From an uncultured Acidobacteriota bacterium (lineage in GTDB: Bacteria; Acidobacteriota; Vicinamibacteria; Fen-336), in assembly GCA_963744315.1 (NCBI GenBank), contig CAVUTB010000005.1, positions 190,794 through 254,793 of the forward strand: a DNA stretch of 64,000 nucleotides, given 5' to 3'. A program made the position numbers and the translations under genes. Shown one piece after another: positions 1 to 64,000 of the stretch; the stretch's first letter is position 1, and every line of letters begins with the position of its first letter. Under the pieces are notes generated by a model. The model had not been told where the DNA came from and did no database searches. It was given only the letters and a program-made list of their open reading frames with translations.

Positions 1-25
1 TGGCGATCAGGACCTTCTTGAACAT
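1..25 (-). CDS. accC: biotin carboxylase AccC, first 8 codons only (gene runs off window start)
   Basis: Reverse complement of 1..25 is ATGTTCAAGAAGGTCCTGATCGCCA = MFKKVLIA, the canonical AccC N-terminus (VLIANRGEIA follows in homologues). It sits 25 nt downstream of the accB stop in the usual accB-accC order. Confidence 0.5.
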
Positions 26-50
26 CAGCGCGCGGGCCCGCTCGAGCGCC

Positions 51-548
51 TCACGCCGGCCGGATCGTGAAGAGCGGGTCGCCGTACTGCACCGGCTGCC
101 CGTTGTCGGGATACACCTTGATCACCTCGCCCGCCAGCTCCGACTCGATCTCGTTCATGAGCTTCATCGCTTCGATGATGCAGAGCACCTGCCCCACCTT
201 CACCGTGTCGCCGACGCTCACGAAGGCGGGCGAGTTGGGGTCGGCGGCGCGGTAGAACGTCCCGACGATGGGGCTGCGCACGAGCGTGCCCTCCGCGGCG
301 GGCTCCGGCACGGGCGCTGCCGGGGCCTCGGCGGACGGCGGCTGACCCGGGAGCGCGTTCGCCAGGGCCGCTGAAACCGACGCACCGGCGGGGATCTGGG
401 TCACCACCACGGGAGCCTGTGCCAGCGCCGGCGAGCGTCCCGCGCCGCGGCACACGCGGAGCTTCACTCCCCCCTGCTCCATCTCGAACTCGGTGATGTC
501 CCGCTCCTCGAGGATCTGGAGGATCTCCTTGAGGTCCAACAGGTTCAC
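51..548 (-). CDS. accB: acetyl-CoA carboxylase biotin carboxyl carrier protein
   Basis: 165 aa. Ala/Pro-rich linker followed by the biotinyl domain with the EAMKLMNEIE biotinylation motif. GTG start. Confidence 0.9.
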   Translation of the reverse strand: MNLLDLKEILQILEERDITEFEMEQGGVKLRVCRGAGRSPALAQAPVVVTQIPAGASVSAALANALPGQPPSAEAPAAPVPEPAAEGTLVRSPIVGTFYRAADPNSPAFVSVGDTVKVGQVLCIIEAMKLMNEIESELAGEVIKVYPDNGQPVQYGDPLFTIRPA

Positions 549-595
549 GCGTCCTCCCTGGGATGGTCGGCGGACCGTCTCGAAGAGCGAGATTA

Positions 596-958
596 TTACT
601 CGAACTCGCGCTCGAGCGCGAGGCCCGCCAGGCGCAGGGCGAAGCGGGCGCGTCCCATCAACGCTCCGGGCGTGAGGGATGCGAAGAGAAAGTACTCGGG
701 CGTGATCGCGACGAGCAGCGTGGTGAGCCGCTCGGTGGTGATGGCCAGCTCACGCAGCGCCCCGAGCCCGGTGTCGGAGGCCGCCGCGAGGCTCGCGCGC
801 AGCAGCGTCGTGTGCTCGGCCGCGACGGCCTCGATGTTCGGGTTGGCGCGCAGCGTGAGCTTCTCGATCGGAATCCCGTCGGTCCCGATGATCATCAGGA
901 CCTCGCTCTCCGGAACACGGGCGGCGACGTCCTTCAGCGCGTCGGCGAACGCCGTCAT
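596..958 (-). CDS. roadblock/LC7 domain protein (MglB/MglC-like)
   Basis: 120 aa, MTAFADALKDV...LMIIGTDGIPIEK..., a typical roadblock fold signature. Its start overlaps the stop of the upstream TPR gene in an ATGA arrangement (translational coupling). No cognate Ras-like GTPase gene is adjacent. Confidence 0.8.
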   Translation of the reverse strand: MTAFADALKDVAARVPESEVLMIIGTDGIPIEKLTLRANPNIEAVAAEHTTLLRASLAAASDTGLGALRELAITTERLTTLLVAITPEYFLFASLTPGALMGRARFALRLAGLALEREFE

Positions 959-2127
959 GCTCCCCTGCGCTGGACGGCGGCGAGCAGCGTCTCGAGGCCT
1001 GCGATCGTGCGCTCGAGCGCGCGGCGCCGGGCGGCCCGCTCGTCCGGAGCCGCAGCGGGCGGCGGCGTCGGTCCGGCGCCCGAGCTCTCGAGCTCGACGA
1101 GGCGCAGGCGCGCCCTCTCGTTCGACGGCTCCTGTTCCAGCAGCTGGCGGTAGACGTCCACCGCACGATCCACGAGGCCTTGCTGGTAGTAGAGCTCCGC
1201 GAGCGTCGAGGACGAGAACGGAGTGCTGCGGTCCGGGTCGAACAGCTCGGCGGGCTGGATCGGCGTGGCCGCCTTCGTCTCGGCGACGGTCGCGGTGAAC
1301 GCCTCGGCGGCGCGCGACGACGGTGCCGCGTGAGCCGGATTCACGAACGTCGGCGGCACCGGCGCTTCGGGTGCGAGCGTCTCGGACGGGCGCGGTTCGG
1401 CAGGCGCGAACCACGTGTGCTGCACCGTGCCGGGCGCCGCCGTGGCCGCGAGCTCGAAGTCGTTCAGCGGCAGACGAGCCGTTTCGCTCGCGGCGGGGTC
1501 CGCGGGCGCCGGCGCCTCCCTCTGCGCCGCGGGGGCGGGAAGCGGCGGAGGCTCAAGCCGCAGACGCACCGTCGCGGGCAGCCCGGCTGGTCCAGCCACT
1601 GCGGGGGGCGCTTCGGGCGCCGTCGGTCGCACCGGAGCCCCGGCCTGAGGCGGGGCTGGCGGAGGCGGCACGCGCGGCTCAGGAGGCCTCGTCTGCCCAC
1701 CCACGCCCGTCCCAGGGGCCTCGTGCAGCCGCGCCTCGATGGCGGTCAGCTGAGCCTGCACCTGCCGGTCCCCGGGCGCCATCTGCAGCGTTTTCTGATA
1801 CTGGTCCAGCGCTCCCTGCAGGTCGCCGAGCGCCTCCCGCGCCTGCCCCAGATAGCGGCTCGCCAGGATGTTGTCCGGTGCGTCCCGGAGCGCGCTCTCG
1901 AGCTCCAGGCGGGCGCCAGTGGCGTCGCCCGAGTCGAGCAGTGCCCGCCCGAGCGTCAGGCGCGCCGAGGGATAGCTGGAGTGGACCGCGAGACCCGCCC
2001 GCGCCACACGGATCGCCTCCACGAGCTCGCCGTTCTTGCGGAGCTCCTCCGCGAGCTGCGCGAAGAGCCGGGAGCCGGGATCGCGCTCGAGCCGCCGTCG
2101 GAGCTCGTCGATGCGGGTGTCAGCCAC
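955..2127 (-). CDS. TPR-repeat protein with long Pro/Ala-rich linker
   Basis: 390 aa intact ORF. N-terminal TPR-like helices, a central PPPAPP-rich low-complexity segment, and a C-terminal TPR-like helix pair (AELYYQQGLVDRAVDVYRQLLEQEP). High GC3 throughout. Confidence 0.6.
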   Translation of the reverse strand: MADTRIDELRRRLERDPGSRLFAQLAEELRKNGELVEAIRVARAGLAVHSSYPSARLTLGRALLDSGDATGARLELESALRDAPDNILASRYLGQAREALGDLQGALDQYQKTLQMAPGDRQVQAQLTAIEARLHEAPGTGVGGQTRPPEPRVPPPPAPPQAGAPVRPTAPEAPPAVAGPAGLPATVRLRLEPPPLPAPAAQREAPAPADPAASETARLPLNDFELAATAAPGTVQHTWFAPAEPRPSETLAPEAPVPPTFVNPAHAAPSSRAAEAFTATVAETKAATPIQPAELFDPDRSTPFSSSTLAELYYQQGLVDRAVDVYRQLLEQEPSNERARLRLVELESSGAGPTPPPAAAPDERAARRRALERTIAGLETLLAAVQRRGA

Positions 2128-2152
2128 GGTCAGGTGGTCCCGCCCGAGGGTA

Positions 2153-2629
2153 TCACCGCTGGAAGATGAAGACGCTCCTGAAGTAGAAGCTGCCGGCGTC
2201 GAAGTTATAGGGCCGCACGGACACGCTCACCGTCCGCAGGTCCGTCCCTGCCGTGTACACCATGAAGGTGGTGCCGTCGCTGCTGGTCGCCATGACGTCG
2301 CCGGTCTGGATCGGTCCGACGTAGGTCGATCCCGTCTCGGGTCTCAGGATCCCGTCGCCGTCGTGCTCGAAGAGCACGGCGTAGCCCGAGATCGGCTGGC
2401 CGTTCTGGTTCCGCACCACGGCGCGCAGGCGGCTCGTGCTGACGCCGTCCGCGTTCAGCGTGTCGGGCAGCGCCTCGAGCTCGATGTTGAAGCCCTGGTC
2501 GGCCGGACCCGTCAGGTCCGGCTGGCCCTGGTCCTCCAGGTTGCAGCCGGCCGTCGCCAGAAGGAGCCCGAGCGCGAGCACCTTCCAGGCGCCACGCGCC
2601 CCTCCAACGTTTCTGATGGCATCACGCAT
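2153..2629 (-). CDS. lipoprotein with bacterial Ig-like (Big_1-type) domain
   Basis: 158 aa. Signal peptide with lipobox LLLATAGC. Ig-like segment ALPDTLNADGVSTSRLRAVVRNQNGQPISGYAV. Confidence 0.6.
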   Translation of the reverse strand: MRDAIRNVGGARGAWKVLALGLLLATAGCNLEDQGQPDLTGPADQGFNIELEALPDTLNADGVSTSRLRAVVRNQNGQPISGYAVLFEHDGDGILRPETGSTYVGPIQTGDVMATSSDGTTFMVYTAGTDLRTVSVSVRPYNFDAGSFYFRSVFIFQR

Positions 2630-2641
2630 GGCCCACTTCTC

Positions 2642-3261
2642 CTAGTTCTGGGGGCAGGAGTCTTGTGTGTCTCCGAAGTCCGCGAAGTCGATCTGGAATC
2701 GAGCCGCCGCGGACACACGCTTCTCGGAGATGGTCTTGCCGAACAGGGTCACCTGCGCGGAGACCGTCGAGGATCGTCGTCTGGCTGATGTTGTCGAGCG
2801 GAGGCTCGAGCTTCGCCTGCCGCCTCACGACCTCGATCGGGACTGTCAGCTCGTCGCCGACTCCCACCGAGGCCGCCAGGCTCCCCGTGATCCGGTACGG
2901 CACGTCCACGCCCTCGACGCCGCGGCCGTCGCTGCGCGAGTAGCGGACCTCGTAGCTCTCGAGCTGGACGATCGAGGACGCGCGCCGACGGCCCGTTCGG
3001 GTTCTTGTTCTGCACCGTCATCTCGACGTCGACTTCGTTCTCGCAGACGAACGTGCTGAATTCGCCGTTGCGGACGTCCGAGTCGAGCTGCGCACCCTGG
3101 TTGATCGCGGTGATCACCAGGAGGACCGGTCCTTCGTTGTTCTCGACGTAGTCGGCGCTGCAGCCCGCCATCGCCAGGGCCGCGGCCACCGCCACCACCG
3201 CGCCCAGCGACAGCGCGCCGCCTCTCGAGTTCGCGTCACGACTGAGGTTTCGCAACCACAT
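2642..3261 (-). CDS. hypothetical lipoprotein (frameshifted)
   Basis: ATG 15 nt after the pilQ stop. MWLRNLS...LAMAGCSAD lipobox. Reading has to be stitched across three frames (parts appear in the 2749..4677 and 2622..2909 track ORFs). Ends at TAG about 2642. Confidence 0.45.
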
Positions 3262-3275
3262 GGCTCTTGTCACCC

Positions 3276-5716
3276 TTAGGACTTGACGATGCGCGGCGTA
3301 ATGAAGAGCAGCAGCTCGTTGTTCGCGTTCTGCGTGCCCTTGCGCCGGAACAGGTAGCCGAGCAGCGGGATGTTGCCGAGCACCGGAGTCTTGTCTTCGT
3401 TCACGAACTCCTGGCTCTGGTAGATGCCGCCCACGACGGCGGTCTGGCCGTCCTTGACGAGGACGATGGTCTTGGCGGCCTGGGTGTTGATCGGCGGAAT
3501 GCCGTTCACCGGGTTGCCGAAGTCGGGAGTGCTGTTCTCGACCTCGAGCGTCAGGATCACGGTGCCGGCGTCGGTGATCTGCGGCGTCACCTTGAGCGTG
3601 AGCACCGCGTCCTTGAACTGCGTGGTCACGGTGTTGTTGGCCACCGTCTGGATCGGGATCTGGACGCCCTGCTTGATCTCGGCCGGCTGGTTGTTCTGCG
3701 TAGTGACCTTCGGCGTCGAGAGCAGGCGGCCGCGGCCCTGCTGCTCGAGCGCCGTCAACGCGACGTCCAGGTTGAAGCTGCCGAGCACGTTGCCCATCGA
3801 GATGCCGATCGCGCTGTTGAAGTTCGAGGCCGGCAGGTTCACGGCGTAGCCGCGGCCGGACTGGCCGATGCCGGTGTCGGACGCGACGCCACCCGGGCCG
3901 AGGTTGTCGGCGGCGAGGCCCCCCTCGCCCGGCACGCCGCCGCCGTTCAGCACGATCTGGTTCGGGAACACCTGGTTCGTGGTGTTGCCGTAGCGGTTGC
4001 TCTTCTCGGCGCCGAAGCCCCACTGGATGCCGAAGTCGCGCGAGAAGTTCCGGTTCGTCACGACGATGCGCGCCTCGATCTCGACCTGCGGCGTCGCCGT
4101 GTCGAGCTCGGCCATCAGGCCCTTCGCCTTCTCGACGAAGGTCGGCAGGTCGCGGATGATGATCGTGTTGGTGCGCTCGTCGATGTTGATCTGGCCGCGC
4201 GCCGAGAGCGCCCCCGCCTGCTTGAGGACGGTCGAGAGCGTTCCGGCCTTGGCGTAGGAGATGCGCCGCGTGTAGTCCGTGAGCTCGCCCGCGAGCGCCT
4301 TCTCCTCGTCGAGCTTGCGGCGGTCGGCCTCCTCGCTTCTGGAGGTCGCTGAGCCGCGCGATGCGGATCACGTTGTCCTCGAGCACGCAGCCGAGGCCGT
4401 TCGTCTTCAGGATCAGCTCGAGCGCGCGTCCCCAGGGCACCTCGTTCAGCTTGAGCGTCACCTTGCCGGTCACGCCGGGGTTCACGACGACGTTCAGGCC
4501 CGAGATGTCCGAGAAGAGCCGGAAGATGTCCTGCAGGTCGCCGTCCTTGAAGTCGAGGCTGATCGGAGTGCCGAGGTCGCCCGTCTGACCGCAGGCCTGG
4601 CCGATGTTGCCCTGCTCCGGAGCGGCCGCGTCGGCCGTGGCGGGCGCCGCCGCCTGCGGCTCGGGCAGCGCCGGCATCGCGAGCGGCTCGATCGAGACCG
4701 GGCGCGACGGGGTCGAGTCGACCGCCGCCGCCGCCGCGACCTTCGTCGTGCGGCTCGGGCTCCGAGGCGCGCATGGCGGCGAGCGGCGCGTGCGCGGCCG
4801 GCTCGGCGCTTTCGCCGAACACGATGCGCACGCCGTCGGCGCCGTCGATGATCCGATAGGGCGACTTCGCGCTCAGGTCGACGACCAGGCGCGCGACCTT
4901 CGGCGTTTGCGCGCTGAACTGTCCGAGCCGCACCTGGCGCACCGGGGTCTGGCCGACCTCGAGCTGCCGCATCGGCGCGCGCGCGCTGACGTCGGCGAAG
5001 TCGACCACGAGCCGCTCCGGGTTCGCGAGCAGGAAGTCCTTGTACTTGAGGCGGCCGTCGGCCTTGACCGTGAAGGCCACGAGCGCGCCCATCTCGTCCC
5101 GCGTCACCGCGGTGATGCGCGTGGCCTTGGGGCCGTTCGGCAGCGGCTCGCTCGCGGCGGGCTCGGCGGCTGCCACGACTGCCGGCTGCGGGGCCGGGGC
5201 GGGCGGGGCCGGGGCGGGCGTCGCCGCAGCGGCCTTCGGCCTGGGCGCCTCGACGACGGCCGTCTCGGGCACCGCCGCTGCGGCAGCCGGTGCGGGCGTC
5301 GCGCCGGCCAGGCTCGTCGGCCGCTCGAAGATCAGGTTGAGCGCCTTGTCCTTCGAGAAGATCTGGTACGGGACGAGGCTGGCGAGGCGCACCTCGACAC
5401 GGGCGAGGTTCCTGCCGTCGGCTCTCGCCAGGCTGGTGACCCGGACCGACTCGACCTCCCGCGTGCCGACGTTCACCCGGGCGGGGACCTGCGAAGCGTC
5501 CACCTCGGGGATGTCGACCACGAGCGTCAGCGGGTCGGGACTGTAGTAGGTGTAGGCGAGTGGACCGGTGCACTGCACCACGAGTCGCGTCGACCGGTCA
5601 CTGCTCTCCTGGCGGATGTCGGTGATTGCTGTGGTTGCCGCCTGCTGCGCGGGCACACCCGCGGCCGACGCGAGGGCAACCGCAAACAGGCCGACCCCAG
5701 CGAGCTTCGCTCTCAT
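3276..5716 (-). CDS. pilQ: type IV pilus secretin PilQ (two apparent 1-nt frameshifts)
   Basis: Signal peptide; two AMIN domains (TDIRQESSDRSTRLVVQCTGPL..., ITAVTRDEMGALVAFTVKADGRL...); Ala/Pro linker; secretin N domains (GQTGDLGTPISLDFKDGDLQDIFRLFSDISGLNVVVNP...); and secretin C domain (track ORF 3276..4115: ...LLGYLFRRKGTQNANNELLLFITPRIV). Frame changes near 4750 and near 4335; stitched translation is continuous PilQ of about 810 aa. Confidence 0.85.
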
Positions 5717-6282
5717 TACCTCGCCTCCTCCGACGCATACAGACTCTTGCGAACCTCTCGCGTCTTGACCGGCGAGAGTGGATCCGTCACCTCTTGCCGG
5801 AAGGTCACCGAGGTCGCGTCCACGGCGGTGATGACACCGTCGTAGAGCCGCTGCCCCGTAGTCACGAAGTACGACTTGCCGTCCGCTCCGAGGAACATCG
5901 CGATGTGGCCGGCCCGGCCGGCGATTCCGATGCCGCTGCCGGTGGTCCTCACGATGCCCTTGAGCGCGATCTCCTGGATCAGAAAGCCTTCCATTCCCGG
6001 CTTGCGCGTCTTCGGCCCGCGGTCGGCCGCTACCGGCCGCTGCAGGCTCACGAACGGATCGCGCCGTCCGCCCGAGTTGTAGGCGTAGCCGCCGGTCTCC
6101 AGCTCGACGTCGAGCGGCGGCCGGTTCGCGTCCGCAGTGCCGGGCGCCGCCTCGGTCGTCCCGGGCGCCGCCTCGGTCGGCGGCGTCGCCGGGGGCGCGG
6201 CCGGCTGCTGCGCGTAGGCCGTCGCCGCGAACGCCGAGGCCAGGACGAAGGCCAGCGCCGCGGCTTGGAAACGGGCCTTCAT
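5716..6282 (-). CDS. pilP: type IV pilus assembly protein PilP
   Basis: Internal ATG of track ORF 5716..6900. MKARFQAAALAFVLASAFAATAYAQQ signal peptide; conserved RDPFVSLQ motif; C-terminal beta domain. TAATG overlap with the pilQ start. Confidence 0.75.
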   Translation of the reverse strand: MKARFQAAALAFVLASAFAATAYAQQPAAPPATPPTEAAPGTTEAAPGTADANRPPLDVELETGGYAYNSGGRRDPFVSLQRPVAADRGPKTRKPGMEGFLIQEIALKGIVRTTGSGIGIAGRAGHIAMFLGADGKSYFVTTGQRLYDGVITAVDATSVTFRQEVTDPLSPVKTREVRKSLYASEEAR

Positions 6283-6900
6283 CGTGCCCCTCCGGGTCCC
6301 GGCCGCTTGGGCGCCGGCCGCCCCTGGCGGCGGCACCGCGCTCTCCAGGTAGACGTACGTGGTCGCGGTGGCTCCGACCGAGATCGTGTTGTTGAGCGTC
6401 TGGTTTTGCTGCGACTTGATCTTGAGGTCGGACATGTTCACGAGCCGCGACATGCGGCTCACCCGGTCGAGGAACGCCCCCATGTTGTGGTAGGTGCCCT
6501 CGAGGTCGATCGCGACCGGGACCTCCTGGTAGAAGTCCTTCTGCACGACCACCGCCGGGTTGAAGCGCCGGATCTGCAGGCTCGACTGCGCCGCCAGGTA
6601 CTGGATGCGCCGCATCAGGTCGGGCATCTCCTTCTCCGGGGGCAGGATCCGCTTCAGCGTCTCGAGGCGGGCCTCGAGCGCCTGGACTTCGCGCTGGAAC
6701 TCCGGCAGCCGGTTGGCCGTCGCCTCGAGCGCGCGGATCTGCTTCTGGAGGTCGGCGAGCCGCGCTTCCTTCTGGCGCTGCTGCTCGAGGGCATCGGCGT
6801 ACCAGAAGTAGTAGAAGCCGCCGCAGATGAGCGCCGCGATCACGGCAGAGACGCCCAGCTGTCCTGCGAGGGGGAGTCGCGTGAGAGCGTTGTCAGCCAT
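6283..6900 (-). CDS. pilO: type IV pilus assembly protein PilO (no in-frame stop before pilP)
   Basis: N-terminal TM helix, coiled-coil (LADLQKQIRALEATANRLPEFQREVQALEARLETLKR) and PilO core. The frame reads straight into pilP; the stop is probably lost to an indel, or this is a genuine fusion. Confidence 0.75.
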
Positions 6901-6915
6901 CTCGGTCTCCCTCCT

Positions 6916-7569
6916 TTACCTGCCGGGCGGCCCAGGCCGCGCAGCTGCGGCGGCTTGGGCGGCCGCGGCCTTCGCTTCGGCGATCGCCTTTTCCTTGGCG
7001 GCGACCTCCGGGTCCTTGAAGTTGCCGCTCAGGGTGAAGTTCACGATGTTCTGCGTCTCCTGTGCCGTGGCGAGGTCGACGGTCGGGAACCAGCCGCTGC
7101 GCTGGAGCGCGCTGATGTAGTCGGCGACCGCTGCCAGGCTGTTGCTCTGGCCCCCGAACTTCAGGTTTCCCTGCGTCTCGTCGAGCGTGCCGAGCCACAC
7201 GTAGTCGGGCAGCGCCTTGGAGATCTCGTCCAGCATGTGCACCGGGCTCTTCTGCAGCAGCCGCAGCTGCTCGATCACGAGCACCTTGTTCTCGAGAATC
7301 GCCTTCTTCTGCTGGAACTGCGCGACCTGCTGTGCGATCGCCTGCAGGTCGCGCATGCGCTTCTCGTCGGCCACGATGCGCGTGTCGAGGTCCCGGAGCT
7401 TGTTCGACTGCAGCCACCAGGCGCCGGCGCAGAGCACGAGCGCGCCGCCCACGAGCAGCGCGAGCAGCAGGTAGCTCTGCAGCGCGCCCGGCGGCATCGC
7501 GGGCCCGGAGGCGGCCTTCGTCTTGGTCTTGGTCGCCCGCTCGGGAGCGACCAGGTTGATGCGGATCAT
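6916..7569 (-). CDS. pilN: type IV pilus assembly protein PilN
   Basis: 217 aa. MIRINL start typical of PilN, one TM helix, coiled-coil, periplasmic domain. Confidence 0.85.
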   Translation of the reverse strand: MIRINLVAPERATKTKTKAASGPAMPPGALQSYLLLALLVGGALVLCAGAWWLQSNKLRDLDTRIVADEKRMRDLQAIAQQVAQFQQKKAILENKVLVIEQLRLLQKSPVHMLDEISKALPDYVWLGTLDETQGNLKFGGQSNSLAAVADYISALQRSGWFPTVDLATAQETQNIVNFTLSGNFKDPEVAAKEKAIAEAKAAAAQAAAAARPGPPGR

Positions 7570-8633
7570 CGGTCACCCAGCCTTCGCACGGCCAGACCCA
7601 CGGCGATCGCCGCCGAGGGCCCGATGTCTTCGAGGTAGTCCGGGTTGAACTCCTTCTCGTTGTAGCGCACGTTCAGGAAGGGGTTCAGCAGCTCGACCGA
7701 GGTAGAGAAACGGTCCGCGAGCAGGTCACGCAGCCCGTGGATCTTGGCCGTGCCGCCGGAAAGAAAGATCTGGTCGATCCGGTCTTCCTGGCTCGTCGCG
7801 CGGAAGAAGTCGAACGTCTTCTGGATCTCCATCGCGACGTTCTCGGAAACCGCCTGGAGGATCGGGTGCAGGCTGTCGGGCGACGCGCCCTCGACCTGCT
7901 CCCCTTTCTTGAGCGCCTCGGCCTGCTCGAACGACAGGTTCAGGTCCTTCTGGATGGCGTCGGTGTACTGGTTGCCGCCCGCCGCGATGTCGCGGTTGAA
8001 GACCGAGACGCCGCCCTTCACCACGTTCACGTTCATGATCGACGCGCCGATGTTCAGGAGCGCCACGACCCGCCCCGGGTCGATGCCGTAGTTCATCTCG
8101 TAGCAGTTCTGGAGCGCGAACACGTCCACGTCCACGATCGTGGGCGTGCGGCCCGCCTGGGTCAGCGCCGACGTGTACTCGCTGATCTTGTCCTTCTTGA
8201 CCGCGACCAGCAGCACGTCCATGTTGCCGCCCGAGCCGCCGCCCTCGATCACCTCGTAGTCGAGCGAGACGTCCTGGATGTCGAACGGGATGTACTGCTC
8301 GGCTTCCCAGTGGATCGACTCCGAGAGCTCCTCGGCGCTCATCTGCGGCAGGCTGATCTTCTTGACGATGACCGCGTTTCCCGAGACGCCGGTCGCGCAC
8401 TCGGCCGTCTTGATCCGGCTCTCCTGGAACACCCGCTGGATCGAGTCGATGACGGCGCCGGCGTCCATGATCGCCCCGTCGACGATCGCCTCGGGAGGCA
8501 GCGACTCGATCCCGATGTTCAAGAGCTGGAACTCGTCACCGCCCTTGCCGCCGACCTTGATCTCCACGGCCTTCACGGCCGACGAGCCAATGTCGACGCC
8601 AACCAGTGACTTCTTCTTACCGAAAAGGCCCAC
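7566..8633 (-). CDS. pilM: type IV pilus assembly ATPase-fold protein PilM
   Basis: 355 aa, actin-like/FtsA fold. MGLFGKKKSLVGVDIGSSAVKAVEI... GTG start with GGAGA RBS. 4-nt overlap with pilN. Confidence 0.9.
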   Translation of the reverse strand: MGLFGKKKSLVGVDIGSSAVKAVEIKVGGKGGDEFQLLNIGIESLPPEAIVDGAIMDAGAVIDSIQRVFQESRIKTAECATGVSGNAVIVKKISLPQMSAEELSESIHWEAEQYIPFDIQDVSLDYEVIEGGGSGGNMDVLLVAVKKDKISEYTSALTQAGRTPTIVDVDVFALQNCYEMNYGIDPGRVVALLNIGASIMNVNVVKGGVSVFNRDIAAGGNQYTDAIQKDLNLSFEQAEALKKGEQVEGASPDSLHPILQAVSENVAMEIQKTFDFFRATSQEDRIDQIFLSGGTAKIHGLRDLLADRFSTSVELLNPFLNVRYNEKEFNPDYLEDIGPSAAIAVGLAVRRLGDR

Positions 8634-8763
8634 GGGCGTCTCCTCTACTGACCGTTCTCAATCCGACTGCGCCCTTTGCGTCCGCGGCCGACCTCGTCTT
8701 GCGTCTTCCTATCAGAACTCAATTTCGGTCCACACTTACCAAGAACAGTTAAAGTCCCGGGTG

Positions 8764-8792
8764 AAGCTAACAGACAGCCACCACCCTGTCAA
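8764..8792 (-). promoter_or_regulatory. candidate sigma70-type promoter of the pilMNOPQ operon
   Basis: On the minus strand: TTGACA, a spacer of about 17 nt, then TAGCTT. It lies in a locally AT-richer leader about 130 nt upstream of the pilM GTG. Confidence 0.3.
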
Positions 8793-9019
8793 GCGTAAAT
8801 TGAAGGATCTGCACGTAAACCCCTGACAGGACTGGACGGCTGGCCAACGCGCGATGTCCCGTCTCCGCTCAGATCCAGCGGCCTCCCTCCGAGCCGTCCA
8901 TTAACCACCTTTTGCACGGAAAGAGGCAGTGTCGGTAGTCACAGCGGGGTCCTGCCAGCCGACAAACACGACCCGCACACTCGAGCAGCGTCTAGAAGCC
9001 AACACAGAGGCCACCCGTT

Positions 9020-9230
9020 CACGGGGGGGTCTGGGGGGCGAAGCCCCCCAGAACAAGGAAAGACGACACCAGCCGAGCCGCTCGGTCACCTAGCTCCATA
9101 GAACTTGAGGAGCCGAAGGGCAACGAGCGACTAGATCAACGGAAACGGATACGGCGGGAGAACCGGAAAAGGCGCGACGGCCGGGACTGAGCTTCGGGGG
9201 CGCTACTCGCCCCCCGAACCCCCCGAGGGC
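9020..9230. repeat. REP-like composite intergenic repeat, copy A (modules M1 and M2)
   Basis: M1 is GGGGGGGTCTGGGGGGCGAAGCCCCCCAGAACAAGGAAAG (7-bp G/C stem, GAA loop). M2 is AACGGAAACGGATACGG ... GGGACTGAGCTTCGGGGGCGCTACTCGCCCCCCGAACCCCCCGAGGG. Related copies occur at 15321, 17425, 19142, 33150, 43044 and 49183. Confidence 0.6.
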
Positions 9231-10200
9231 GTAGAACCGAATCACCACGTCCGGGCTGGGCTCGGCGTGGATCGTGTCGATGAAACGGACCTGGTGCGGG
9301 TCCGTCGTCATCACGAGGCACTCCGTCCGGATGCCGTCGCGGAAGAAGCGGACCGCCTTCAGCAGCGGCCCCTCCGTCACGCCACCGGCGGCGAAGATGA
9401 TGCTCTTCCCGGGGGCCAGGTCCTCCGTCCGGTAGACGCGCTCGAGGTCGGAGATCCCCATGCGTCGCATGCGGTCCGCATCGGCCGGGCGCGTCATCAC
9501 GAGCCGGCCCTGGATCTCGCCGTTGAGGCAGCGCATGGCGGCCGCGGTCAGCACGCCCTCGGGTGCGCCGCCGATCCCCATCACCGCGTGGACGCCGGTG
9601 CCGAGCACGGCGACCGAGATGCCCGCCGAGAGGTCGCCGTCCCCGATCAGCCGGATCCGCGCGCCGGCCTTCCGGATGTCGGCGATCAGCGTCTCGTGGC
9701 GCGGGCGGTCGAGCACCACGACCACCAGGTCGTCGACGTCGCGGTTGAGCGCCCGCGCCAGCGCCTTCAGGTTGTCCTCGACCGGCGCCGCGATGTCGAG
9801 CTGGCCCCGCGCCGGGCCCGGGACCACGAGCTTGTCCATGTAGATGTCCGGCGCGTGGAGCAGCCCGCCCCGCTCGGCCGCCGCGAGCACGGCGATCGCT
9901 CCCGGCGCGCCCGTGGCGCACAGGTTCGTGCCCTCGAGCGGGTCGACGGCGATGTCGACCGCGGGGCCGGTTCCGGTGCCGACGCGCTCGCCGATGTAGA
10001 GCATCGGCGCCTCGTCGCGCTCGCCCTCGCCGATCACGATGGTGCCGTCGATGTCGACGGTCTCCATCTCGTGGCGCATGGCCTCGACCGCGACGCCGTC
10101 CGAGCCCTTGCGGTCCCCGCGGCCCATGGTGCGGGCCGAAGTCGATCGCGGCGCGCTCAACGACCCTGACGAACTCGAGGGGCAGGTCGGCCGGAATCAT
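9090..10200 (-). CDS. glpX: fructose-1,6-bisphosphatase class II (GlpX), frameshifted
   Basis: N-terminus [18 protein letters not shown] (frame of 9136..10200), then ...[17 protein letters not shown]...[15 protein letters not shown]...[19 protein letters not shown] (frame of 9090..10160). 3' end uncertain because the reading runs into repeat copy A. Confidence 0.75.
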
Positions 10201-10256
10201 GGCGCACCTCCGAGAGGGCAGCGGGGCATGATACTGCGGCCCCCCGTGGCGCCGGG

Positions 10257-11459
10257 CTAGTCGCGATACGGCGGCAGCTCGATGCGGCGCGGCTTGTCCT
10301 GGCGGTAGCCGAGGGCGTAGTCGGCCTGCATCAGCTTGTGGACCTCGCGGCTGCCTTCGTAGATGACGGCCGCCTTGCAGTTACGGTAGAAGCGGCCGAC
10401 CGGGTACTCGTCCGAGTAGCCGTTGGCGCCGTGGATCTGCACCGCGTCGCCCGCGGCCCGCTCGCTCGCCACGGTCGCGAACCACTTCGCAAGCGAGGTC
10501 TCGCGCGTGTTGCGCAGGCCCTTGTTCTTCAGGTAGCCCGCGCGCAGCCAGAGCAGCCGCGCCGCGTCGTAGTCGGAGACCATCTGCGCGATCATCTCCT
10601 TCACGAGCTGGTGCTGGCCGATCGGCACGCCGAAGGTCTTGCGCCCCTGGGCGTAGCGGACCGAGGCATCCAGGCAGGCGCGGATCAGGCCGGTTGCGCC
10701 GGAGGCCACCGTGTAGCGCCCGTTCTCGAGCGCGAACATCGCGACCTTGAAGCCCTCGCCCTCCTCGCCCACGCGGTTCTCCACCGGCACCTCGACGTCC
10801 TGCATCGAGAAGCCGCCGGTGTTGCCGGCGAGGATGCCCCACTTCTCCTTGATCGTGAAGGAGCTGAAGCCCTTGAAGCCGCGCTCGACGATGAAGGCCG
10901 ACATGCCCGAGTGGTCGCGCTGCTTCTTCTTCTCCTGGTCCGTCCAGGCGATGACCAGGAAGTTGTCGGCGACGTCGGCGAGGCTGATCCACATCTTCTC
11001 GCCGTTCAGCACGTAGCGGTCGCCCTTGCGGACCGCCGTCGACTGGATGCCGACGGCGTCCGAGCCCGCGTTCGGCTCGGTGAGCCCGTAGGTCGCGATC
11101 TTCTCGCCCTTCGCCTGCGGCACCAGGTACTTCTTCTTCTGCGCGTCGGTGCCCCAGCACCAGAGCGTCATCGAGTTGAGGCCGACGTGGACCGACATGA
11201 TCACGCGCAGGTGGGTGTCGACGTACTCGAGCTCCTCGCAGGCGAGCCCGAGGCTCAGGTAGTCCATGCCGGCGCCGCCCCACTCCTCCGGGATGCAGAT
11301 CCCCAGCAGCTGGAGCTCGCCCATGCCCTTCAGGAAGTCGCGGTTGAAGCGGTGCGCACGGTCGAGGTCGTGGATCTGCGGCTGGACTTCCTTCCCCGCC
11401 CACTCGCGGACCGTCTCGACGAGCGCCTTGTGCTCCTCACCCAGCTCCAGCTCGATCAT
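10257..11459 (-). CDS. acyl-CoA dehydrogenase
   Basis: 400 aa intact. ACAD N/M/C domains ([11 protein letters not shown]..., ...[12 protein letters not shown]). Confidence 0.9.
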
Positions 11460-11725
11460 GGCTCCTCGCTGTACGCGTCTTCCGGCAGCTCGCGGCGCTC
11501 CTGCAGCACGCGCCGCGCCTCGTCAGCCTGCTCCGCCTTCACCAGCACGCGCACCACGGCGAAGCTGCGCACGAGCGGCAGCGGCTCCTGCCTGTAGCTC
11601 TGGTCGATCACCCGGGGCTCGATTCCGGCCTCGCGCAGGCGCAGCGCCGCCAGCTCCGCTTCGAACACCTGGTTCGCCTCGAGCACCACGTCCCAGTCGC
11701 CGTGCGAGGGTTGCCCTTCGCTCAC
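11456..11725 (-). CDS. small DUF2007-like protein
   Basis: About 89 aa, the tail of track ORF 11456..12550 (VSEGQPSHGDWDVVLEANQVFEAELAALRLREAGIEPRVIDQSY...VVRVLVKAEQADEARRVLQE). GTG start overlaps the hydratase TGA (GTGA); its stop overlaps the ACAD ATG (ATGA). Confidence 0.5.
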   Translation of the reverse strand: MSEGQPSHGDWDVVLEANQVFEAELAALRLREAGIEPRVIDQSYRQEPLPLVRSFAVVRVLVKAEQADEARRVLQERRELPEDAYSEEP

Positions 11726-12550
11726 CGGTCCTTCCAGACCGGCTTGCGCTTCTCGGCCACGGCTCGCAGGCCCTCTTCGACGTCCTGGGTCGCGAGCAGC
11801 TGGTTGAGGTAGACGTCCTCGGCGTGGCGGACGGCCTCCTCGTACGACATGTCCTGGCCGCCCACGATCGCGCGGCGCGCGAGCTGCACGATCGGCGCGC
11901 TCGACTCCTGGAATCGCTGCACCAGCGCGGCCACCTCGGCGTCCATGCGGTCGTCGGGGACGGCGCGCGTGATGAGCCCGATGCGCTCGGCGTCGGCCGC
12001 CGTGAGGCTCGTGCCCATCATCAGGAGCTCGAAGGCGCGCTTCCTGCCCACGATGCGCGGCAGGAGCGCCGCCGCCACGGTGTTGAAGACGCCGCCGCGG
12101 ATCTCGGGGTGCCCCAGCTTGGCGCTCTGGGCCGCGAGCACCATGTCGCAGCCCGCGGCCAGGATGCAGCCGGCGCCCAGCGCGGGCCCCCCGACCACCG
12201 CGAGCGTCGCCTTGTCGAGCTTGCCGATCGCTCTCGAAGATGCGCCGGAAGCACTCGAGCATCATGTAGCCGCGGTCGCCGAGGTGGTCCGTGAGCTCGA
12301 AGCCGGCCGAGAAGTACTTGCCGGTCGCGAACAGGGTCACCAGCTTGACGTCCCGCTGGTACTCGAGCGACTCGATCGCGGTCGCCAGCTCCTGCATCAT
12401 GTCGACCGACAGCACGTTCGCGGGCGGCCGGTTGAGCGTGATGCGCGTGATGCCCTGGGCGCTGTCGACGAGAATGTTCTTGAAGGTCGGCGTGCTGACC
12501 GAAGCGAAGACGTCCTGGTCGTGGGGGTCTTCGTCGTACTGGTCGGCCAT
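11722..12550 (-). CDS. enoyl-CoA hydratase/isomerase (one frameshift near 12238)
   Basis: N-terminal half in 11456..12550 (ITLNRPPANVLS...YFSAGFEL), C-terminal half in 11722..12198 (VVGGPALGAGCILAAGCDM...). Removing one extra base restores the ...IFESIGKLDKATLAVVGGPA reading. Confidence 0.8.
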
Positions 12551-12692
12551 CGCGTCTCTTCCTTCCGCCGGCGCTTCCGCGTCGCCTCCGGCCTCTGGCG
12601 CCGTGCGTCGCGACCAAGCCCCTGACTCAAGGGGCTTTCGCAGCGCAGGATTCTAGCATGGGCCGCTCTCGCCTCCGGGCCTGTCCTGTCGC

Positions 12693-14179
12693 ATGATGGG
12701 CCGCATGGGGCGCCTCGCCGACGTCTACGCGCTGCCGCTCGCGCTCTTGACCGACCTCTACCAGCTCACGATGGCGGAGGCCTACGAAAGCACGGGCGCG
12801 CGGGCAGAACGAGGCGGTGTTCCACCTCTTCTTCCGCGCGCAACCCGTTCGAGGGCGGCTTCGCGGTGGCCTGCGGCCTCGCGCGCGCCGTCGACTACCT
12901 CGACGAGCTATCGTTTCGGCGACGACGACCTCGCCTACCTCGCGACACTCACCGGCAACGACGGCCAGCCGCTCTTCGAGCCCTCCTTCCTCCGCCAGCT
13001 CGCCGGGATCCGGCTCGGCCTGCGACGTCGACGCCATGCCCGAGGGGACGGTGGTGTTCCCCCACGAGCCGCTGGTGCGCGTGCGCGGTCCGCTGCTGCA
13101 GGCCCAGCTCGTCGAGACGGCTCTGCTCAATTTCGTCAACTTCGAGACGCTGATCGCGACCAAGGCGGCGCGCGTGACGCTCGCCGCGCGCGGCGACGAG
13201 GTGATCGAGTTCGGGCTGCGGCGCGCGCAGGGCGTCGACGGCGGGCTGTCGGCGACGCGCGCGGCCTTCGTGGGCGGCGCCAACGCGACCTCGAACGCGC
13301 TCGCGGGCCGGCTGCTGGGGCTCCCGGTGCGCGGCACCCACGCGCACAGCTGGGTGATGGCCTTCGACGACGAGACCGAGGCCTTCCGGGCCTGGGCCCG
13401 CGCGCAGCCCAACAACGGCGTCTTCCTGGTCGACACCTACGACACGCTCGAAGGCGTTCGCCGCGCCGCGAAGGCCGCGGCTCGAGCTGCAGGCGAGCGG
13501 GCACCGGGCGATCGGGATCCGCCTCGACTCGGGCGACCTCGCCTACCTGAGCATCGAGGCGCGCGCGATCCTCGACGCCGCCGGGCTTCAGTCGGTGAAG
13601 ATCCTCGCGAGCAACGACCTCGACGAGCACCTGATCGCGAGCCTCAAGGAGCAGGGCGCCAGGATCGACGTCGTGGGGCGTGGGGACGCGGCTCGTCACC
13701 GGCGGCGAGCAGGCGGCGCTCGGCGGCGTCTACAAGCTCGGCGCCCTGCGCGAGCCGGGCGGCGCGTGGCGCCACCGCATCAAGGTCTCGGAGCAGGCGG
13801 CCAAGACCTCGAACCCCGGCATCCAGCAGGTGCGGCGCTTCAGCGGGCCGGAAGGCTTCGTCGCGGACGTGATCTACGACGAGGAGAGCGGGATCGGCGA
13901 CGCGCCCGTGGTCGTCGACCCGCTCGACCCCACGCGGCGCAAGCGCATCCCTGCCGGAACGCCGTTCGAGGACCTGCTGGTGCCGGTCGTGCGCGGGGGC
14001 CGCGGCGGTCTACGACACGCCCTCGCTCGCTCGAGAGCCAGCGCCGCGCGCGCGCGCAGGTGCAGAGCCTGCACCCCGGCATCCGCCGCTTCGTGAACCC
14101 GCACCAGTATCCGGTCGGCCTGTCGCTGCCGCTGCACGAGCTCAAGACGCGGCTCGTGCTGGAGGCGAGGGGCCTGTGA
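12693..14179 (+). CDS. pncB: nicotinate phosphoribosyltransferase (about six frameshifts)
   Basis: Stitched fragments: [113 protein letters not shown]. Together they match NAPRTase end to end. Confidence 0.8.
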
Positions 14180-15322
14180 GCCCGACCCGCGTCTATCTCG
14201 ACCACAACGCGACGACGCCGCTCGACCCGGCGGCGCTCGAAGCCATGCTCCCCTACCTGCGCGAGTCCTACGGCAATCCCTCGAGCCTGCACTGGTTCGG
14301 CCAGCGCGCGCGCGCGGCCGTCGAGGAGGCGCGCGAACAGGTCGCGGCGCTCGTCGGAGCCACGGCGCCCGAGATCGTCTTCACGGCCGGCGGCAGCGAG
14401 TCGGACAACATGGCGCTGCGCGGGGCGCTCGCCGTGGCGAGCGGAGCGCGACGCAAGCTGGTGACGACCGCGGTCGAGCACCACGCCGTGCTCAACACCG
14501 CGAAGGCCCTGCGCGACGAAGGCCATCCGGTCGAGATCGCGCGCGTGGGCGAGGACGGGCGGCTCGACCTCGACGACCTGCGCGCGAAGGTCGACGACGC
14601 GACTCGCGTCGTCTCGGTGATGCTCGCCAACAACGAGACCGGCGTGCTGCAGCCGGTCGCCCAGGTCGCGCGCCTGGCTCACGAGCGGGGCGCGCTCGTC
14701 CACTGCGACGCGGTCCAGGGCGCCGGCAAGACGACGCTCGACGTGCGCGCGCTCGACGTCGACCTGCTGACGCTGTCGGCGCACAAGCTCTACGGCCCGA
14801 AGGGCACGGGCTGCCTCTACGTGCGGCGCGGGACGAAGATGGCGCCGCTCGTGCGCGGCGGGGCGCAGGAGCGCAACCGCCGCGCCGGCACCGAGAACGT
14901 CGCCGGGCATCGTCGGCTTCGGCGCCGCCGCGGCGCGCGCGCGGCAGGCGCTCGCGTCGGAGGCGCCCCGGATCGCCGCGCTCCGCGACCGGCTCGAGCT
15001 CGCCCTGCTCGAGGTGCCCGGCGCGCGGCGAAACGGGGCCGAGCCCCGCGTCGCCAACACGGCCAACGTCTCCTTCGAGGGGATCGACGCCGAGGCGCTC
15101 CTGATCGCGCTCGACCTCGAGGGCGTCGCGGCGTCGACCGGCGCCGCCTGCGCCGCGGGCGGCATCGAGCCTTCGCACGTCCTGAAGGCGATGGGGTTCT
15201 CCGCCGAACGCGTCCAGAGCTCGCTCCGGCTGTCGCTGGGACGAGGAACGACGCAAGAAGAGATCGACCGCGCCGCCGAGGTCATCGCCGTGGCCGTCGA
15301 ACGACAACGGCGCAAGACGTAA
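14176..15322 (+). CDS. iscS: cysteine desulfurase (NifS/IscS-like), one frameshift near 14905
   Basis: Class V aminotransferase. PLP lysine in [11 protein letters not shown]-terminal segment (track ORF 15014..15322) carries the active-site region [15 protein letters not shown]. Confidence 0.85.
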
Positions 15323-15403
15323 CGGACAGGCAGACAACGGACACGACAAGCCGCGGCCTGGACTGAGCAAAGGGGGCGCTCCGCCCCCCCTCAACCCCCC
15401 AGG
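15321..15403. repeat. REP-like repeat, copy B (module M2)
   Basis: AACGGACAGGCAGACAACGGACACGAC...GGCCTGGACTGAGCAAAGGGGGCGCTCCGCCCCCCCTCAACCCCCCAGG. Perfect GGGGGCG-CTC-CGCCCCC hairpin. Lies between convergent iscS and lipA. Confidence 0.6.
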
Positions 15404-16257
15404 TGCGTCTTCCGCGTGGTAGCTCGAGCGGACGAGCGGGCCCGACTCGACGTGCGAGTAGCCGAGGCCGAGGGCGAAGGCGCGCAGCTCCTCGAACTCC
15501 TGCGGCGTGTAGTAGCGCCGCACCGGCAGATGCTGGGGCGACGGGCGCAGGTACTGGCCGATCGTCAGGATCTGCGTGCCGGACGCGCGTATCGCTTCGA
15601 TCGTCTCGCGCAGCTCGGCCGCCTCCTCGCCGAGCCCGACCATGATCCCGCTCTTGGTCAGAAGGCCCTGCTCGCGGGAGCGACGCAGCAGCTCGAGCGA
15701 GCGCTGGAAGCCGGCGCCGGCACGCACCGTGCGGTAGAGGCTCGGCACCGTCTCGACGTTGTGGTTGAGCACGTCGGGGCGTGCGTCGAGCACCACCTGG
15801 AGCGCCTGCCACTGCCCCTTGAAGTCGGGGATCAGCACCTCGACCGCGCAGCCGGGAACGCGCGCGCGGATCTCGGCGATCGTCGCCGCGAAGATCGCGG
15901 CGCCGCCGTCCTTCTGGTCGTCGCGGTTGACCGACGTCACGACCGCGTGGCGCAGGCCCATCCGGGCCACCGCGTCGGCGACGCGCCGAGGCTCGTCCGG
16001 ATCGGGCGGCGCGCCGGGCAGCCCCGTCTTGACGGCGCAGAAGCCGCACGCGCGCGTGCAGACCTCGCCCAGGATCATGAACGTCGCCGTGCCGCGGCTC
16101 CAGCACTCGCCGAGGTTCGGGCAGTGCGCCTCTTCACAGACCGTGTGGAGCTCGAGGCCCCGCATCAGCTCCTTGAGCCGCTCGTATTCGGGTCCCTGCG
16201 GCGCGCGCGCACGGATCCACGACGGGCGCGGCAGCAGCGGGATGGGAACGCCTGCGC

Positions 16258-16261
<4 letters not shown>
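15385..16261 (-). CDS. lipA: lipoyl synthase LipA (3' end approximate, stop apparently lost)
   Basis: Radical-SAM motifs CPNLGECW and [10 protein letters not shown]; ends ...VRSSYHAED. Track ORF 14492..16261 runs on for a further 300 aa antisense to iscS with no stop. This is most likely an indel artefact inside repeat copy B. Confidence 0.85.
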
Positions 16262-16710
<449 letters not shown>

Positions 16711-16816
16711 CTTATCGCGCTGCGCCGCCCGCCGGATTCGTATTATCCTTCTGCCGTCCCGTAGCGAGGCAGGCCCGAAGAGCGTCGCGCCGCAGGGCGC
16801 GCGGAGGTGGGTCGCG

Positions 16817-17422
16817 ATGATCGTCGTTTGTCCCAGCTGCCAGTCGAGGTTCAAGTTCGACGAGTCCAAGCTGGGCGATCGCCCCAAGGCGCGCACGAAG
16901 TGCTCGAAGTGCGGCGGCGCGATCGAGATCGAGAACCCGCTGATGGGCGCCTCGACGCTGCCGCCGAACGCCGTCGCCCCGCCGGTCGTGCCGCCCGCGC
17001 CGGAGGCGCAGTCGACGCGCAAGACGCCGGTGCAGCCGCCGGCGACCGCTTCCGCCCAGGACGCGGGTGCGACGCTCGGCGGCGCCGACGCGCACCGCAT
17101 GGGCCTCATCCAGCTGCCGAAGGACAAGCGCTACTCGCTCGCCGTGATCCAGGGAGCGGCGACCGGGCAGATCTTCCCGATCTCGAAGACGCGCACGATC
17201 GTGGGGCGCTCGGGCTCCGACATCAACCTCGACGACCCGGAGGCCTCGCGCCAGCACGCGGCGCTCGAGATCGTGGGCGACGTCGCGATCCTGCGCGACC
17301 TCGGCTCCACGAACGGCACCTGGATCGAGCTCGACCGCGTCGAGCAGCACGAGCTGTCGAACCAGCAGGAGTTCCGCATCGGCAGCCACGTCCTGATGTT
17401 CATCGTCACGGACGTCGACTAA
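16817..17422 (+). CDS. Zn-ribbon (MJ0042-type) plus FHA domain protein
   Basis: 201 aa. CPSCQSRFKF...CSKCGG zinc ribbon, Pro-rich linker, FHA core (IVGRSGSDINLDDPEASRQHAALEI...GSTNGTWI). GGAGGTG RBS. Confidence 0.8.
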   Translation: MIVVCPSCQSRFKFDESKLGDRPKARTKCSKCGGAIEIENPLMGASTLPPNAVAPPVVPPAPEAQSTRKTPVQPPATASAQDAGATLGGADAHRMGLIQLPKDKRYSLAVIQGAATGQIFPISKTRTIVGRSGSDINLDDPEASRQHAALEIVGDVAILRDLGSTNGTWIELDRVEQHELSNQQEFRIGSHVLMFIVTDVD

Positions 17423-17424
17423 CG

Positions 17425-17516
17425 CCCCGGGGGGCTGGGGGGCGGATGCGCCCCCCGATGGCTCGTCCAGAGTGTCTGCTAGCTGTTCGTGTCCGTTTGT
17501 CCGTTGTCCGTCGTCC
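17425..17516. repeat. REP-like repeat, copy C (M2, reverse orientation, diverged)
   Basis: GGGGGGCGGATGCGCCCCCC hairpin followed by GTCCGTT heptad repeats (GTCCGTTTGTCCGTTGTCCGTCGTCC). Lies between the convergent FHA and HNH genes. Confidence 0.5.
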
Positions 17517-17522
17517 AGCCGC

Positions 17523-18640
17523 TCACGCCCCTCGAAGTCTTGGAGTCATGTCCCGCTTGGAGACGTGTCCCCGGATCGCCGCCTTCCCGTAGTCCCGCTC
17601 CGCCATGAGGCGGTTGTGCGCAGCGCACAGCAGGCTGACGTTGTCGGGCCGGTGATCGCCTCCCAGCCCGAAGGGATGCCGGTGATGCAGCTCGAGCCTG
17701 TGTCGCTCGGAGCAGCGCCGGCCCGTTTCGTCGACGAAGCTGCAGCGGTCCTGGTCGCGTTCGCGCACGGCGCGGCGCACGGCGGCGGGCACGTGGCGTG
17801 AGGCCTTGGACGTGTCGGTGTCCGCGAGCGTCTTGCGAGGGGCTGTGGTGTTGGCGAAGCGGCGGGCTTCGAGGCGCTCGAGCTTCTCGGTGACCGCCTG
17901 TTCGATGATGGCGGCGAGGTCGCCGTCGGGGACTTGCGAGCGCATCAGGGCCGTCAGCCGCTCGATCTTGTCTCGCAGCTCGGCACTCGCCGTGAACTGC
18001 ACCTTGTAGCGGGCCGGCGACAGCGGCTCGACGAGCGCGGGCGGTGACGCGGGACGTCTGTCGGAGATGGCCGGCGGTGGAGCGAGACGTCGGCGGGGCC
18101 AACGCCCCAACTCGTCCCGGGACGAGTTCGACTCGCCGAAGCGCCGGGCCGGTCCCGACCCGCACCGTCGCTCCCAGACTCGAGGGGCCTCTGCGGCAGC
18201 TTCCGCATCGCGGAAGGCACGTCCGGCCGCGGGTTCAGCTCGGCGACGAGCTGCTCGAGCTGGCGCTTGCTCCGGTGGCTGGCCCGCTCGAGCAATGTCT
18301 CGCAGTTGTCCTTGGTCAGAAACGGCGCGAGCAGCGCGATGCCGCTCAAGTGAAGCCGGCCGTCTCGCAGCATCGCGAGCAGCACTACGTGCCGGCGTGC
18401 CGCCCGGGCGACGCTGATTCGCCGGTAGGCCTCGGCCTCCGAGAGATGCAGCCGCTCTGTGCAGTAGGCGAACATCGAAGGAAACGCTTGGCGGGCGTAG
18501 AGCCGTCGCTCGTCGACCTCGCCGATGTGGGCGACGAGGTCGGCCTCGACCCGTCGTGACTGTGAGACGAGCTCGCCGAGGCGGCGGAGCAGCTCGTCGT
18601 CGGGCACGGCGTGGAGCACGCGATTGATCTCGGAGTTCAT
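17523..18640 (-). CDS. HNH endonuclease with DUF222-type N-terminal domain (frameshift near 18100-18170)
   Basis: N-terminus in 17954..18793 (MNSEINRVLHAVPDDELLRRLGELV...ERRLYARQAFPSMFAYCTERLHLSEAEAYRRISVARAARRH). C-terminus in 17523..18752 (ARYKVQFTASAELRDKIERL...CSFVDETGRRCSERHRLELHHRHPFGLGGDHRPDNVSLLCAAHN). Confidence 0.7.
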
Positions 18641-19141
18641 GCTCACAAGATAGGCGGGGCTTCGCGCGCTTCGCGGAAGGACGCAGGGACGCAGCCGCGA
18701 GTGAGAGTCGACGCGCGCGAATCGCGGCGCGACACAGAGCCTCCTGGGGCATCGGCCCGCGTCAGGACTGGGCTTCGGGGCCGCATCAGGCAAGTCGGGA
18801 AAGGGCGCGCTCGAATCTTGTCAAGGGCCAGCGGAAGAAAATCTCGCGAGAGGACCCAACAAAAAGGCGCTGCACGCGCGGCTCGGCCACGGTCAGACGA
18901 ACACGCTCGCGCCAAGCACGTCCGCGCAAGCCTCGATCGACGCTCAAGCATCGACGGCCGCCACTCCCGCCAGAAACCGAACTCCGTCCGGGACGAGTTG
19001 GCGCCGCCGGCGCGGCGAGCCGTCGAAGTCGAAGCTGTCGATTCTTCAAGAACCGCTTGGACGAGCAGCCGAACCTCGCGCCGGTCTCGACTCCTCAAGA
19101 ACCGCCTTCGAAGAGGAACGAACCGCCGGGCCTGCTGCCTC

Positions 19142-19183
19142 CTTCCTTGTTCTGGGGGCGCTCCGCACCCCCAGGCCCCCCGG
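19142..19183. repeat. REP-like repeat, copy D (M1, reverse orientation)
   Basis: CTTCCTTGTTCTGGGGGCGCTCCGCACCCCCAGGCCCCCCGG is the reverse complement of the M1 consensus. Lies in the divergent HNH/mnmA region. Confidence 0.5.
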
Positions 19184-19210
19184 AATGGCTGCGGCCTATA
19201 CTGAAAGGCA

Positions 19211-20290
<1,080 letters not shown>

Positions 20291-20526
20291 GCGTCCTTCG
20301 GATCATCCATGCATTCTGTTGGATGTCCGAATTCAATCAGATGGATGTCCTTTCGAATTCCCGCTTCCTCCCATGCTGATTTACAAAGACTTACGATTAT
20401 CCGACTTCGTGGCCCGAAAGCTGCAATCCCTTGGACGCATAGCGAGGCAGCCGAGCGCTCCGCAAGGAGAGTTCTGACGTTTTTCCCGTGTCGGCTGACT
20501 CGAAGACATCCAAGGAGGACTTTGAA

Positions 20527-23500
20527 ATGCGCTTGCGAAACCTCGCGGCTCTCATGGCCGCAGCGTTCCTCGCTGCCCTGCCGGTCGTCGCTCAGGAGAA
20601 CCGCGGAGCGATCGAGGGAGTGATCAGGGACGCCCAGGGCGGTGCCGTCGTCGGAGCCAGCGTGACGGCGAAGATGTCGTCCGCGCTCGAGACGAAGGGC
20701 GAAAGAGTGAGCGGCCCCGGCATCAGCGTCGTCACCGATGTCACGGGGACGTACCGCTTCCCGGCGTTGACCCCCGGCCGTTACGAGATCACCGCCGCCA
20801 TGTCCGGCTTCGCCCCGGCCAAGGTCCAGAACATCGACCTGCGCCTCGGCCAGCAGCTCACCATCGGCCTGACGCTCAACCCGGGCGGCGTGACGGAGAC
20901 CGTGCAGGTGACCGCCGACTCGCCGCTGATCGCGATCACGCAGAGCGCCCGCTCCACCTCGATCCGCAACGAGGAGATCGAGAAGATGCCGAAGGGCCGG
21001 GACTTCGTGTCGCTCGTCACCCAGGCGTCCGGAGCGAACGACCGAGCCGGCAGGGCTCGGCGAGCGCTCGGCCGCGATCATGATCGACGGCTCGTCGGGC
21101 GGTGAGAACCGCTGGATCATCGACGGCGCCGAGGCGACCAACATCCAGAGCGGCGCCCAGGGCAAGCTGATGGTCACCGACTTCGTCGAGGAGGTCCAGG
21201 TCAAGTCCTCGGGCTACACCGCCGAGTACGGCGGCTCCACCGGCGGCGTGATCAACGTGCTCTCGAAGAGCGGCAGCAACCAGTGGCGCGGCGACGCGCT
21301 CGTGTACTTCGAGTCGGACGCGCTCGACTCGGACCCGCGCCCGACGCTGCGGCTCAACCCCACGAACGACCGCCAGTCCGAGTACGTCAGCTACCCGAAG
21401 GACGAGTACAACCGCATCGAGCCGGGCTTCAACATCGGCGGGCCGATCGTCCGCGACAAGGTCTGGTTCTTCGCGGGTTACATCCCGCAGTTCCGGCCGC
21501 TCGACCGCACCGTCACGTTCCGGTCCGACGGCTCGACCAACACCTTCCGCGAGGACTTCAGCGCGAACTACCTGACCTCGAACCTGACCGCCCAGTTCGG
21601 GCCGCAGTGGCGGATGCGCGCGGCGTACAACATGGAGCAACACGAAGACCGAGGGCTCGCTGCCCGCTCTGGACGGCACCAGCAGCCCGACCCAGAGCTA
21701 CGCCCAGAATTTCGTCCGGCCGAACTGGGCGGCTTCGATGACGATCGACTACACGCCGAGCAACAAGGTCTTCATGAGCCTGCGCGGCGGGTACTACCAC
21801 AGGGACAACTACACGGAGGGCGTCTACAAGGGCGACCAGTGCAGTACTTCGGCTCGTCCGTCGGCACCCCCGGTGTGCCGCCCCAGTGGCAGCAGGCGAG
21901 CGGCTACCTGAACGTGACCACCAACAACGCCCGGTCGCGGGACAAGCAGAAGCGCTTCCAGCTCCAGGGCGACACCACGTTCTTCTTCTCGGGCGCCGGC
22001 GAGCACCAGCTGAAGGTCGGCGCGCAGCTGGATCAGATCGGCCTCGACGAGCTCACGGGTGAGCAGGGCAATCGGCTCCAGATCCGCTGGAACCAGCGCC
22101 TTCGCCGGCGAGCGCGGCGCCGTTCGGCTACTACCAGGTCCGCAGCAACGGCCGTTCCCGAACCAGGGGTTCATCACCCAGGGCGACGTGAGCGTGAACA
22201 ACCTGGGGCTGTTCATTCAGGACTCCTGGACGATCAGCCCCCGCTTGACGCTGAACCTCGGCCTGCGCACCGAGAACGAGCACGTGCCCACGTTCGTCCC
22301 CGACGACCCGACCGTTCCCGAGTACGCCATCGAGTGGGGCTTCGGCAAGAAGCTCGCCCCGCGCGCCGGCTTCGCCTGGGACGTCCAGGGCAACGGCAAG
22401 ACGAAGGCCTACGGGTCGTGGGGCGTCTTCTACGACATCTTCAAGCTCGAGCTGCCCCTCGGCTCCTTCGGCGGCCAGAAGTGGCTGGAGTACTACTACA
22501 CGCTGGACAGCGGCGACATCAGCCCGATCGTCGACAACACGGCTGTCCGCCGGCGTGCCCCGGGACGCTGCTGCGCGGACCGATCGACTTCCGCCACGTC
22601 TCGCTCGAGGGCTACGTCGACCCCGACCTGAAGCCCATGCAGAACCAGGAGATCGTGCTCGGCATCGAGCGCGAGGTGGCCGCGAACCTGTCGGTGGGCG
22701 CCCGCTGGGTGCACAAGTGGCTGGTGCGCGCGCTGGACGACACGGGCTCCGTGGACGCCCAGCAGAACGAGATCTACACCATCGCGAACCCGGGCGAGGG
22801 CCTGACGTCGGTCGCGTACTCCTTCTCCGACGGCAGCGGGACGGTCCCCATGCCCAAGCCGAAGCGCGAGTACGACGGCGTCGAGCTGACCCTCAACAAG
22901 CGCCTGTCCAACAACTGGTCGGGCCGGCTCAGCTACCTGTGGAGCCGGACGTTCGGCAACTACTCGGGCCTCTCGCAGACGGACGAGAACGGCCGCCAGA
23001 GCCCGAACGTCGGGCGCCTGTACGACTACCCGGTCATGGAGTTCGGACAGGACGGGCAGCCGGTGTACGGGGTCCTCGCCACCGACCGTCCGCACCAGGT
23101 CAAGGCCCAGTTCCTCTACGACTTCAGCTTCGGGCTGAGCGCGGGCCTCAACTGGTACGGCGCCTGGGTCTGCCGAAGTCGCGCGAGATGGGCTTCCTGC
23201 CGCCCAACAACTTCCCGGTCAACTACCTCGGGCGGAACAGCGACGGCCGCACGCCGTTCTTCAGCCAGGCCGACCTCTACGCCCAGTGGCGCCTGAAGCT
23301 GGGCGATCGCTCGGCTCTGACCTTCTCCGCGAACGTCATCAACCTGCTCGACCAGGAGACCGCGGTCAACTACTTCGCGACCGAGCACTACGGCGCCGGC
23401 GTCAACGGCGACCAGGACGCCTTCTACCGCGGCCAGATCAACTTCCAGACGGCCGCGCAGCAGCAGGGCGTGCTGACGGACGCGCGGTTCCTGAAGGACA

Positions 23501-23553
23501 ACGGCTACCAGCGTGTTCGGTCGATCCGACTCGGAATGAAGTTCAGCTTCTGA
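20527..23553 (+). CDS. Oar-like TonB-dependent outer-membrane receptor with CarboxypepD_reg domain (multiple frameshifts)
   Basis: Signal peptide MRLRNLAALMAAAFLAALPVVAQE; carboxypeptidase-regulatory-like domain (VTDVTGTYRFPALTPGRYEITA); plug/barrel fragments in 21080..23296, 22059..22631 and 22555..23553. Ends ...RLGMKFSF with a terminal aromatic residue. Strong AAGGAGGA RBS. Confidence 0.8.
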
Positions 23554-23594
23554 TCGACCCGGCCGTCGGGTAGCGCGGCTACTCGAGGGTTCCA

Positions 23595-23637
23595 GGGGGT
23601 GGCGAGCGCGAGCTCGTCGCCCCCTTCTTCTTTGTGG
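23595..23637 (+). terminator. intrinsic terminator after the TonB-dependent receptor gene
   Basis: Imperfect GC hairpin GGGGGTGGCGAGC-GCG-AGCTCGTCGCCCCC followed by the T-rich tract TTCTTCTTTGTGGT. It is 40 nt after the stop. Confidence 0.5.
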
Positions 23638-23671
23638 TGCCCCGGCGCGGGCGGCAACTCGTGATCGCCGC

Positions 23672-25619
23672 TCAGCGCTCCCGAGCCAGCAGCTCGCGCA
23701 GCCGCGCCTGGCTCGGGTCGAGCGACAGAGACAGCTCGAACGCGGCGCGCGCCTCGGCTTGCGGCCGAGGCACATCAGCGCCGAGCCGGCCAGCCCGTGC
23801 GCGATGCGCCAGCTGCGGCGCCGCCCGCCGGGCGGCGTCGAAGTCCTCGTACGCCGCCCGCACTCGCGGCGCTGGATCCGGATCCGCCCCCGCTGCATGC
23901 GCAGCCGCGCGTCGCCCGGGCGCTGCGTCACGGCGCCGTCCGATCAGCCGCAGCGCCCGCGGCGCAGGTCGCCCGGCCCATGTCGGCGACGGCGACCCTG
24001 CACCAGATCCGGCCGTCGCCAGGCCGTCGGCGAGCGCGCCAGCAGCAGGGCGTCGGCACCTCGGGAGTCGGCCGTCGCTTCTCGAGGATCGCGGCGAGGT
24101 TGTACTCGGCGGGCACAGGTGCGGGTCGAGGCGCAGCGCCTGCTCGAACGCCGCGCGCGCCTCGGCGAGGCGTCCCGGCCTCCCAGCAGCGTGCCCTCGT
24201 TGATGAACGAGCCGGCCGTGCGCGTGCTCGCGCCCGCGGCCGGGCGTGACGCCGACTCGCCGCGCCCACGTAGCCGAGGGCCTTCAGGCGGCTCGATCGC
24301 CTCGTCGGCGGCGCGGACCGGCGGCGCACCGGCGGCGCGGCGGAGCGCGGCCCGTAGTTCTCGACCGGCGCACTCTCGGCGCAACCCGCCAGCGCCGGGC
24401 CTTCGGTCCCGGCCGCGCGCGGCAGGCCGGCAGGCCGAGGATCGTGGCCGCGACCTGGCCCGACGCGACCTTCGCCGCGGGCGCCGAGGGCTCGATGCCC
24501 TTGCCCCACAGCACGTAGATGCCCTCGTCGCGGTGCCAGAGGCCGGCCGTCGCGCTGGCCAGGCTGTCGGGCGCGCGGCCGGCCCTCGCCCCAGAGGAAC
24601 CCGTGGTCGGAGACGATGAGCAGCGACGGCGCCGGTCTCCTCCGCCAGCGCCCGGTACTCGCCGAGCAGGCCGTCGATCTCGCGGAAGTACGCCTCCGGC
24701 ACCGACTGGTAGCGCTCGAAGTCGGCCTGGGCGATGCTGCTGGCGCGGCGGCGCGAACGCCGCGAAGACGTGGCCGATCGTGTCGGTGCCCTGGACATAC
24801 ACGAACGACAGCGCCGGCCGCTTGCGTCGAATCTAGTCGACGCGAGCCGATGGTAGAGCCGCGTCTCGACCAGGATGCGCGGCGCAGGGTCGTGACGGGA
24901 TGGGCGTACGGGTCGCGGCCGGCCGCGAGCGTCGCGTATTCGGCGCCGTCAGCCAGGGGAGGTACGCCTGCAGCGCGGCGAGCGTCACCTCCTGCCTCCA
25001 CCTCGCTTGCGCGCCGCGAGCACGCGATCCTGCTCTTCCGCCGGATGGACGACACCCGCCGGCACGCGGCTCCCGGACGTAGAAGGAGAACAGGCGGTCC
25101 GAGACCATCAGCCCGCGCACGGGCTCGGCGGGGTGCGTCGCCCAGATGCCGAAGACGGCGACGTCCTTCTCGGCTCGCCGGCCATCTCCCACACGGCCTT
25201 CTCGCGCCGCTCGTCGGAGGTGATCGGCTCGCGCGCGCCGGTCTCCGGGTTGAAGCGCGTGAAGTCGAGGATCCGGTGCTTCAGCGGGCTGACGCCGGTC
25301 GGCATCGTGGTCCAGACCAGCGGCGACAGCGGCGGCACGAACGAGCGGAGCACGACCGGAGCGGCCCTCGCGCACCAGCCGCGCGAGCTCCGGCATCGCC
25401 CCGTGCGCCCTGTAGCCGTCGAGGAGCTGCCAGTCCGCGCCGTCGAGGCCGACGACGATCACCCGGCTGGGAGAAGGCCCGAGCACGGCCCCGATGCACG
25501 CCAATCGCCACTGCGGCGCAGCAGACTGCCAGCCCAAGGAGTCGGACGACCCACCGTAGCGAGGCCCGCCGCGTGTCGGATCCGGCTTCCGCCGGCTTTT
25601 TCTTCGACGCTGCGGCCAT
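23672..25619 (-). CDS. alkaline-phosphatase-superfamily (type I phosphodiesterase/nucleotide pyrophosphatase-like) protein with C-terminal TPR-like repeats, heavily frameshifted
   Basis: N-terminal TM segment (MAAASKKKP...LLGLAVCCAAVAIGV), then RVIVVGLDGADWQLLDGYRAHGAMPELARLVREG, PPLSPLVWTTMPTGVSPLKHRILDF, VSDRLFSFYV, SLASATAGLWHRDEGIYVLWGKGI. C-terminal TPR-like tail (23672..23863 and others). Confidence 0.55.
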
Positions 25620-25628
25620 GAGCCGGAA

Positions 25629-28375
25629 TCAGCCGCCGGCGCGCGCGTCGAGGTAGCGAAGCCAGCGCTCCACGACCTCGTCGTTGGGTCCTTTGCCGTC
25701 GAGATACGCCTTCGCGTACCGGCGCAGGCGCTGCTGCTCCTCGGCCTTGACCCCGCCCGCGGCTTCGCGCGAGAAGCTCTCGAACAAGAGCGCGAGCGTC
25801 GCGAAGAGCGCACGCGTGTCGTCCGGGTGGGCTTCGACCCAGGCCGACAGCATCGTGAGCGCTTCCTCGCGGCGACCCGCCATGGCGTACGCCGGACCGA
25901 GCCTCTGGCGCAGGCCCGCGTCCTGCGGAAACGCCGCGAGGCCTTCGTCGAGGATGGCGACCGCCTGGTCGGCTTCGCGCACGCGCATCAGCGCGTCGGC
26001 CAGGAGCCCATACAGCACGGCGCTGCCGGTCTCGCCGATCAGCGCCGTCTGCCAGGCGCCGATCGCCTCCAGGTCCTTGCCGCCCGCGGCGAACACGCCC
26101 CCATGTACACGGCCGCAGGAGAAGAAGCCGCCGTTGGCTCGAAGCGACGCCTGCAGCTGGGTCATCGCGGCGTCGTATTTTCCGGAGGCGCAATAGGACA
26201 CGCCGCGCAGGAAGGACACGCGCGCGTCCGGCTTGGCTCGCCGCGAGACGCCCGAGCATCGCTTCCGGGCGACCGGCGCGCGCGTCCTCGACGGCCGCCG
26301 CGAGGCCATCCGGCGCGGTGACCTGGGCACCAGCTCGCTCATGCGCTCGAAAAAATGGCCGAGCATCTCGGGGGCCAGGACTGCCGACGGCTCGTACGGA
26401 CGCTGCTCGCTGAGCAAGGCCGCGAGCGGGGAGCGGCTCGGCGGTGCGCCGGCACGCGGGATCGCGACGTGGAAGGGGCGCGTGAGCGCCGCCACGGGCT
26501 TGCCTTCGCGCTGACCGCGGCGCGCGCCAGGTACTCGCCGGCGGAAGCAGTCCACCCGCGATGGGACACGCCGACGCGCACGCCGCCCGCGTCGGGGCCG
26601 CTCGCCTCGGCCGGCACGCGCAGCAGCGCCGGGCCGTCGGCGCTCTCGACCAGTCGAACGCCACGGCCGCGCTCGCGAGCGCGGCATCGTCGGGGCTCGC
26701 CAGCTCGACGAGCGCCAGCAGCCCGGCCGAGTCCGCCTCGAGATCCACGACCGGCACGCAGCGCGCCGCTGCCCGGCGGGGCGAGCACCAGGTCCGAGAT
26801 CCGCAAGCCCCCCGCCGAGACCACCGCCGCCTTGGCCTCGTGCTGGACGCTCCCCCGCCGCCCCGAAGCGTCGACGGCTACGAGGCGCAGCGTGTAGACG
26901 CCTGGGGTCGACGGCCGCTTCACCGGCGAAGAGCACGGCGTTTTCCGTTCCCGCAGACAGCCCCTCGACCAGGCGGCTCGCCGCCAGCTGCCGCCGGGCG
27001 CAGCAGCGGCCGACCCGAGCAGATGCTCACGGCCGGCTGGGCGTTCGCCACCTCCGCCGCCACCAGCAGCCGAACCTTGTCGTCCGGGGCGGGACGCGCG
27101 TAGGTCGCGACGCGGACGAGAGGCCGCGCTCGACGAGCGGCGAGCGGAGCGCCGTGGTGATCACCTGCTGCGTGCTGGGCGGCTTCGCGGGAATGTTGAG
27201 CACGCTGCGCCAGCGGATCGACACGCTTTCGCGCTTCACCCTGACCCGGATCGCGTGCTGCTTGCCGTCACGGTCGCCCGCCTGCGGCTCGAAGGCCACG
27301 AGGTAGTAGCCCATCAGCTCGCGTGCGATGCGCTGGAATGGGGCTTCGGCCGAGCCGATCACCGGCAGCACGGCGCCGCGCGTCATGCCGGCCAGGTCGT
27401 AGAGCGCGGCCGCCTCCGAGGTCGCGTTCCTCCGGCGTCGCGAGCTGCTCCTTCCGGTACGCGGCGTCGACTCCCGAGCTGTCGAGCAGCAGCACGAACA
27501 GCGTCACCTGGGCCTCGGCCGCGGCTACTGCGAGCTGTCCGCGTCTCACTGGGTGAGTCGGTCGCGAGGCCCTCGGAGATCAGCACCACCACCTTCGGCC
27601 CCGGAACGCTCCGCAGCGACAGGAACACCGTCTCGATCGCGCGCTGCGACTGCCGCGAGCGCTCGCGGTAGTTGAGGTACACCTGCTGCGCTTCGGCCTC
27701 CATCTGCTGGATGCACTGGTCGAGCTGCGCGGCGATCAGGAAGTGCCCGCACTCGAGGTCCACGAACTGCTGCCAGCGCAGGCGGTCGTTGAGCTTCAGG
27801 TAGGCGATCGCCTCCGAGAGCGGGACCTGGAAGCCCGCGCGCTCGCCCTGGCCGACGATGTACTTCAGGCCGCGGCGCACCTCGTCGTGCTCGGCGGTGA
27901 ACTCGATGTTCGGCCCCGGCCCCGGTATCGCCGCGAGCCCGACGCGATCGGACGAGGTGAGCGTGCCGAGGAAACGGTCCGCGGCGGCCATCGCGAGGCG
28001 CCCGGAGCCGCGGCCCAGGTTGCCGCGATCGACCAGCAGCAGCACGAGCCTTCCCGGCGAGGCGTCCTCGTTGCTGCTGTAGTGCGCCGGCCGTGGAGCG
28101 GTGCGCGCTGGCGGCTCGATGTCGCGGCCCAGGTACTCGGTCGAGGCCACCACGCGGGGCCGGCCGTCCACCTCCACCTCGAAGTCCTCGGGCGAAAGGC
28201 CCAGCAGCGGCCGCCCCTCGCGGTCGACGACGCTCACGTCGACCGCGACCAGGTCGACGCCCACCTCGAAGACGGGCGGCTGCGGAGCGGGGTCCTGGGA
28301 CTGCGGAGCGGGGTCCTGGGCGGCCGCCAGGCAAGCGGCGAGCGCCGCCGCGATGAGCATGACACCTCTCCTCAT
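25629..28375 (-). CDS. secreted vWA-domain protein (TIGR03436-like) with long C-terminal extension ending in TPR-like helices, many frameshifts
   Basis: Signal peptide MRRGVMLIAAALAACLAAAQ. vWA core (LVLLLVDRGNLG...VVVLISEGL). TIGR03436-type segment MGYYLVAFEPQAGDRDGKQHAIRVRVKRESVSIRWRSV. The extension is stitched from 26339..26923, 25459..26757 and 25629..26936. Whether the TPR tail is a separate gene is unresolved. Confidence 0.5.
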
Positions 28376-28399
28376 GCTCCGGATAGGACATGCGCAATT

Positions 28400-29144
28400 C
28401 GATGTTCAAACCCGTGGACCGAGCCTCAATGCGCCTTGCCTCCCCGCCGCCTCCGAGCCGGGAGAGCGCCTCGAGCGCCGCCGCCTGCTGCGCCGCCTTC
28501 TTGGACGTGCCTTCTCCCACGGTCACCGTGCCGTCGTCGAGCCGGCACTCGATCCGGAAGCGCCGGCGGTGGTCGGGCCCCTCCTCCCGCTGCACGCTGT
28601 AGCTCGGCAGCGCGCGGCCCTGGGCCTGCAGGCGCTCCTGCAGCAGGCTCTTCGCGTCGACGCTCGCGGCCTCGGGCGCCTCGACGTCGGCTTCGAACGC
28701 GTCGCTCACGAAGCGCCGCGCGGCCGCGAAGCCGCCGTCCAGGTAGAGGGCCGCCAGCACGGCCTCGTAGGCGTCGGCCCAGAGCGCCGCCTTGGCGCGG
28801 CCTCCCGACTTCTCCTCCCCGCGCCCGAGCCGGAGCAGCGTCGGGCAGGCCGAGCGCCTCGGCCCGGGCGCGCCAGGCTCGGCGCCGAGACGAGCGCCGC
28901 GCGCCGCCGGCTCTTCGCGCCCTCGCTCCCCTCGGGATCCAGCCGGTGCAGCAGGTCGGTGACCGTCAGGCCCAGCACCGCGTCGCCCAGGAACTCGAGC
29001 GGCTCGTTGTCGCGGCGCTCCTCGGCGGCCGCTCGTTCGCCCGGCTGGCGTGCGTGAGCGCACGGTCGAGCAGCGCCAGGTCCTTGAAGCGGTGGCCGAG
29101 CCGCTGCGCCAGGCGAGGAGCAGCGCCTTGCGCTCCTCCGTCAC
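28400..29144 (-). CDS. rnc: ribonuclease III (frameshifted, 3' end approximate)
   Basis: GTG start overlapping the upstream stop (GTGA). Catalytic signature ERLEFLGDAVLGLTVTDLL. dsRBD: DAKSLLQERLQAQGRALPSYSVQREEGPDHRRRFRIECRLDDGTVTVGEGTSKKAAQQAAALEALSRL. Confidence 0.8.
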
Positions 29145-31222
29145 GCGGCCTTCTCCTCCGCCACGACCTTGAGCACGACGAGCGTCATGTCGTCGTGCGG
29201 CAGCGCGTCGCCCACGAAGCCCCGCACCTCCTCGAGGATGCGCTCGCGCAGCTCCTCGCTGCCGAGCCCCTGGCTCTCCTCCAGGATGCGGCGCAGCCGG
29301 CCCTCGCCGAAGAGCTCGGCGCCGGCGTTCATCGCCTCCGAGAGCCCGTCGGTGAAGAACAGGAAGAAGTCGCCCGACTCGAGCGCGACCTCGGACTCCT
29401 CGAGGATCGCCTCGAAGCGCTCGCCGGCGTCCAGACCGAGGCCCAGCCCGGCCGGCGCCAGGATCACGCTCTTGCCGGTGCGCGCCTGGAGGTGGATCAG
29501 CGGATTGTGGCCGGCCCGCGCGTAGCGCATGCGCCGCGCCGCCGTGTCCACCACCGCGTAGGTCATGGTGACGAACGAGCGCGCGTCCATGTTGGCGCTC
29601 AGGATGCGGTTGGCCTCCTCGAGCAGGCGCTTGGGCGAGTCGTAGATGCGCGACAGCGACAGCACCAGCCCCTTCAGCTCGGCCATGTAGAGCGCGGCGG
29701 AGGTGCCCTTGCCGGAGACGTCGGCCACCAGCACCCCCATGCGCGTGGGCCCGAGCGGCAGCAGGTCGTAGTAGTCGCCCCCGACCTCGGCCGCGGGGAG
29801 ACAAAGAGCGGCGATGCGGACGCCCGGCACGCTCACGAGCCCCTCGCCCGGCAGCAGGCTCATCTGGATCTGGCGCGCGATCCGGAGCTCCTCCTCGAGC
29901 CGCTCCTTGTCGGCCTGCTCGCGCATCAGCTGCTGGATCCCGCGCGACATCAGGTTGAACGAGGCGGCCAGCTCCCCGAGCTGGTCGCGCGAGCGGAGCG
30001 CGATCACGTGCGAGAAGTCGCCCTCGCGCAGCTTCTCGGTGCCGACGGAGAGCGCGTGCACGCCGCGCGTGATCGAGCGCGCCAGCATCAGCCCGAGCGC
30101 GAGCGCCACGCCGTACATCACGACGAACACGGCCCCCACGATGCCGAGCGAGTAGAGCAGGAGGTCGGGCACGCTCCTCCCGCTCGCATCGCGCGGCAGC
30201 TGGATCGGCGCGAGGCGCCGGATCAGCACGCGCGGGTCGTACTGGATCGGCCACGGCGTGCCCGCGAGCGCGACCGTCTCGCCGCTGTCCCACGCCGTGC
30301 GGTCGGGGAAGGCGACGAAGAGCAGGCCGGCCCCCTTCTTCGCCTTGTAGCGGCGGCCCTCCGTCTCGATCTCGACCTTGCCGTCGCCTGCTTCGAGCCG
30401 GACCTGGCGCTCGCCCGCGTCGGAGCTGCGCCTCTCGACGATCTCGGTGCGGTCGAGCACGTGGATCGCCGTCCGCTTCTCGATCTCGGCCAGGAACGCG
30501 GCGTCGACCGGCAGCTCGACCACGAGCGAAGCACCGCCTTCCTGGCGGACCGCGCGCAGCACCTCGCTCTTCGCGCCGTCCTCCTGCCCGACTGCGACCA
30601 GGCTCCTGAAGTCCGGGGCCTGCAGCCAGGCGGGCAGCGCCACGGGAGCCGCGCCCGCGTGGGCGACGACGCGCCCGCCCCGCAGCAGCGTGTAGGCCAT
30701 CCCGGCGTGCAGCTCGCGCGCGGCCGCCAGACGGGCCGGCAGCTGGCGGGCGGCCTCGGCATCGCCCGCCGGCAGATCGGCGAGCGCCATTCGCGAGATC
30801 GCGAGGAGCACGTCGCCGGTGCGATCGACCTCGCTCGTGACGAGGCGCGAGGCCGTGAGGCCCAGCAGCAGCACGACGGCCACGCACATGAAGAGGCTCA
30901 GCAGGACCACCGGCACGAGCGCGATGAAGAGATACGAGACGATCAGCTTGGTCCGGATCCTCCACAGCAGCGGCCCCGTCAGCCAGCGAAGAGCGCGCCA
31001 GACGAGCCAGGCGAGGAACAGCCAGCGGACGATCCCGGCGGGCACGGCCAGGATCCCGGGCAGCTCGCGGCCGGCGAGGGACAGCAGGCCCTCGACCAGC
31101 CACAAGACGAAGGCCGCCAGCACGATGCGGCCCGGCCAGCCCTGGAGGAAGAAGGCGCGCGCGCGGGCGAGCGGGCTCGGCCGCGGCGCAGCCGGGGCCT
31201 CGAGCAGCAGGGGCCGGATCAT
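29141..31222 (-). CDS. membrane sensor protein-serine phosphatase (multi-TM, HAMP, PP2C/SpoIIE, RsbU-like)
   Basis: 693 aa intact. About four N-terminal TM helices, HAMP domain (ITRGVHALSVGTEKLREGDFSHVI), PP2C motifs (GGDYYDLL, VADVSGKGTSAA, FFTDGLSEA). Confidence 0.85.
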   Translation of the reverse strand: MIRPLLLEAPAAPRPSPLARARAFFLQGWPGRIVLAAFVLWLVEGLLSLAGRELPGILAVPAGIVRWLFLAWLVWRALRWLTGPLLWRIRTKLIVSYLFIALVPVVLLSLFMCVAVVLLLGLTASRLVTSEVDRTGDVLLAISRMALADLPAGDAEAARQLPARLAAARELHAGMAYTLLRGGRVVAHAGAAPVALPAWLQAPDFRSLVAVGQEDGAKSEVLRAVRQEGGASLVVELPVDAAFLAEIEKRTAIHVLDRTEIVERRSSDAGERQVRLEAGDGKVEIETEGRRYKAKKGAGLLFVAFPDRTAWDSGETVALAGTPWPIQYDPRVLIRRLAPIQLPRDASGRSVPDLLLYSLGIVGAVFVVMYGVALALGLMLARSITRGVHALSVGTEKLREGDFSHVIALRSRDQLGELAASFNLMSRGIQQLMREQADKERLEEELRIARQIQMSLLPGEGLVSVPGVRIAALCLPAAEVGGDYYDLLPLGPTRMGVLVADVSGKGTSAALYMAELKGLVLSLSRIYDSPKRLLEEANRILSANMDARSFVTMTYAVVDTAARRMRYARAGHNPLIHLQARTGKSVILAPAGLGLGLDAGERFEAILEESEVALESGDFFLFFTDGLSEAMNAGAELFGEGRLRRILEESQGLGSEELRERILEEVRGFVGDALPHDDMTLVVLKVVAEEKAA

Positions 31223-31284
31223 GGGGCGAGCTTCAATCTAGCATCCGTTGACAGCCCCGCGGGGCTTCGCTAGCGTGATCGTGC

Positions 31285-31941
31285 ATGCTCGTCGCGCTCG
31301 TCCTCGCCGCGGCCATCCAGACGGGGGCACCCGCCGATCTCGCGGTGTCGGGCGTCGTGGTACGCAAGACGCCCGAGCGCTCGACGGCGATCCTGAGCGC
31401 CGGGGGCAAAACCCGCGTCGTGGCCGTAGGCGATGCGGCCTTCGGCGGCCGCGTCGTCTCGATAAGCCCTGAAGTCGTCGCGCTCGAGTTCGGAAGCCAG
31501 CGCGTCGAGCTGCGCCTGCCCACTGCGCTGCAGGCGCCCGCCCGGCCGGCCGCGCCCGCGCGAGCCGCCGCGGCCGCACCCAGCGTGCCCGCCGGCATGC
31601 CTCCCGAGGACCCCGCGACTCCCGCGAAGAGCATGGAGCGCGTGGAGGTCCAGCGACGGCTCGGCGACGAGATCCCGCGCATCCTCGCGGAGACGGCGGT
31701 CGCGCCGGTGATGGAGGACGGCCGCGTGGTCGGGGTTCAGCTCGCCCGGCTCGCCGAAGGCAGCCTGCTCACGGACGCCGGGTTGCGTGCCGGCGACGTC
31801 ATCACGCAGATCAACGGCACCGAGATCGACGGCCTGGCGACGCTCGTCGGGCTCTGGCCGCGCCTGCAAAGTGCTACCGAGTTGCGCGCCGTCGTCACCC
31901 GCAACGGCCAGCCGATCTCCATCGTCGTAGCCCTCCGCTAG
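31285..31941 (+). CDS. GspC-like periplasmic PDZ-domain protein
   Basis: 218 aa. Signal/TM at the N-terminus, Ala/Pro linker, PDZ domain (DGRVVGVQLARLAEGSLLTDAGLRAGDVITQINGTEIDGLATLVGL). Followed by the hairpin CTCGCCCCGGGGCGAG. Confidence 0.55.
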   Translation: MLVALVLAAAIQTGAPADLAVSGVVVRKTPERSTAILSAGGKTRVVAVGDAAFGGRVVSISPEVVALEFGSQRVELRLPTALQAPARPAAPARAAAAAPSVPAGMPPEDPATPAKSMERVEVQRRLGDEIPRILAETAVAPVMEDGRVVGVQLARLAEGSLLTDAGLRAGDVITQINGTEIDGLATLVGLWPRLQSATELRAVVTRNGQPISIVVALR

Positions 31942-32004
31942 CCGGCCACGGGCTCGCCCCGGGGCGAGTGATCGCGCGTGCGATAATGCGCGCGACCTCA
32001 CGAG

Positions 32005-33149
32005 GTGAGCATGGGCTTTGCGACCGACTGCATCCACGCCGGCCAGCAGCCGGATCCCACGACGGGGGCCGTGAGCGTCCCCATCTACCAGACCTCGACC
32101 TACGTCCAGCAGGGGATCGGCCAGCACAAGGGCTACGAGTACGCGCGGACGCAGAACCTCACGCGGCGCTCGCTCGAGAAGAACCTCGCGGCGCTCGAGG
32201 GCGGCCTCGACGCCTACTGCTACGCCTCGGGGATGGCCGCGACCCACGCCGTGCTGACGCTCGTCAAGGCGGGCGGCCGCGTCGTGGTGTGCGACAACGT
32301 CTACGGCGGCACCCACCGGCTCTTCACCAAGATCCTCTCGGGCTACAACGTCGAGTTCGCGTTCATCGACGCGACCGACGCCGCGGCCTTCGCGGCCGAG
32401 GCCGGCACGCTTCGACATGCTCTGGCTCGAGACGCCCACCAACCCGATGATGAAGATCTGCGACATCCGGGCGCTCGCCGAGGTCGCGCACAAGCAGGGA
32501 GCGATCCTGGTCGTCGACAACACCTTCATGAGCCCGTTCTTCCAGAAGCCGCTCGCGCTCGGGGCGGACATCGTCGTGCACTCGACCACGAAGTTCCTGA
32601 ACGGGCACTCGGACAGCGTGGGCGGTGTCGCGATCGTGAAGAGCGAGAAGCACGCCCAGTGGCTGCAGTACGTGCAGAACGCGATCGGCGCGATCCTGTC
32701 GCCGTTCGACTCCTGGCTCACGCTGCGCGGCACCAAGACGCTCCACATGCGGATGCCGCGCCACGAGGAGAACACCTGCCAGGTGGCGCCCTTCCTGTAC
32801 AACCACAAGAAGGTCGAGCGGGTGCTGTGGCCGGGCTTCCCCGACCACCCCGGCCACCAGGTGCACAAGCACCAGGCGACCGGTTTCGGCGCGCTCGTCT
32901 CGTTCGACCTCGGCAGCCTGGAGGCCGCGAAGAAGGCGCTCTGCGCGCGTGCGGCTGTGCTCGCTCGGCGAGAGCCTCGGCGGGGTGGAGACGCTCATCT
33001 CGCACCCGGCGACGATGACCCACGCGGGCTACACGCAGGAGGAGCGCGAGGGGCTCGGGATCACGAACGGCCTGGTCCGGATCAGCGTGGGCTGCGAGGA
33101 CGCCGAGGACCTCGTGAAGGACCTCGAGCACGCCCTGTCGGTGCTCTAG
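32005..33149 (+). CDS. Cys/Met-metabolism PLP enzyme (cystathionine gamma-synthase/beta-lyase family), two frameshifts
   Basis: PLP-lysine region [15 protein letters not shown]. Conserved blocks [29 protein letters not shown]-terminus in 32949..33149 ([20 protein letters not shown]...). Confidence 0.8.
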
Positions 33150-33250
33150 GGGGTCTGGGGGGCGAAGCCCTCCAGAACAAGAGAAAGCCCTGTTTCGTCC
33201 CCCTGCGAGAGTGGTCATTGGAGAGCAACGGACCTCCAATGTCCTCGCCC
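33150..33250. repeat. REP-like repeat, copy E (M1 plus degenerate tail)
   Basis: GGGGGTCTGGGGGGCGAAGCCCTCCAGAACAAGAGAAAG immediately after the lyase stop, between the convergent lyase and cutA genes. Confidence 0.5.
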
Positions 33251-33576
33251 TAACGACACCCCTCGTCCAGCCACTTCAGATACTGCTCGCTCCCGGCCGT
33301 GATCTCGAAGGCCACGAGCTCGGGCAGCTCGTAGGGATGCAGCTCGCGTAAGGCGTCGCGCAGCGCCTCGATCCGCTCGGCGCGCGTCTTGATCACGAGC
33401 AGGCGCTCCTCGTCGCGCTGCAGCTCGCCCTGCCAGCGGTAGTGCGAGACGACGCCCGGCACCACGTTCACGCAGGCCGCGAGCCGGCGCTCGACGAGCG
33501 CGCGCGCGAGCCGGTCCGCCTCCTCGGCGGATCCCACCGTCGAGAGCGCGACCACGCGGCCGCTCAAGCCTTGCAT
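33250..33576 (-). CDS. cutA: divalent-cation tolerance protein CutA
   Basis: 108 aa. MQGLSGRVVALSTVGSAEEADRLARALVERRLAACVNVVPGVVSHYRWQGE... matches the CutA1 fold. Confidence 0.8.
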   Translation of the reverse strand: MQGLSGRVVALSTVGSAEEADRLARALVERRLAACVNVVPGVVSHYRWQGELQRDEERLLVIKTRAERIEALRDALRELHPYELPELVAFEITAGSEQYLKWLDEGCR

Positions 33577-33965
33577 CGCGCCTCGATCGCCTTCCACTGC
33601 GCCGCCGTCAGCGGCACCACCGAGAGCCGTCCCTGCCGCACGAGCGGGCTGTCCTCGAACTCGGCGAGCGCCTTGATCTCCGCGAGCGTCACGGGCCGGC
33701 CGAGCCTTCCGCGCGCCTCGATGTCCACCACCATCAGCTTGCCCTCGGGGTACTTCGGGTCGGGGTAGGCCGGCTTCACCACCTCGGCGACGCCGACGAC
33801 GGCCTTCTCGTCGCCCGTGTGGTAGACGAAGACGCGGTCGCCCGCCTTCATCGCCGCGAGGTTCCGGATCGCCGCCGGGTTGCGCACGCCGTCCCAGCGC
33901 GCGCGGCCCGCCTTCTCGAGCTCCGCCCACGAATAGTCGCCGGGCTCCGTCTTCAGCAGCCACAT
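33564..33965 (-). CDS. EVE (PUA-like) domain protein
   Basis: MWLLKTEPGDYSWAELEKAGRARWDGVRNPAAIRNLAAMKAGDRVFVYHTG is the EVE signature. 13-nt overlap with cutA. Confidence 0.7.
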   Translation of the reverse strand: MWLLKTEPGDYSWAELEKAGRARWDGVRNPAAIRNLAAMKAGDRVFVYHTGDEKAVVGVAEVVKPAYPDPKYPEGKLMVVDIEARGRLGRPVTLAEIKALAEFEDSPLVRQGRLSVVPLTAAQWKAIEARCKA

Positions 33966-34105
33966 CGGATCGCCTCCGCGCTCTGCCTGGCATCTTACCG
34001 CGCGCGCGAAATCGCGCGAGCGCACGCAGAAAACGCTTGACGCCGCGGCGAGCCGCGCGTAATCTTGCAGTGCTTTTTCAATATTGCACTGTAGGAAATG
34101 TAGGA

Positions 34106-34514
34106 ATGACGCTCACTCCCGACGAAATTCGGCAGCGCGTGAGGACGAGCCTCCAGGAGCAGCGCGAGCTGGTCACGGACCTGCTGCGCCGCCGCGAGCA
34201 GCTCGCCGGCTCGCTGTTCGTCCGCTTCGGCGTCTGCGGCAAGGAGGGCTGCGTCTGCCGCACGGGGCAGAAGCACGGCCCGTACTACGTGCTCTCCACG
34301 CGCAGCGGCGGCAAGGGCGGCTTCGCCTACCTCGAGGCCGGCGCGGCTCTCCCAGGCGCGCGAGCTCGTCAAGGCCTACCGCGAGTACCGCGCCGGCATG
34401 CGCCGGCTGCGGCGGGTCAACGACCAGCTCGTCGCCCTGCTGCGCCGCTACCAGGAGGCGACCACGAAGCGCGGCAGCCGCCGCGTCGGCGTGAACCTCC
34501 CGGTCGGAGCCTGA
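34106..34514 (+). CDS. hypothetical Cys-containing protein (one frameshift near 34345)
   Basis: MTLTPDEIRQRVRTSLQEQRELVTDLLRRREQLAGSLFVRFGVCGKEGCVCRTGQKHGPYYVLS..., then LSQARELVKAYREYRAGMRRL... in the next frame. High GC3. Function unknown. Confidence 0.45.
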
Positions 34515-34517
34515 AAA

Positions 34518-34901
34518 ATGAGCTATAGTCGCGGTTTAGCGCTTGTAGTTAAAGCCAAGACTCAGGTGACGATGCGCGAGGAGACTCCGAGGAGCGAGCC
34601 GCGGACGAGGATGCGGGCGTGGGTGCTCGGCACCGTCATCGCCCTCATCGCTCTCGCGGTGGGCTCCGTCTTCGGGGACCGCGGCATCCTCAGCATGGTC
34701 GGCGAGCGCGAGAAGATCGAGGCGCTGCGCGGCGAGCTCGACGCCCTGCGCGCCGAGAACGCCCGGCTCTCGGCCGAGATCACCGACCTCAGGCAGAACC
34801 CGCGCGCGATCGAGCGCCTGGCGCGCGAGGAGCTCGGCCTCGCGCGACCCGACGAAACCGTCTTCCTGATCCGCGACGCTGCACCCGACGATCGCCCCTG
34901 A
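34518..34901 (+). CDS. ftsB: septum formation initiator FtsB/DivIC (start may be 34572 or 34611)
   Basis: TM helix WVLGTVIALIALAVGSVF followed by a coiled-coil (EKIEALRGELDALRAENARLSAEITDLRQNPRAIERLAREELGL). Confidence 0.7.
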   Translation: MSYSRGLALVVKAKTQVTMREETPRSEPRTRMRAWVLGTVIALIALAVGSVFGDRGILSMVGEREKIEALRGELDALRAENARLSAEITDLRQNPRAIERLAREELGLARPDETVFLIRDAAPDDRP

Positions 34902-34951
34902 CGGGGCGTTGCGAAAACCCTTGAGGGGAGCGCCTGGAATGCGCTTCGCCC

Positions 34952-34981
34952 TTGACAGCAGTGCGAAAAACGCGATTAGAT
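34952..34981 (+). promoter_or_regulatory. candidate sigma70-type promoter for the HU gene
   Basis: TTGACA, 18-nt spacer, TTAGAT. About 80 nt upstream of the ATG; the RBS there is strong (AGGAGGA). Confidence 0.25.
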
Positions 34982-35057
34982 GGGGCCGCGTTTCGGATCC
35001 CCAACAATTGAACGCAAGTCGTACGAGCCAAGCTCGACCCTAGGAGGATTGAACTCG

Positions 35058-35336
35058 ATGGCAAAGGCCATGACCAAGTCGAAGATCATTGCGGCGGTTG
35101 CAGAGAAGGCGGGCATCTCGAAGAAGCAGACCGCTCTCGTTCTCGAGACCCTGGCGCAGATGGCGTACAAGGAAGCCAAGAACGGCTTCACGTTCCCGGG
35201 TGTCGGGAAGCTCGTCGTGCGCAGCTACAAGGCCCGCATGGGCCGCAACCCGCAGACCGGCGAGGCCATCAAGATCCCGGCGCGCAAGCGGCTCAAGTTC
35301 GTCGTTGCGAAGGCCGCCAAGGACGGCGTCCTCTAG
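35058..35336 (+). CDS. hup: HU family DNA-binding protein
   Basis: 92 aa. MAKAMTKSKIIAAVAEKAGISKKQ...GRNPQTGEAIKIPARK is the canonical HU signature. Confidence 0.9.
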   Translation: MAKAMTKSKIIAAVAEKAGISKKQTALVLETLAQMAYKEAKNGFTFPGVGKLVVRSYKARMGRNPQTGEAIKIPARKRLKFVVAKAAKDGVL

Positions 35337-35369
35337 GCGCCGCGCGCGCGAGCGCGATCGAACCGAAGT

Positions 35370-35405
35370 GAAGGGCGCGGGCTCGTCCCGCGCCCTTCGT
35401 CTTTC
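35370..35405 (+). terminator. intrinsic terminator after the HU gene
   Basis: AAGGGCGCGGG-CTCGT-CCCGCGCCCTT hairpin with an 11-bp stem, followed by CGTCTTTCC. Confidence 0.5.
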
Positions 35406-35433
35406 CAGAGGCCCGCGCTCGCGGATAGAGTGA

Positions 35434-38294
35434 GTGCCGATGTCCGTCACTCCCGGGGCGGCGGCGCCCCTCCCCGACGACGTCGTCGTCCGGGTTCTCG
35501 ACGTGGTGCGCCAGCTGGCCCGCGAGACCGGCGGCGCCCGCGCGGAGCGCGCCGTCGCGGCCTCGGCCTCGCTCGAGCGCGAGGTCGGCCTCGGCAGCCT
35601 CGAGCGGGTCGAGCTCGTCGCGCGCCTCGAGCGCGCGTTCGGCCGGGCGCTCGACGACGGCTGCCTCGCGGTCGACACGCCGGCGGGGCTGGCGCGGGCG
35701 ATCCTCGAGGCCGCGGCGAGCGAGCCGCTCCAGCTGCCGGCGCGCGCAACGAGCCCGGCCGGCGCGGCCCGCGCGATCGGCGACGAGGTCCTGACGCTCG
35801 GCGCGTCGCTCTTCCGGCGCGCGGAGCTCGAGCCCGAGCGCGTCCACGTGTACCTGCGCGGCGACGCGGCCGCAGCCGAGGAGGCGATCACCTACGGCCG
35901 CCTGCGCGACGAGGCCGCGGCCGTCGCGGCCGGGCTGCGCGAACGCGGCGTCGGACCGGGCGACACCGTCGCGCTGATGCTGCCGACCGGGCTCGACTTC
36001 CTGCGCTCGTTCTTCGCGATCCTGCTGGTGCGCGCGGTGCCGGTGCCGATCTATCCGCCGCTGCGGCTCGACCGGCTCGAGGAGTACGCGGCGCGCCAGT
36101 CCGCGATCCTGGCCGACGCCGGCGTCGCGCTGCTCGTCACGATCGCGCGCGCGCGGCCGGTGGCCGCCCTGCTCCGGCCCGCGGTGAAGACGCTGCGCGG
36201 ACGTCGTGACGCCCGACGAGCTCGCGCGTCCAGGGACGCCCTTCGGCCTCCCGGACGCGGAGGCGGCGGATCCCGCCTTCATCCAGTACACGTCCGGCAG
36301 CACCGGCCAGCCGAAGGGCGTGCTGCTCACCCACGCCAACCTGCTCGCCAACATCCGCGCGATCGCGGCCGGGCTCGAGCTGCGCCCGACGGACGTCGGC
36401 GTGAGCTGGCTGCCGCTCTACCACGACATGGGCCTGATCGGCTCCTGGCTGATGTGCCTGCACAACGGGGTGCCGCTCACGCTGATGCCGCCGACGGCGT
36501 TCCTGGCGCGGCCCGAGCGCTGGCTGTGGGCGATCCACGAGCGGCGCGCCACGCTGTCGGTCGGCCCGAACTTCGCCTACGAGCTCTGCGCGCGCCGCAT
36601 CACGGACGACGCGCTCGAAGGCCTCGACCTGTCGTCGTGGCGCGTCGCGCTGAACGGGGCCGAGCCGGTGAGCCCCGCCACGCTCGAGCGCTTCGCCCGC
36701 CGCTTCGCGCCGCTTCGGCTTCGCGCGCGAGGCGATGACGCCGGTCTACGGCCTCGCGGAGTGCTCCGTCGGCGCTCGCGTTTCCGCCGCTCGGCCGCGG
36801 GCCGCGGATCGACCGCGTGAGCCGCGCCGCCTTCCAGCGCGACGGACGCGCCGACGCGGCCGGCACCGAGGACGCGCGGGCGCTCGAGTTCGTCTCGGCG
36901 GGACGAGCGCTGCCGGACCACGAGATCCGCGTCGTGGACGACGAGGCGCGAGACGTCGACGACCGCGCCGTGGGCCGTCTCGTCTTCCGCGGCCCCTCGA
37001 TGACGCCCGGCTACTACCGCAAGCCGGAGGCGACCGCCGCCATCACGCTGCCCGGCGGGTGGCTCGACAGCGGCGACCTCGCGTACCGCGCGGACGGCGA
37101 GATCTACGTCTGCGGACGCCGCAAGGACCTGATCATCAAGGCCGGGCGCAACCTGGTGCCGCAGGAGATCGAGGAGGCGGCGGCCTCGGTCGAGGGCATG
37201 CGCCGCGGCTGCGTCGTGGCCTTCGGCGTGCCGAACGAGGCGCTCGGCACGGAGACGCTGGTGGTGGTCGCGGAGACGCGCGCCAGGGACGCCGTCGAGC
37301 GCGCGCGGCTCGCGGACGCCGTCACCGAGCGCGTGGCCGCGGCGGTCGAGGTGCCGCCCGACCGCGTCGTGCTGGTGGCTCCCGGCGCGGTGCTCAAGAC
37401 CTCGAGCGGCAAGGTGCGGCGCTCCGCCACTCGCGAGCAGTTCCTCGCCGGGGCGCTCGGCGGGACGCAGCGCACGACCTCGCGCAGAAGCTGCGGCTCG
37501 CGCGTGCGGCGGCCGCGGAATGGGCGCGGCCGCTCGCGCGCCGGGTCGGGCGCGGGCTCTACGCGGCCTGGTTCGCCTTGCTGCTGCCGGCGCTCCTGCT
37601 TCCGGCTGGGCGCTCGCCGTGGCTCGTGCCGAGCCGGCGCTTCGCCTTCGCGCTCGCGCGCCTGACGGCGCCGCGGCCTGCTCCGCCTCACGGGCTGCCG
37701 CCTCGAGGCGACCGGGCTCGAGCGGCTGCCGCGGCGCGGCCCGCTCGTGCTGGCCTGCAATCACGCCTCGTACGTGGACGTCGCCGCGCTGCTGGCGCTG
37801 CTGCCGATCGACGTTCTGTTCGTCGCCAAGCGCGAGATCCTGTCCTATCCGGTGATCGGCACGTTCGTGCGGCGCTGCGGCCACCTCACCGTCGACCGCT
37901 GGGACGTGCTCCAGAGCGTCGCCGACGCCGACCAGGTCGGCCCGCGCGCTCGCCGCCGGCGACAGCATCCTGTTCTTTCCCGGAGGGCACGTTCGTGGCG
38001 GCGACCGGGCTCGGCCGTTCCGGCTCGGCGCCTTCAAGACCGCGGCGCGCGCCGGCGCGCCGATCGTGCCGCATGGCCCTGCGGGGGACGCGCCGCGTCC
38101 TGCGCGGCGATCCGCGGCTGCCGCGGCCGGGCGCGATCTAGCTCTGGGTCGGCGAGCCGATCGAGCCGCACGGCACGGAGCTAACGCGCTCGTCGCGCTT
38201 CGCGCGACCGGGTCGCCGACGCGATCGCCGCCGAGTGCGGCGAGCCGCGGCTCGATCTGGTGGCGGCCGGGCCCGCCCGGCCGGCCGGAGCCTA
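35434..38294 (+). CDS. tri-domain ACP(PP-binding), fatty-acyl-AMP ligase, lysophospholipid acyltransferase (PlsC-like) protein, at least five frameshifts
   Basis: PP-binding motif (GLGSLERVEL). AMP-binding motifs YTSGSTGQPKG, PLYHDMG, GYYRKPEATAA, GWLDSGDL, VLKTSSGKVRR. LPLAT motifs NHASYVDV and FPEGT. Stitched across 35434/36206/36817/37747 and neighbouring frames. Confidence 0.75.
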
Positions 38295-38298
38295 GGCG

Positions 38299-39285
38299 GA
38301 TGAGCCTGCGCGTCACCCTCGACGACGTGCGTGCGGGCCGGCGAGCGTCGTCTCGCGGCACCTCGCGCGCCGACGCCGCTGCGCCGAGCCTGGCCGCGCC
38401 GGGCCGCGAGCTCCTGCTCAAGCTCGAGTGCTGGCAGCCGACGGGCTCCTTCAAGGTGCGCGGGGCGCTCAACCTGCTGGCGTCGCTGTCCGCCGGCCGA
38501 GCGGGCGCGCGGCGTCGTCGCCGCCTCGGCGGGCAACCACGCGCTCGGCGTCGCGTTCGCGGCGCGGCGCGTCGGGGACGTGCGAGCCACGCTGTTCGTC
38601 CCGGTGACGGCGCCGCGCGCCAAGGTCGACAAGCTGCGCCGCTTTCCGGTCGACGGTGCGCGAGACGGGGGCCGACCTACGACGACGCGGTGCTCGCGGC
38701 GCGTGGCGTTCGGGCGAGGACGGGCGCCGTCTTCGTCCACGCCTTCGAGGACGTGCGCACGGCCTCGGGCCAGGGCACGCTCGCGCTCGAGATCTTGGCC
38801 GAGTGCCCGGCGCTGGCCGCCATCCTCGTCCCGGTGGGCGGCGGCGGTCTCATGGCGGGCATCGCGACGGCGTGAAGGCGCGCTCGCCGCGCGTGCGCAT
38901 CGTCGCGGTCCAGCCCGAGGCGTCGCCGGCGCTCGCGCGAGTCGCTGCGCCGCGGGCCGCGCGCTGCTCACCTATCCCGCCGGGCCCACGCTGGCCGACG
39001 GCCTCGCGGGCGGCATCGGCGAGATCGCGTATCGCCACCGGGACCTGATCGACGACGTGGTCACGGTCCCCGAGGCGGAGATCGAGGCCGCGATCGTCGC
39101 CCTGCTCGCGCACGACCAGGTGGTGGCCGAGGCCTCGGGCGCCGTCGGCGTGGCCGCGCGTGCGCGCCGGCCGGGTCGCGATCGAAGCGACGGCCGACCG
39201 GTCGCCGTCGTGATACCGGAGGCAACATCGACGCGCGCGTGCTGGCCCGGCTGCTCGCCCGCCACGCAGACGCTTCCCCGGCGTG
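38299..39285 (+). CDS. threonine/serine dehydratase family PLP enzyme (about four frameshifts)
   Basis: LKLECWQPTGSFKVRGALNLL (PLP lysine); GVVAASAGNHALGVA; ILVPVGGGGLMAGIATA; VVIPSGGNID-like tail. ATG immediately after the preceding stop. Confidence 0.75.
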
Positions 39286-40223
39286 AGGGTCGACCGGCCC
39301 GGCGGACCGCTGGTTCGCGCTGGCGGGGGCGGTCACGCGCTCCCGCGCTCGGCGGCGGCCTCGGTGCGCTCGCCGCGGGCGGGCCCGGGGCTCTGGGCGG
39401 GCTCGCGGTCGGCGTCGGCCTCGGCCTCGCGGTCCGGCACTCGCTGCTGCGGCGCTCGCGCCGGCGGCAGGCCCTGCTGGCCGAGCCCTTCCCCGCGCGC
39501 TGGCGCCAGTTCCTGCTCGAGAGCTACGACCACTACGAGCGCATGCGACGCCGCCTGGCGCCTTCGCTTCGAGGACGACGTGCGGATCTTCGCGGCCGAG
39601 AAGCGCATCACGGGGATCGAGGTCGAGGTCACGGACGAGCTCCGGCTGCTGGTGGCCGCCTCCGCGGTGACGCTGAGCCTCGGCTGGCCGGAGTACGAGT
39701 GGGACCAGCTCACGGAGGTGCTGCTCTACCCCGACGACTTCGACCGCGACTACGCGCTTCGGCGGCGACGAGCTCAGCGGCCAGACGCATCCGTGGGGGA
39801 CCGTGATCCTGTCGGTGCCTTCGCTCAGGAGAGCTTCGAGATCCCGGACGACGCCTATCACGTCGGCATCCACGAGTTCGCGCATCTGCTCGACCTCGAC
39901 CAGTCGCACTTCGACGGCATCCCGGCGGGACTCCGCGGCGCCTCGGCCGCGAGTGGACGCTCGTCGCCGAGCGCGAGATGGAGCGGCTGCGGAACGAGGG
40001 CGAGCCCAGGAAGCGCCGGCGCCGGCGGCTGCCCGACGGCCACTCCGCCTTCGACCCGTACGGCGAGGAGGATCCGGTGGAGTTCCTGGCGGTGGCGGTC
40101 GAGGCCTTCTTCGAGATCCCGCAGCGCGTGAGGCGGCAGCACGCAGACGTGTACCGGCTGCTGTCTTCGTACTTCGGACAGGATCCGGCCGCGTGGGACG
40201 ACGCCCGCGGAGTGCGGGAGTAA
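39283..40223 (+). CDS. MtfA-like zinc peptidase (M90 family), about three frameshifts
   Basis: HEFAHLLD zinc motif. Conserved blocks FLLESYDHYERM, ITGIEVEVTDELRLLVAASAV, DPYGEEDPVEFLAVAVEAFFE. Confidence 0.6.
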
Positions 40224-40435
40224 CGGCGGAGCTTTCGGCGGCGGAGGTCGTTACTTTTCGTTACTCGTTCCGGAACGAGTAACCGAAGGTAACGGCACTT
40301 GCCGAGGTCGCCACGGGTAGCGGCGACCGGAGGGCTCCCGGGACGCGTCAATTGTCGGAATGCGGACGCGTCACGGGATCCCGGCGCCGCGGAGACGTCG
40401 ACCTCGGCCTGATACGCCAGCGAATCGACCTCGGC

Positions 40436-42034
40436 CTATGGCTTGACCAGCGCCCCCGCGAGGAACTTCGCCACGTCCTGCTTCAGCCGGGCGAGCTCGC
40501 CTTCGTGGATGTACATCATGTGGCCCGCCTCGTACTGGCCGGTGCTGATCCGCGCGCGCTGCTCCGCGGTGAGGCCCATGTGCGACAGCGTGTACTGCGT
40601 CGCGAAGTACGGCGTCGCGAGGTCGTAGTAGCCGCTCGCCACGAACAGCCGCATGTCGGGGTTCTTGGCGAAGGCGTCGCCGAGCGCCTGCGAGGTGTCG
40701 GCGAACCCGCCCGCGCCGAAGTCCCACGGCGCGCCGATCCCGCCGCCGAGGATGTGGTACACGCGTGTCGGTCTTGTAGCCGAGCGAGCGGCGCACGTAG
40801 TCGTTGAAGGTCGCGGTGTAGGGCGGACGGATCGCCGTCATCGAGGGGTCGAACTCGGGCCGTTCGGCGACGCCGCTCGAGTCGCTGCCGCGGAAGCGCG
40901 AGTCGAGCCGGCCGACGGTGCGCCCCTCGCGGCGCAGCAGCTCCTTGCAGAAGCGCTGGATCTCGATGCGCAGGTCGGACTCGTCGACGTAGGTCTCCGA
41001 GAGGCCCGTGTAGCGCGAGACGCGCTTCACCATCTCCTGGCGCTCGGGCGCGCTCATGCGGTCGCCCTTCTGCAGCGCGTTCGGATAGTCGGCGGCGGCG
41101 AACGCCTCCACCTCGCGCAGGAAATCGCCGAGCGGCTTCGACTGCAGGTCCGGGGGCAGCTTCTTGTGGTACCACGCGGTGGCCGCGTACGTGGGCAGGA
41201 ACAGCGGGTAGGGCAGGTCGTTGCCGGTCGTGAAGCGGGCCGTCTGGAAGTTGAGGATCGACGACACCAGCAGGATGCCGTTGAAGGCGATGCCCTTCTC
41301 GACCAGGTAGCCCGAGAGGCCCGCCGCGCGCGTGGTGCCGTAGCTCTCGCCGACCAGGAAGAGCGGCGACGCCCAGCGCTCGTAGCGCGTCAGGTAGAGC
41401 CGGATGAACTCCCCCACCGACTCGATGTCGCCCTGGACGCCCCAGTACTTCTTGCCGAGCTCGGGCTTCGCGGGCCGGCTGTAGCCGGTGCCCACCGGGT
41501 CGATGAAGACGAGGTCGCTGTCGTCGAGCCAGGTCTGCTCGTTGTCGACCAGCTGGTAGGGCGGCGACGGCATCTGGCCGTCGGCGCGCATCTTCACGCG
41601 CTTCGGCCCGAGCGCGCCGAGGTGCAGCCAGACCGACGACGACCCCGGCCCGCCGTTGAACGAGAACATGAGCGGGCGCGCCTCGGGGCCCGAGCCGCGC
41701 TCGAGCGTGTAGGCCATGAAGAAGACGCGCGCCTCGGCGTCGCCGGTGTCGCTCTTGAGCGGCATGAAGCCCGTGGTGACGCTGTAGCGCAGCACGCGCC
41801 CGCCGACGCGCAGCTCGTGCTTGGTGACGACCGGCGCCTCTTCCTTGTCCTTCTCCGAAGGCTTCCGCCGGCTTGTCCGCCGGCCTTCTCGGCCGGCTTC
41901 TCCGCGGGCTTCTCGGCCGGCTTCTCGGCCGACCGCTCGGCGCGCTGCGGCGCGCGCGGCGCGCTCTCCTCGGCGGTCGGCCTCGGCTCCTGTGGGGCGA
42001 GCAGCAGCAGCGTCAAGGTGAAGGGCGCGATCAT
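40436..42034 (-). CDS. S10 family serine carboxypeptidase, secreted (about two frameshifts)
   Basis: Signal peptide MIAPFTLTLLLLAP. AEKPAEKPAEKPAEK pentapeptide tandem repeat. Catalytic GESYG (LFLVGESYGTTRAAG). C-terminal His region in 40436..40762. Confidence 0.75.
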
Positions 42035-42089
42035 CAGTCGACCTCCGATGGATGGTGACGGAGCGGGAGTCTACACTAGCCACTCGCGC

Positions 42090-42990
42090 ATGCGCCTCGA
42101 CCTGCTGCTGATCCGCCGCCATCCCGAGATGTCGCGCCGCAAGGCGCAGGACGTGATCGAGAAGGGCCAGGTGAGCGTCTCCGGCGAGCGCGTCCGCGAG
42201 CCCGGCCGCGACGTGCCGGAGACGGCGGCCGTCACGTTCGACCCGAACCGGAAGGCGCTGCCGAAGGCGCGCTCGACGCTCCCCGTCCTCCACGAGGACG
42301 AGCACGTGATCGTCGTGGACAAGCCGGCGGGGCTGCTGAGCGTCCCCTCGGCGCCCGGGCTCCACGAGGACACCGTGCTCGCGCGCGTGCAGGACTACGC
42401 GCGCCGCCTCAAGCCGCACGCCGGCTATGCCGAGCGCGTGCACCGGCTCGATCGCGACACCACGGGCGCCCTCGCCTTTGCGCTCTCGCGCGACGCCCGC
42501 GCGGGGCTGATCGAGGCCTTCCGCGCCCATCGCATCGAGCGGCGCTACCTGGCGATCGTCGAGGGCCTGCCCGAGGGCGAGCGCGGAACGATCGACGCGC
42601 CCGTTCGCGAGGCGTGGGTCTCCGGCCGTCGCGGCGTCGCGGGCCCCGGAGAGGCCGCGCGCCCCGCGCGCACGCGCTGGGTGCTGCGCGAGCGGCTCCC
42701 CGGCGCTGCGCTCCTCGAGGTCGAGCTCGAGACCGGCCGTCAGCACCAGGTGCGCGCGCACCTCGCCCACGCGGGCCTGCCGATCCTCGGCGATCCCGTG
42801 TACGGGCGTCCCGCGCACGGCCGCCCGCTCGCGCGGCGGCCGATGCTCCACGCCGCCGAGCTCGCCTTCGCGCACCCGATCACGGGCGCGCGCGTACACG
42901 TCAGGAGCCCGTTGCCCTCCGACTTCGAGAGCGTGCTCGCCGCGCTCCGCAAGGGCCGCCTCGCGCCAGCGACCGAAAGCCCCCCAGAGG
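42090..42990 (+). CDS. RluA-family pseudouridine synthase (RluD/RluC-like); 3' end approximate
   Basis: S4-like N-terminus, catalytic HRLDRDTTGALAFAL. The frame reads on through repeat copy F to 43211, which is probably an artefactual extension. Confidence 0.75.
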
Positions 42991-43185
42991 GGAGCTCCAG
43001 GGGGCAGCTCGACGGGGGCAGCTCAGACAGACAGGGGGAGCTCGAGGGGGCGAAGCCCCCTCGTCTCAAAGAAGGAAGAAGCGAGCCTAGCCGTTCTGTC
43101 CCTCTCGAAGATGGCTCTTGGAGAGTCGACGAGCAGGACGGCTGGAGAATCGACGAGCCGGCCTGTGGAGAGTCGACGCGGGGGG
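42975..43185. repeat. REP-like repeat, copy F (M1-like hairpin plus a 3 x 23-bp tandem array)
   Basis: GGGGAGCTC/GGGGGCAGCTC iterations, then GAGGGGGCGAAGCCCCCTCGTCTCAAAGAAGGAAGAAG. At 43115..43183 there are three 23-bp units, each containing TGGAGA(G/A)TCGACG. Confidence 0.5.
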
Positions 43186-43242
43186 CGACACACGTCACCC
43201 GTCGAAGGTGACGACGCGTCTTGTGGTGGAGTCTCTTGCGAC

Positions 43243-43584
43243 CTACGACAGGACGGACAGGATCTCGAGGAGCCCCATCGGCGAGTCCTCGAAGTGGACG
43301 CCGACCTGGTACGAGAGTCCCTCGAGGCGCGCCCACATCGCGGTGCCGGGCACCTCGACCGACGGCGTCCTCGCTCCGTCCTGGATCGGCGCCTCGAAGA
43401 TGACGGCGACGGTCGCGCCGCGCGGGATGTCCTCGCCGACCCTGAGACGGCAGCCGTAGGGCGAGAGGTCCATCGCCGTCGCGGGCCGCCAGTCACCGTC
43501 CCCGCGGTAGCGAACGGTCAGCAGGCACGCCTTGCGCGCCGTGATGCGGCGGTTGCTTCGGCTGACGACTGCAGTTTCACCCAT
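43243..43584 (-). CDS. stand-alone PilZ domain protein
   Basis: 113 aa. RRITAR (RxxxR) and DLSPYG (DxSxxG) c-di-GMP-binding motifs. Confidence 0.7.
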   Translation of the reverse strand: MGETAVVSRSNRRITARKACLLTVRYRGDGDWRPATAMDLSPYGCRLRVGEDIPRGATVAVIFEAPIQDGARTPSVEVPGTAMWARLEGLSYQVGVHFEDSPMGLLEILSVLS

Positions 43585-43690
43585 GCTTCTCTTTTTTGAA
43601 GAGGTCGAACGGCACCCGGGTCCGGAGGGATGCCGGAGTATAGCACCCGTCCGGAAGGAATCAAATCCTGTGCTAATCTGACGCGTCCGG

Positions 43691-44737
43691 ATGCCGACAC
43701 GAGCGAGCGTTCTTCTGTGCTGGCCGCACTCAGCACCGCCTGTGGTGGCGGCACCCCCGGCTCCCCCGACAATCCGGCGGCACGCCCCCTCCCCCGCCGG
43801 GCTCGCCCGTCGGCGGATACCTGTTCTACGACGAGAACGGCAACGGCACGGCCGACTCGAACGAGATCGTCCGCCTCCCGAGCGTCGGCGTCGCGATCGG
43901 CGGGCAGAACGCCACGACGGCGACCGGCGGCCGCTTCTCGATCGCGAGCGTCCCGAACGGCGCCCAGACCGGCAGGCCCGGCCGGACACGCTGCCGGCGT
44001 ACTTCACGGCGACGACGGTCAACGTCACCGTGCCGGCGAGCGGCGACGTGCCGGTCCGGCGCGGCTGCCGATCGGCACGCGCAACCGGCCGAACGTCTAC
44101 CTGGCTTTCGGCGACAGCATCACGGAGGGCGAGGGCTCGAGCGGCGACGGATAAGAGACTACCTGCGGGAGCAGCTGCGCACCTTCTGGGGCCGCGCCGA
44201 CATCGTGAACGAGGGCGCGCCCGGCACCCGCAGCAACGCCGGTCGCTCGCGCCTGCCCGGCAGCCTGCTCCCAGTACCGCCCCGCGTACGCGCTCATCCT
44301 CTACGGCACCAACGACTGGAACGAGCCCGAGTGCCGCAACGCCTTCCCCTGCTACACGATCGACTCGCTGCGCTCGATGATCCAGGACAGCGAAGAGCGC
44401 CGGCGCTTTCCCGATCGTCGGCACGATCCCGCCCGTCAATCCGCAGTACGCCGACCGCAACCCCACCGAGCGCAACGACTGGGTGCGGCGGATGAACGAC
44501 CTGATCCGGCCGATGGCCGCGGCGGAGCGCGTGCCGGTCGCCGAGATCCACGGCGAATTCTTGAAGCAGCCGAGCCTGCCGCCGCTGTTCGAGGATTTCC
44601 TGCACCCGAACGACCAGGGCTACCAGCTGATCTCGCAGGTCTTCTTCCGCGCGATCACGCAGCCGCTCGCGGGGGCTTCGGCGACGGCCGACGAGGCGGC
44701 GCCCGCCCTCTTCATCCCTCCGGGCCACCGCCACTGA
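43691..44737 (+). CDS. SGNH/GDSL hydrolase lipoprotein with N-terminal beta-repeat region (about three frameshifts)
   Basis: Lipobox SVLAALSTAC. YLFYDENGNGTADSNE segment. LAFGDSITEG catalytic block; DHPN-like region (FLHPNDQGY). Confidence 0.65.
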
Positions 44738-45303
44738 TGAAGTCGCGCGCCGAAGCCGAGGCGCTGCTCTTCGAGTTCACGCAGTCGGACGCGCTCCGCA
44801 AGCACGGGCGCGGCGTCGAGGAAGCGATGCGCGCCTACGCGCGCTGGTTCGGCATCACTGATCCGGCCGAGGTCGAGAAGTGGGGCATCGTCGGCCTGCT
44901 GCACGACTTCGACTACGAGCAGAACCCGACCGTCGAGACGCACCTGCATGTCGGCTCGCGCGTGCTGCGCGAGCGCGGCTTGCCCGAGGAGATCGTGCTC
45001 GCGATCGCTCCCACGCGCGACTACATGGGCGTGCCGCGCGACACGCCGCTCCGCAAGGCGCTCTACGCCTGCGACGAGCTCGTCGGCTTCATCGGCGCGT
45101 GCGTGAAGGTCCGGCCGTCGAAGAAGATCGCCGACCTGCCCGTCGAGTCCGTGACGAAGAAGCTCAAGGACAAGGCCTTCGCGCGCTCGGTGGACCGCGC
45201 CTGCGTCTACGGCGGCGCCGAGGGCATCGGCCGCCCGCTCGAGGAGCACGTGGCGTTCGTGATCGAGTCGCTCAAGCCGATCGCCGACGAGATCGGGCTC
45301 TAG
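44737..45303 (+). CDS. HD-domain phosphohydrolase
   Basis: 188 aa intact. His/Asp motif in GLLHDFDY. ATG shares one base with the preceding TGA (TGATG). Confidence 0.75.
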   Translation: MKSRAEAEALLFEFTQSDALRKHGRGVEEAMRAYARWFGITDPAEVEKWGIVGLLHDFDYEQNPTVETHLHVGSRVLRERGLPEEIVLAIAPTRDYMGVPRDTPLRKALYACDELVGFIGACVKVRPSKKIADLPVESVTKKLKDKAFARSVDRACVYGGAEGIGRPLEEHVAFVIESLKPIADEIGL

Positions 45304-46148
45304 TCCCGCGGCGGCGCGACGCCAGGCGCCATCCCCGCTCCGAACACCAGCACCAGGCTCGAGACGTAGGCCCAGAGCACCAGCGAGACGGCGAAGGCGA
45401 GCGGGCCGTAGAAGGTTTGCAGCTGCATGCGGCCGAGGTTCCAGACGAACGCGTACTTCGAGACTTCCCAGGCGAGCGCCGCCCACAGAGCGGCGCGCGC
45501 CGCGACGCCGAACTCGATGCGCGCGCTCGGAGCCAGGCGGTAGACGAGCGCGAAGAGCGCCCAGCCGAGGCCGAACGCGGCGGCCTTCGCCCCCCACGAC
45601 GCGACGAGCGCCACGGGCTCCGCGAGCTCCCGCCCGAAGGCGCTCACGCTGCTGCCGAGGCTGCGGCCGTACACGGTCAGCGAGAGCGACAGCAGCGCGA
45701 GCGCCGCGCACGCCGCGGTCAGCAGGAACGCGAGCAGCCGGCTCTTCCAGAAGCTGCGCTCGGCGCGCGCGCCCCACACGCGGTTCAGCACGCGCTCCAC
45801 CGGAATGAAGATGCCCGACGAGCCCCAGACGATGAGCGCGAGCGAGAAGAGCTGGAAGCCGGGTGCCACGCGCGTCATCTGCCGCAGCGACGTCGCGAAG
45901 GTGTCGCCCCCGACCGGGATCAGCTCGCTCAGCAGCTGGCGCAGCGCGGCGGCACCGCCGCTTCCGGGAGCGAGCCTCTGCGCGGCCGCCACCAGCACCA
46001 GCAGCAGCGGAAACAGGCACAGCAGGAAGTTGAACGCGATCGCGTTGTTGAGGACCGTCACCTCGCGCGACAGCAGCAGCGAGGCGGTGCGCTTCAGCCT
46101 CTCGCGCAGCCCGGGCCCGGCGGGCCGGCCGCGCCTAGAGCGCGCCAC
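45300..46148 (-). CDS. YihY/BrkB family inner-membrane protein
   Basis: 282 aa intact, six predicted TM helices. 4-nt overlap with the HD gene end. Confidence 0.8.
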   Translation of the reverse strand: MARSRRGRPAGPGLRERLKRTASLLLSREVTVLNNAIAFNFLLCLFPLLLVLVAAAQRLAPGSGGAAALRQLLSELIPVGGDTFATSLRQMTRVAPGFQLFSLALIVWGSSGIFIPVERVLNRVWGARAERSFWKSRLLAFLLTAACAALALLSLSLTVYGRSLGSSVSAFGRELAEPVALVASWGAKAAAFGLGWALFALVYRLAPSARIEFGVAARAALWAALAWEVSKYAFVWNLGRMQLQTFYGPLAFAVSLVLWAYVSSLVLVFGAGMAPGVAPPRD

Positions 46149-46251
46149 GCCCGCTCCGTCGCCGTTCGCTTCTGGTGCGTGCCATCCCGCTGCGGGGCGG
46201 GATTCTACACGAGCGGGGGTGTGCCGAGCGGATGCTAGACTGCCGCTCGCG

Positions 46252-47080
46252 ATGGCCGCCTCCCTCCAGATCCGCGCGGCGCGCGCGCGCGCGCGACTAC
46301 GACGCCTGCGTCCGGCTGCAGCGCGAGGTCTGGGGCCTCAGCGATCTCGAGATCACCTCGGCGATCCAGCTGATCGCCACCGTGCACGCCGGCGGCCTGC
46401 TGCTGGTGGCCGAGGCGCCGGGCGACGGCATCGTCGGCTTCAGCTACGGCTTCGCCGGCTGGAGCGACGGGACGCCGCACCTGCACTCCGACATGCTCGC
46501 GGTGCGGCCCGAGCTGGCGCGGCAAGGGCGTCGGGCTGCGCCTCAAGTGGGCGCAGCGCGACGGGGCGCTCGCGCGCGGGCTCCGCCTCGTGACCTGGAC
46601 CTTCGACCCGATGCGCGCGAAGAACGCGCGCGCTCAACCTGCGCCGCCTCGGGGCGATCGCGCGCGAGCTCCTGCCGGACTTCTACGGCCGCACGAGCTC
46701 GAAGCTGCACCACGGCCTCGCCACCGACCGCCTGCTCGCGCGCTGGGAGCTCGCGAGCCCGCGCGTCAAGCGCCTCGCGGCGCGCACGCCCGACCCGGCC
46801 CCCGACAGGCGCTCCGCGCGCATCAACGACGTGCGGCTGCAGGCCGGCCTGCCGCTGAGCTCGGACCCGCGCCTCGGGCTCGACGCGCCCCGGCTGCTGC
46901 TCCAGATTCCCGCGGACTGGGACAAGGTCTGCCGCGCGGATGCGGCGCTCGCGCGCGAGTGGCAGGCGATCGTGCGGCGGTCGCTCGAGTCCTGCTTCGC
47001 GCGCGGCTACGTCGCGCTGGACCTCGTCGCGACGCGCGAGGGTGCGAGCGCCAGCTACGTGCTGGAGCGGATCACTCGCC
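46252..47080 (+). CDS. GNAT-family acetyltransferase-like protein (about two frameshifts, 3' end uncertain)
   Basis: DYDACVRLQREVWGLSDLEITSAIQLIATVHAGGLLLVAE...GFSYGFAGW...HSDMLAVRPE..GKGVGLRLKWAQR...VTWTFDPMRAKNA. The tail converges on or overlaps the sseA end. Confidence 0.6.
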
Positions 47081-47940
47081 GCCCAAAGCCGCGGGCAGCT
47101 GCGGGTCGGACGACCACTCGCTCCAGGAGCCCGCGTAGAGCGTCCCGCGCAGGCCGGCGAGGTGGAGCGCGAGCAGGTCGTGGCAGGCGGTGACGCCCGA
47201 GCCGCAGTAGACGATCGGCTCCTTCTGCTCTGCGCCGAGCGCCCGGTAGCGCGCGCGTAGCGCGTCGCCCGGCAGGAACACGGGCGGCGTCGCGGCCGTG
47301 AGGTTCCCCGTCCACGCAGCGTTCCTCGCGCCCGGCACGTGGCCCGCGCGCGGGTCGACCGGCTCGGCCTCGCCGCGGTAGCGCTCGCCCACGCGCGCGT
47401 CGAGCACGAGCCGTCTCGCGTGGTCCCGGACCATCTCGTCCTTCGCGACCACGAAGCCGGGCCGCAGCCGGCCTTCGAACCGGACCGGCTGGACGCGCGG
47501 CTCTTCGGTCGAGAGCGGCCGGCCCTCGGCCGTCCATTTCGCGATCCCGCCGTCGAGCACGGCGACGTCGTCGTGGCCGTGGGCGCGCAGCAGGATACCA
47601 GAGCCGCGCTGCCGATGCCGCCGGAGTTGTCGTCGTAGGCGACGACGCGAACGCCCGGCCCGATGCCGGCCTTCCCCATCACGGCCGCGACCTTCTCCTC
47701 GCTCGGCCAGGGGTGGCGGCCCGCGGAAGGCCGCGGCCGCCGCCGGGCGCCGAGAGGTCCTCGTCCATGTCGAGGAAGATCGCGCCGGGGATGTGACCCG
47801 CCCGCCAGGCGTCACGCCCCCGGCGGGCCGGATCCAGGTAGAAGCGCGTGTCGACGACGCGCAGCGTCTCGAGCGGCGACGCACCCGAAGGTCCGATCGC
47901 GCGGGCCAGCCAGCCGGTAGTCGACGAGCGCGTCCATGCC
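47072..47940 (-). CDS. 3-mercaptopyruvate sulfurtransferase / rhodanese (about three frameshifts)
   Basis: Two rhodanese domains. Active site in IVYCGSGVTACHDLLAL (the CGSGVT motif). N-terminus MDALVDYRLAG...VVDTRFYLDP. Confidence 0.7.
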
Positions 47941-47949
47941 GCCCGGGCC

Positions 47950-48748
47950 CTACTTCATCTGCGTGATCGGGTTCGGCACCTTCTTGTAGCCCTTGGCGAT
48001 CGTCGCCAGGTCGAACGCCGAGGCCGGGATCGGCCCCTTCTTGATCTCGGTCGCCTCTTTCGAGCTGTCGATGTTGCGGCCCATCATCTTGAGCGACGTC
48101 GACTCCGCGATCGTGACGCCCTCGATCTTCTTCATCTCGTCGGCCACCTTCGACAGGCCCTTGAACATCGGGTTCTGGGCCATCATGCCGGCCGAGGTGC
48201 GTGAAGGACGCGAACTTCTCGTAGTCCACCTTGGGGATCGGGAAGGCGAGCGCGGTCGTCGCGCAGAGCTTCGTGGTCATCGTCGTGCCCATCGCGATCG
48301 TGTAGTCCTGGCAGCTGTAGCCCGCGACCTGGCGCGTGCCGCCCTTCGTGACCGTCACGGAGCCGGTGGCGCCCCCCATCATCGCCTCCATCTTCTCGCG
48401 CACGGCGGGCGGCATGTTCTTCATCTGCTCGGCCATCTGATCCATCTTGGCCTGCGCCTGCTTCATCGCCGCGTCCATCTCGGCGAGCGTGACCTCGGAG
48501 TACTCCTTCTTCTTGTGGTCGATCGACGTGATCTTCCCGGCTGCGTACTCGAGGATCGTCTCGTGCTCGGCGTCCCCGGAGCGCATCTTCTCGCTCGAGT
48601 AGTAGCTCGTCGAGGTCGACGTGCCGTCCTTGTTCGTGGACTTGAAGACCAGCGTGAGGTCCTCGGCGCTCGCGGCCGGAGTGGACGCGGCGGCAAGGCT
48701 CACGGCACAGGCAGCGGCGATCAGAAACGTTCTCGTCATCGGCTCCAT
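47950..48748 (-). CDS. secreted hypothetical protein (one frameshift)
   Basis: MEPMTRTFLIAAACAVSLAAASTPAASA signal peptide after a GAGGAGG RBS. Lys/Met/Glu-rich mature part. C-terminus in 47950..48186 (MMAQNPMFKGLSKVADEMKKIEG...). Confidence 0.55.
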
Positions 48749-48845
48749 GACCTCCTCGGGAGACGCGCCGGCTCGGCGCGCCACGGAGGGTATACTCGCA
48801 CGACTGGCCGCGTTGTGCGGCGCCTCACGACGGAGGTCGAACGCC

Positions 48846-49172
48846 TTGCCCAAGCCGGAGCGTCAGCTGCTCGTCTGCGTGAACACGCGTCCGCCCGGCA
48901 ACCCGAAAGGATCGTGCGGCGAGAAGGGCAGCCAGGAGCTGTTCGAGCGCCTGAAGGAGCTGCTGAAGGAGCGCGGGCTCGACGAGCGCGTGATGGTCAA
49001 CCGCACCTATTGCCTGAAGCACTGCAGCCGCGGCCCGACCGTGGCGGTGCAGCCCGACAACGCCTGGTACGCCGGCGTCACGCAGTCCGACCTCGCCGAG
49101 ATCTGCGACGTGCACGGCAAGGGCGGCCCGCCGATCGAGCGCCTGGCGATGCCGGATATTCCGTGGGAATGA
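48846..49172 (+). CDS. thioredoxin-like [2Fe-2S] ferredoxin
   Basis: TTG start with GGAGG RBS. Cys ligands in LLVCVN...GSCGEKGS...YCLKHCSRGPTV. Confidence 0.7.
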   Translation: MPKPERQLLVCVNTRPPGNPKGSCGEKGSQELFERLKELLKERGLDERVMVNRTYCLKHCSRGPTVAVQPDNAWYAGVTQSDLAEICDVHGKGGPPIERLAMPDIPWE

Positions 49173-49182
49173 TCAGCGGGCT

Positions 49183-49251
49183 CGGGTGCTCAAACCCCCC
49201 GAAGCTCAGTCCAGGCCGTCCTGACCTGTTGTCCGTTTCCGTTGTCCGTCC
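49183..49251. repeat. REP-like repeat, copy G (M2, reverse orientation, truncated)
   Basis: Reverse complement reads GGACGGACAACGGAAACGGACAACAGG...GGCCTGGACTGAGCTTCGGGGGGTTTGAGCACCC. Lies between the convergent ferredoxin and HTH genes. Confidence 0.45.
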
Positions 49252-49608
49252 CTAGCCTCGCCGTTTTTTCGCCGGCTGACGGTTGCGCTTGCTGTACGCC
49301 TGATTGAGCTCGCGCACGAACCGCCGCAGCGGGATCTGCGCATCCTTGAGGAACTGGCTCACCTCGCGCGCCACCTCCCGCACCACCGCCGGGTCGTCGA
49401 CCGGCTCGCGGTGGATCACGGTGCGCTGGTGCAGCCGGCCCTCGCGGATCAGCTGGCGCACGAGGCTGACGCGCGCCGGGCTCCACAAGCGATAGCCGTT
49501 CCGGTTGCGCGGCGGCTCCGGCACCTTCTTCGCGTAGAGCCAGTTGAGCAGCGTCTGCTTGCTGACGTTCAGCTCGCGCGCGACCTCGAGGGTCGTCAGA
49601 TACCGCAT
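49252..49608 (-). CDS. MerR-superfamily/excisionase-type HTH DNA-binding protein
   Basis: 118 aa. MRYLTTLEVARELNVSKQTLLNWLYAKKVP helix-turn-helix, basic C-terminus. Confidence 0.65.
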   Translation of the reverse strand: MRYLTTLEVARELNVSKQTLLNWLYAKKVPEPPRNRNGYRLWSPARVSLVRQLIREGRLHQRTVIHREPVDDPAVVREVAREVSQFLKDAQIPLRRFVRELNQAYSKRNRQPAKKRRG

Positions 49609-49658
49609 GCGCGGCGATTCTCACCGTCCCCGCCGCGGGCGTCAACGCTCGCGCTAGA

Positions 49659-50246
49659 ATGAGGCTTCCCCCAAACATGTCGAAGATGACGATCGACGTC
49701 GTCGGCCGGCCTTTCGCGCGGACCAAGTCGCGCCTGGGAACGATCCTGCTCCTCGTGCTCGGCCTCGGTCTGCTCGGGTTCGGGCTCTGGGTCCAGGGCC
49801 TCCCCGCCTTCGTCGCGTGGCAGACGGCACGCGATCACGCGCACGGGCTCGGCGGCCGCCCGACGAGCCGCGTGTGGAGCTCGGAGCCCGCCGTCGTGAC
49901 GGCATGGCTCGAGCAGCACGGCACGCCGGTGCCGCCGCTGCCGGACCGCGCGGGCTCGGCCGGGCTCGTGGGGGCGCACTACTGCTCGCTCGTCGATCGC
50001 GTGGCCGCGCACGTCGTCTACCAGGGCGAGGAGGCGAGCGTCTCGATCTTCGTGCTGCACGGCCCCGTGCGCGCGCCGAGCGGCTGGTCGGCGAGCGTCC
50101 ACGGCGTGCACGTGCTCTTCGTGCGGGCCGCGGGCCGCGTGCTGGCGATCGTCGGCGAGCGGGACGACGACGTGCGTGCGGCCATGCGCGGCTTCGCGAC
50201 CAGCGTCGCCGCGGTTGACCCTCCACGGCCCAAGCTGCTAACTTAG
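49659..50246 (+). CDS. hypothetical single-pass membrane protein
   Basis: 195 aa. TM helix LGTILLLVLGLGLLGFGLWV. Transcribed divergently from the HTH gene and ends 13 nt before the tRNA. Confidence 0.5.
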   Translation: MRLPPNMSKMTIDVVGRPFARTKSRLGTILLLVLGLGLLGFGLWVQGLPAFVAWQTARDHAHGLGGRPTSRVWSSEPAVVTAWLEQHGTPVPPLPDRAGSAGLVGAHYCSLVDRVAAHVVYQGEEASVSIFVLHGPVRAPSGWSASVHGVHVLFVRAAGRVLAIVGERDDDVRAAMRGFATSVAAVDPPRPKLLT

Positions 50247-50259
50247 TAGTCACCCGGTT

Positions 50260-50335
50260 GGGGCTGTAGCGCAGTTGGGAGCGCGCGTGAATGGCATTCA
50301 CGAGGTCGCCGGTTCGATCCCGGCCAGCTCCACCA
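50260..50335 (+). tRNA. tRNA-Ala (anticodon GGC)
   Basis: GGGGCTGTAGCGCAGTTGGGAGCGCGCGTGAATGGCATTCACGAGGTCGCCGGTTCGATCCCGGCCAGCTCCACCA. Cloverleaf with a G3:U70 pair (Ala identity element), anticodon loop ATGGCAT, T-loop GGTTCGATCC, encoded CCA. Confidence 0.9.
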
Positions 50336-50868
50336 ACTCCCGCCAAGACCCGCTTCTGACGCTCGGTCTCTCGAGAGGACTAGCGTCTCCGAACGCAGCC
50401 GGGTCGCTTCCTTCGACACGCACATGGAGTGAGTGACATGCGCATCGGCATGCTGGGCTCTGGACTGATCGAGGCAGGCACGGGCTGGGCGGACGGCGCC
50501 GTGCGCAGCGGGCAGAGGCAGTGAATACGTGCGTGACTTCAGCTATTCGAGACGCAAGCGCGAAAGAAGCTCCAGCGGCTGGCTGACGGCGCCGGCTCAC
50601 GCGCGAGGGCGGGGCCCGGTCAATGCCGCGCTACGGGAGCCGCCGGCCGACGCGCCGACGCAGTACGGTGGCTCGCCGTCCAGCTGACCTATCGCGTGGA
50701 CGACGTGCTGGCCCAAGGCCGGAAGGGATGACTCTTTCGTCACGAGCTCGCGCCGGGCAAAGCCTTGACAGTCCCATAATTACAAACCTTACACGTCTTG
50801 AGGCAGGGCCGGGGGCCGGGGCCTCCCAAGATCCCTTACACCGCGGTGCTTAGACTAATCACACTCAT

Positions 50869-50884
50869 TGGCACGCTCCTTGCT
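50869..50884 (+). promoter_or_regulatory. sigma54 (RpoN) -24/-12 promoter upstream of the PEP-CTERM gene
   Basis: TGGCACGCTCCTTGCT is a perfect match to TGGCAC-N5-TTGCW. About 50 nt upstream of the ATG at 50937. Two CCTTACAC direct repeats sit at about 50787 and 50833. Confidence 0.6.
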
Positions 50885-50936
50885 TATAGAAGTCGGCATG
50901 CACGCGAATCGTGTCGTTCTCGACCGGGAGGTAACG

Positions 50937-51584
50937 ATGAAGAAAGTAGCATTTCGTGGCCCTCTGCGTGGGCCTCCTGGCGCCCTCCGCGTCCATGGCG
51001 GCAGTCCTCGACTTCTCGACGGGTCTGGGAGGCGCCGGCGGGACGGTCGTCAACGTCGGTGGCGGGGATGCACTGGGGTTCGACATTCGCATCGACACGC
51101 TCGTGGTGAGCGGCGCGGGGGCGTTCGACGGTGTCTACAACGTCGACGGCGCCATCGCTTGTGCGACAGGCGGAGGCGGCCAGCTGTGGCGCACTGTCGT
51201 TCGACACGTCCGCCGGAACGTTCTCCATCGTCGGGAGCGTGCCGGCTCTCGGGGTTCCGGTGACGACGCTCCTTCTCGGGAGCATCGACTCTTTCATGTT
51301 CTTCCCGATCCGCGAGTTCGGCGGCCTTGTTCGCGAGCGGCGCCGATACGAAGGACGCGCAACTGCTCACGAGCCTGGGCCTCAACCCCTCCAGCCCCTA
51401 CGCTTTCATCGCCTCCAGCCTGAGCTTCGGCCCGGCGGTGTCGTGCCCGGGCGGCACGTGCTACACGGCGATCAGCACCGACGTCCTCAACACCGAGGTC
51501 CCGATCCCCGAGCCGGGAACGTTGCTCCTGCTGGGCGGCGGCCTGCTCGGTCTGGCCCGCGGCGCCCGCAAGCGAAACGGATAG
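50937..51584 (+). CDS. PEP-CTERM exosortase-sorted protein (about three frameshifts)
   Basis: GGGAGG RBS. Signal peptide MKKVAF.ALCVGLLAPSASMAA. C-terminal sorting signal VPIPEPGTLLLLGGGLLGLARGARKRNG (PEP motif, TM helix, Arg/Lys tail) in 51327..51584. Confidence 0.7.
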
Positions 51585-51704
51585 TTCGGGCCTCGTACTC
51601 GAGACAAGACGACAGCAGGGCTGGCCAGTGAACAACGGGGCCGGCGCCCTCGGAGGGGCACCGGCCCCGAGTTGCTTGCGAGCGGGATTCTCCCTGAACG
51701 CGAG

Positions 51705-53140
51705 TCAGCCTTTCCGATCGGCCGGTGGGAGCACCTGCGCCCAGCCGAGCTCGGTCCAGTCGAGCTCCTCCTCCAGCCGCTGGAACGCCGCGTCGCCGAT
51801 GGTGCCGTCGGCGCGAAGGGCCACGAGTCGCCGCCGCTGGGCCCCGGTCGCCGCGTGCACGACGCTCGAGTCGCCGTCTGCCGGAGCCACAGGCGCCGCC
51901 ACCGTCTCCACCGTCGCGTCCGCGCCTTCCTGCGCCAATTCCTCTTCGGCGCGGCGCAGCTGCAGCGTGTAGCTCTGCCGGACGAGCGCCGCCGCCTCGC
52001 TGCGCGGGCACTCCTCGGTCGCCACCACCGCCGCGCGCAGCGCTTCCACCCTGGCTCGGCGGACCTCGCGCTCGACGGCGCCGTCGTCGTGGAGCTTCAG
52101 CCGCAGGAGCAGCGGCCGCAGCGTGAGCCCCTGGATCAGCGAGCGTTCCCAGCACCACGCCGAAGGCGGTGACCAGGATCAGGTCCCGGTAGGGAAAGGC
52201 CCCGACGCCGCCCACGCCCGTCGGGAGCGCCAGCGCGGCCGCGAGCGTCACCGTGCCTCGCATGCCGCACCACCCCACGACGGCCGCAGCTGGAACCCCA
52301 TGAGGATGAAAGCCAGCACGTTCAGCACGAACACTGCGACGCCCCAGACCGCCCACGACGGGATGCGGACCCGCGCCGGCACGACCTCGGGCGCGCGGCG
52401 CGAAGCGGCCATCGCGAAGACCACCATCGTGATGATCCCCGACAGGTGCAGCCGCTCGGCCAGCACCCAGACGGCGAAGGTCTGGCAGAACTGGAACACG
52501 ATCGCCGTCGGGACGTCGCTGATGCGCGCGTTGATGGCGAGCAGGGGCCTCGCGAGCACCAGCCCGAGCGCGATGCTGCCCAGCGTGACCACCAGCAGCG
52601 TGGGCAACACGCTCCAGCCGGAAACGAAGCCGCTCACCGTGGCGGCGACGGCCAGGCGGTAGACGATGAGCGCGCTCGCGTCGTTGAAGAGGCTCTCCCC
52701 TCGAGGATCACGAGCAGACGGTGCGGCGGGCGGAGCTGCTTGAGCACGGTGGTGGCGGCCGCCGCGTCCGGCGGTGCCACGATCGCACCGAGCGCGATCG
52801 CGGCGGCCCAGGGCATGTCGGGCACCAGCAGGCGCACGACAACGGCGACGACGGCGATCGTCAGCGCGACCGCTCCGAGCGCGAGGCTCGCCACCTGGCG
52901 CCAGGTGGCGCGCAGGTCGCGCGGCGAGGCGTCGAAGGCGGCGTCGACCAGCACGGGCGCGACGAACAGCGCGAGCGCGAGCTCGGGATCGAGCACGAGC
53001 GTCGGCATGCCGGGGAGGAGCGCGAGCGCGGCGCCGGCCAGCGCCACCAGCGCCGGGTACGGTGCGCCGAGCCGTCGCGCCACGGCGGCGAGGACCGCGC
53101 CGCCCAGGAGCAGCGCGACGACGACCTCGAAAACGGCCAT
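51705..53140 (-). CDS. Na+/H+ antiporter, CPA1/NhaP family (about three frameshifts)
   Basis: Fragments 52634..53140, 52248..52637, 51487..52356 and 51705..52049 together give a 10-12 TM exchanger (ESLFNDASALIVYRLAV-like block) plus a cytoplasmic C-tail. Confidence 0.8.
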
Positions 53141-53302
53141 GTGTGCCTAGAGGCTACACCCGGCGCCGGTACGCCAAACGATCCTCTTGCGATGCTTACA
53201 GTTGCACGACGTGCATAGGCGTTACTCACTTTCCGCGAAGCTGGCGTTGCGTGACTGTAATCACGGAGACACACGCCATGAAGCGGATACCATGACCCGA
53301 CT

Positions 53303-53653
53303 ATGGACGCGGCTCAATCTCAATCAGACTCCTGCTGCTGCTTCCGCTGCCGCCGCTATCTCGTCCTGCCTGCGCACTACGCGGAGAACGCACTCTCGGG
53401 CACCCTCTCCGAATCTCCGGTGGGCGACGTGATGGGCTGGTTCATCTGCCAGGAGTGCTCGAGCCGCTTCACCCACACCACGAACGAACCCAGGAGAAAG
53501 CCGATGGAGCTGCCGTTCTGCCCGAGCTGCCGCTGCGTGATGGACCGCGATCGCAATCCGATCCGGCGGATGAACGAGAGCGACGAGCGCGAGTCGGTGG
53601 AGCTGTCGGCCTTCGCCTTCTGCGTCGAATGCGAGCCGATCCCCGCGAATTGA
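53303..53653 (+). CDS. hypothetical Cys-rich (zinc-ribbon-like) small protein
   Basis: CQEC...CPSCRC...CVEC Cys pairs. Probable start MGWFICQEC at about 53432. Weak RBS. Lies between two minus-strand genes. Confidence 0.3.
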   Translation: MDAAQSQSDSCCCFRCRRYLVLPAHYAENALSGTLSESPVGDVMGWFICQECSSRFTHTTNEPRRKPMELPFCPSCRCVMDRDRNPIRRMNESDERESVELSAFAFCVECEPIPAN

Positions 53654-53678
53654 TCGCCGCTCGAACCCTCGCGATCGC

Positions 53679-55222
53679 CTAGCGGCAGGCGCCGTTCGAC
53701 GCGCCGGGCGCCGCGAGAAAGCTGATCGTCGCCGGCGCGAACGTGACGTCGCCGGCCGCCGCCGGACGACCCGGTCGAGACCTGGCAGGTCGCCCTTCTG
53801 TCCCAGCGCAGCTCGCTTCCCGTTCAGGCGGGCCTGCGCGCTCTGCGGGTCGGTCGAGCTCAGGGAGTAGCGCTTCGTCGGCGTGGGGATCCGCAGTGTC
53901 TGCGAGGCGGCCTTGTCGGTGTTGATCACCAGGATCGCGACGCCTCCGGGCGTGCCGCTCAGGCAATGCGCGTAGGCGTGCAGTCCGGCCCGAAGCGGCA
54001 CGCCTGAATCGAGCACGGTCGACCCCATCAGCTGGCGCCAGAGAAGCGCCGCCCAATAGTTCGGCCGGGGCGCGAGCGTGCGGTCGTCGACGAGCCCGTA
54101 GTCGCTCGCCGCGAGCGTGTTGTGGGCGACCACCTGCACGCCCTGCTTCGCGAGACGGCCGAGCTGGTCGAGGTAGCGGAACGAGTCCAGGAACGACGCG
54201 CCCCAGGGATTGCCGCCGCACGCCGCGTCGGCCGTCTCGGTCAGCCAGATCGGCTTGCCGGGCTCGAGCTCGTCGCGCAGCGACTTGTAGAAGCCGAAGG
54301 TCGCGTCCGTGCGCGCGAGCCACTGCTCCGAGAGCGCGTCCTCCGGCGTCGTGCCCGACGGGCCGAGGCGCGCGCAGCGCTTCGAGACCGCCCCGTAGTG
54401 GTGGTACGAGAAGGCGTCGACTCCCGGTCCGGCGGCGGACAGGAGGTCGCGCGAGCTCAGCCCGACGATGCGGCCCGCGGACATCAGCCCGCCCTCGCCC
54501 ACCGAGCCCGGCCCCAGGATGAGCATGTCCGGCGCCGTCTCGCGCGCGAAGGCGCGGAACAGCTTGAAGTCGCGCCCGTAGGCCGCGGCGTCGTAGCCGG
54601 CCGGCGCTCCGCCCATCGCGGCGAGGTTGGGCTCGTTCATGAACTCGGCGGCCGCGATGCTGCCGCCCAGGGACTTCGTGTACTCCACGAACGCGCGCGC
54701 CGACGCGGGCGTCCACGCGCCGCTGTCGTCGCGAGCCCCCGTGCTCGTCGCGAACGACGTCACCAGCCGGCCGTCCACCGCCCGCGCGAAGTCGACGACG
54801 CCCTTCCACTGCTGGCGCGTGAGGACGGCGCTAAAGCCTTTCGGGGGCGCATCCGGCGGCGTAGCGGAGTCGGCGAGCCAGGTCGAGTTCGCCCACGTTC
54901 CGCTGACGCGCACGTACGCCGGTCCGAGGCCCGCGGCCAGCGTGCGCAGCCGCGCGTCCGCGAGATCGATCGGCGGCCGGTGCTCGAAGAGAGCCGGGTT
55001 CAATCCTGTAGGCGTGCCCGAACCTGCTTGCGCGGCCGGTGGCTGCTGCAGCAGCGCGTCCAGCTCGGGTCCGTAGTGCCTCCAGAAGCGGCCGCCGGTC
55101 ACCTCGACCATCTCGACGTTGTAGGACTGGAAGCGCTCGTCGACCGTTCCGACGCGCGCGAATGACGCCGGATCAGCGTGAGCGTCGGCAGCCTGCTGTC
55201 GCGCCTCGGCTCCCAGCAGCAC
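53679..55222 (-). CDS. glycoside hydrolase family 79 (heparanase/beta-glucuronidase-like), one frameshift near 53770
   Basis: Acid/base FMNEPN. Nucleophile region WLTETADAACGGNPWGASFLDSFRYLDQLGRLAKQGVQVVAHNTL...YGLVDD...PNYWAALLW. No signal peptide in the called frame. Confidence 0.7.
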
Positions 55223-55445
55223 CGGCTGACGGTCGATGCGAAGCGCCTGCTCACTCCTGCCTCCAGTCCGCGTTCGCTCAGGGCGGTTGTCGGATCTTAC
55301 GGCCGAACCGGGCGATGCCCGCCTGCAATACTACAACGCGTCGAACCGCATTCGACACGGCGGGTCCTGCAGCGCGTTCGACACGGGCTTGCAGGCCTTG
55401 GCTCAGTGGCACATCCCTTGCTCCTCGTAGCGTGGAGCGGGCGAC

Positions 55446-55637
55446 ATGAGATTTGCCAGTCTGTTCCTGGTCGGATACGCCGTCTTCCTCGCCGGTGTGG
55501 CCGCAGCCCTCTGGAAGCTGGGCGTCCTGGAGCGCGTGGGTGCGGAGTGGACGGGGATCGGATTCCTGATCGCCGTGGGAATCGGAGTGATGCTGGCGAT
55601 CGGCGGTCGCCGAGCGATCGAGATCGACCGCTCCTGA
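55446..55637 (+). CDS. hypothetical small two-TM membrane protein
   Basis: 63 aa, two hydrophobic helices, high GC3. Confidence 0.35.
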   Translation: MRFASLFLVGYAVFLAGVAAALWKLGVLERVGAEWTGIGFLIAVGIGVMLAIGGRRAIEIDRS

Positions 55638-55721
55638 TCACACCGGCGGACTGAGGCGAGGCGCGCTCGAGACGCGGTACCATCGAGCAGAGCGATCCCG
55701 CTCACTCCAGGTGCCCTCCGC

Positions 55722-57391
55722 ATGAAACGACTGATTGCCGCCGTCTTCGCGACTGCCCTCGCCTCGCCCGCCTTCGCCGCGCTGCCGACCCCCGACAAGG
55801 ACGACGGCGCCATCAAGCTGCCGCCCGGCTTCCGCGCGCTCGTCGTGGCCGACGACCTCGGGCCGCTGCGCTTCATGACGGTGGCGGCGAACGGCGACGT
55901 CTACGTCAAGATGCGGACGGTCGGCATCATCGCGCTCCGCGACGCCGACGGCGACGGACGCGCCGAGATCCGCGCGGCCTTCGGCACGGGCGGCGGCACC
56001 GGCATCGCGCTGCGCGACGGCTGGCTCTACAGCTCGACCACCAGGCGGTCTACCGCTACAAGATGACGGCGGGCGAGCTCGTCCCGAAGGGCGACCCCGA
56101 GCTCGTCGTCTCGGGGCTGCCCGACGAGAACCAGCACAACTCCAAGTCGTTCGCGTTCGACGAAGCCGGCCAGCTCTACGTCGAGGTGGGCTCGCCGTCG
56201 AACTCCTACGGATCGCCCGACCGCGCCAAGGGCGCCAAGGGCCAGGACCCGACGGAGTTCCTGAAGACGCACGGCGGCTTCTGGCGCTTCGACCCGAGCA
56301 AGCCGAACCAGACGCAGGCCGACGGCTACCACTTCTCGACCGGCCACCGCCACGTGCTCTCGATCGCACGCAATCCCGTCTCGAAGGCGTTCTTCGTCGT
56401 GATGATGGGCCGCGACCAGCTCAACACCGTGGCGCCCGAGCTCCTACAACGACGACGACAACGCCGAGGCGCCCGCCGAGGAAATGCACGTCCTGCGCGA
56501 GGGCGGCAGCTTCGGCTGGCCGTTCACGTACTTCGACCCGCGCAAGAAGGCGCGCATGGTGGCGCCCGAGTACGGCGGAGACAACCAGAAGCGCGCGGAG
56601 GCCGGGAAGTACCCCGACCCGCTGGTCGCGTTCCCGGCGCACTGGGCGCCGCTGCAGATGGCGTTCTACGGCGGCGACCAGTTCCCGGCGAAGTACAAGG
56701 GCGGCGCCTTCGTCGCGTTCCACGGCTCGTGGAACCGCGCCCCCGTCCGCAGCGCGGCTACAACGTCGCCTTCGTCCCGTTCGGTGCGAGCGGCATGCCG
56801 AGCGGCGGCTACGAGGTGTTCGCCGACGGCTTCGCGGGCAAGGACGAGTTCACGTCGACGCGCGACGCACGCTTCCGGCCGTCCGGCCTCGCCGTCGGAC
56901 CGGACGGCTCGCTCTACGTCGCTGACTCGGAGAGGGGCCGCATCTGGCGGATCGTCTACACGGGCGAGGCGCCAGCGACGCCTGCACCCGGCGCGTCGGC
57001 GGACGCGACGGCCGCCGGTGCCCCGGCTCGCGCTGCGACGGCCACCACCGCGCCGGCCGCGAGCCAGGAGCCGGGTGCTGTGACCTACCTCGCTCTCTGC
57101 GCGGCCTGCCACATGGCCGACGGCAGCGGCGTGCCGAACATGCAGCCGGCGCTCCGGGGCAGCGGGTTCCTCGCGAGCGACGCCACGACGCTCATCCGCC
57201 TGCTGCTGTTCGGCCCCGACAAGGTGCTGCCGGCGAGCCGTCCACGCTACGAGAATCCGATGCCGGAGCTACAGGGAATGCTGAGCGACCAGCAGGTCGC
57301 CGACGTCCTCAACTACGCGCGGCGGACGTTCACCGGAACGACCTCCGCGATCGAGGCCAGGGACGTCGCCGCGCAGCGCGCCAGGCCCTAG
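55722..57391 (+). CDS. PQQ-dependent sugar (glucose/sorbosone) dehydrogenase fused to a C-terminal cytochrome c domain (about two frameshifts)
   Basis: Signal peptide. Beta-propeller GSDH blocks (LPPGFRALVVADDLGPLRFMTVAANGDVYV, GGFWRFDPSKPNQ, LAVGPDGSLYVADSERGRIWRIVY). Ala/Pro linker, then heme motif CAACH with a downstream Met ligand region. Confidence 0.75.
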
Positions 57392-57415
57392 GCGGTCGAG
57401 GCCGGCGGCGCCGCG

Positions 57416-57820
57416 CTAGGCGGAGGCGATGTACGGAACGAAGCCGGCGAGGACCTCCGCCACCGCGACGACGGTAGGCTTGTGGCTGCCCGCGTCGACA
57501 CGCGGCCGCGAGCCGGCGCGGATCTGAAGCACCCGCCGGGACGCGACCGTCACGAACAGGAAGCGGTGCTCGAAGCCCGTGCCCACGGTCGCGAGCATGG
57601 GCGCTCCGCTGATCGCCGGCTCCGGCGCCTCCTCGCTCACGAGCGAGCGTTGCGCGCGCGCGCCTCCGCAAGGCGAAGCGTCGGAGTCCTTCCGCGCCTG
57701 ACGCGCGTCGGCCGGCGACGGGTTCAGCCAGCCGTGGCTCGGCGTCAGGTGGGACTCGGACGGGTCGGCGAGCCCCATCCAGCTCCGAAGTGTGTGGACG
57801 ACCTTGGTCAGCACGTTCAT
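57416..57820 (-). CDS. hypothetical protein
   Basis: 134 aa, high GC3. Converges on the PQQ gene; a palindromic CCTAGGCGG...CCGCGCTAGG sequence lies between them. Confidence 0.4.
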   Translation of the reverse strand: MNVLTKVVHTLRSWMGLADPSESHLTPSHGWLNPSPADARQARKDSDASPCGGARAQRSLVSEEAPEPAISGAPMLATVGTGFEHRFLFVTVASRRVLQIRAGSRPRVDAGSHKPTVVAVAEVLAGFVPYIASA

Positions 57821-58216
57821 TTCGGCTCCTTCGGCCCGGCGCGGGCGGGAAATCCTAGTCTCTCGTCTTCACTGTGCGGGGTCGGACAGCTCTTCCCAGC
57901 CGATCACGCGACCGAACTGGCGCAGCTTCTCCCGCTGCCCGCAGCGCACGCACTCCCTGTGCCGCGCGCCGGTCTGCATACGGTCGTGGCCCAGATCCAA
58001 CACATGAGCTTCTTCAATTTGTCCCTCTCGTCTGCGTCGTGATCTACAGCCGGCCACGCCGCGCCTCGTCCCAAGCGTTCGATGGTGAGAGGGAGATGCC
58101 AGAGCCGTGTCACGCAACGATCATTTTCGCCGCTGGCAGGGCTGCTGCACCAATCGATTGTTCGAGTCCGTCGCATGGACTGGGCCCTATGTGTTCGAAT
58201 CCGCGGACGCCAGGGC

Positions 58217-59842
<1,626 letters not shown>

Positions 59843-59850
59843 CTAGCCTC

Positions 59851-60138
59851 TTAACCCATCACCGCGAGGACTTCGTCCTCGCGAACGATCACGACTTCCT
59901 CGCCGTCGATCTTGATCTCGGTCCCGGAGTACTTGCCGAACAGGACCCGGTCCCCCACCTTCACGTCGAGGGCCACCTTCTTCCCGTTCTCCAGCACCCG
60001 GCCGTTGCCGACCGCCAGCACCTTGCCCTGCATCGGCTTCTCTTTCGCCGTGTCGGGGATGATGATGCCGCCCTTGGCGGTCTCCTTCTCCTCGATCCGG
60101 CGGACCAGCATGCGATCGTGAAGCGGTCGTACCTTCAT
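59851..60138 (-). CDS. groES: co-chaperonin GroES
   Basis: 95 aa. [14 protein letters not shown]...[13 protein letters not shown] mobile loop. Confidence 0.95.
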
Positions 60139-60434
60139 GGCTTTCCATCTCCTATCGGGCGAAGCCCGGCTGCGTTCGGGTATCCGGCGGGACTCGGCAC
60201 CAGGACGAGCGCCGGCTCAGCCGTAGCACTCGCGATCACCTGCGCCAGAGTGGGGGCCTGTCGGCTGCGGACGAGGAGCGTGGTAGCGACCGCCGCCCCC
60301 ATCAGGCCGACCGCCAGGATGGCGGTCCAGAAGATGCCGTCGGGAACCACGATGGCCCACACGAGCGCCACCAGCGCGACGAGTCCCGCGCCTTGCGCCC
60401 AGCGGCCGAAGGTGTCCGACGTCATCATTCTCAT
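60135..60434 (-). CDS. hypothetical small two-TM membrane protein, translationally coupled to groES
   Basis: 99 aa. GAGAGG RBS. About 85% GC3 over the first 85 codons. Two TM helices ([14 protein letters not shown]; [20 protein letters not shown]). Stop overlaps the groES ATG (ATGA); its last codons double as the groES RBS. Confidence 0.45.
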
Positions 60435-60637
60435 GGCTGCCTCTCAACCGAACAACACCACTGTAGGCGCCGCGGAAGCAGTCCACTAATCGATTGTTCG
60501 GGCGCGATCCATCGGACCGAGCCGATGGAGGCTGTGCCATCGTCGGATCGCCGGATCGAGCTGGCCCTGATCTTGCTCAAGTCGAGGACGGATGCCGGCG
60601 GTGTCGACGGCACGCCATCGAGAATCGAGGAGATCCC

Positions 60638-60907
60638 ATGAATGAGCGCATCGCGTACTCCACTTGCCTGCTCTACTTTCTGGCCGGCGGTGTCGCCGGC
60701 GTCAGCGCCGGCCTGCTACTGGCTCCGAAGTCGGGCAAGGTCACCCGCGAGGCGATGCGGAGCAAGCTGCGTGAAACCGCCGACTCCGCCCGTGATTTGA
60801 AGGACAGGGTTGTTCGCCAGGGCGAGCAAGTCCGTGAAGAGGCCGCGGCGCGTGGGTGCGGCGGCTTCCGCGCTCGCCGGCAACGGCACCGACGACGTCT
60901 CCGCCTG
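60638..60907 (+). CDS. YtxH-like stress protein (one frameshift near the 3' end)
   Basis: MNERIAYSTCLLYFLAGGVAGVSAGLLLAPKSGKVTREAMRSKLRETADSARDLKDR: N-terminal TM helix plus a charged helical region, as in the YtxH family. Confidence 0.55.
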
Positions 60908-61241
60908 AGCGGCCCCGGCGGCGGGCGATCTGATCCTGATGGGACGCTAGCGCCTCCCCGAGCGAGAGGAAGTTTCTACAATGCGGCCCCTCCGAGCCGC
61001 GGACCTCACGGCAAGGCCATTGGCTGAGATCATGAAGCAACGCGCCTGGGCTGGTTCGCTCGGCTGCGGGTCCGCCTCAGCGGTCTGATCCGCGGCGCCC
61101 GCAGCGAAAAACAGTCGATCGGCAACGGGCAGAGGAGAGCCGACGGCGAAGGCCCGGCGGCTCGAGCCGGAGCTCGAGACGCTCAACCGGCTCGGACTGG
61201 CGCTCGCCGGTCAGCTCGACATCGACAGGCTGGTCAAGGCC

Positions 61242-62843
61242 GTGACCGACGCCGGCATCGCGATCACGGGTGCCGCGTTCGGAGCCTTCCTGTACAGGGA
61301 TGCGTCCGGCGGCGCGACCCACTACGTCTACGGAGCTCCCCCGGACACCTTCGTCGACTTTCCCCTGTTCCAGGATGCGAGCGCCTTCGGATCGCCGTTC
61401 CTCGGTGCCGTCTCTCGCAGCGACGACCTCGCCCGCGACCCGCGCTATGGCCCAAACCTGCCTTTCAAGCAGATGCCGCCCGGCAGTCGGCCCGCACGCA
61501 GCTATCTCACGGCGCCGGTGCGCTCGCACGCCGGCGAGCTCCTCGGCGGGCTCTTCTTCGGACATCCCGACCCCGGGTTCTTCCACGAGCGTGACGAGCG
61601 CCTGATCGCCGGCCTCGCGGCCCACGCGGCCATCGCCGTGGACAACGCGCAGCTCTACCGGGAGGCGCAGGCGGCGCGCGCTCTGGCCGAGGCCGCGAAC
61701 GGCCTGAAGGACGAGTTCCTGGCGACCCTTTCCCACGAGCTGCGGACGCCGCTCGCCGCCATCGTCGGCTGGGCCGAGCTGCTCCACCGCGGCAAGCTCT
61801 CGCCCGACGACACCACGCGGGCCGTGGACACCATCATGCGCAACGCCGCCGCGCAGAACCAGATCATCGACGAGCTGCTCGACGTGTCGCGGATCATCAC
61901 CGGCAAGCTGCAGATCGATCTGCGGCCCGTCGACATCGCGGCCATCGTGAACGCGGCGATCGGCACGGTCACCCCGGCGGCGAGCGCGAAGGGCATCAGG
62001 CTCCAGCTGATCCAGAACCCGGCGGGCAGCTACGTCATGGGCGATCCCGAGCGCCTCCAGCAGGTGTTCTGGAACCTGTTCTCGAACGCGATCAAGTTCA
62101 CGCCCAAGAACGGCCGGGTTCGGGTGAGCGTCGAGTCCGTCGGCTCGAACGTCGAGGTCGTCGTCGCCGACAACGGCCTCGGGATCGACGCCGAGTTCCT
62201 GCCCCGCGTCTTCGACCGCTTCACGCAGGACGACTCGTCGAGCACGCGGCACGCGCGCGGCCTCGGCCTGGGCCTGTCCATCGCGCGCCAGCTGGTGGAG
62301 CTCCACGGCGGCAGCATCGAAGCGCAGAGCCCAGGCGTCGGCCACGGCTCCACGTTCACGGCGAGGTTCCCCCGTTCTCCGGTCTCGGCCACCTCCCTCG
62401 ATCCCCGCGTCTACTCACAGGCGGACAAGGCCGTCGGCCTGGACGAAGGGCCCGACCTCACCGGGATACGGGTGCTGGTCGTGGAGGACGACGACGACGC
62501 ACGGCGGCTGGTCGAGAAGGAGCTCGAGACCCAGGGCGCCACCGTGAAGTCGGTCCCTTCGGCCCGCGAGGCCCTGGACGTCCTGGGAAGAGAACGAGTC
62601 GACGTGCTGCTGAGCGACATCGAGATGCCGGGTACCGACGGCTACCAGTTGATCAAGGAGCTGCGCCTGCGCCCCTCGCAGCAGGGCGGGTCCGTCCCCG
62701 CGGCGGCGCTCACCGCCTATGCCCGAACCGAGGATCGCCTGCGCGCGCTGCGCGCAGGATTCCAGCTACACTTGGCCAAGCCCGTGCAGCCTGCCGAGCT
62801 GGCCACCGTCGTTTTCAGCCTGGCCGCACGCCGCGAAGGATGA
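61242..62843 (+). CDS. hybrid sensor histidine kinase (GAF, HisKA, HATPase_c, receiver)
   Basis: 533 aa. H-box SHELRTPLAAI; N/G boxes (NLFSNAIKFT, GLGLGL); receiver domain with phospho-Asp in LLSDIEMPG. The GAF-like N-terminus may extend upstream of the called GTG. Confidence 0.85.
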   Translation: MTDAGIAITGAAFGAFLYRDASGGATHYVYGAPPDTFVDFPLFQDASAFGSPFLGAVSRSDDLARDPRYGPNLPFKQMPPGSRPARSYLTAPVRSHAGELLGGLFFGHPDPGFFHERDERLIAGLAAHAAIAVDNAQLYREAQAARALAEAANGLKDEFLATLSHELRTPLAAIVGWAELLHRGKLSPDDTTRAVDTIMRNAAAQNQIIDELLDVSRIITGKLQIDLRPVDIAAIVNAAIGTVTPAASAKGIRLQLIQNPAGSYVMGDPERLQQVFWNLFSNAIKFTPKNGRVRVSVESVGSNVEVVVADNGLGIDAEFLPRVFDRFTQDDSSSTRHARGLGLGLSIARQLVELHGGSIEAQSPGVGHGSTFTARFPRSPVSATSLDPRVYSQADKAVGLDEGPDLTGIRVLVVEDDDDARRLVEKELETQGATVKSVPSAREALDVLGRERVDVLLSDIEMPGTDGYQLIKELRLRPSQQGGSVPAAALTAYARTEDRLRALRAGFQLHLAKPVQPAELATVVFSLAARREG

Positions 62844-64000
62844 CGAGCAAGCGCGAGGTGCCACTGCCGGAGAGCGACCAGGAGCTGCGAGAGTTCCTCG
62901 ATCACGCGACGGTCGGCTTGCGCTGGGTGGGCCCCGACGGGCGCATCCTCTGGGCAAACCGGGCCGAGCTGGACCTCGTCGGGTACTCCGAGAGCGAGTA
63001 CGTCGGTCAGCACGATCGCGACGTTCTTCGTCGAGCCGGAGACCGCCGCCGACATCCTCGGTCGGCTCGCCCGCGAAGAGAGCGTCCGATCCTACGAGAC
63101 CCGCCTTCGAGCCAAGGACGGCTCCATCAAGCAGGTCCTGATCGACGGAAGCGGGCTCTTCCGCGACGGCCGACACGTCCACAGCCGCCTCGTCACTCGC
63201 GACCTCACCGGCCTCATGGAGCGGGAGCAGGCCGCGCGGCATCGGGCGGAGGCGACGAGCCATCTCAAGGACGAGTTCCTGGCGCTGCTCTCCCACGAGC
63301 TGCGCACGCCGCTCGGAGCGATCCTGGTGTGGCTCGGCCTCCTGCGGCAGGGCGGGTTCGATCCGGCCGAGAGGGAGCGTGCGCTCGAGATCATCGAGCG
63401 CAGCGCGCGCTCGCTCGAGCGCATCATCGAAGACCTGCTCCACGCTTCGCGCATCGCCGCTGGCGGGCTCATGCTCCACCCGCAGCTCGTCGACGTCCGG
63501 AGCGTGGTCCAGGTCGCCGTCGATGCCGCGGCAGGCGACGCGGGCCTCAAGGGCCTGTCCCTCACGTGGGCGACCGGGGACGTCCCGATCTGGGTGAAGG
63601 GAGACCCCGGCCGGCTGCAGCAGGCCGTGTCCAACCTGCTGTCGAACGCCATCAAGTTCACACCGGCCGGAGGCGAGGTGAAGGTCTCCCTGGACACCGT
63701 CGACCAACAGGCCCGGCTCTGCGTGGCCGACAGCGGCGAGGGGATGAGCGCGGCGTTCCTGCCCTTCGCCTTCGAGAGGTTCCGGCAGCAGGACAGCACG
63801 AGCACCCGCGCCCACCACGGTCTGGGGCTGGGTCTCTACGTGGTGCGCCACGTCATCGGGCACCACGGTGGCTTCGTGAGCGCGGAGAGCCCGGGTCCGG
63901 GCCGGGGCAGCACGTTCACGGTGCTGCTTCCGCTGGCGGCAGACCACCGCCGAGGCGACGAGTCCTTCCGGTCCCGGCGAACCAGGTCAGAACGGCGACC
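62841..64000 (+). CDS. PAS sensor histidine kinase (partial, runs off window end; one frameshift near 63000)
   Basis: ATG overlaps the preceding TGA (ATGA). PAS domain (LRWVGPDGRILWANRAELDLVGY). H-box SHELRTPLGAI. HATPase_c (NLLSNAIKFT, GLGLGLYVV). Confidence 0.8.

Follow-up and report, generated by a model that had tools for sequence, protein, structure and literature searches.

The spacer between glpX and pilM, in the 64-kb stretch of Vicinamibacteria DNA analysed here (the window), carries two G/C-rich hairpins that resemble sequences in several other spacers of the same stretch. Does this resemblance define a family of dispersed elements and, if so, is that family mobile DNA, a signal acting at the ends of transcripts, or simply what low-complexity runs look like in a genome of 71% GC? 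A sequence-only reading had proposed a REP-like intergenic family assembled from two hairpin modules, M1 and M2.

The family in the window and in other genomes

The seven loci picked out in that reading each contain the features described, and its count of seven or more copies holds: eight cores, four M1 and four M2, are found in the window (Table 1), with E-values of 1e-8 to 7e-3 in self-BLAST and of 2.5e-11 to 8e-3 with a covariance model. The strongest self-BLAST match joins 33149-33181 to 9025-9057 (33 nt, 97%, E 1e-8); others pair 49196-49220 with 9200-9176 (E 5e-4), 19143-19181 with 9060-9024 (E 0.002) and 15354-15400 with 9178-9224 (E 0.007). The motif CCAGAACAAGGAAAG, allowing up to three mismatches, occurs five times in the window against an expectation of 0.43. 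The covariance model, trained on 42 copies of M1, recovers the four M1 units and also matches M2 hairpins weakly, in opposite orientation, at 17417-17478(+) and 9174-9237(-).

Chance similarity of G/C-rich runs has some points in its favour within the window, where generic repeat finding is overwhelmed by random GC-rich matches and some short motifs, with three mismatches allowed, occur close to expectation (18 vs 14.7 and 6 vs 4.8). Against it stand the significant self-BLAST and model E-values, the fact that G6/C6 runs are rare outside the elements (13 of the 23 in the window fall within them) and the existence of hundreds of copies in related genomes, where the non-repetitive flanks are conserved. 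The low-complexity reading is refuted, and we assign it practically no probability.

An exact 21-base pattern located 38 Acidobacteriota loci in genomes, with 9-11 per MAG despite its strictness, and at least 120 loci in metagenomes. Genome and metagenome loci were fetched with flanks of up to about 14 kb around pattern matches, and are referred to by L-numbers below. In about 1.02 Mb of such loci, drawn from Vicinamibacteria genomes and high-GC metagenome contigs, 241 cores were counted. Since a search at genome scale, as proposed with the original reading, finds so many further copies, the similarity is not confined to the window. Carrier Vicinamibacteria genomes include CAVRVE01, CAVUFF01, CAVSPR01 and DATBSL01, and the family is characteristic of Vicinamibacteria-class Acidobacteriota.

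In the searchable literature no dispersed repeat family was found described for Vicinamibacteria, a search with the sequence string giving unrelated papers. Exact look-ups of two proteins encoded in the window matched no record. The elements match no Rfam family, including Acido-1, Acido-Lenti-1 and the HEARO/IscB RNA. Within the window only tRNA-Ala exceeds its Rfam gathering score; under permissive settings 8800-9300 yielded no more than sub-threshold chance matches, the best of 22 bits against a 58.6-bit cut-off, and six other loci nothing at the elements. A match to Clostridiales-2 was rejected as weak and far below cut-off. As a separate observation, three Actinomycetota genomes carry the hairpin of the family (GGGGTCTGGGGGC..GCCCCCAGAACAAG) some 50 nt downstream from tRNA-Ala, tRNA-Gly and tRNA-Ile/Ala genes.

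Table 1. Elements, their parts and neighbouring features in the window.
Feature	Position	Strand	Context	Parts and remarks	Evidence
Complete M1+M2 composite	9010-9237		between glpX and pilM	about 200 bp, two inverted cores	
M1 core a	9010-9079	+	left end of composite	tag CCGTTCAC 9015-9022; G-run 9023-9029; hairpin TCTGGGGGGC-GAA-GCCCCCCAGA (10 bp) 9030-9052; inner flank ACAAGGAAAG	covariance model, 68.1 bits, E 4.6e-11
A-module	9080-9139	+	rest of M1 unit	conserved end motif CTTGAGGAGCC at 9104-9114	
S-module	9140-9178	+		degenerate ACGGA(A/C)A heptads, GGA-rich	read from sequence
B-module	9179-9192	+	inner flank of M2 core	GGCCGGGACTGAGC	
M2 core b	9193-9237	-	right end of composite	on minus strand: tag CGCCCTC; G-run 9224-9219; hairpin TTCGGGGGG-CGAGTAGC-GCCCCCGAA 9218-9193	core finder, weak model match
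glpX end	9231-9236	-		last codon TTC, then TAA in L033, TAG in L065, TAC in window	
M2 copy c	15321-15403	-	between iscS-like (+) and lipA (-)	B-module 15355-15368; hairpin 15372-15390; G-run (plus-strand C-run) 15395-15400	self-BLAST, core finder; genes by Pfam
M2 copy d	17425-17518	+	between FHA gene (+, TAA 17420-17422) and HNH gene (-)	G-run 17429-17434; hairpin 17437-17456; heptads 17489-17518	model, 16.6 bits
DUF222-HNH nuclease gene	17523-18793	-	between cores e and d		
M1 copy e	19124-19193	-	divergent spacer, HNH cassette (-)/mnmA (+, ATG 19211)		model, 69.5 bits, E 2.5e-11
M1 copy f	33136-33250	+	between Cys/Met PLP enzyme (+) and cutA (-)	model match 33136-33203	model, 46.5 bits, E 5e-7; Pfam
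Copy g	42975-43185	+	between rluD-like (+) and pilZ (-)	M1-variant core 43023-43092, hairpin CGAGGGGGC-GAA-GCCCCCTCG; tandem GGGGGCAGCTC motifs; three tandem TGGAGAGTCGACG-type repeats, about 43110-43180	model, 24 bits, E 0.008; Pfam
M2 copy h	49175-49251	+	ferredoxin-like gene (+, TGA 49170-49172)/MerR gene (-, stop 49252)	tag CAGC; shortened G-runs GGGCTCGGG; loop TGCTCAAA; B-module; heptads	

One core, two module types

The proposal of two GC-hairpin modules stands as regards a dispersed, modular family but not as regards independent hairpin types: M1 and M2 share one core, used in opposite orientations, and are told apart by the sequence on the inner side of the hairpin. The core, of some 45-50 nt, consists of a tag of 4-8 nt, a G5-7 run, a spacer of 2-4 nt and a G/C hairpin of 9-12 bp. 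An alignment of the flanks of 233 cores shows the G-run preceded by TTCAC or CCCAC, the M1 tags, or by YAGC or CATGC, those of M2, with TAGC set directly on the G-run in some M2 subtypes only. The base of the stem, CTGGGGGG/CCCCCCAG, is nearly fixed and its top varies by compensatory changes; in the M1 core of the glpX-pilM spacer it has 10 bp rather than the 7 bp first suggested. On the inner side, M1 continues with AACAAGGAARG ... CTTGRAGAGYC, the latter motif terminating a unit of about 110 nt and lying some 60-90 nt past the hairpin in most of the 42 aligned copies. The inner flank of M2 reads GCTCAGTCCAGGCC and then (GTCCGTT)n, and arrays of 2 to 12 heptads adjoin M2-type cores in 27 distinct copies elsewhere. 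The B-module of the glpX-pilM copy is one mismatch away from GGCCTGGACTGAGC, which is exact at 15355 and 49204, and a B-module is kept beside M2 cores at many loci.

In a composite, two cores stand inverted at the ends with their G-runs facing outwards, the whole usually measuring 160-320 bp. Inverted core pairs separated by 160-400 nt, mostly 160-320 nt, were found at 40 loci, and many are M1+M2 pairs like that in the window. For 9005-9240 the predicted fold has the terminal G7 paired with the terminal C6, closing the element (z -3.7). Core a forms a DNA hairpin of -13.2 kcal/mol (z -4.4) and has an orthologous copy at 5454-5523 of L033; the hairpin of core b reaches -12.5 kcal/mol, has orthologues in L033 and L065, and its core starts 7 nt past the glpX stop position (9232-9234, placed by homology). 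The heptads of copy c start directly past the iscS TAA, and at copy f the TAG of the PLP-enzyme gene (33147-33149) abuts the G-run beginning at 33149. Copy f has an orthologue at 1762-1829 of L048, and copy e corresponds, in L106, to the right-hand half of an M1-M1 composite that lacks the HNH gene. The core variant of copy g also flanks an HNH gene in L173. The hairpin of copy h is degenerate, its subtype being intact in L015, L053, L087, L112 and L161.

Seven of the eight window copies have hairpins of -8.4 to -13.2 kcal/mol as DNA, on stems of 9-12 bp. Pairing holds in 91.6% of the stem cells of 41 distinct copies (84.5% in shuffles), and 38 stem cells carry changes on both sides against 13 expected, a number reached in none of 500 shuffles. 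The apical pair 31-39, for example, is CG in 12 copies, UA in nine, AU in eight and GC in five. These data show the hairpin to be under selection. The A-module has no extra conserved structure (mean folding energy -26.1 vs -25.1 in shuffles), and the long non-structural flanks, comprising A-module, B-module and heptads, are conserved in sequence between copies. Stem mismatches show no strand-specific wobble bias (22 G:T vs 14 A:C) and, in tandem spacers, cores show no bias of orientation relative to transcription (46 vs 52). The absence of both biases fits a hairpin working on either strand or at the level of DNA.

Gene ends, stop codons and turnover

The statement that five of the seven loci lie between convergent genes holds on a Pfam-based gene map, the five being those at 15321, 17425, 33136, 42975 and 49175. 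The copy at 9010-9237 occupies a tandem spacer (minus-strand genes, glpX followed by pilM) and that at 19124 a divergent one. Across the fetched loci, 60 cores are in convergent, 98 in tandem and 13 in divergent contexts, the corresponding figures for background spacers of at least 40 nt being 58, 241 and 95; cores favour convergent spacers and avoid divergent ones. In 106 cores the end of a sense gene lies on the G-run side, its stop codon a median of 15 nt away; in 49 that side faces a gene start. Cores thus accumulate just 3' of stop codons, especially between convergent genes, and the copies in genomes and metagenomes support the original description of a REP-like dispersed intergenic family concentrated at gene 3' ends.

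Where a stop codon adjoins a core it is TAG or TAA in 80% of cases, compared with 45% of controls (p = 5e-9), a 4.7-fold bias, and no positional peak is seen for TGA. In M1 cores, TAG lies at a variable 0-35 nt from the G-run.

Several predicted ORFs had been seen to read into the elements, with indels or mis-assembly suggested as the reason. The read-through is confirmed. The glpX ORF of the window, which has TAC in place of a stop, continues through the element to 9090; its Pfam domain finishes at residue 298 of 356 and the tail amounts to 48 codons. In L096 a fused uvrA-like ORF of 1831 aa traverses an M1. Single-base indels also affect several window genes: the reading frames of iscS, mnmA, the PLP-enzyme gene and the HNH gene are each broken up, and there is an extra A at 10139. 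These, like the glpX TAC, are suspected assembly errors, but mis-assembly of the elements themselves is not indicated. Because the family is T-poor its repeats lack stop codons, so that predicted ORFs are systematically extended or fused; ORFs reading into elements are explained by this composition together with the 1-nt indels of the window. The consequences are practical ones: the family occupies a large share of 3' intergenic spacers, where it lengthens or fuses ORF predictions, and its runs of G and of C are places where long-read assemblies are vulnerable.

Loci compared between related genomes show cores and modules to have been gained, lost and inverted as discrete units. Exactly 51 nt, spanning inner flank, hairpin, G-run and tag, are present in L006 and L113 and missing from L166. 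A composite upstream of sufB has one orientation in L044 and the inverse in L160 and L094, each core retaining its own tag, and at the same locus L008 has M1 alone. L018 carries an extra inverted M1 with tandem repeats that is absent from L042, and an M1 upstream of glpX in L110 corresponds to no more than a solo G-run in the window. Such core loss, gain and loss of modules and inversion of composites indicate that the elements are mobile or unstable. At the sufB locus (L008, L044, L094 and L160) a comparison with element ends placed only approximately showed no consistent target duplication or other target-site signature, a possible GTCAA repeat in L160 having no counterpart in L044 or L094.

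The nature of the elements

The best explanation, and on balance a probable one, is that these are non-autonomous REP/BIME-like (REPIN-like) mobile intergenic repeats with a signature different from that of the Escherichia coli REP/BIME. In both families, short, GC-rich, imperfect palindromes occur in many copies, always outside genes, preferentially at gene 3' ends and in convergent spacers and rarely in divergent ones. Inverted pairs, BIME-type mosaics with other short motifs and compensatory changes that keep the stems are also common to both, as are copies near enough to genes to touch their stop codons; GTAG REPs have been reported to supply TAG stops to flanking ORFs (PMC3733652). There are differences, however. 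The GTAG/CGTC tag of REPs is replaced here by a G5-7 run and a subtype-specific tag of 4-8 nt before the stem, and, whereas REPIN spacers are short, the composites here span 160-320 bp with conserved inner modules (A, B and heptads) of 100-250 nt. The host, too, differs, being Vicinamibacteria (Acidobacteriota), and no RAYT is linked to the elements in about 1 Mb of flanks.

Another comparison is offered by the TIRtrons, in which Y1 genes are flanked by long terminal inverted repeats; those of Acidobacteria form a group of their own (Di Nocera et al. 2013, PMC3733652). The Y1 'TIRYT' transposases reported from Acidobacteria have GGGGWSAS as a common motif of their terminal repeats, and some TIR families are reported to be dispersed, REP-like, as singles, dimers and clusters (PMC3733652). 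The phylum is shared with the present family, as are inverted-repeat termini initiated by a G-run (GGGGTCTG here), but the motif is off by one position, the published TIRYT examples come from Acidobacteriia (Koribacter, Terriglobus, Granulicella, Acidobacterium) rather than Vicinamibacteria (PMC3733652), and no TIRYT gene was seen beside cores. The link is a literature lead.

Under the REP-like reading, a nuclease or transposase acting in trans, with its gene elsewhere, would recognise the folded core as single-stranded DNA and would copy or move cores and composites; the likeliest candidate is an HUH/Y1 enzyme of RAYT/TIRYT type. Inserted elements would be co-transcribed into 3' UTRs, where the very stable hairpin would probably behave as in REPs, blocking 3'-5' exonucleases and perhaps causing pauses. 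A tblastn search of about 1 Mb of flanks with IS200, IS608 and YafM queries, a weak test, detected no transposase. A 1.45-kb insertion beside an M1 in L150 was considered as a transposase and encodes a membrane protein. The genes enclosed by the long core pairs examined are ordinary ones (uvrA-like in L096, one for a secreted protein in L136) or, in the window, the HNH gene, and no full-length autonomous IS was noticed in the fetched loci. In the REP-like model the TAG/TAA bias needs an extra assumption: insertion would have to prefer such targets, or UGA ahead of a strong hairpin would have to be selected against.

The core hairpin does not look like a canonical intrinsic terminator. It shares with these, and with REP 3' stabilisers, a stable GC stem (-8 to -13 kcal/mol as DNA) located 0-45 nt past a stop codon, but it differs in lacking both a U-tract past the stem and an orientation preference. 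The suggestion of a bidirectional terminator therefore fails on its defining feature, since the U-tract is absent from both strands: the stem is followed by CCCCCC on one strand and by A-rich AACAAGGAA on the other, and a T-rich stretch lies 5' of the hairpin on one strand, with the C-run 3'. Terminator-like sites in positions 1-20000 of the window do not coincide with any element hairpin. An sRNA gene or CsrA sponge, brought to mind by the GGA-rich strand (ACAAGGA, ACGGA heptads, GGAGAG), was set aside given hundreds of copies in both orientations and no promoter or terminator evidence. Reading AAGGAGG/GAGGAG as Shine-Dalgarno sequences was rejected on account of inconsistent distances to downstream starts, e.g. 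in L020 and L044.

A broader form of the RNA hypothesis deserves more weight, although we still consider it unlikely. It holds that cores serve mainly as host-selected signals where transcripts end, be they exonuclease blocks, processing sites or terminators that need no U-tract; they would spread by duplication and be kept for function rather than being selfish mobile DNA. The position of cores shortly past stop codons, their abundance between convergent genes, the stem covariation and the Actinomycetota hairpins downstream of tRNA genes all agree with this, as does the lack of enrichment of canonical hairpin-plus-T terminators in positions 1-20000 of the window (10 vs 6.7 +/- 2.8 in shuffles). 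Yet a signal of this kind accords poorly with the missing 3' U-tract, the random orientation in tandem spacers, the 13 cores in divergent spacers and the 49 whose G-run side faces a gene start. It also leaves aside the conservation of long non-structural flanks and the differences in presence, module content and orientation between close genomes at a single locus.

Classical MITEs have a comparable claim. Bacterial examples such as the Correia elements (CREE) of Neisseria, ERIC/IRU and the small non-coding repeats of Deinococcus have hairpin-forming termini, and Correia elements duplicate a TA target. Like these, the present family consists of non-coding units of 100-300 bp with inverted ends, found beside genes in either orientation and presumably co-transcribed with them. 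The composites of about 200 bp would then be deletion derivatives of a DDE-type IS with the cores as terminal inverted repeats, mobilised by cut-and-paste from a full-length IS elsewhere, and a TA-containing target would explain the link with TAG and TAA, since TA-targeting in a 71% GC genome would hit mostly such stops. The size of the composites, their outward-facing G-runs and the occurrence of a whole composite in both orientations at one locus, as independent insertions would give, are in keeping with this idea. However, no target-site duplication is visible at the sufB-locus insertions beyond the lone GTCAA candidate, the two ends are often of different subtypes (tags TTCAC vs CATGC), and cores and sub-modules turn over independently, as in the 51-nt indel. 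With the variable spacing between TAG and G-run, and no IS with matching ends in about 1 Mb, we regard a MITE origin as rather unlikely.

The DUF222-HNH nuclease gene between two of the window cores suggests yet another relationship, in which the elements would be recognition or landing sites, or non-autonomous relatives, of this multi-copy gene. In the window, L084 and L173 its cassette, made up of the ORF and about 250 nt of its own promoter region, is preceded at some 250-390 nt by an M1-type unit of like orientation, and in L173 the cassette is bracketed by direct repeats of an M1-like unit. The M1 ... gene ... M2 layout of the window mirrors a gene-less composite, L106 has the orthologous mnmA-upstream composite without the gene, and the protein family exceeds 3159 members with multiple copies per genome. 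But cores are so common in spacers that chance co-occurrence is expected, the gene is present at only two of about 170 element loci, L175 and L176 have it with no core nearby, and HNH/DUF222 proteins are not known transposases. As an autonomous version of the elements the gene was rejected, with an M1-type unit near only three of the five loci examined and cassette homology ending before the cores, and an IscB/TnpB-type origin for it was likewise dismissed, Pfam and NCBIfam giving only sub-threshold DUF222, HNH and IscB-HNH matches. We judge the connection very improbable.

Less remote, but still improbable, is that the cores constitute a 3' signal tied to stops read by RF1 (UAG/UAA), or else that they are moved by an unrecognised class of transposase, for which the DUF222-HNH nuclease is one candidate. 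In the former case a G-run and stable hairpin about 15 nt past the stop would be tolerated or useful only behind UAG or UAA, and selected against behind the leaky UGA if, for example, a downstream hairpin promotes read-through or stalls termination. Either would, if true, explain the recurrence of the hairpin in Actinomycetota.

The 4.7-fold stop codon bias may point to a target preference in transposition or to an interaction between stop identity and downstream structure. Vicinamibacteria are abundant but poorly studied soil bacteria, and the family gives a second, independent system in which to see how hairpin repeats spread and act at transcript ends. Its distinctive signature, a G-run followed by a hairpin and arranged in inverted composites, also makes the elements a convenient sequence marker of the lineage in metagenomes.

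Extent and anatomy of the repeat family

The family of dispersed GC-hairpin repeats goes beyond chance resemblance. Self-BLAST of the window paired M1 with M1 and M2 with M2, the two module types, at E-values of 1e-8, 2e-3, 5e-4 and 7e-3, and G6/C6 runs are scarce in this sequence of 70.7% G+C, 13 of the 23 falling within elements. An exact 21-base M1 search pattern (GGGGNCTGGGGG-N5-14-CCAGAACAAG) matched 52 loci in GTDB contigs of one genome per species, 38 of them in Acidobacteriota/Vicinamibacteria MAGs, three of which have 9-11 matches each. At least 120 matches were found in metagenome contigs, nearly all of which, among the matches listed, have 68-74% G+C. Searching beyond the window, as the sequence-only reading had advised, thus yielded many further copies. 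A covariance model of the M1 unit, made from 42 copies, recovered four M1 units in the window (E 2.5e-11 to 8e-3) and 47 full-length units in the 38 genome loci, some absent from the pattern matches. Orthologous elements are present in both L033 and L048 (contig CAVRVE010000010.1, MAG MFD02242.bin.2.9), loci that match window 3562-11558 and 31365-39396 at 95-96% identity; the source of the window is therefore closely related to that uncultured Acidobacteriota genome.

The composite at 9010-9237 is dissected in the Table. In the predicted single-strand fold of 9005-9240, G7 pairs with C6 to close the element and each end forms its hairpin (-105 kcal/mol, z -3.7). Inspection of the sequence bore out the earlier descriptions of the other six named loci.

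Table. Features of the window (window numbering) and, where a locus is named, of comparison loci
Feature	Position	Strand	Basis
M1 tag CCGTTCAC, then G7	9023-9029 (G7)	+	read from sequence
10-bp M1 hairpin TCTGGGGGGC-GAA-GCCCCCCAGA	9030-9052	+	read from sequence
ACAAGGAAAG, then about 50 nt closing with CTTGAGGAGCC	9104-9114 (CTTGAGGAGCC)	+	
Degenerate ACGGA heptads, GGA-rich tract	9140-9178	+	
GGCCGGGACTGAGC	9179-9192	+	
Second hairpin TTCGGGGGCG-CTACT-CGCCCCCCGAA	9193-9218	+	
CCCCCC run	9219-9224	+	
pilM	7566-8633	-	Pfam
glpX	9090-10160	-	Pfam
iscS-like; lipA		+; -	Pfam
FHA gene; HNH gene; mnmA		+; -; +	Pfam
Cys/Met PLP enzyme; cutA		+; -	Pfam
rluD-like; pilZ		+; -	Pfam
Ferredoxin-like gene; MerR gene		+; -	Pfam
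Gene-breaking sites	10139; 9231-9236; 14176-15366; 19185-20477; 32005-33253; 17523-18793		single-base differences from close relatives
Actinomycetota hairpin sites	L039 ~4360-4389; L040 4469-4498; L052 2207-2236; L013; L025; L003/L011		

The proposal of two hairpin modules stands for the inner flanks, in which M1 and M2 differ, but the cores are of one common design in opposite orientations. On its other strand, the M2 module shows the M1 arrangement of a G5-7 run, 2-4 nt and a hairpin with a G6 5' arm, as in GGGGGG-TTC-GGGGGGCG... at 9224-9193(-) and GGGGGG-CT-GGGGGGCG... at 17429(+). The M1 covariance model picks up M2 hairpins weakly, in this G-run-first orientation (R, its complement being F). 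Cores bear either of two main inner flanks. That of M1 comprises AACAAGGAARG, a variable segment (often GCCGTTC plus CCCCT) and CTTGRAGAGYC(AC), the last tandemly repeated in places (window 43110-43180, L018 and L022); that of M2, with 27 distinct copies in the fetched loci, is GCTCAGTCCAGGCC followed by 2-12 GTCCGTT heptads. A purpose-built finder located 241 cores at 158 loci (about 1.02 Mb): 167 M1-type, 22 M2-type and 52 other. At 40 loci two cores form an inverted pair whose G-runs point outward, at a distance of 160-400 nt (mostly 160-320 nt) and very often as M1+M2, as in the 202-nt composite at 9023-9224. The composite is therefore the complete element, and the isolated M1 and M2 copies of the earlier reading are half-elements or solo units.

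The hairpin stem is under selection. Of the stem cells in 41 distinct copies, 91.6% are paired against 84.5% in column shuffles, 38 are changed on both sides against 13 expected (none of 500 shuffles attained 38), and pairing falls to 41-61% when partner columns are slid. Basal pairs are preset by the search pattern and hence uninformative, so the covariation evidence is that of the apical pairs, for example 31-39 (CG 12, UA 9, AU 8, GC 5). Mismatches show no asymmetry (22 G:T, 14 A:C), so the stem is maintained as Watson-Crick on both strands. Window hairpins are predicted to fold as DNA at -8.4 to -13.2 kcal/mol, the copy at 49175 being degenerate. The A-module, the rest of the M1 unit, has a folding energy not above that of shuffles and so is conserved as sequence motifs rather than structure.

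Placement, stop codons and broken genes

With genes called by a codon log-odds model trained on the same loci, 60 cores lie in convergent spacers, 98 in tandem and 13 in divergent ones, where spacers of at least 40 nt number 58, 241 and 95, respectively. Convergent spacers thus have more than their share of cores, and divergent spacers less. Orientation is balanced in tandem spacers, with 46 cores R-sense and 52 F-sense. For 106 cores the stop of a same-sense gene lies within 100 nt of the G-run side (median 15 nt); for 49 that side faces a gene start. Pfam-based gene placement confirms that five of the seven window loci lie between convergent genes; the copy at 19124 occupies a divergent spacer and the composite the tandem spacer from glpX to pilM, its M2 core beginning 7 nt past the glpX stop position.

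Stops followed by a same-sense core (n = 94) are 64% TAG, 16% TAA and 20% TGA, as against 38%, 8% and 55% ahead of core-less downstream spacers of at least 20 nt (n = 277; odds ratio for TAG/TAA versus TGA 4.7, p = 5e-9). A count free of gene calls shows TAG peaking 10-14 nt before the G-run and TGA flat. Several M2 subtypes have TAG/TAA 1-8 nt from the G-run (e.g. gcTAGcGGGGGG), the tag itself being YAGC, while in M1 this distance is variable. Different cores adjoin the sufB-locus stop in different relatives, yet this stop is always TAG or TAA; it is therefore not simply part of the element. The bias may reflect an insertion preference for TA-containing sites or selection against UGA ahead of a strong hairpin. 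GTAG REPs, which are reported often to provide TAG stops (Di Nocera et al., PMC3733652), are a precedent for the association.

Predicted ORFs that read into elements had been taken to indicate indel-prone or mis-assembled sequence. The window does carry gene-breaking single-base differences, but the repeats are also intrinsically stop-poor: the R strand is almost T-free, so that some reading frames stay open through an entire element, and in L096 an 1831-aa ORF joins two uvrA-like genes through an M1, its tail being translated heptads. The end of glpX reads TTC-TAA in L033, TTC-TAG in L065 and TTC-TAC in the window, which adds 48 codons; an extra A at 10139 is window-specific; and the iscS-like, mnmA, Cys/Met PLP enzyme and HNH genes are each split across frames. 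The nearest relatives of the window are 'MFD' MAGs. The breaks follow a pattern typical of homopolymer errors in long-read assemblies, which are their probable cause, real mutations being the alternative.

Turnover and nature of the elements

Elements are conserved at 95-96% identity (window versus L033, L048 and L065), and other comparisons give evidence of movement or turnover. A stretch of exactly 51 nt in L006 and L113, consisting of CTTCCTTGTT, the hairpin, CCCCCC and a 9-nt tag, is missing from L166, which retains the adjoining A-module. Upstream of sufB, the M1(R)...M2(F) composite of L044 is inverted in L160 and L094 (flanks 92-94% identical), each core retaining its own tag, TTCAC-G6 or CATGC-G6, and L008 has M1 alone. 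L018 has a second, inverted M1 and tandem GTGGCTCCTCAAG repeats, its orthologue L042 none. Between the stop of the upstream gene and the glpX start, window 10240-10257(-) holds a hairpin-less TAG-cccggcgccac-GGGGGG, the same in L033; given the full M1 unit between these genes in L110, it may be what a deletion left behind or else a site never filled. Four tandem 37-nt partial-core copies (CTTCGATCRGCCGGGGGTGCTCGAGGGGGCGGAGCGC) precede a complete core in L173 (~1480-1634), indicating that cores can also amplify locally as tandem arrays.

The best-supported reading is of a REP/BIME/REPIN-like family, with hairpin cores that multiply and are reshuffled at the DNA level, collect at the 3' ends of genes and are transcribed along with them. 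The GTAG of classical REPs is missing, and the signature G-run and the long, modular composites set the family further apart from them; Rfam gave no family match. The elements are not coding, and the suggestion of bidirectional terminators was not upheld, since neither strand has a T-tract after the stem, where one carries CCCCCC and the other AACAAGGAA, and window 1-20000 shows no excess of hairpin-plus-T sites (10 versus 6.7 +/- 2.8 in shuffles). The elements may act as a 3' mRNA barrier. An enzyme of Y1/RAYT type that recognises the hairpin in trans would mobilise them; a tblastn search of about 1 Mb of flanks with IS200, IS608 and YafM queries, a weak test, found no Y1 transposase.

An unlikely candidate for the transposase is the frameshifted DUF222+HNH gene at 17523-18793(-). 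Such genes lie just downstream of an M1-type unit at three of five loci, in L173 (2001-3107) with an M1-like unit directly repeated on either side, and an intact orthologue (L084, 731-1951) sits at a different locus, again amid degenerate cores. At L175 and L176 no core was found near the HNH gene. L106, a metagenome contig, has the orthologous composite upstream of mnmA without the gene. The window gene has a promoter-like region of its own (TTGACA ... TATCTT-N7-ATG), and belongs to a very large family, with over 3159 proteins at E <= 1e-20, that is multi-copy per genome and at loci that differ between genomes. We read it as a separate selfish gene tending to land in repeat-filled spacers, rather than as the transposase of the elements.

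The same hairpin and flanks (GGGGTCTGGGGGC-N3-4-GCCCCCAGAACAAG, with AACAAGG) are present in Actinomycetota: about 50 nt downstream of tRNA-Ala(CGC), tRNA-Gly(GCC) and tRNA-Ile/Ala(TGC) genes in three genomes, in intergenic repeats of two Streptomyces species and in 89-nt-period tandem arrays of an Acidimicrobiales MAG. Horizontal spread, a shared recognising enzyme and convergence are candidate explanations.

Other features of the window

The L106 homologues of mnmA (window 19137-20280) and of window 28465-30325 are immediate neighbours, in that order, so that some 8.2 kb (20281-28464) are absent there, via insertion or rearrangement. At 16255-16662, adjoining the lipA start, 9/12-nt units (TCGTCC/TCCTCG) form a long, imperfect tandem array; it lies upstream of the part of ORF 15416-17422 that codes for the zinc ribbon and FHA, and its translation would be of low complexity and either acidic or rich in serine. 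A near-perfect 46-nt palindrome at 40249-40294 (CGTTACTTTTCGTTACTCGTTCCGGAACGAGTAACCGAAGGTAACG; 87% self-complementary, self-BLAST E 1.6e-7) occupies a spacer near 40223-40371; its AT content exceeds that of the sequence around it, and it has no relation to the G-run family. The ~560 nt downstream of tRNA-Ala(GGC) (50336-50900) hold no convincing ORF or G-run element and include a promoter-like TTGACA...TAATTA at ~50765-50790. Finally, the ~370 nt upstream of pilM (8634-9000) are of unusually low GC and without a long ORF. L033 and L065 match this stretch almost perfectly, better than they match the genes on either side, and it may regulate pilM or form its leader.

Follow-up and report, generated by a model that had tools for sequence, protein, structure and literature searches.

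The pepA gene of Aquincola tertiaricarbonis RN12 and Zoogloea resiniphila MMB is a floc PEP-CTERM gene that depends on RpoN and on PrsK/PrsR. pepA is RpoN1-dependent, and its start site has been mapped (PMC9850573). The control exerted by PrsK, PrsR and RpoN in Zoogloea has also been summarized (PMC9012009). Haft et al. 2006 (PMC1569441) described a pair of motifs, referred to here as the PEP-CTERM box, that was seen only in Proteobacteria and before single-gene PEP-CTERM operons. Motif 1 is 17 nt long, ends in TTTACA, is sometimes repeated, and is the predicted PrsR site. It is followed by a spacer of 62.8 +/- 10.6 nt (range 32-92) and by motif 2, a sigma-54 motif that lies ~71 nt (SD 38) before the ATG.

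The window is a 64-kb stretch of DNA from an Acidobacteriota-like soil host, probably a member of the Vicinamibacteria. It contains a PEP-CTERM gene whose locus is probably a monocistronic, enhancer-dependent (sigma-54) transcription unit that encodes a secreted surface protein with a PEP-CTERM tail, a reading that is given a probability of roughly 0.75. The locus appears to belong to the sigma-54 PEP-CTERM box arrangement known from Proteobacteria, and it reveals no new mechanism. As in that arrangement, the gene stands alone behind a long non-coding region, a sigma-54 motif is found 52 nt before the ATG, a conserved box ending in T-ACA(G) is positioned 74-78 nt before the sigma-54 motif, and the box can be duplicated. 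The candidate for motif 1 in the window, ...AAACCTTACA, ends 75 nt before TGGCAC. Unlike the published cases, the host is not a proteobacterium, the box reads AAAyCTyACAG and not ...TTTACA, the window lineage has lost the 5' half of the box by a 13-nt deletion, and PrsK, PrsR and PrsT are not seen within the window. The window gene resembles pepA: each encodes a small secreted PEP-CTERM protein and has a sigma-54 promoter of the TGGCAC type, upstream of which an enhancer is predicted. However, its protein belongs to another family (NF033554 floc_PepA gives 26.4 bits, mostly from the tail, where the cut-off is 80), and neither prsT nor an EPS cluster is adjacent to it.

A functional sigma-54 promoter before the PEP-CTERM gene is strongly supported by sequence comparison. 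The -24/-12 element TGGCAC-GCTCC-TTGCT (TGGCACGCTCCTTGCT) occupies 50869..50884 on the + strand. Its GG (50870-50871) and GC (50882-50883) are exactly 10 nt apart, as a sigma-54 promoter requires. The element had been called a perfect RpoN consensus, and this is confirmed: it matches TGGCAC-N5-TTGCW at every position, and the longer consensus yTGGCACG-N4-TTGCW fits as well. Two perfect sites are present in the 64-kb window, compared to 0.01 expected from shuffles, and both are on the coding strand shortly 5' of gene starts. The distance to the ATG, given earlier as about 50 nt, is 52 nt on the same strand with the ATG placed at 50937. Among related loci, TGG[CT]AC-N5-TTGC is found 66-97 nt 5' of the start in 24 of 32, and the background for this pattern is 5 matches in 303,883 strand-positions. 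Between -160 and -30 of homologous genes, the pattern is enriched ~390-fold. The recurrence of the element, with little change in its distance to the start, upholds the core claim of the earlier note, that a sigma-54 promoter drives the PEP-CTERM gene. The related loci have 12 sequence versions of the -24/-12 element, in which the five-base spacer is free to vary (11 different spacers). Among 12 diverse upstream regions that are otherwise unalignable, no columns other than GG-AC and TTGC are invariant. In tandem paralogue pairs, each gene is preceded by its own perfect sigma-54 site. No sigma-70-like promoter was detected between 50200 and 51800, and no known RNA element was found upstream of the PEP-CTERM gene. 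The 5' leader folds no better than shuffles (z = +0.6).

In the proposed mechanism, sigma-54 RNA polymerase would bind the -24/-12 element at 50869-50884, where both the element and its conservation are observed. The polymerase would remain closed until an AAA+ enhancer-binding protein opens the complex, and transcription would begin near 50895, a position predicted on the basis that start sites usually lie ~12 nt past the GC. The activator would most likely bind a Box 1 / Box 2 module at 50772-50795, ~75 nt before the -24 element and ~110 nt before the start. Most plausibly, it would be a PrsR-type response regulator of the NtrC family that works with a PrsK kinase encoded elsewhere; a prsKR-linked homologue, the resemblance of the motifs and the published work all point to an activator of this type. 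The mRNA would carry a leader of ~42 nt with a GGGAGG ribosome-binding site. The 214-aa product would be exported by the Sec pathway, would have an all-beta fold and a C-terminal PEP-CTERM helix, and is expected to be processed by an exosortase.

The PEP-CTERM gene spans 214 codons at 50937..51584 on the + strand. Its Shine-Dalgarno sequence, GGGAGG (50926..50931, +), is located 5 nt before the ATG, and CCGGGAG is kept in 10/10 promoters of the alignment. The first part of the protein, encoded at 50937..51000 (+), is a predicted Sec-type signal peptide, MKKVAFVALCVGLLAPSASMA, with the putative cleavage site directly before AV. It is recognized from sequence features and from a helix over residues 3-14 in an AF2 model, and it is conserved in homologues. 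The C-terminus, VPIPEPGTLLLLGGGLLGLARGARKRNG (51498..51581, +), is a PEP-CTERM sorting domain, as had been recognized before. PF07589 covers residues 188-211 with a score of 26.1 (cut-off 20.7), and TIGR02595 covers residues 189-212 with a score of 20.1 (cut-off 16). The AF2 model of the family (pLDDT 90.6) is composed of the signal helix, an all-beta domain over residues 23-186, and a transmembrane helix over residues 192-213. As modelled, the product is a secreted all-beta protein of 214 aa with a PEP-CTERM tail.

The gene had been treated as an ordinary single gene. This does not hold, as single-base insertions at 50951, 51178 and 51307 break the frame three times in 648 nt, and it is therefore not one open reading frame. 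When the extra bases are removed, the result is an intact 214-aa protein that is 86% identical to intact 214-aa homologues. The extra bases are somewhat likelier to be assembly errors than real mutations. It is doubtful, though to be taken seriously, that the gene is instead a true pseudogene and that the promoter is an intact relic driving a dead frame in a locally decaying region by the tRNA-Ala gene. Three frame-breaking insertions in so short a gene agree with decay, as does the state of its neighbors: a 196-nt stretch is missing at 52287 from the adjacent Na+/H+ exchanger gene, and only a remnant is left of the NAD-binding gene upstream. The dN/dS against the related contig L005 is 0.56, a value that suggests moderate purifying selection only. 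In addition, errors are unevenly distributed along the window, as some of its long genes are intact (GroEL of 541 aa, a 698-aa phosphatase, and a 584-aa kinase). However, frame switches are spread over many unrelated window genes, and two relatives on long contigs, L001 and L002, carry single-base insertions of their own in this gene, different from those of the window, with one insertion at a column that both share. In contrast, the JGI contig L005 and the homologous proteins P0001-P0003 are intact. The window sequence can be aligned in full beyond each of its three insertions and shows no build-up of stop or missense decay. As read from these alignments, the pattern of indels among relatives fits sequencing technology and not biology. 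The many single-base indels of the window matter for any annotation made from it.

The PEP-CTERM gene is preceded by a conserved promoter block at 50759..50936 (+), which agrees with L001, L005 and L002 at 155-156 of its 178 positions. Its left boundary is sharp: directly 5' of the block, identity falls to 76-78% and the alignment is gapped. A run of 34 consecutive columns, AAAGCCTTGACAGTCCCATAATTACAAACCTTAC, is invariant in four close sequences. Box 1, TCCCATAATTAC (50772..50783, +), has the family consensus TCCCAwAAkTAC and is nearly invariant in a MAFFT alignment of 10 promoters that represent about five independent lineages. Box 2, AAACCTTACACG (50784..50795, +), has the consensus AAAyCTyACrG and is the candidate enhancer (UAS). 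It is conserved in 10/10 promoters and keeps a constant distance of 74-78 nt from TGGCAC, although the spacer sequence has diverged. Box 3, GCTTAGAC (50848..50855, +), aligns with CACTTACGGC / CACTTGCGAC in the paralogues of the same alignment, 13-21 nt before the -24 element.

A matrix derived exclusively from sites outside the window places the 10-mer AACCTTACAC third among 128,000 window positions. With the full 18-mer matrix, Box 2 of the window reaches no more than 2.6 bits (rank 44). The 5' half of the motif-1-like 18-mer, 13 nt (GTyGTCrGG), is missing from the window lineage, and this deletion butts Box 1 against Box 2. The best match of the full 18-mer matrix (47296-47313, minus strand, 16 bits) falls within a rhodanese gene at about chance level and was discarded. 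A de novo motif search over all clades returned GAyGAGwAAAGTCT. This motif is specific to clades of 40-47% identity and absent from the window group, and it was rejected as an explanation of the locus.

The link to PrsK and PrsR that the earlier note drew finds support of an indirect kind only, from a homologue of the window protein. This homologue, P0095 (L036/L037), belongs to the same protein family (41% identity, E = 1.4e-28) and comes from a MAG labelled 'Deltaproteobacteria'. Its gene is directly downstream of prsK-prsR, whereas the window gene is isolated beside tRNA-Ala. In L036, PrsK scores 432 bits with TIGR02916 (cut-off 300) and PrsR scores 545 with TIGR02915 (cut-off 502.6); the nearest relative of this PrsR is a Candidatus Binatia protein. 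Like the window gene, the prsKR-linked gene has a sigma-54-type site, TGGCAC-N5-TCGCA, located 64 nt before its ATG, with TTTACAG elements and two copies of ATTTTACAG upstream. It differs from the window in its -12 element (TCGCA) and in the spacer between enhancer and promoter, which at 113 nt from TTTACAG is beyond the 32-92 range of Haft et al. The layout of this locus fits the motif 1 / motif 2 scheme of PMC1569441. The longer Box 2 of the relatives, TGTCGGGAAACCTCACA, agrees with the element upstream of the prsKR-linked homologue at 13/17 positions, and a match of this quality between the Acidobacteriota paralogue site and the prsKR-linked site has a shuffle p of ~0.001.

It is also conceivable, at somewhat less than an even chance, that the promoter is sigma-54-dependent but that another, possibly lineage-specific, enhancer-binding protein and not PrsR reads Box 1 / Box 2. 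The window group is without the GTCGGG half that its relatives have in common with the prsKR-linked locus, and Haft et al. reported motif 1 in no organism outside the Proteobacteria. Among the best 120 relatives of the L036 PrsR, most are unnamed, those with names include Binatia and Thermodesulfobacteriota proteins, and none is labelled Acidobacteriota. A clade of 45% identity has a receiver-less activator (327-337 aa, Sigma54_activat) in synteny 6-7 kb away, and the element conserved upstream in this clade is another one, GAyGAGwAAAGTCTGCGCC, at positions -126 to -148. On the other hand, Box 2 ends in yACAG, as motif 1 ends in TTTACA(G), and it does so at the published distance. The 13/17 match and the physical linkage of one family member to prsKR also argue for PrsR.

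No GAFTGA or RpoN-box motif was detected in the 64 kb of the window itself, and tblastn gave no match there to PrsK, PrsR or enhancer-binding proteins, with two activators among the queries. The two histidine kinases encoded downstream had been judged not to be obvious PrsK proteins, and the family searches agree. TIGR02916 is not among the 25 best families of either kinase, and their best matches are TorS- and PhoR-type. No exosortase was found among the Pfam-scanned ORFs of the window, a scan that covered the frameshift-broken stretches in part, and no exosortase or EPS genes were found within +/-10 kb of the homologues in L001, L033-L035 and L038-L040.

It is tentatively proposed, at a little under even odds, that the PEP-CTERM box circuit operates also in Acidobacteriota (Vicinamibacteria-like). 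There it would control a whole family of single-gene PEP-CTERM operons, often in tandem duplicates, through an enhancer at a fixed distance of ~75 nt, and the window enhancer would have been remodelled by the 13-nt deletion, in which the two boxes were fused but stayed perfectly conserved. The -24/-12 site and the phased upstream box provide a comparatively validated cis-regulatory model for a family of surface proteins in uncultured soil Acidobacteriota. This suggests that sigma-54 control of PEP-CTERM and exopolysaccharide-associated proteins may span more phyla than the floc-forming Proteobacteria. The model also supplies a search pattern for the regulon: Box 2, then 74-78 nt, then TGGCAC-N5-TTGC.

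The 8-mer CCTTACAC occurs in two exact copies, about 105 and 58 nt before the predicted start. The earlier note reported direct repeats at about 50787 and 50833 and took both for enhancer sites. Two copies are present, with the second located at 50834..50841 (+). The first (50787-50794) is included in Box 2 and, as part of a box that diverged paralogues conserve 74-78 nt from the -24 element, stands as a putative enhancer site. The second is not a conserved element, and the claim fails for it. An A at 50840 is a window-only insertion that creates this copy; relatives read CCCTTAC-CCACGG at the position, and CCCTTACCC is found there in three of them. The second copy aligns with unconserved sequence in the paralogue promoters L003, L045 and L046. 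It is improbable that the two copies are a matched pair of half-sites for an enhancer-binding protein. The exactness and placement of the repeat favor such a pair, as does the pattern CTTACRS, which was set post hoc and occurs five times in the window, three of them upstream of the two sigma-54 promoters. However, the second copy requires the window-only base and, at 27 nt from the -24 element, is unusually near for an enhancer. When the 169-nt region is dinucleotide-shuffled, 15% of the shuffles contain some exact 8-mer direct repeat, and 68% of real window tiles of 169 nt also have one, so the repeat is not statistically meaningful. Because such repeats are common by chance and the second copy results from the insertion, the direct repeat was rejected as evidence.

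Least probable is that the match to the consensus arose by chance and does not act as a promoter, a reading that agrees with the absence of an rpoN gene from the window but is effectively refuted by the comparative data, given 0.01 perfect sites expected per window, the ~390-fold enrichment before homologous genes, and GG and GC that are invariant between variable spacers.

The other perfect sigma-54 site of the window, TGGCACATCCCTTGCT (55407..55422, +), belongs to a separate unit at 55407..55638. Behind it is the gene for a 63-aa membrane protein (55447..55638, +). The site is kept in L001 with a changed spacer, and L042, which encodes a 58%-identical homologue of the 63-aa protein, has TGGCATGGTGGTTGC at -112. 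To judge from its sequence, this second site suggests that the genome uses sigma-54. An enhancer common to both window promoters was considered and rejected, as they share no 7-mer in direct orientation. The similarity in CTTACRS and in the half-matrix, found post hoc, is the sole link between the two promoters and is suggestive only.

The tRNA-Ala gene (anticodon GGC; ARAGORN; Rfam tRNA, 63.2 bits) does adjoin the locus, as reported before, at 50260..50335 (+). A variable region has this gene as its left boundary, and homology to L001 stops 9 nt past the gene. The 600-nt 'intergenic' stretch that follows consists mostly of the decayed remnant of an NAD-binding / F420-oxidoreductase-like gene (50426..50755, no strand assigned). 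In blastn, the remnant aligns with parts of L001 9041-9732 at 76-78% identity and with numerous gaps. Its counterpart in L001 is an intact gene for 259 aa (9053-9832), and L001 has 4.9 kb of additional genes between the tRNA and this counterpart. The whole of 50336..50936 had been described as AT-rich. This is true of ~50700-50900 only (GC 0.58-0.62 vs 0.707 for the window) and not of 50336-50700 (0.65-0.70). On the other side of the PEP-CTERM gene, a G+C-rich hairpin (51636..51669, +) lies between convergent genes. It was uncalled by a consensus terminator scan and is a possible terminator without a U-tract. The RNA fold of 51585-51700 has an energy of -55.3 kcal/mol (z = -2.5).

By its sequence, the region upstream of the PEP-CTERM gene is a predicted enhancer-dependent sigma-54 promoter whose architecture is that of the published PEP-CTERM box. 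The -24/-12 element TGGCACGCTCCTTGCT at 50869-50884 (+) is a perfect match to TGGCAC-N5-TTGCW, as the earlier note had read it. A pattern search of the 64-kb window found two perfect sites (50869-50884 and 55407-55422), where dinucleotide-preserving shuffles predict 0.01. Only the perfect sites stand out, because the window is not enriched once up to two mismatches are allowed (13 sites observed, 15 expected). A scan of 50200-51800 detected no sigma-70-like promoter. Transcription is predicted to start near 50895, and the ATG at 50937 has GGGAGG just upstream.

To assess conservation, 32 loci encoding relatives of the PEP-CTERM protein at 37-86% identity were gathered. A site was counted when it matched TGG[CT]AC-N5-TTGC with at most one mismatch and with GG and GC fixed. 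In 24 of the 32 loci such a site is present, at positions -66 to -97 relative to the gene start. Elsewhere in the same loci the pattern matches 5 times over 303,883 strand-positions, so the site is enriched ~390-fold. Of the eight loci that lack it, four are truncated by a contig end, among them L012, which begins mid-motif. There are 12 distinct versions of the site with 11 different spacers, that of the prsKR-linked locus L036 included. When 12 diverse upstream regions were aligned with MAFFT, the invariant columns were GG, AC, TTGC and one single C further upstream. In the tandem paralogue pairs of loci L045 and L046, one perfect site lies 58 nt 5' of the ATG of each gene. This is strong comparative evidence that 50869-50884 would work as a sigma-54 promoter. 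Tandem pairs are frequent in the family (L045 4009-5582; L046 3001-4587; the contigs encoding the homologues P0021/P0033), each gene has its own sigma-54 promoter and upstream boxes, and several pairs adjoin a MacB/FtsX-type ABC permease gene.

The upstream boxes were defined by aligning ten promoters from ~5 independent lineages: the window, its close relatives L001, L005 and L002 (with it, the window group), the paralogue loci L003 and L006, and both genes of L045 and L046. Box 1 (TCCCAwAAkTAC, 50772-50783) lies directly 5' of Box 2 (AAAyCTyACrG, 50784-50795). The distance from the end of Box 2 to TGGCAC is 74-78 nt in 10 of 10 promoters despite diverged intervening sequence. Promoters outside the window group have 13 extra nt (nnGTyGTCrGG) between the boxes and thus an 18-mer, yGTCrGGAAAyCTyACAG. 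With an enhancer matrix trained on non-window sites only, the window 10-mer AACCTTACAC ranks 3rd of 128,000 positions; the full 18-mer matrix gives only 2.6 bits at the window site, as the 5' half is missing from the window group. The top window match to the 18-mer matrix, GGACGGGGAACCTCACGG at 47296-47313 (-) with 16 bits, was rejected as an enhancer, since it sits within a rhodanese coding region and ~2 such matches are expected by chance.

Two direct repeats had been proposed as enhancer sites, and half of this proposal survives. The repeat CCTTACAC does occur in two copies, at 50787 and at 50834 (noted before as about 50833). Exact 8-mer repeats are common in stretches of 169 nt: 15% of shuffled sequences and 68% of real tiles have one. 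The first copy falls within Box 2. The second copy contains a window-only inserted A at 50840, reads CCCTTACCC in L001, L002 and L005, and is opposite unconserved sequence in the paralogue promoters.

Proteobacterial PEP-CTERM genes have a 17-nt motif 1 that ends in TTTACA and is sometimes repeated, followed after 62.8 +/- 10.6 nt by a sigma-54 motif and ~71 nt to the ATG (Haft et al. 2006; PMC1569441). This motif 1/motif 2 arrangement co-occurs with PrsK/PrsR/PrsT (PMC1569441). RpoN dependence has been shown, and the start site mapped, for an Aquincola PEP-CTERM gene (PMC9850573), and a Zoogloea PEP-CTERM gene has been shown to depend on PrsK/PrsR (PMC9012009). The layout predicted here is the same, in an Acidobacteriota-like lineage instead of a proteobacterial host, and would extend the published architecture of an already known kind of system to that lineage. 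The homologue P0095 (41% identity) is encoded directly downstream of genes for PrsK (TIGR02916, 432.5 vs a cut-off of 300) and PrsR (TIGR02915, 545 vs 502.6), both NCBIfam equivalogs. Upstream of the P0095 gene lie TGGCACGGCTTTCGCA and two copies of ATTTTACAG. The prsKR-locus 17-mer CGTCGGGAAATTTTACA is identical at 13 of 17 positions (shuffle p ~0.001) to TGTCGGGAAACCTCACA of the Acidobacteriota paralogue L003/L006, positioned 78-79 nt from the -24. Because of this match, the Haft layout and the rank of the 10-mer, the first repeat is plausibly the 3' part of a motif-1-like candidate enhancer. In the window lineage, this candidate enhancer may be a PrsR site. Among the best 120 matches to a PrsR query, the named ones include Binatia, Thermodesulfobacteriota and Desulfobacterales proteins, and none is labelled Acidobacteriota.

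The 64-kb window was searched for GAFTGA and RpoN-box motifs, for a second PEP-CTERM ORF and, by tblastn, for relatives of PrsR and of another activator; none was found. No exosortase was found among the window ORFs scanned, or within 10 kb in any inspected relative. Neither downstream histidine kinase is an obvious PrsK, as previously suggested: both resemble it in the generic ATPase part only, and the 25 best families listed for each do not include TIGR02916. Distant clades (40-47% identity; L007, L008, L013, L014, L019, L020 and L022) share a non-coding element, GAyGAGwAAAGTCTGCGCC(n)AGGTGCC, 126-148 nt upstream of the -24, which is absent from the window group; a different activator may use it as its enhancer. 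In L033-L035 and L038, a sigma-54 activator that lacks a receiver domain is encoded in a syntenic position at a distance of 6-7 kb.

The PEP-CTERM coding region is not one ORF as sequenced: the signal peptide, the middle part and the C-terminus are each encoded in a frame of their own. When aligned with three close relatives, the window shows three single-base insertions that they do not have, placed at 50951, 51178 and 51307 by pairwise alignment with L005. Their removal gives an intact 214-aa protein and stop. Homology searches used a manually spliced reading that differs from this repair only around residues 123-129. Along its entire length the spliced protein shares 86% identity with intact metagenome proteins of 214 aa, and its family has at least 126 clusters, mostly of ~215 aa. 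In this reading, the tail passes the cut-offs of PF07589 (26.1 vs 20.7) and TIGR02595 (20.1 vs 16). The identification as a PEP-CTERM gene holds, with the correction that the gene as sequenced carries three frameshifts, and so does the main interpretation, a sigma-54 promoter in front of it. An AlphaFold2 model of the family (alignment A4, modelled sequence P0001; pLDDT 90.6, pTM 0.79) predicts a signal helix at the N-terminus, followed by an all-beta domain (23-186) and, at the C-terminus, a TM helix (192-213). The modelled passenger is an uncharacterised beta domain, as Foldseek against the PDB gave no credible structural analogue. A G+C-rich 14-bp hairpin (GGGGCCGGCGCCC...GGGGCACCGGCCCC, 51636-51669) with no U-tract lies 50 nt past the stop codon between two convergent genes; the surrounding 116 nt have a fold z of -2.5.

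The three frameshifts are somewhat more probably sequencing or assembly errors than marks of a true pseudogene. According to the GC3 frame track, many unrelated genes throughout the window switch frame on the same strand, and a three-way alignment of 3.15 kb holds 17 private 1-2-nt indels in the window, 3 in L001 and 2 in L005. The gene is intact in the JGI contig L005 and in proteins P0001-P0003, whereas L001 and L002, which derive from very long contigs of 794 kb and 140 kb named in the contig_N style, each have their own extra bases in it. Real decay, the slightly weaker explanation, would fit the dN/dS of 0.56 against L005, the 196 nt missing at ~52287 from the neighbouring Na+/H+ exchanger gene (51705-53146, -) but present in L001 and L005, and the decayed remnant, at 50426-50755, of an NAD-binding gene whose intact form is present in L001. 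Single-base indels occur in the exchanger gene as well, which is convergent with the PEP-CTERM gene, at 52139, 52696 and 53142. Same-strand frame changes occur, for example, at 47950-48853 (-), 55722-57391 (+), 20443-23550 (+), 35401-37981 (+) and 12991-15241 (+); the genes that switch frame include a DUF4412 gene, a PQQ/TrAA12-cytochrome c dehydrogenase, a TonB-dependent receptor and an AMP-binding enzyme. GroEL, a 698-aa HAMP-SpoIIE phosphatase and a 584-aa hybrid kinase are intact. The pattern points to patchy single-base assembly indels or widespread gene decay.

The closest relatives are uncultured Acidobacteriota MAGs, and a protein family common to them and the window has a member labelled Vicinamibacteria. 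L001 is syntenic with the window at 90-97% nucleotide identity and has 4.9 kb of extra genes between tRNA-Ala(GGC) (50260-50335) and the PEP-CTERM gene. The window lacks these 4.9 kb, and its 600-nt "intergenic" stretch is mostly gene remnant. The AT-richness ascribed to 50336..50936 is real but confined to around 50700-50900 (GC 0.58-0.62; window mean 0.707). Conservation returns sharply at 50759, and 155-156 of 178 positions of the promoter block are identical. The variable region adjoins tRNA-Ala (window 50336-50758; L001 4108-9832). In L001 it encodes a TPR/TolB_N protein, a 182-aa ORF, a solute-binding protein and the intact NAD-binding gene; the window retains only 76-78%-identical NAD-binding fragments, and L002 even less. 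The remaining window is ordinary chromosome (pilMNOPQ, glpX, acyl-CoA dehydrogenase, HAMP-SpoIIE phosphatase, groES/groEL, two kinases). The intact type IV pilus assembly cluster (pilM, pilN, pilO, secretin pilQ; 3279-8657, -) and the intact groES-groEL (58220-60216, -) provide a housekeeping context.

The second perfect site, TGGCACATCCCTTGCT, belongs to a unit at 55407-55638 (+) and lies 24 nt 5' of the ATG of a gene encoding a 63-aa two-helix membrane protein. The protein belongs to a small family of 36 clusters, in which one member is labelled Vicinamibacteria. L001 retains the site with an altered spacer and has a MacB/FtsX-type ABC permease gene inserted beside the 63-aa gene; L002 lacks the whole unit. 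Direct repeats (CGCrTTCGACACGG) lie upstream of the gene at 55347 and 55373. The homologue in L042 (58% identical) has TGGCATGGTGGTTGC at -112 and, upstream of its gene, two copies of CAGAGCACG.
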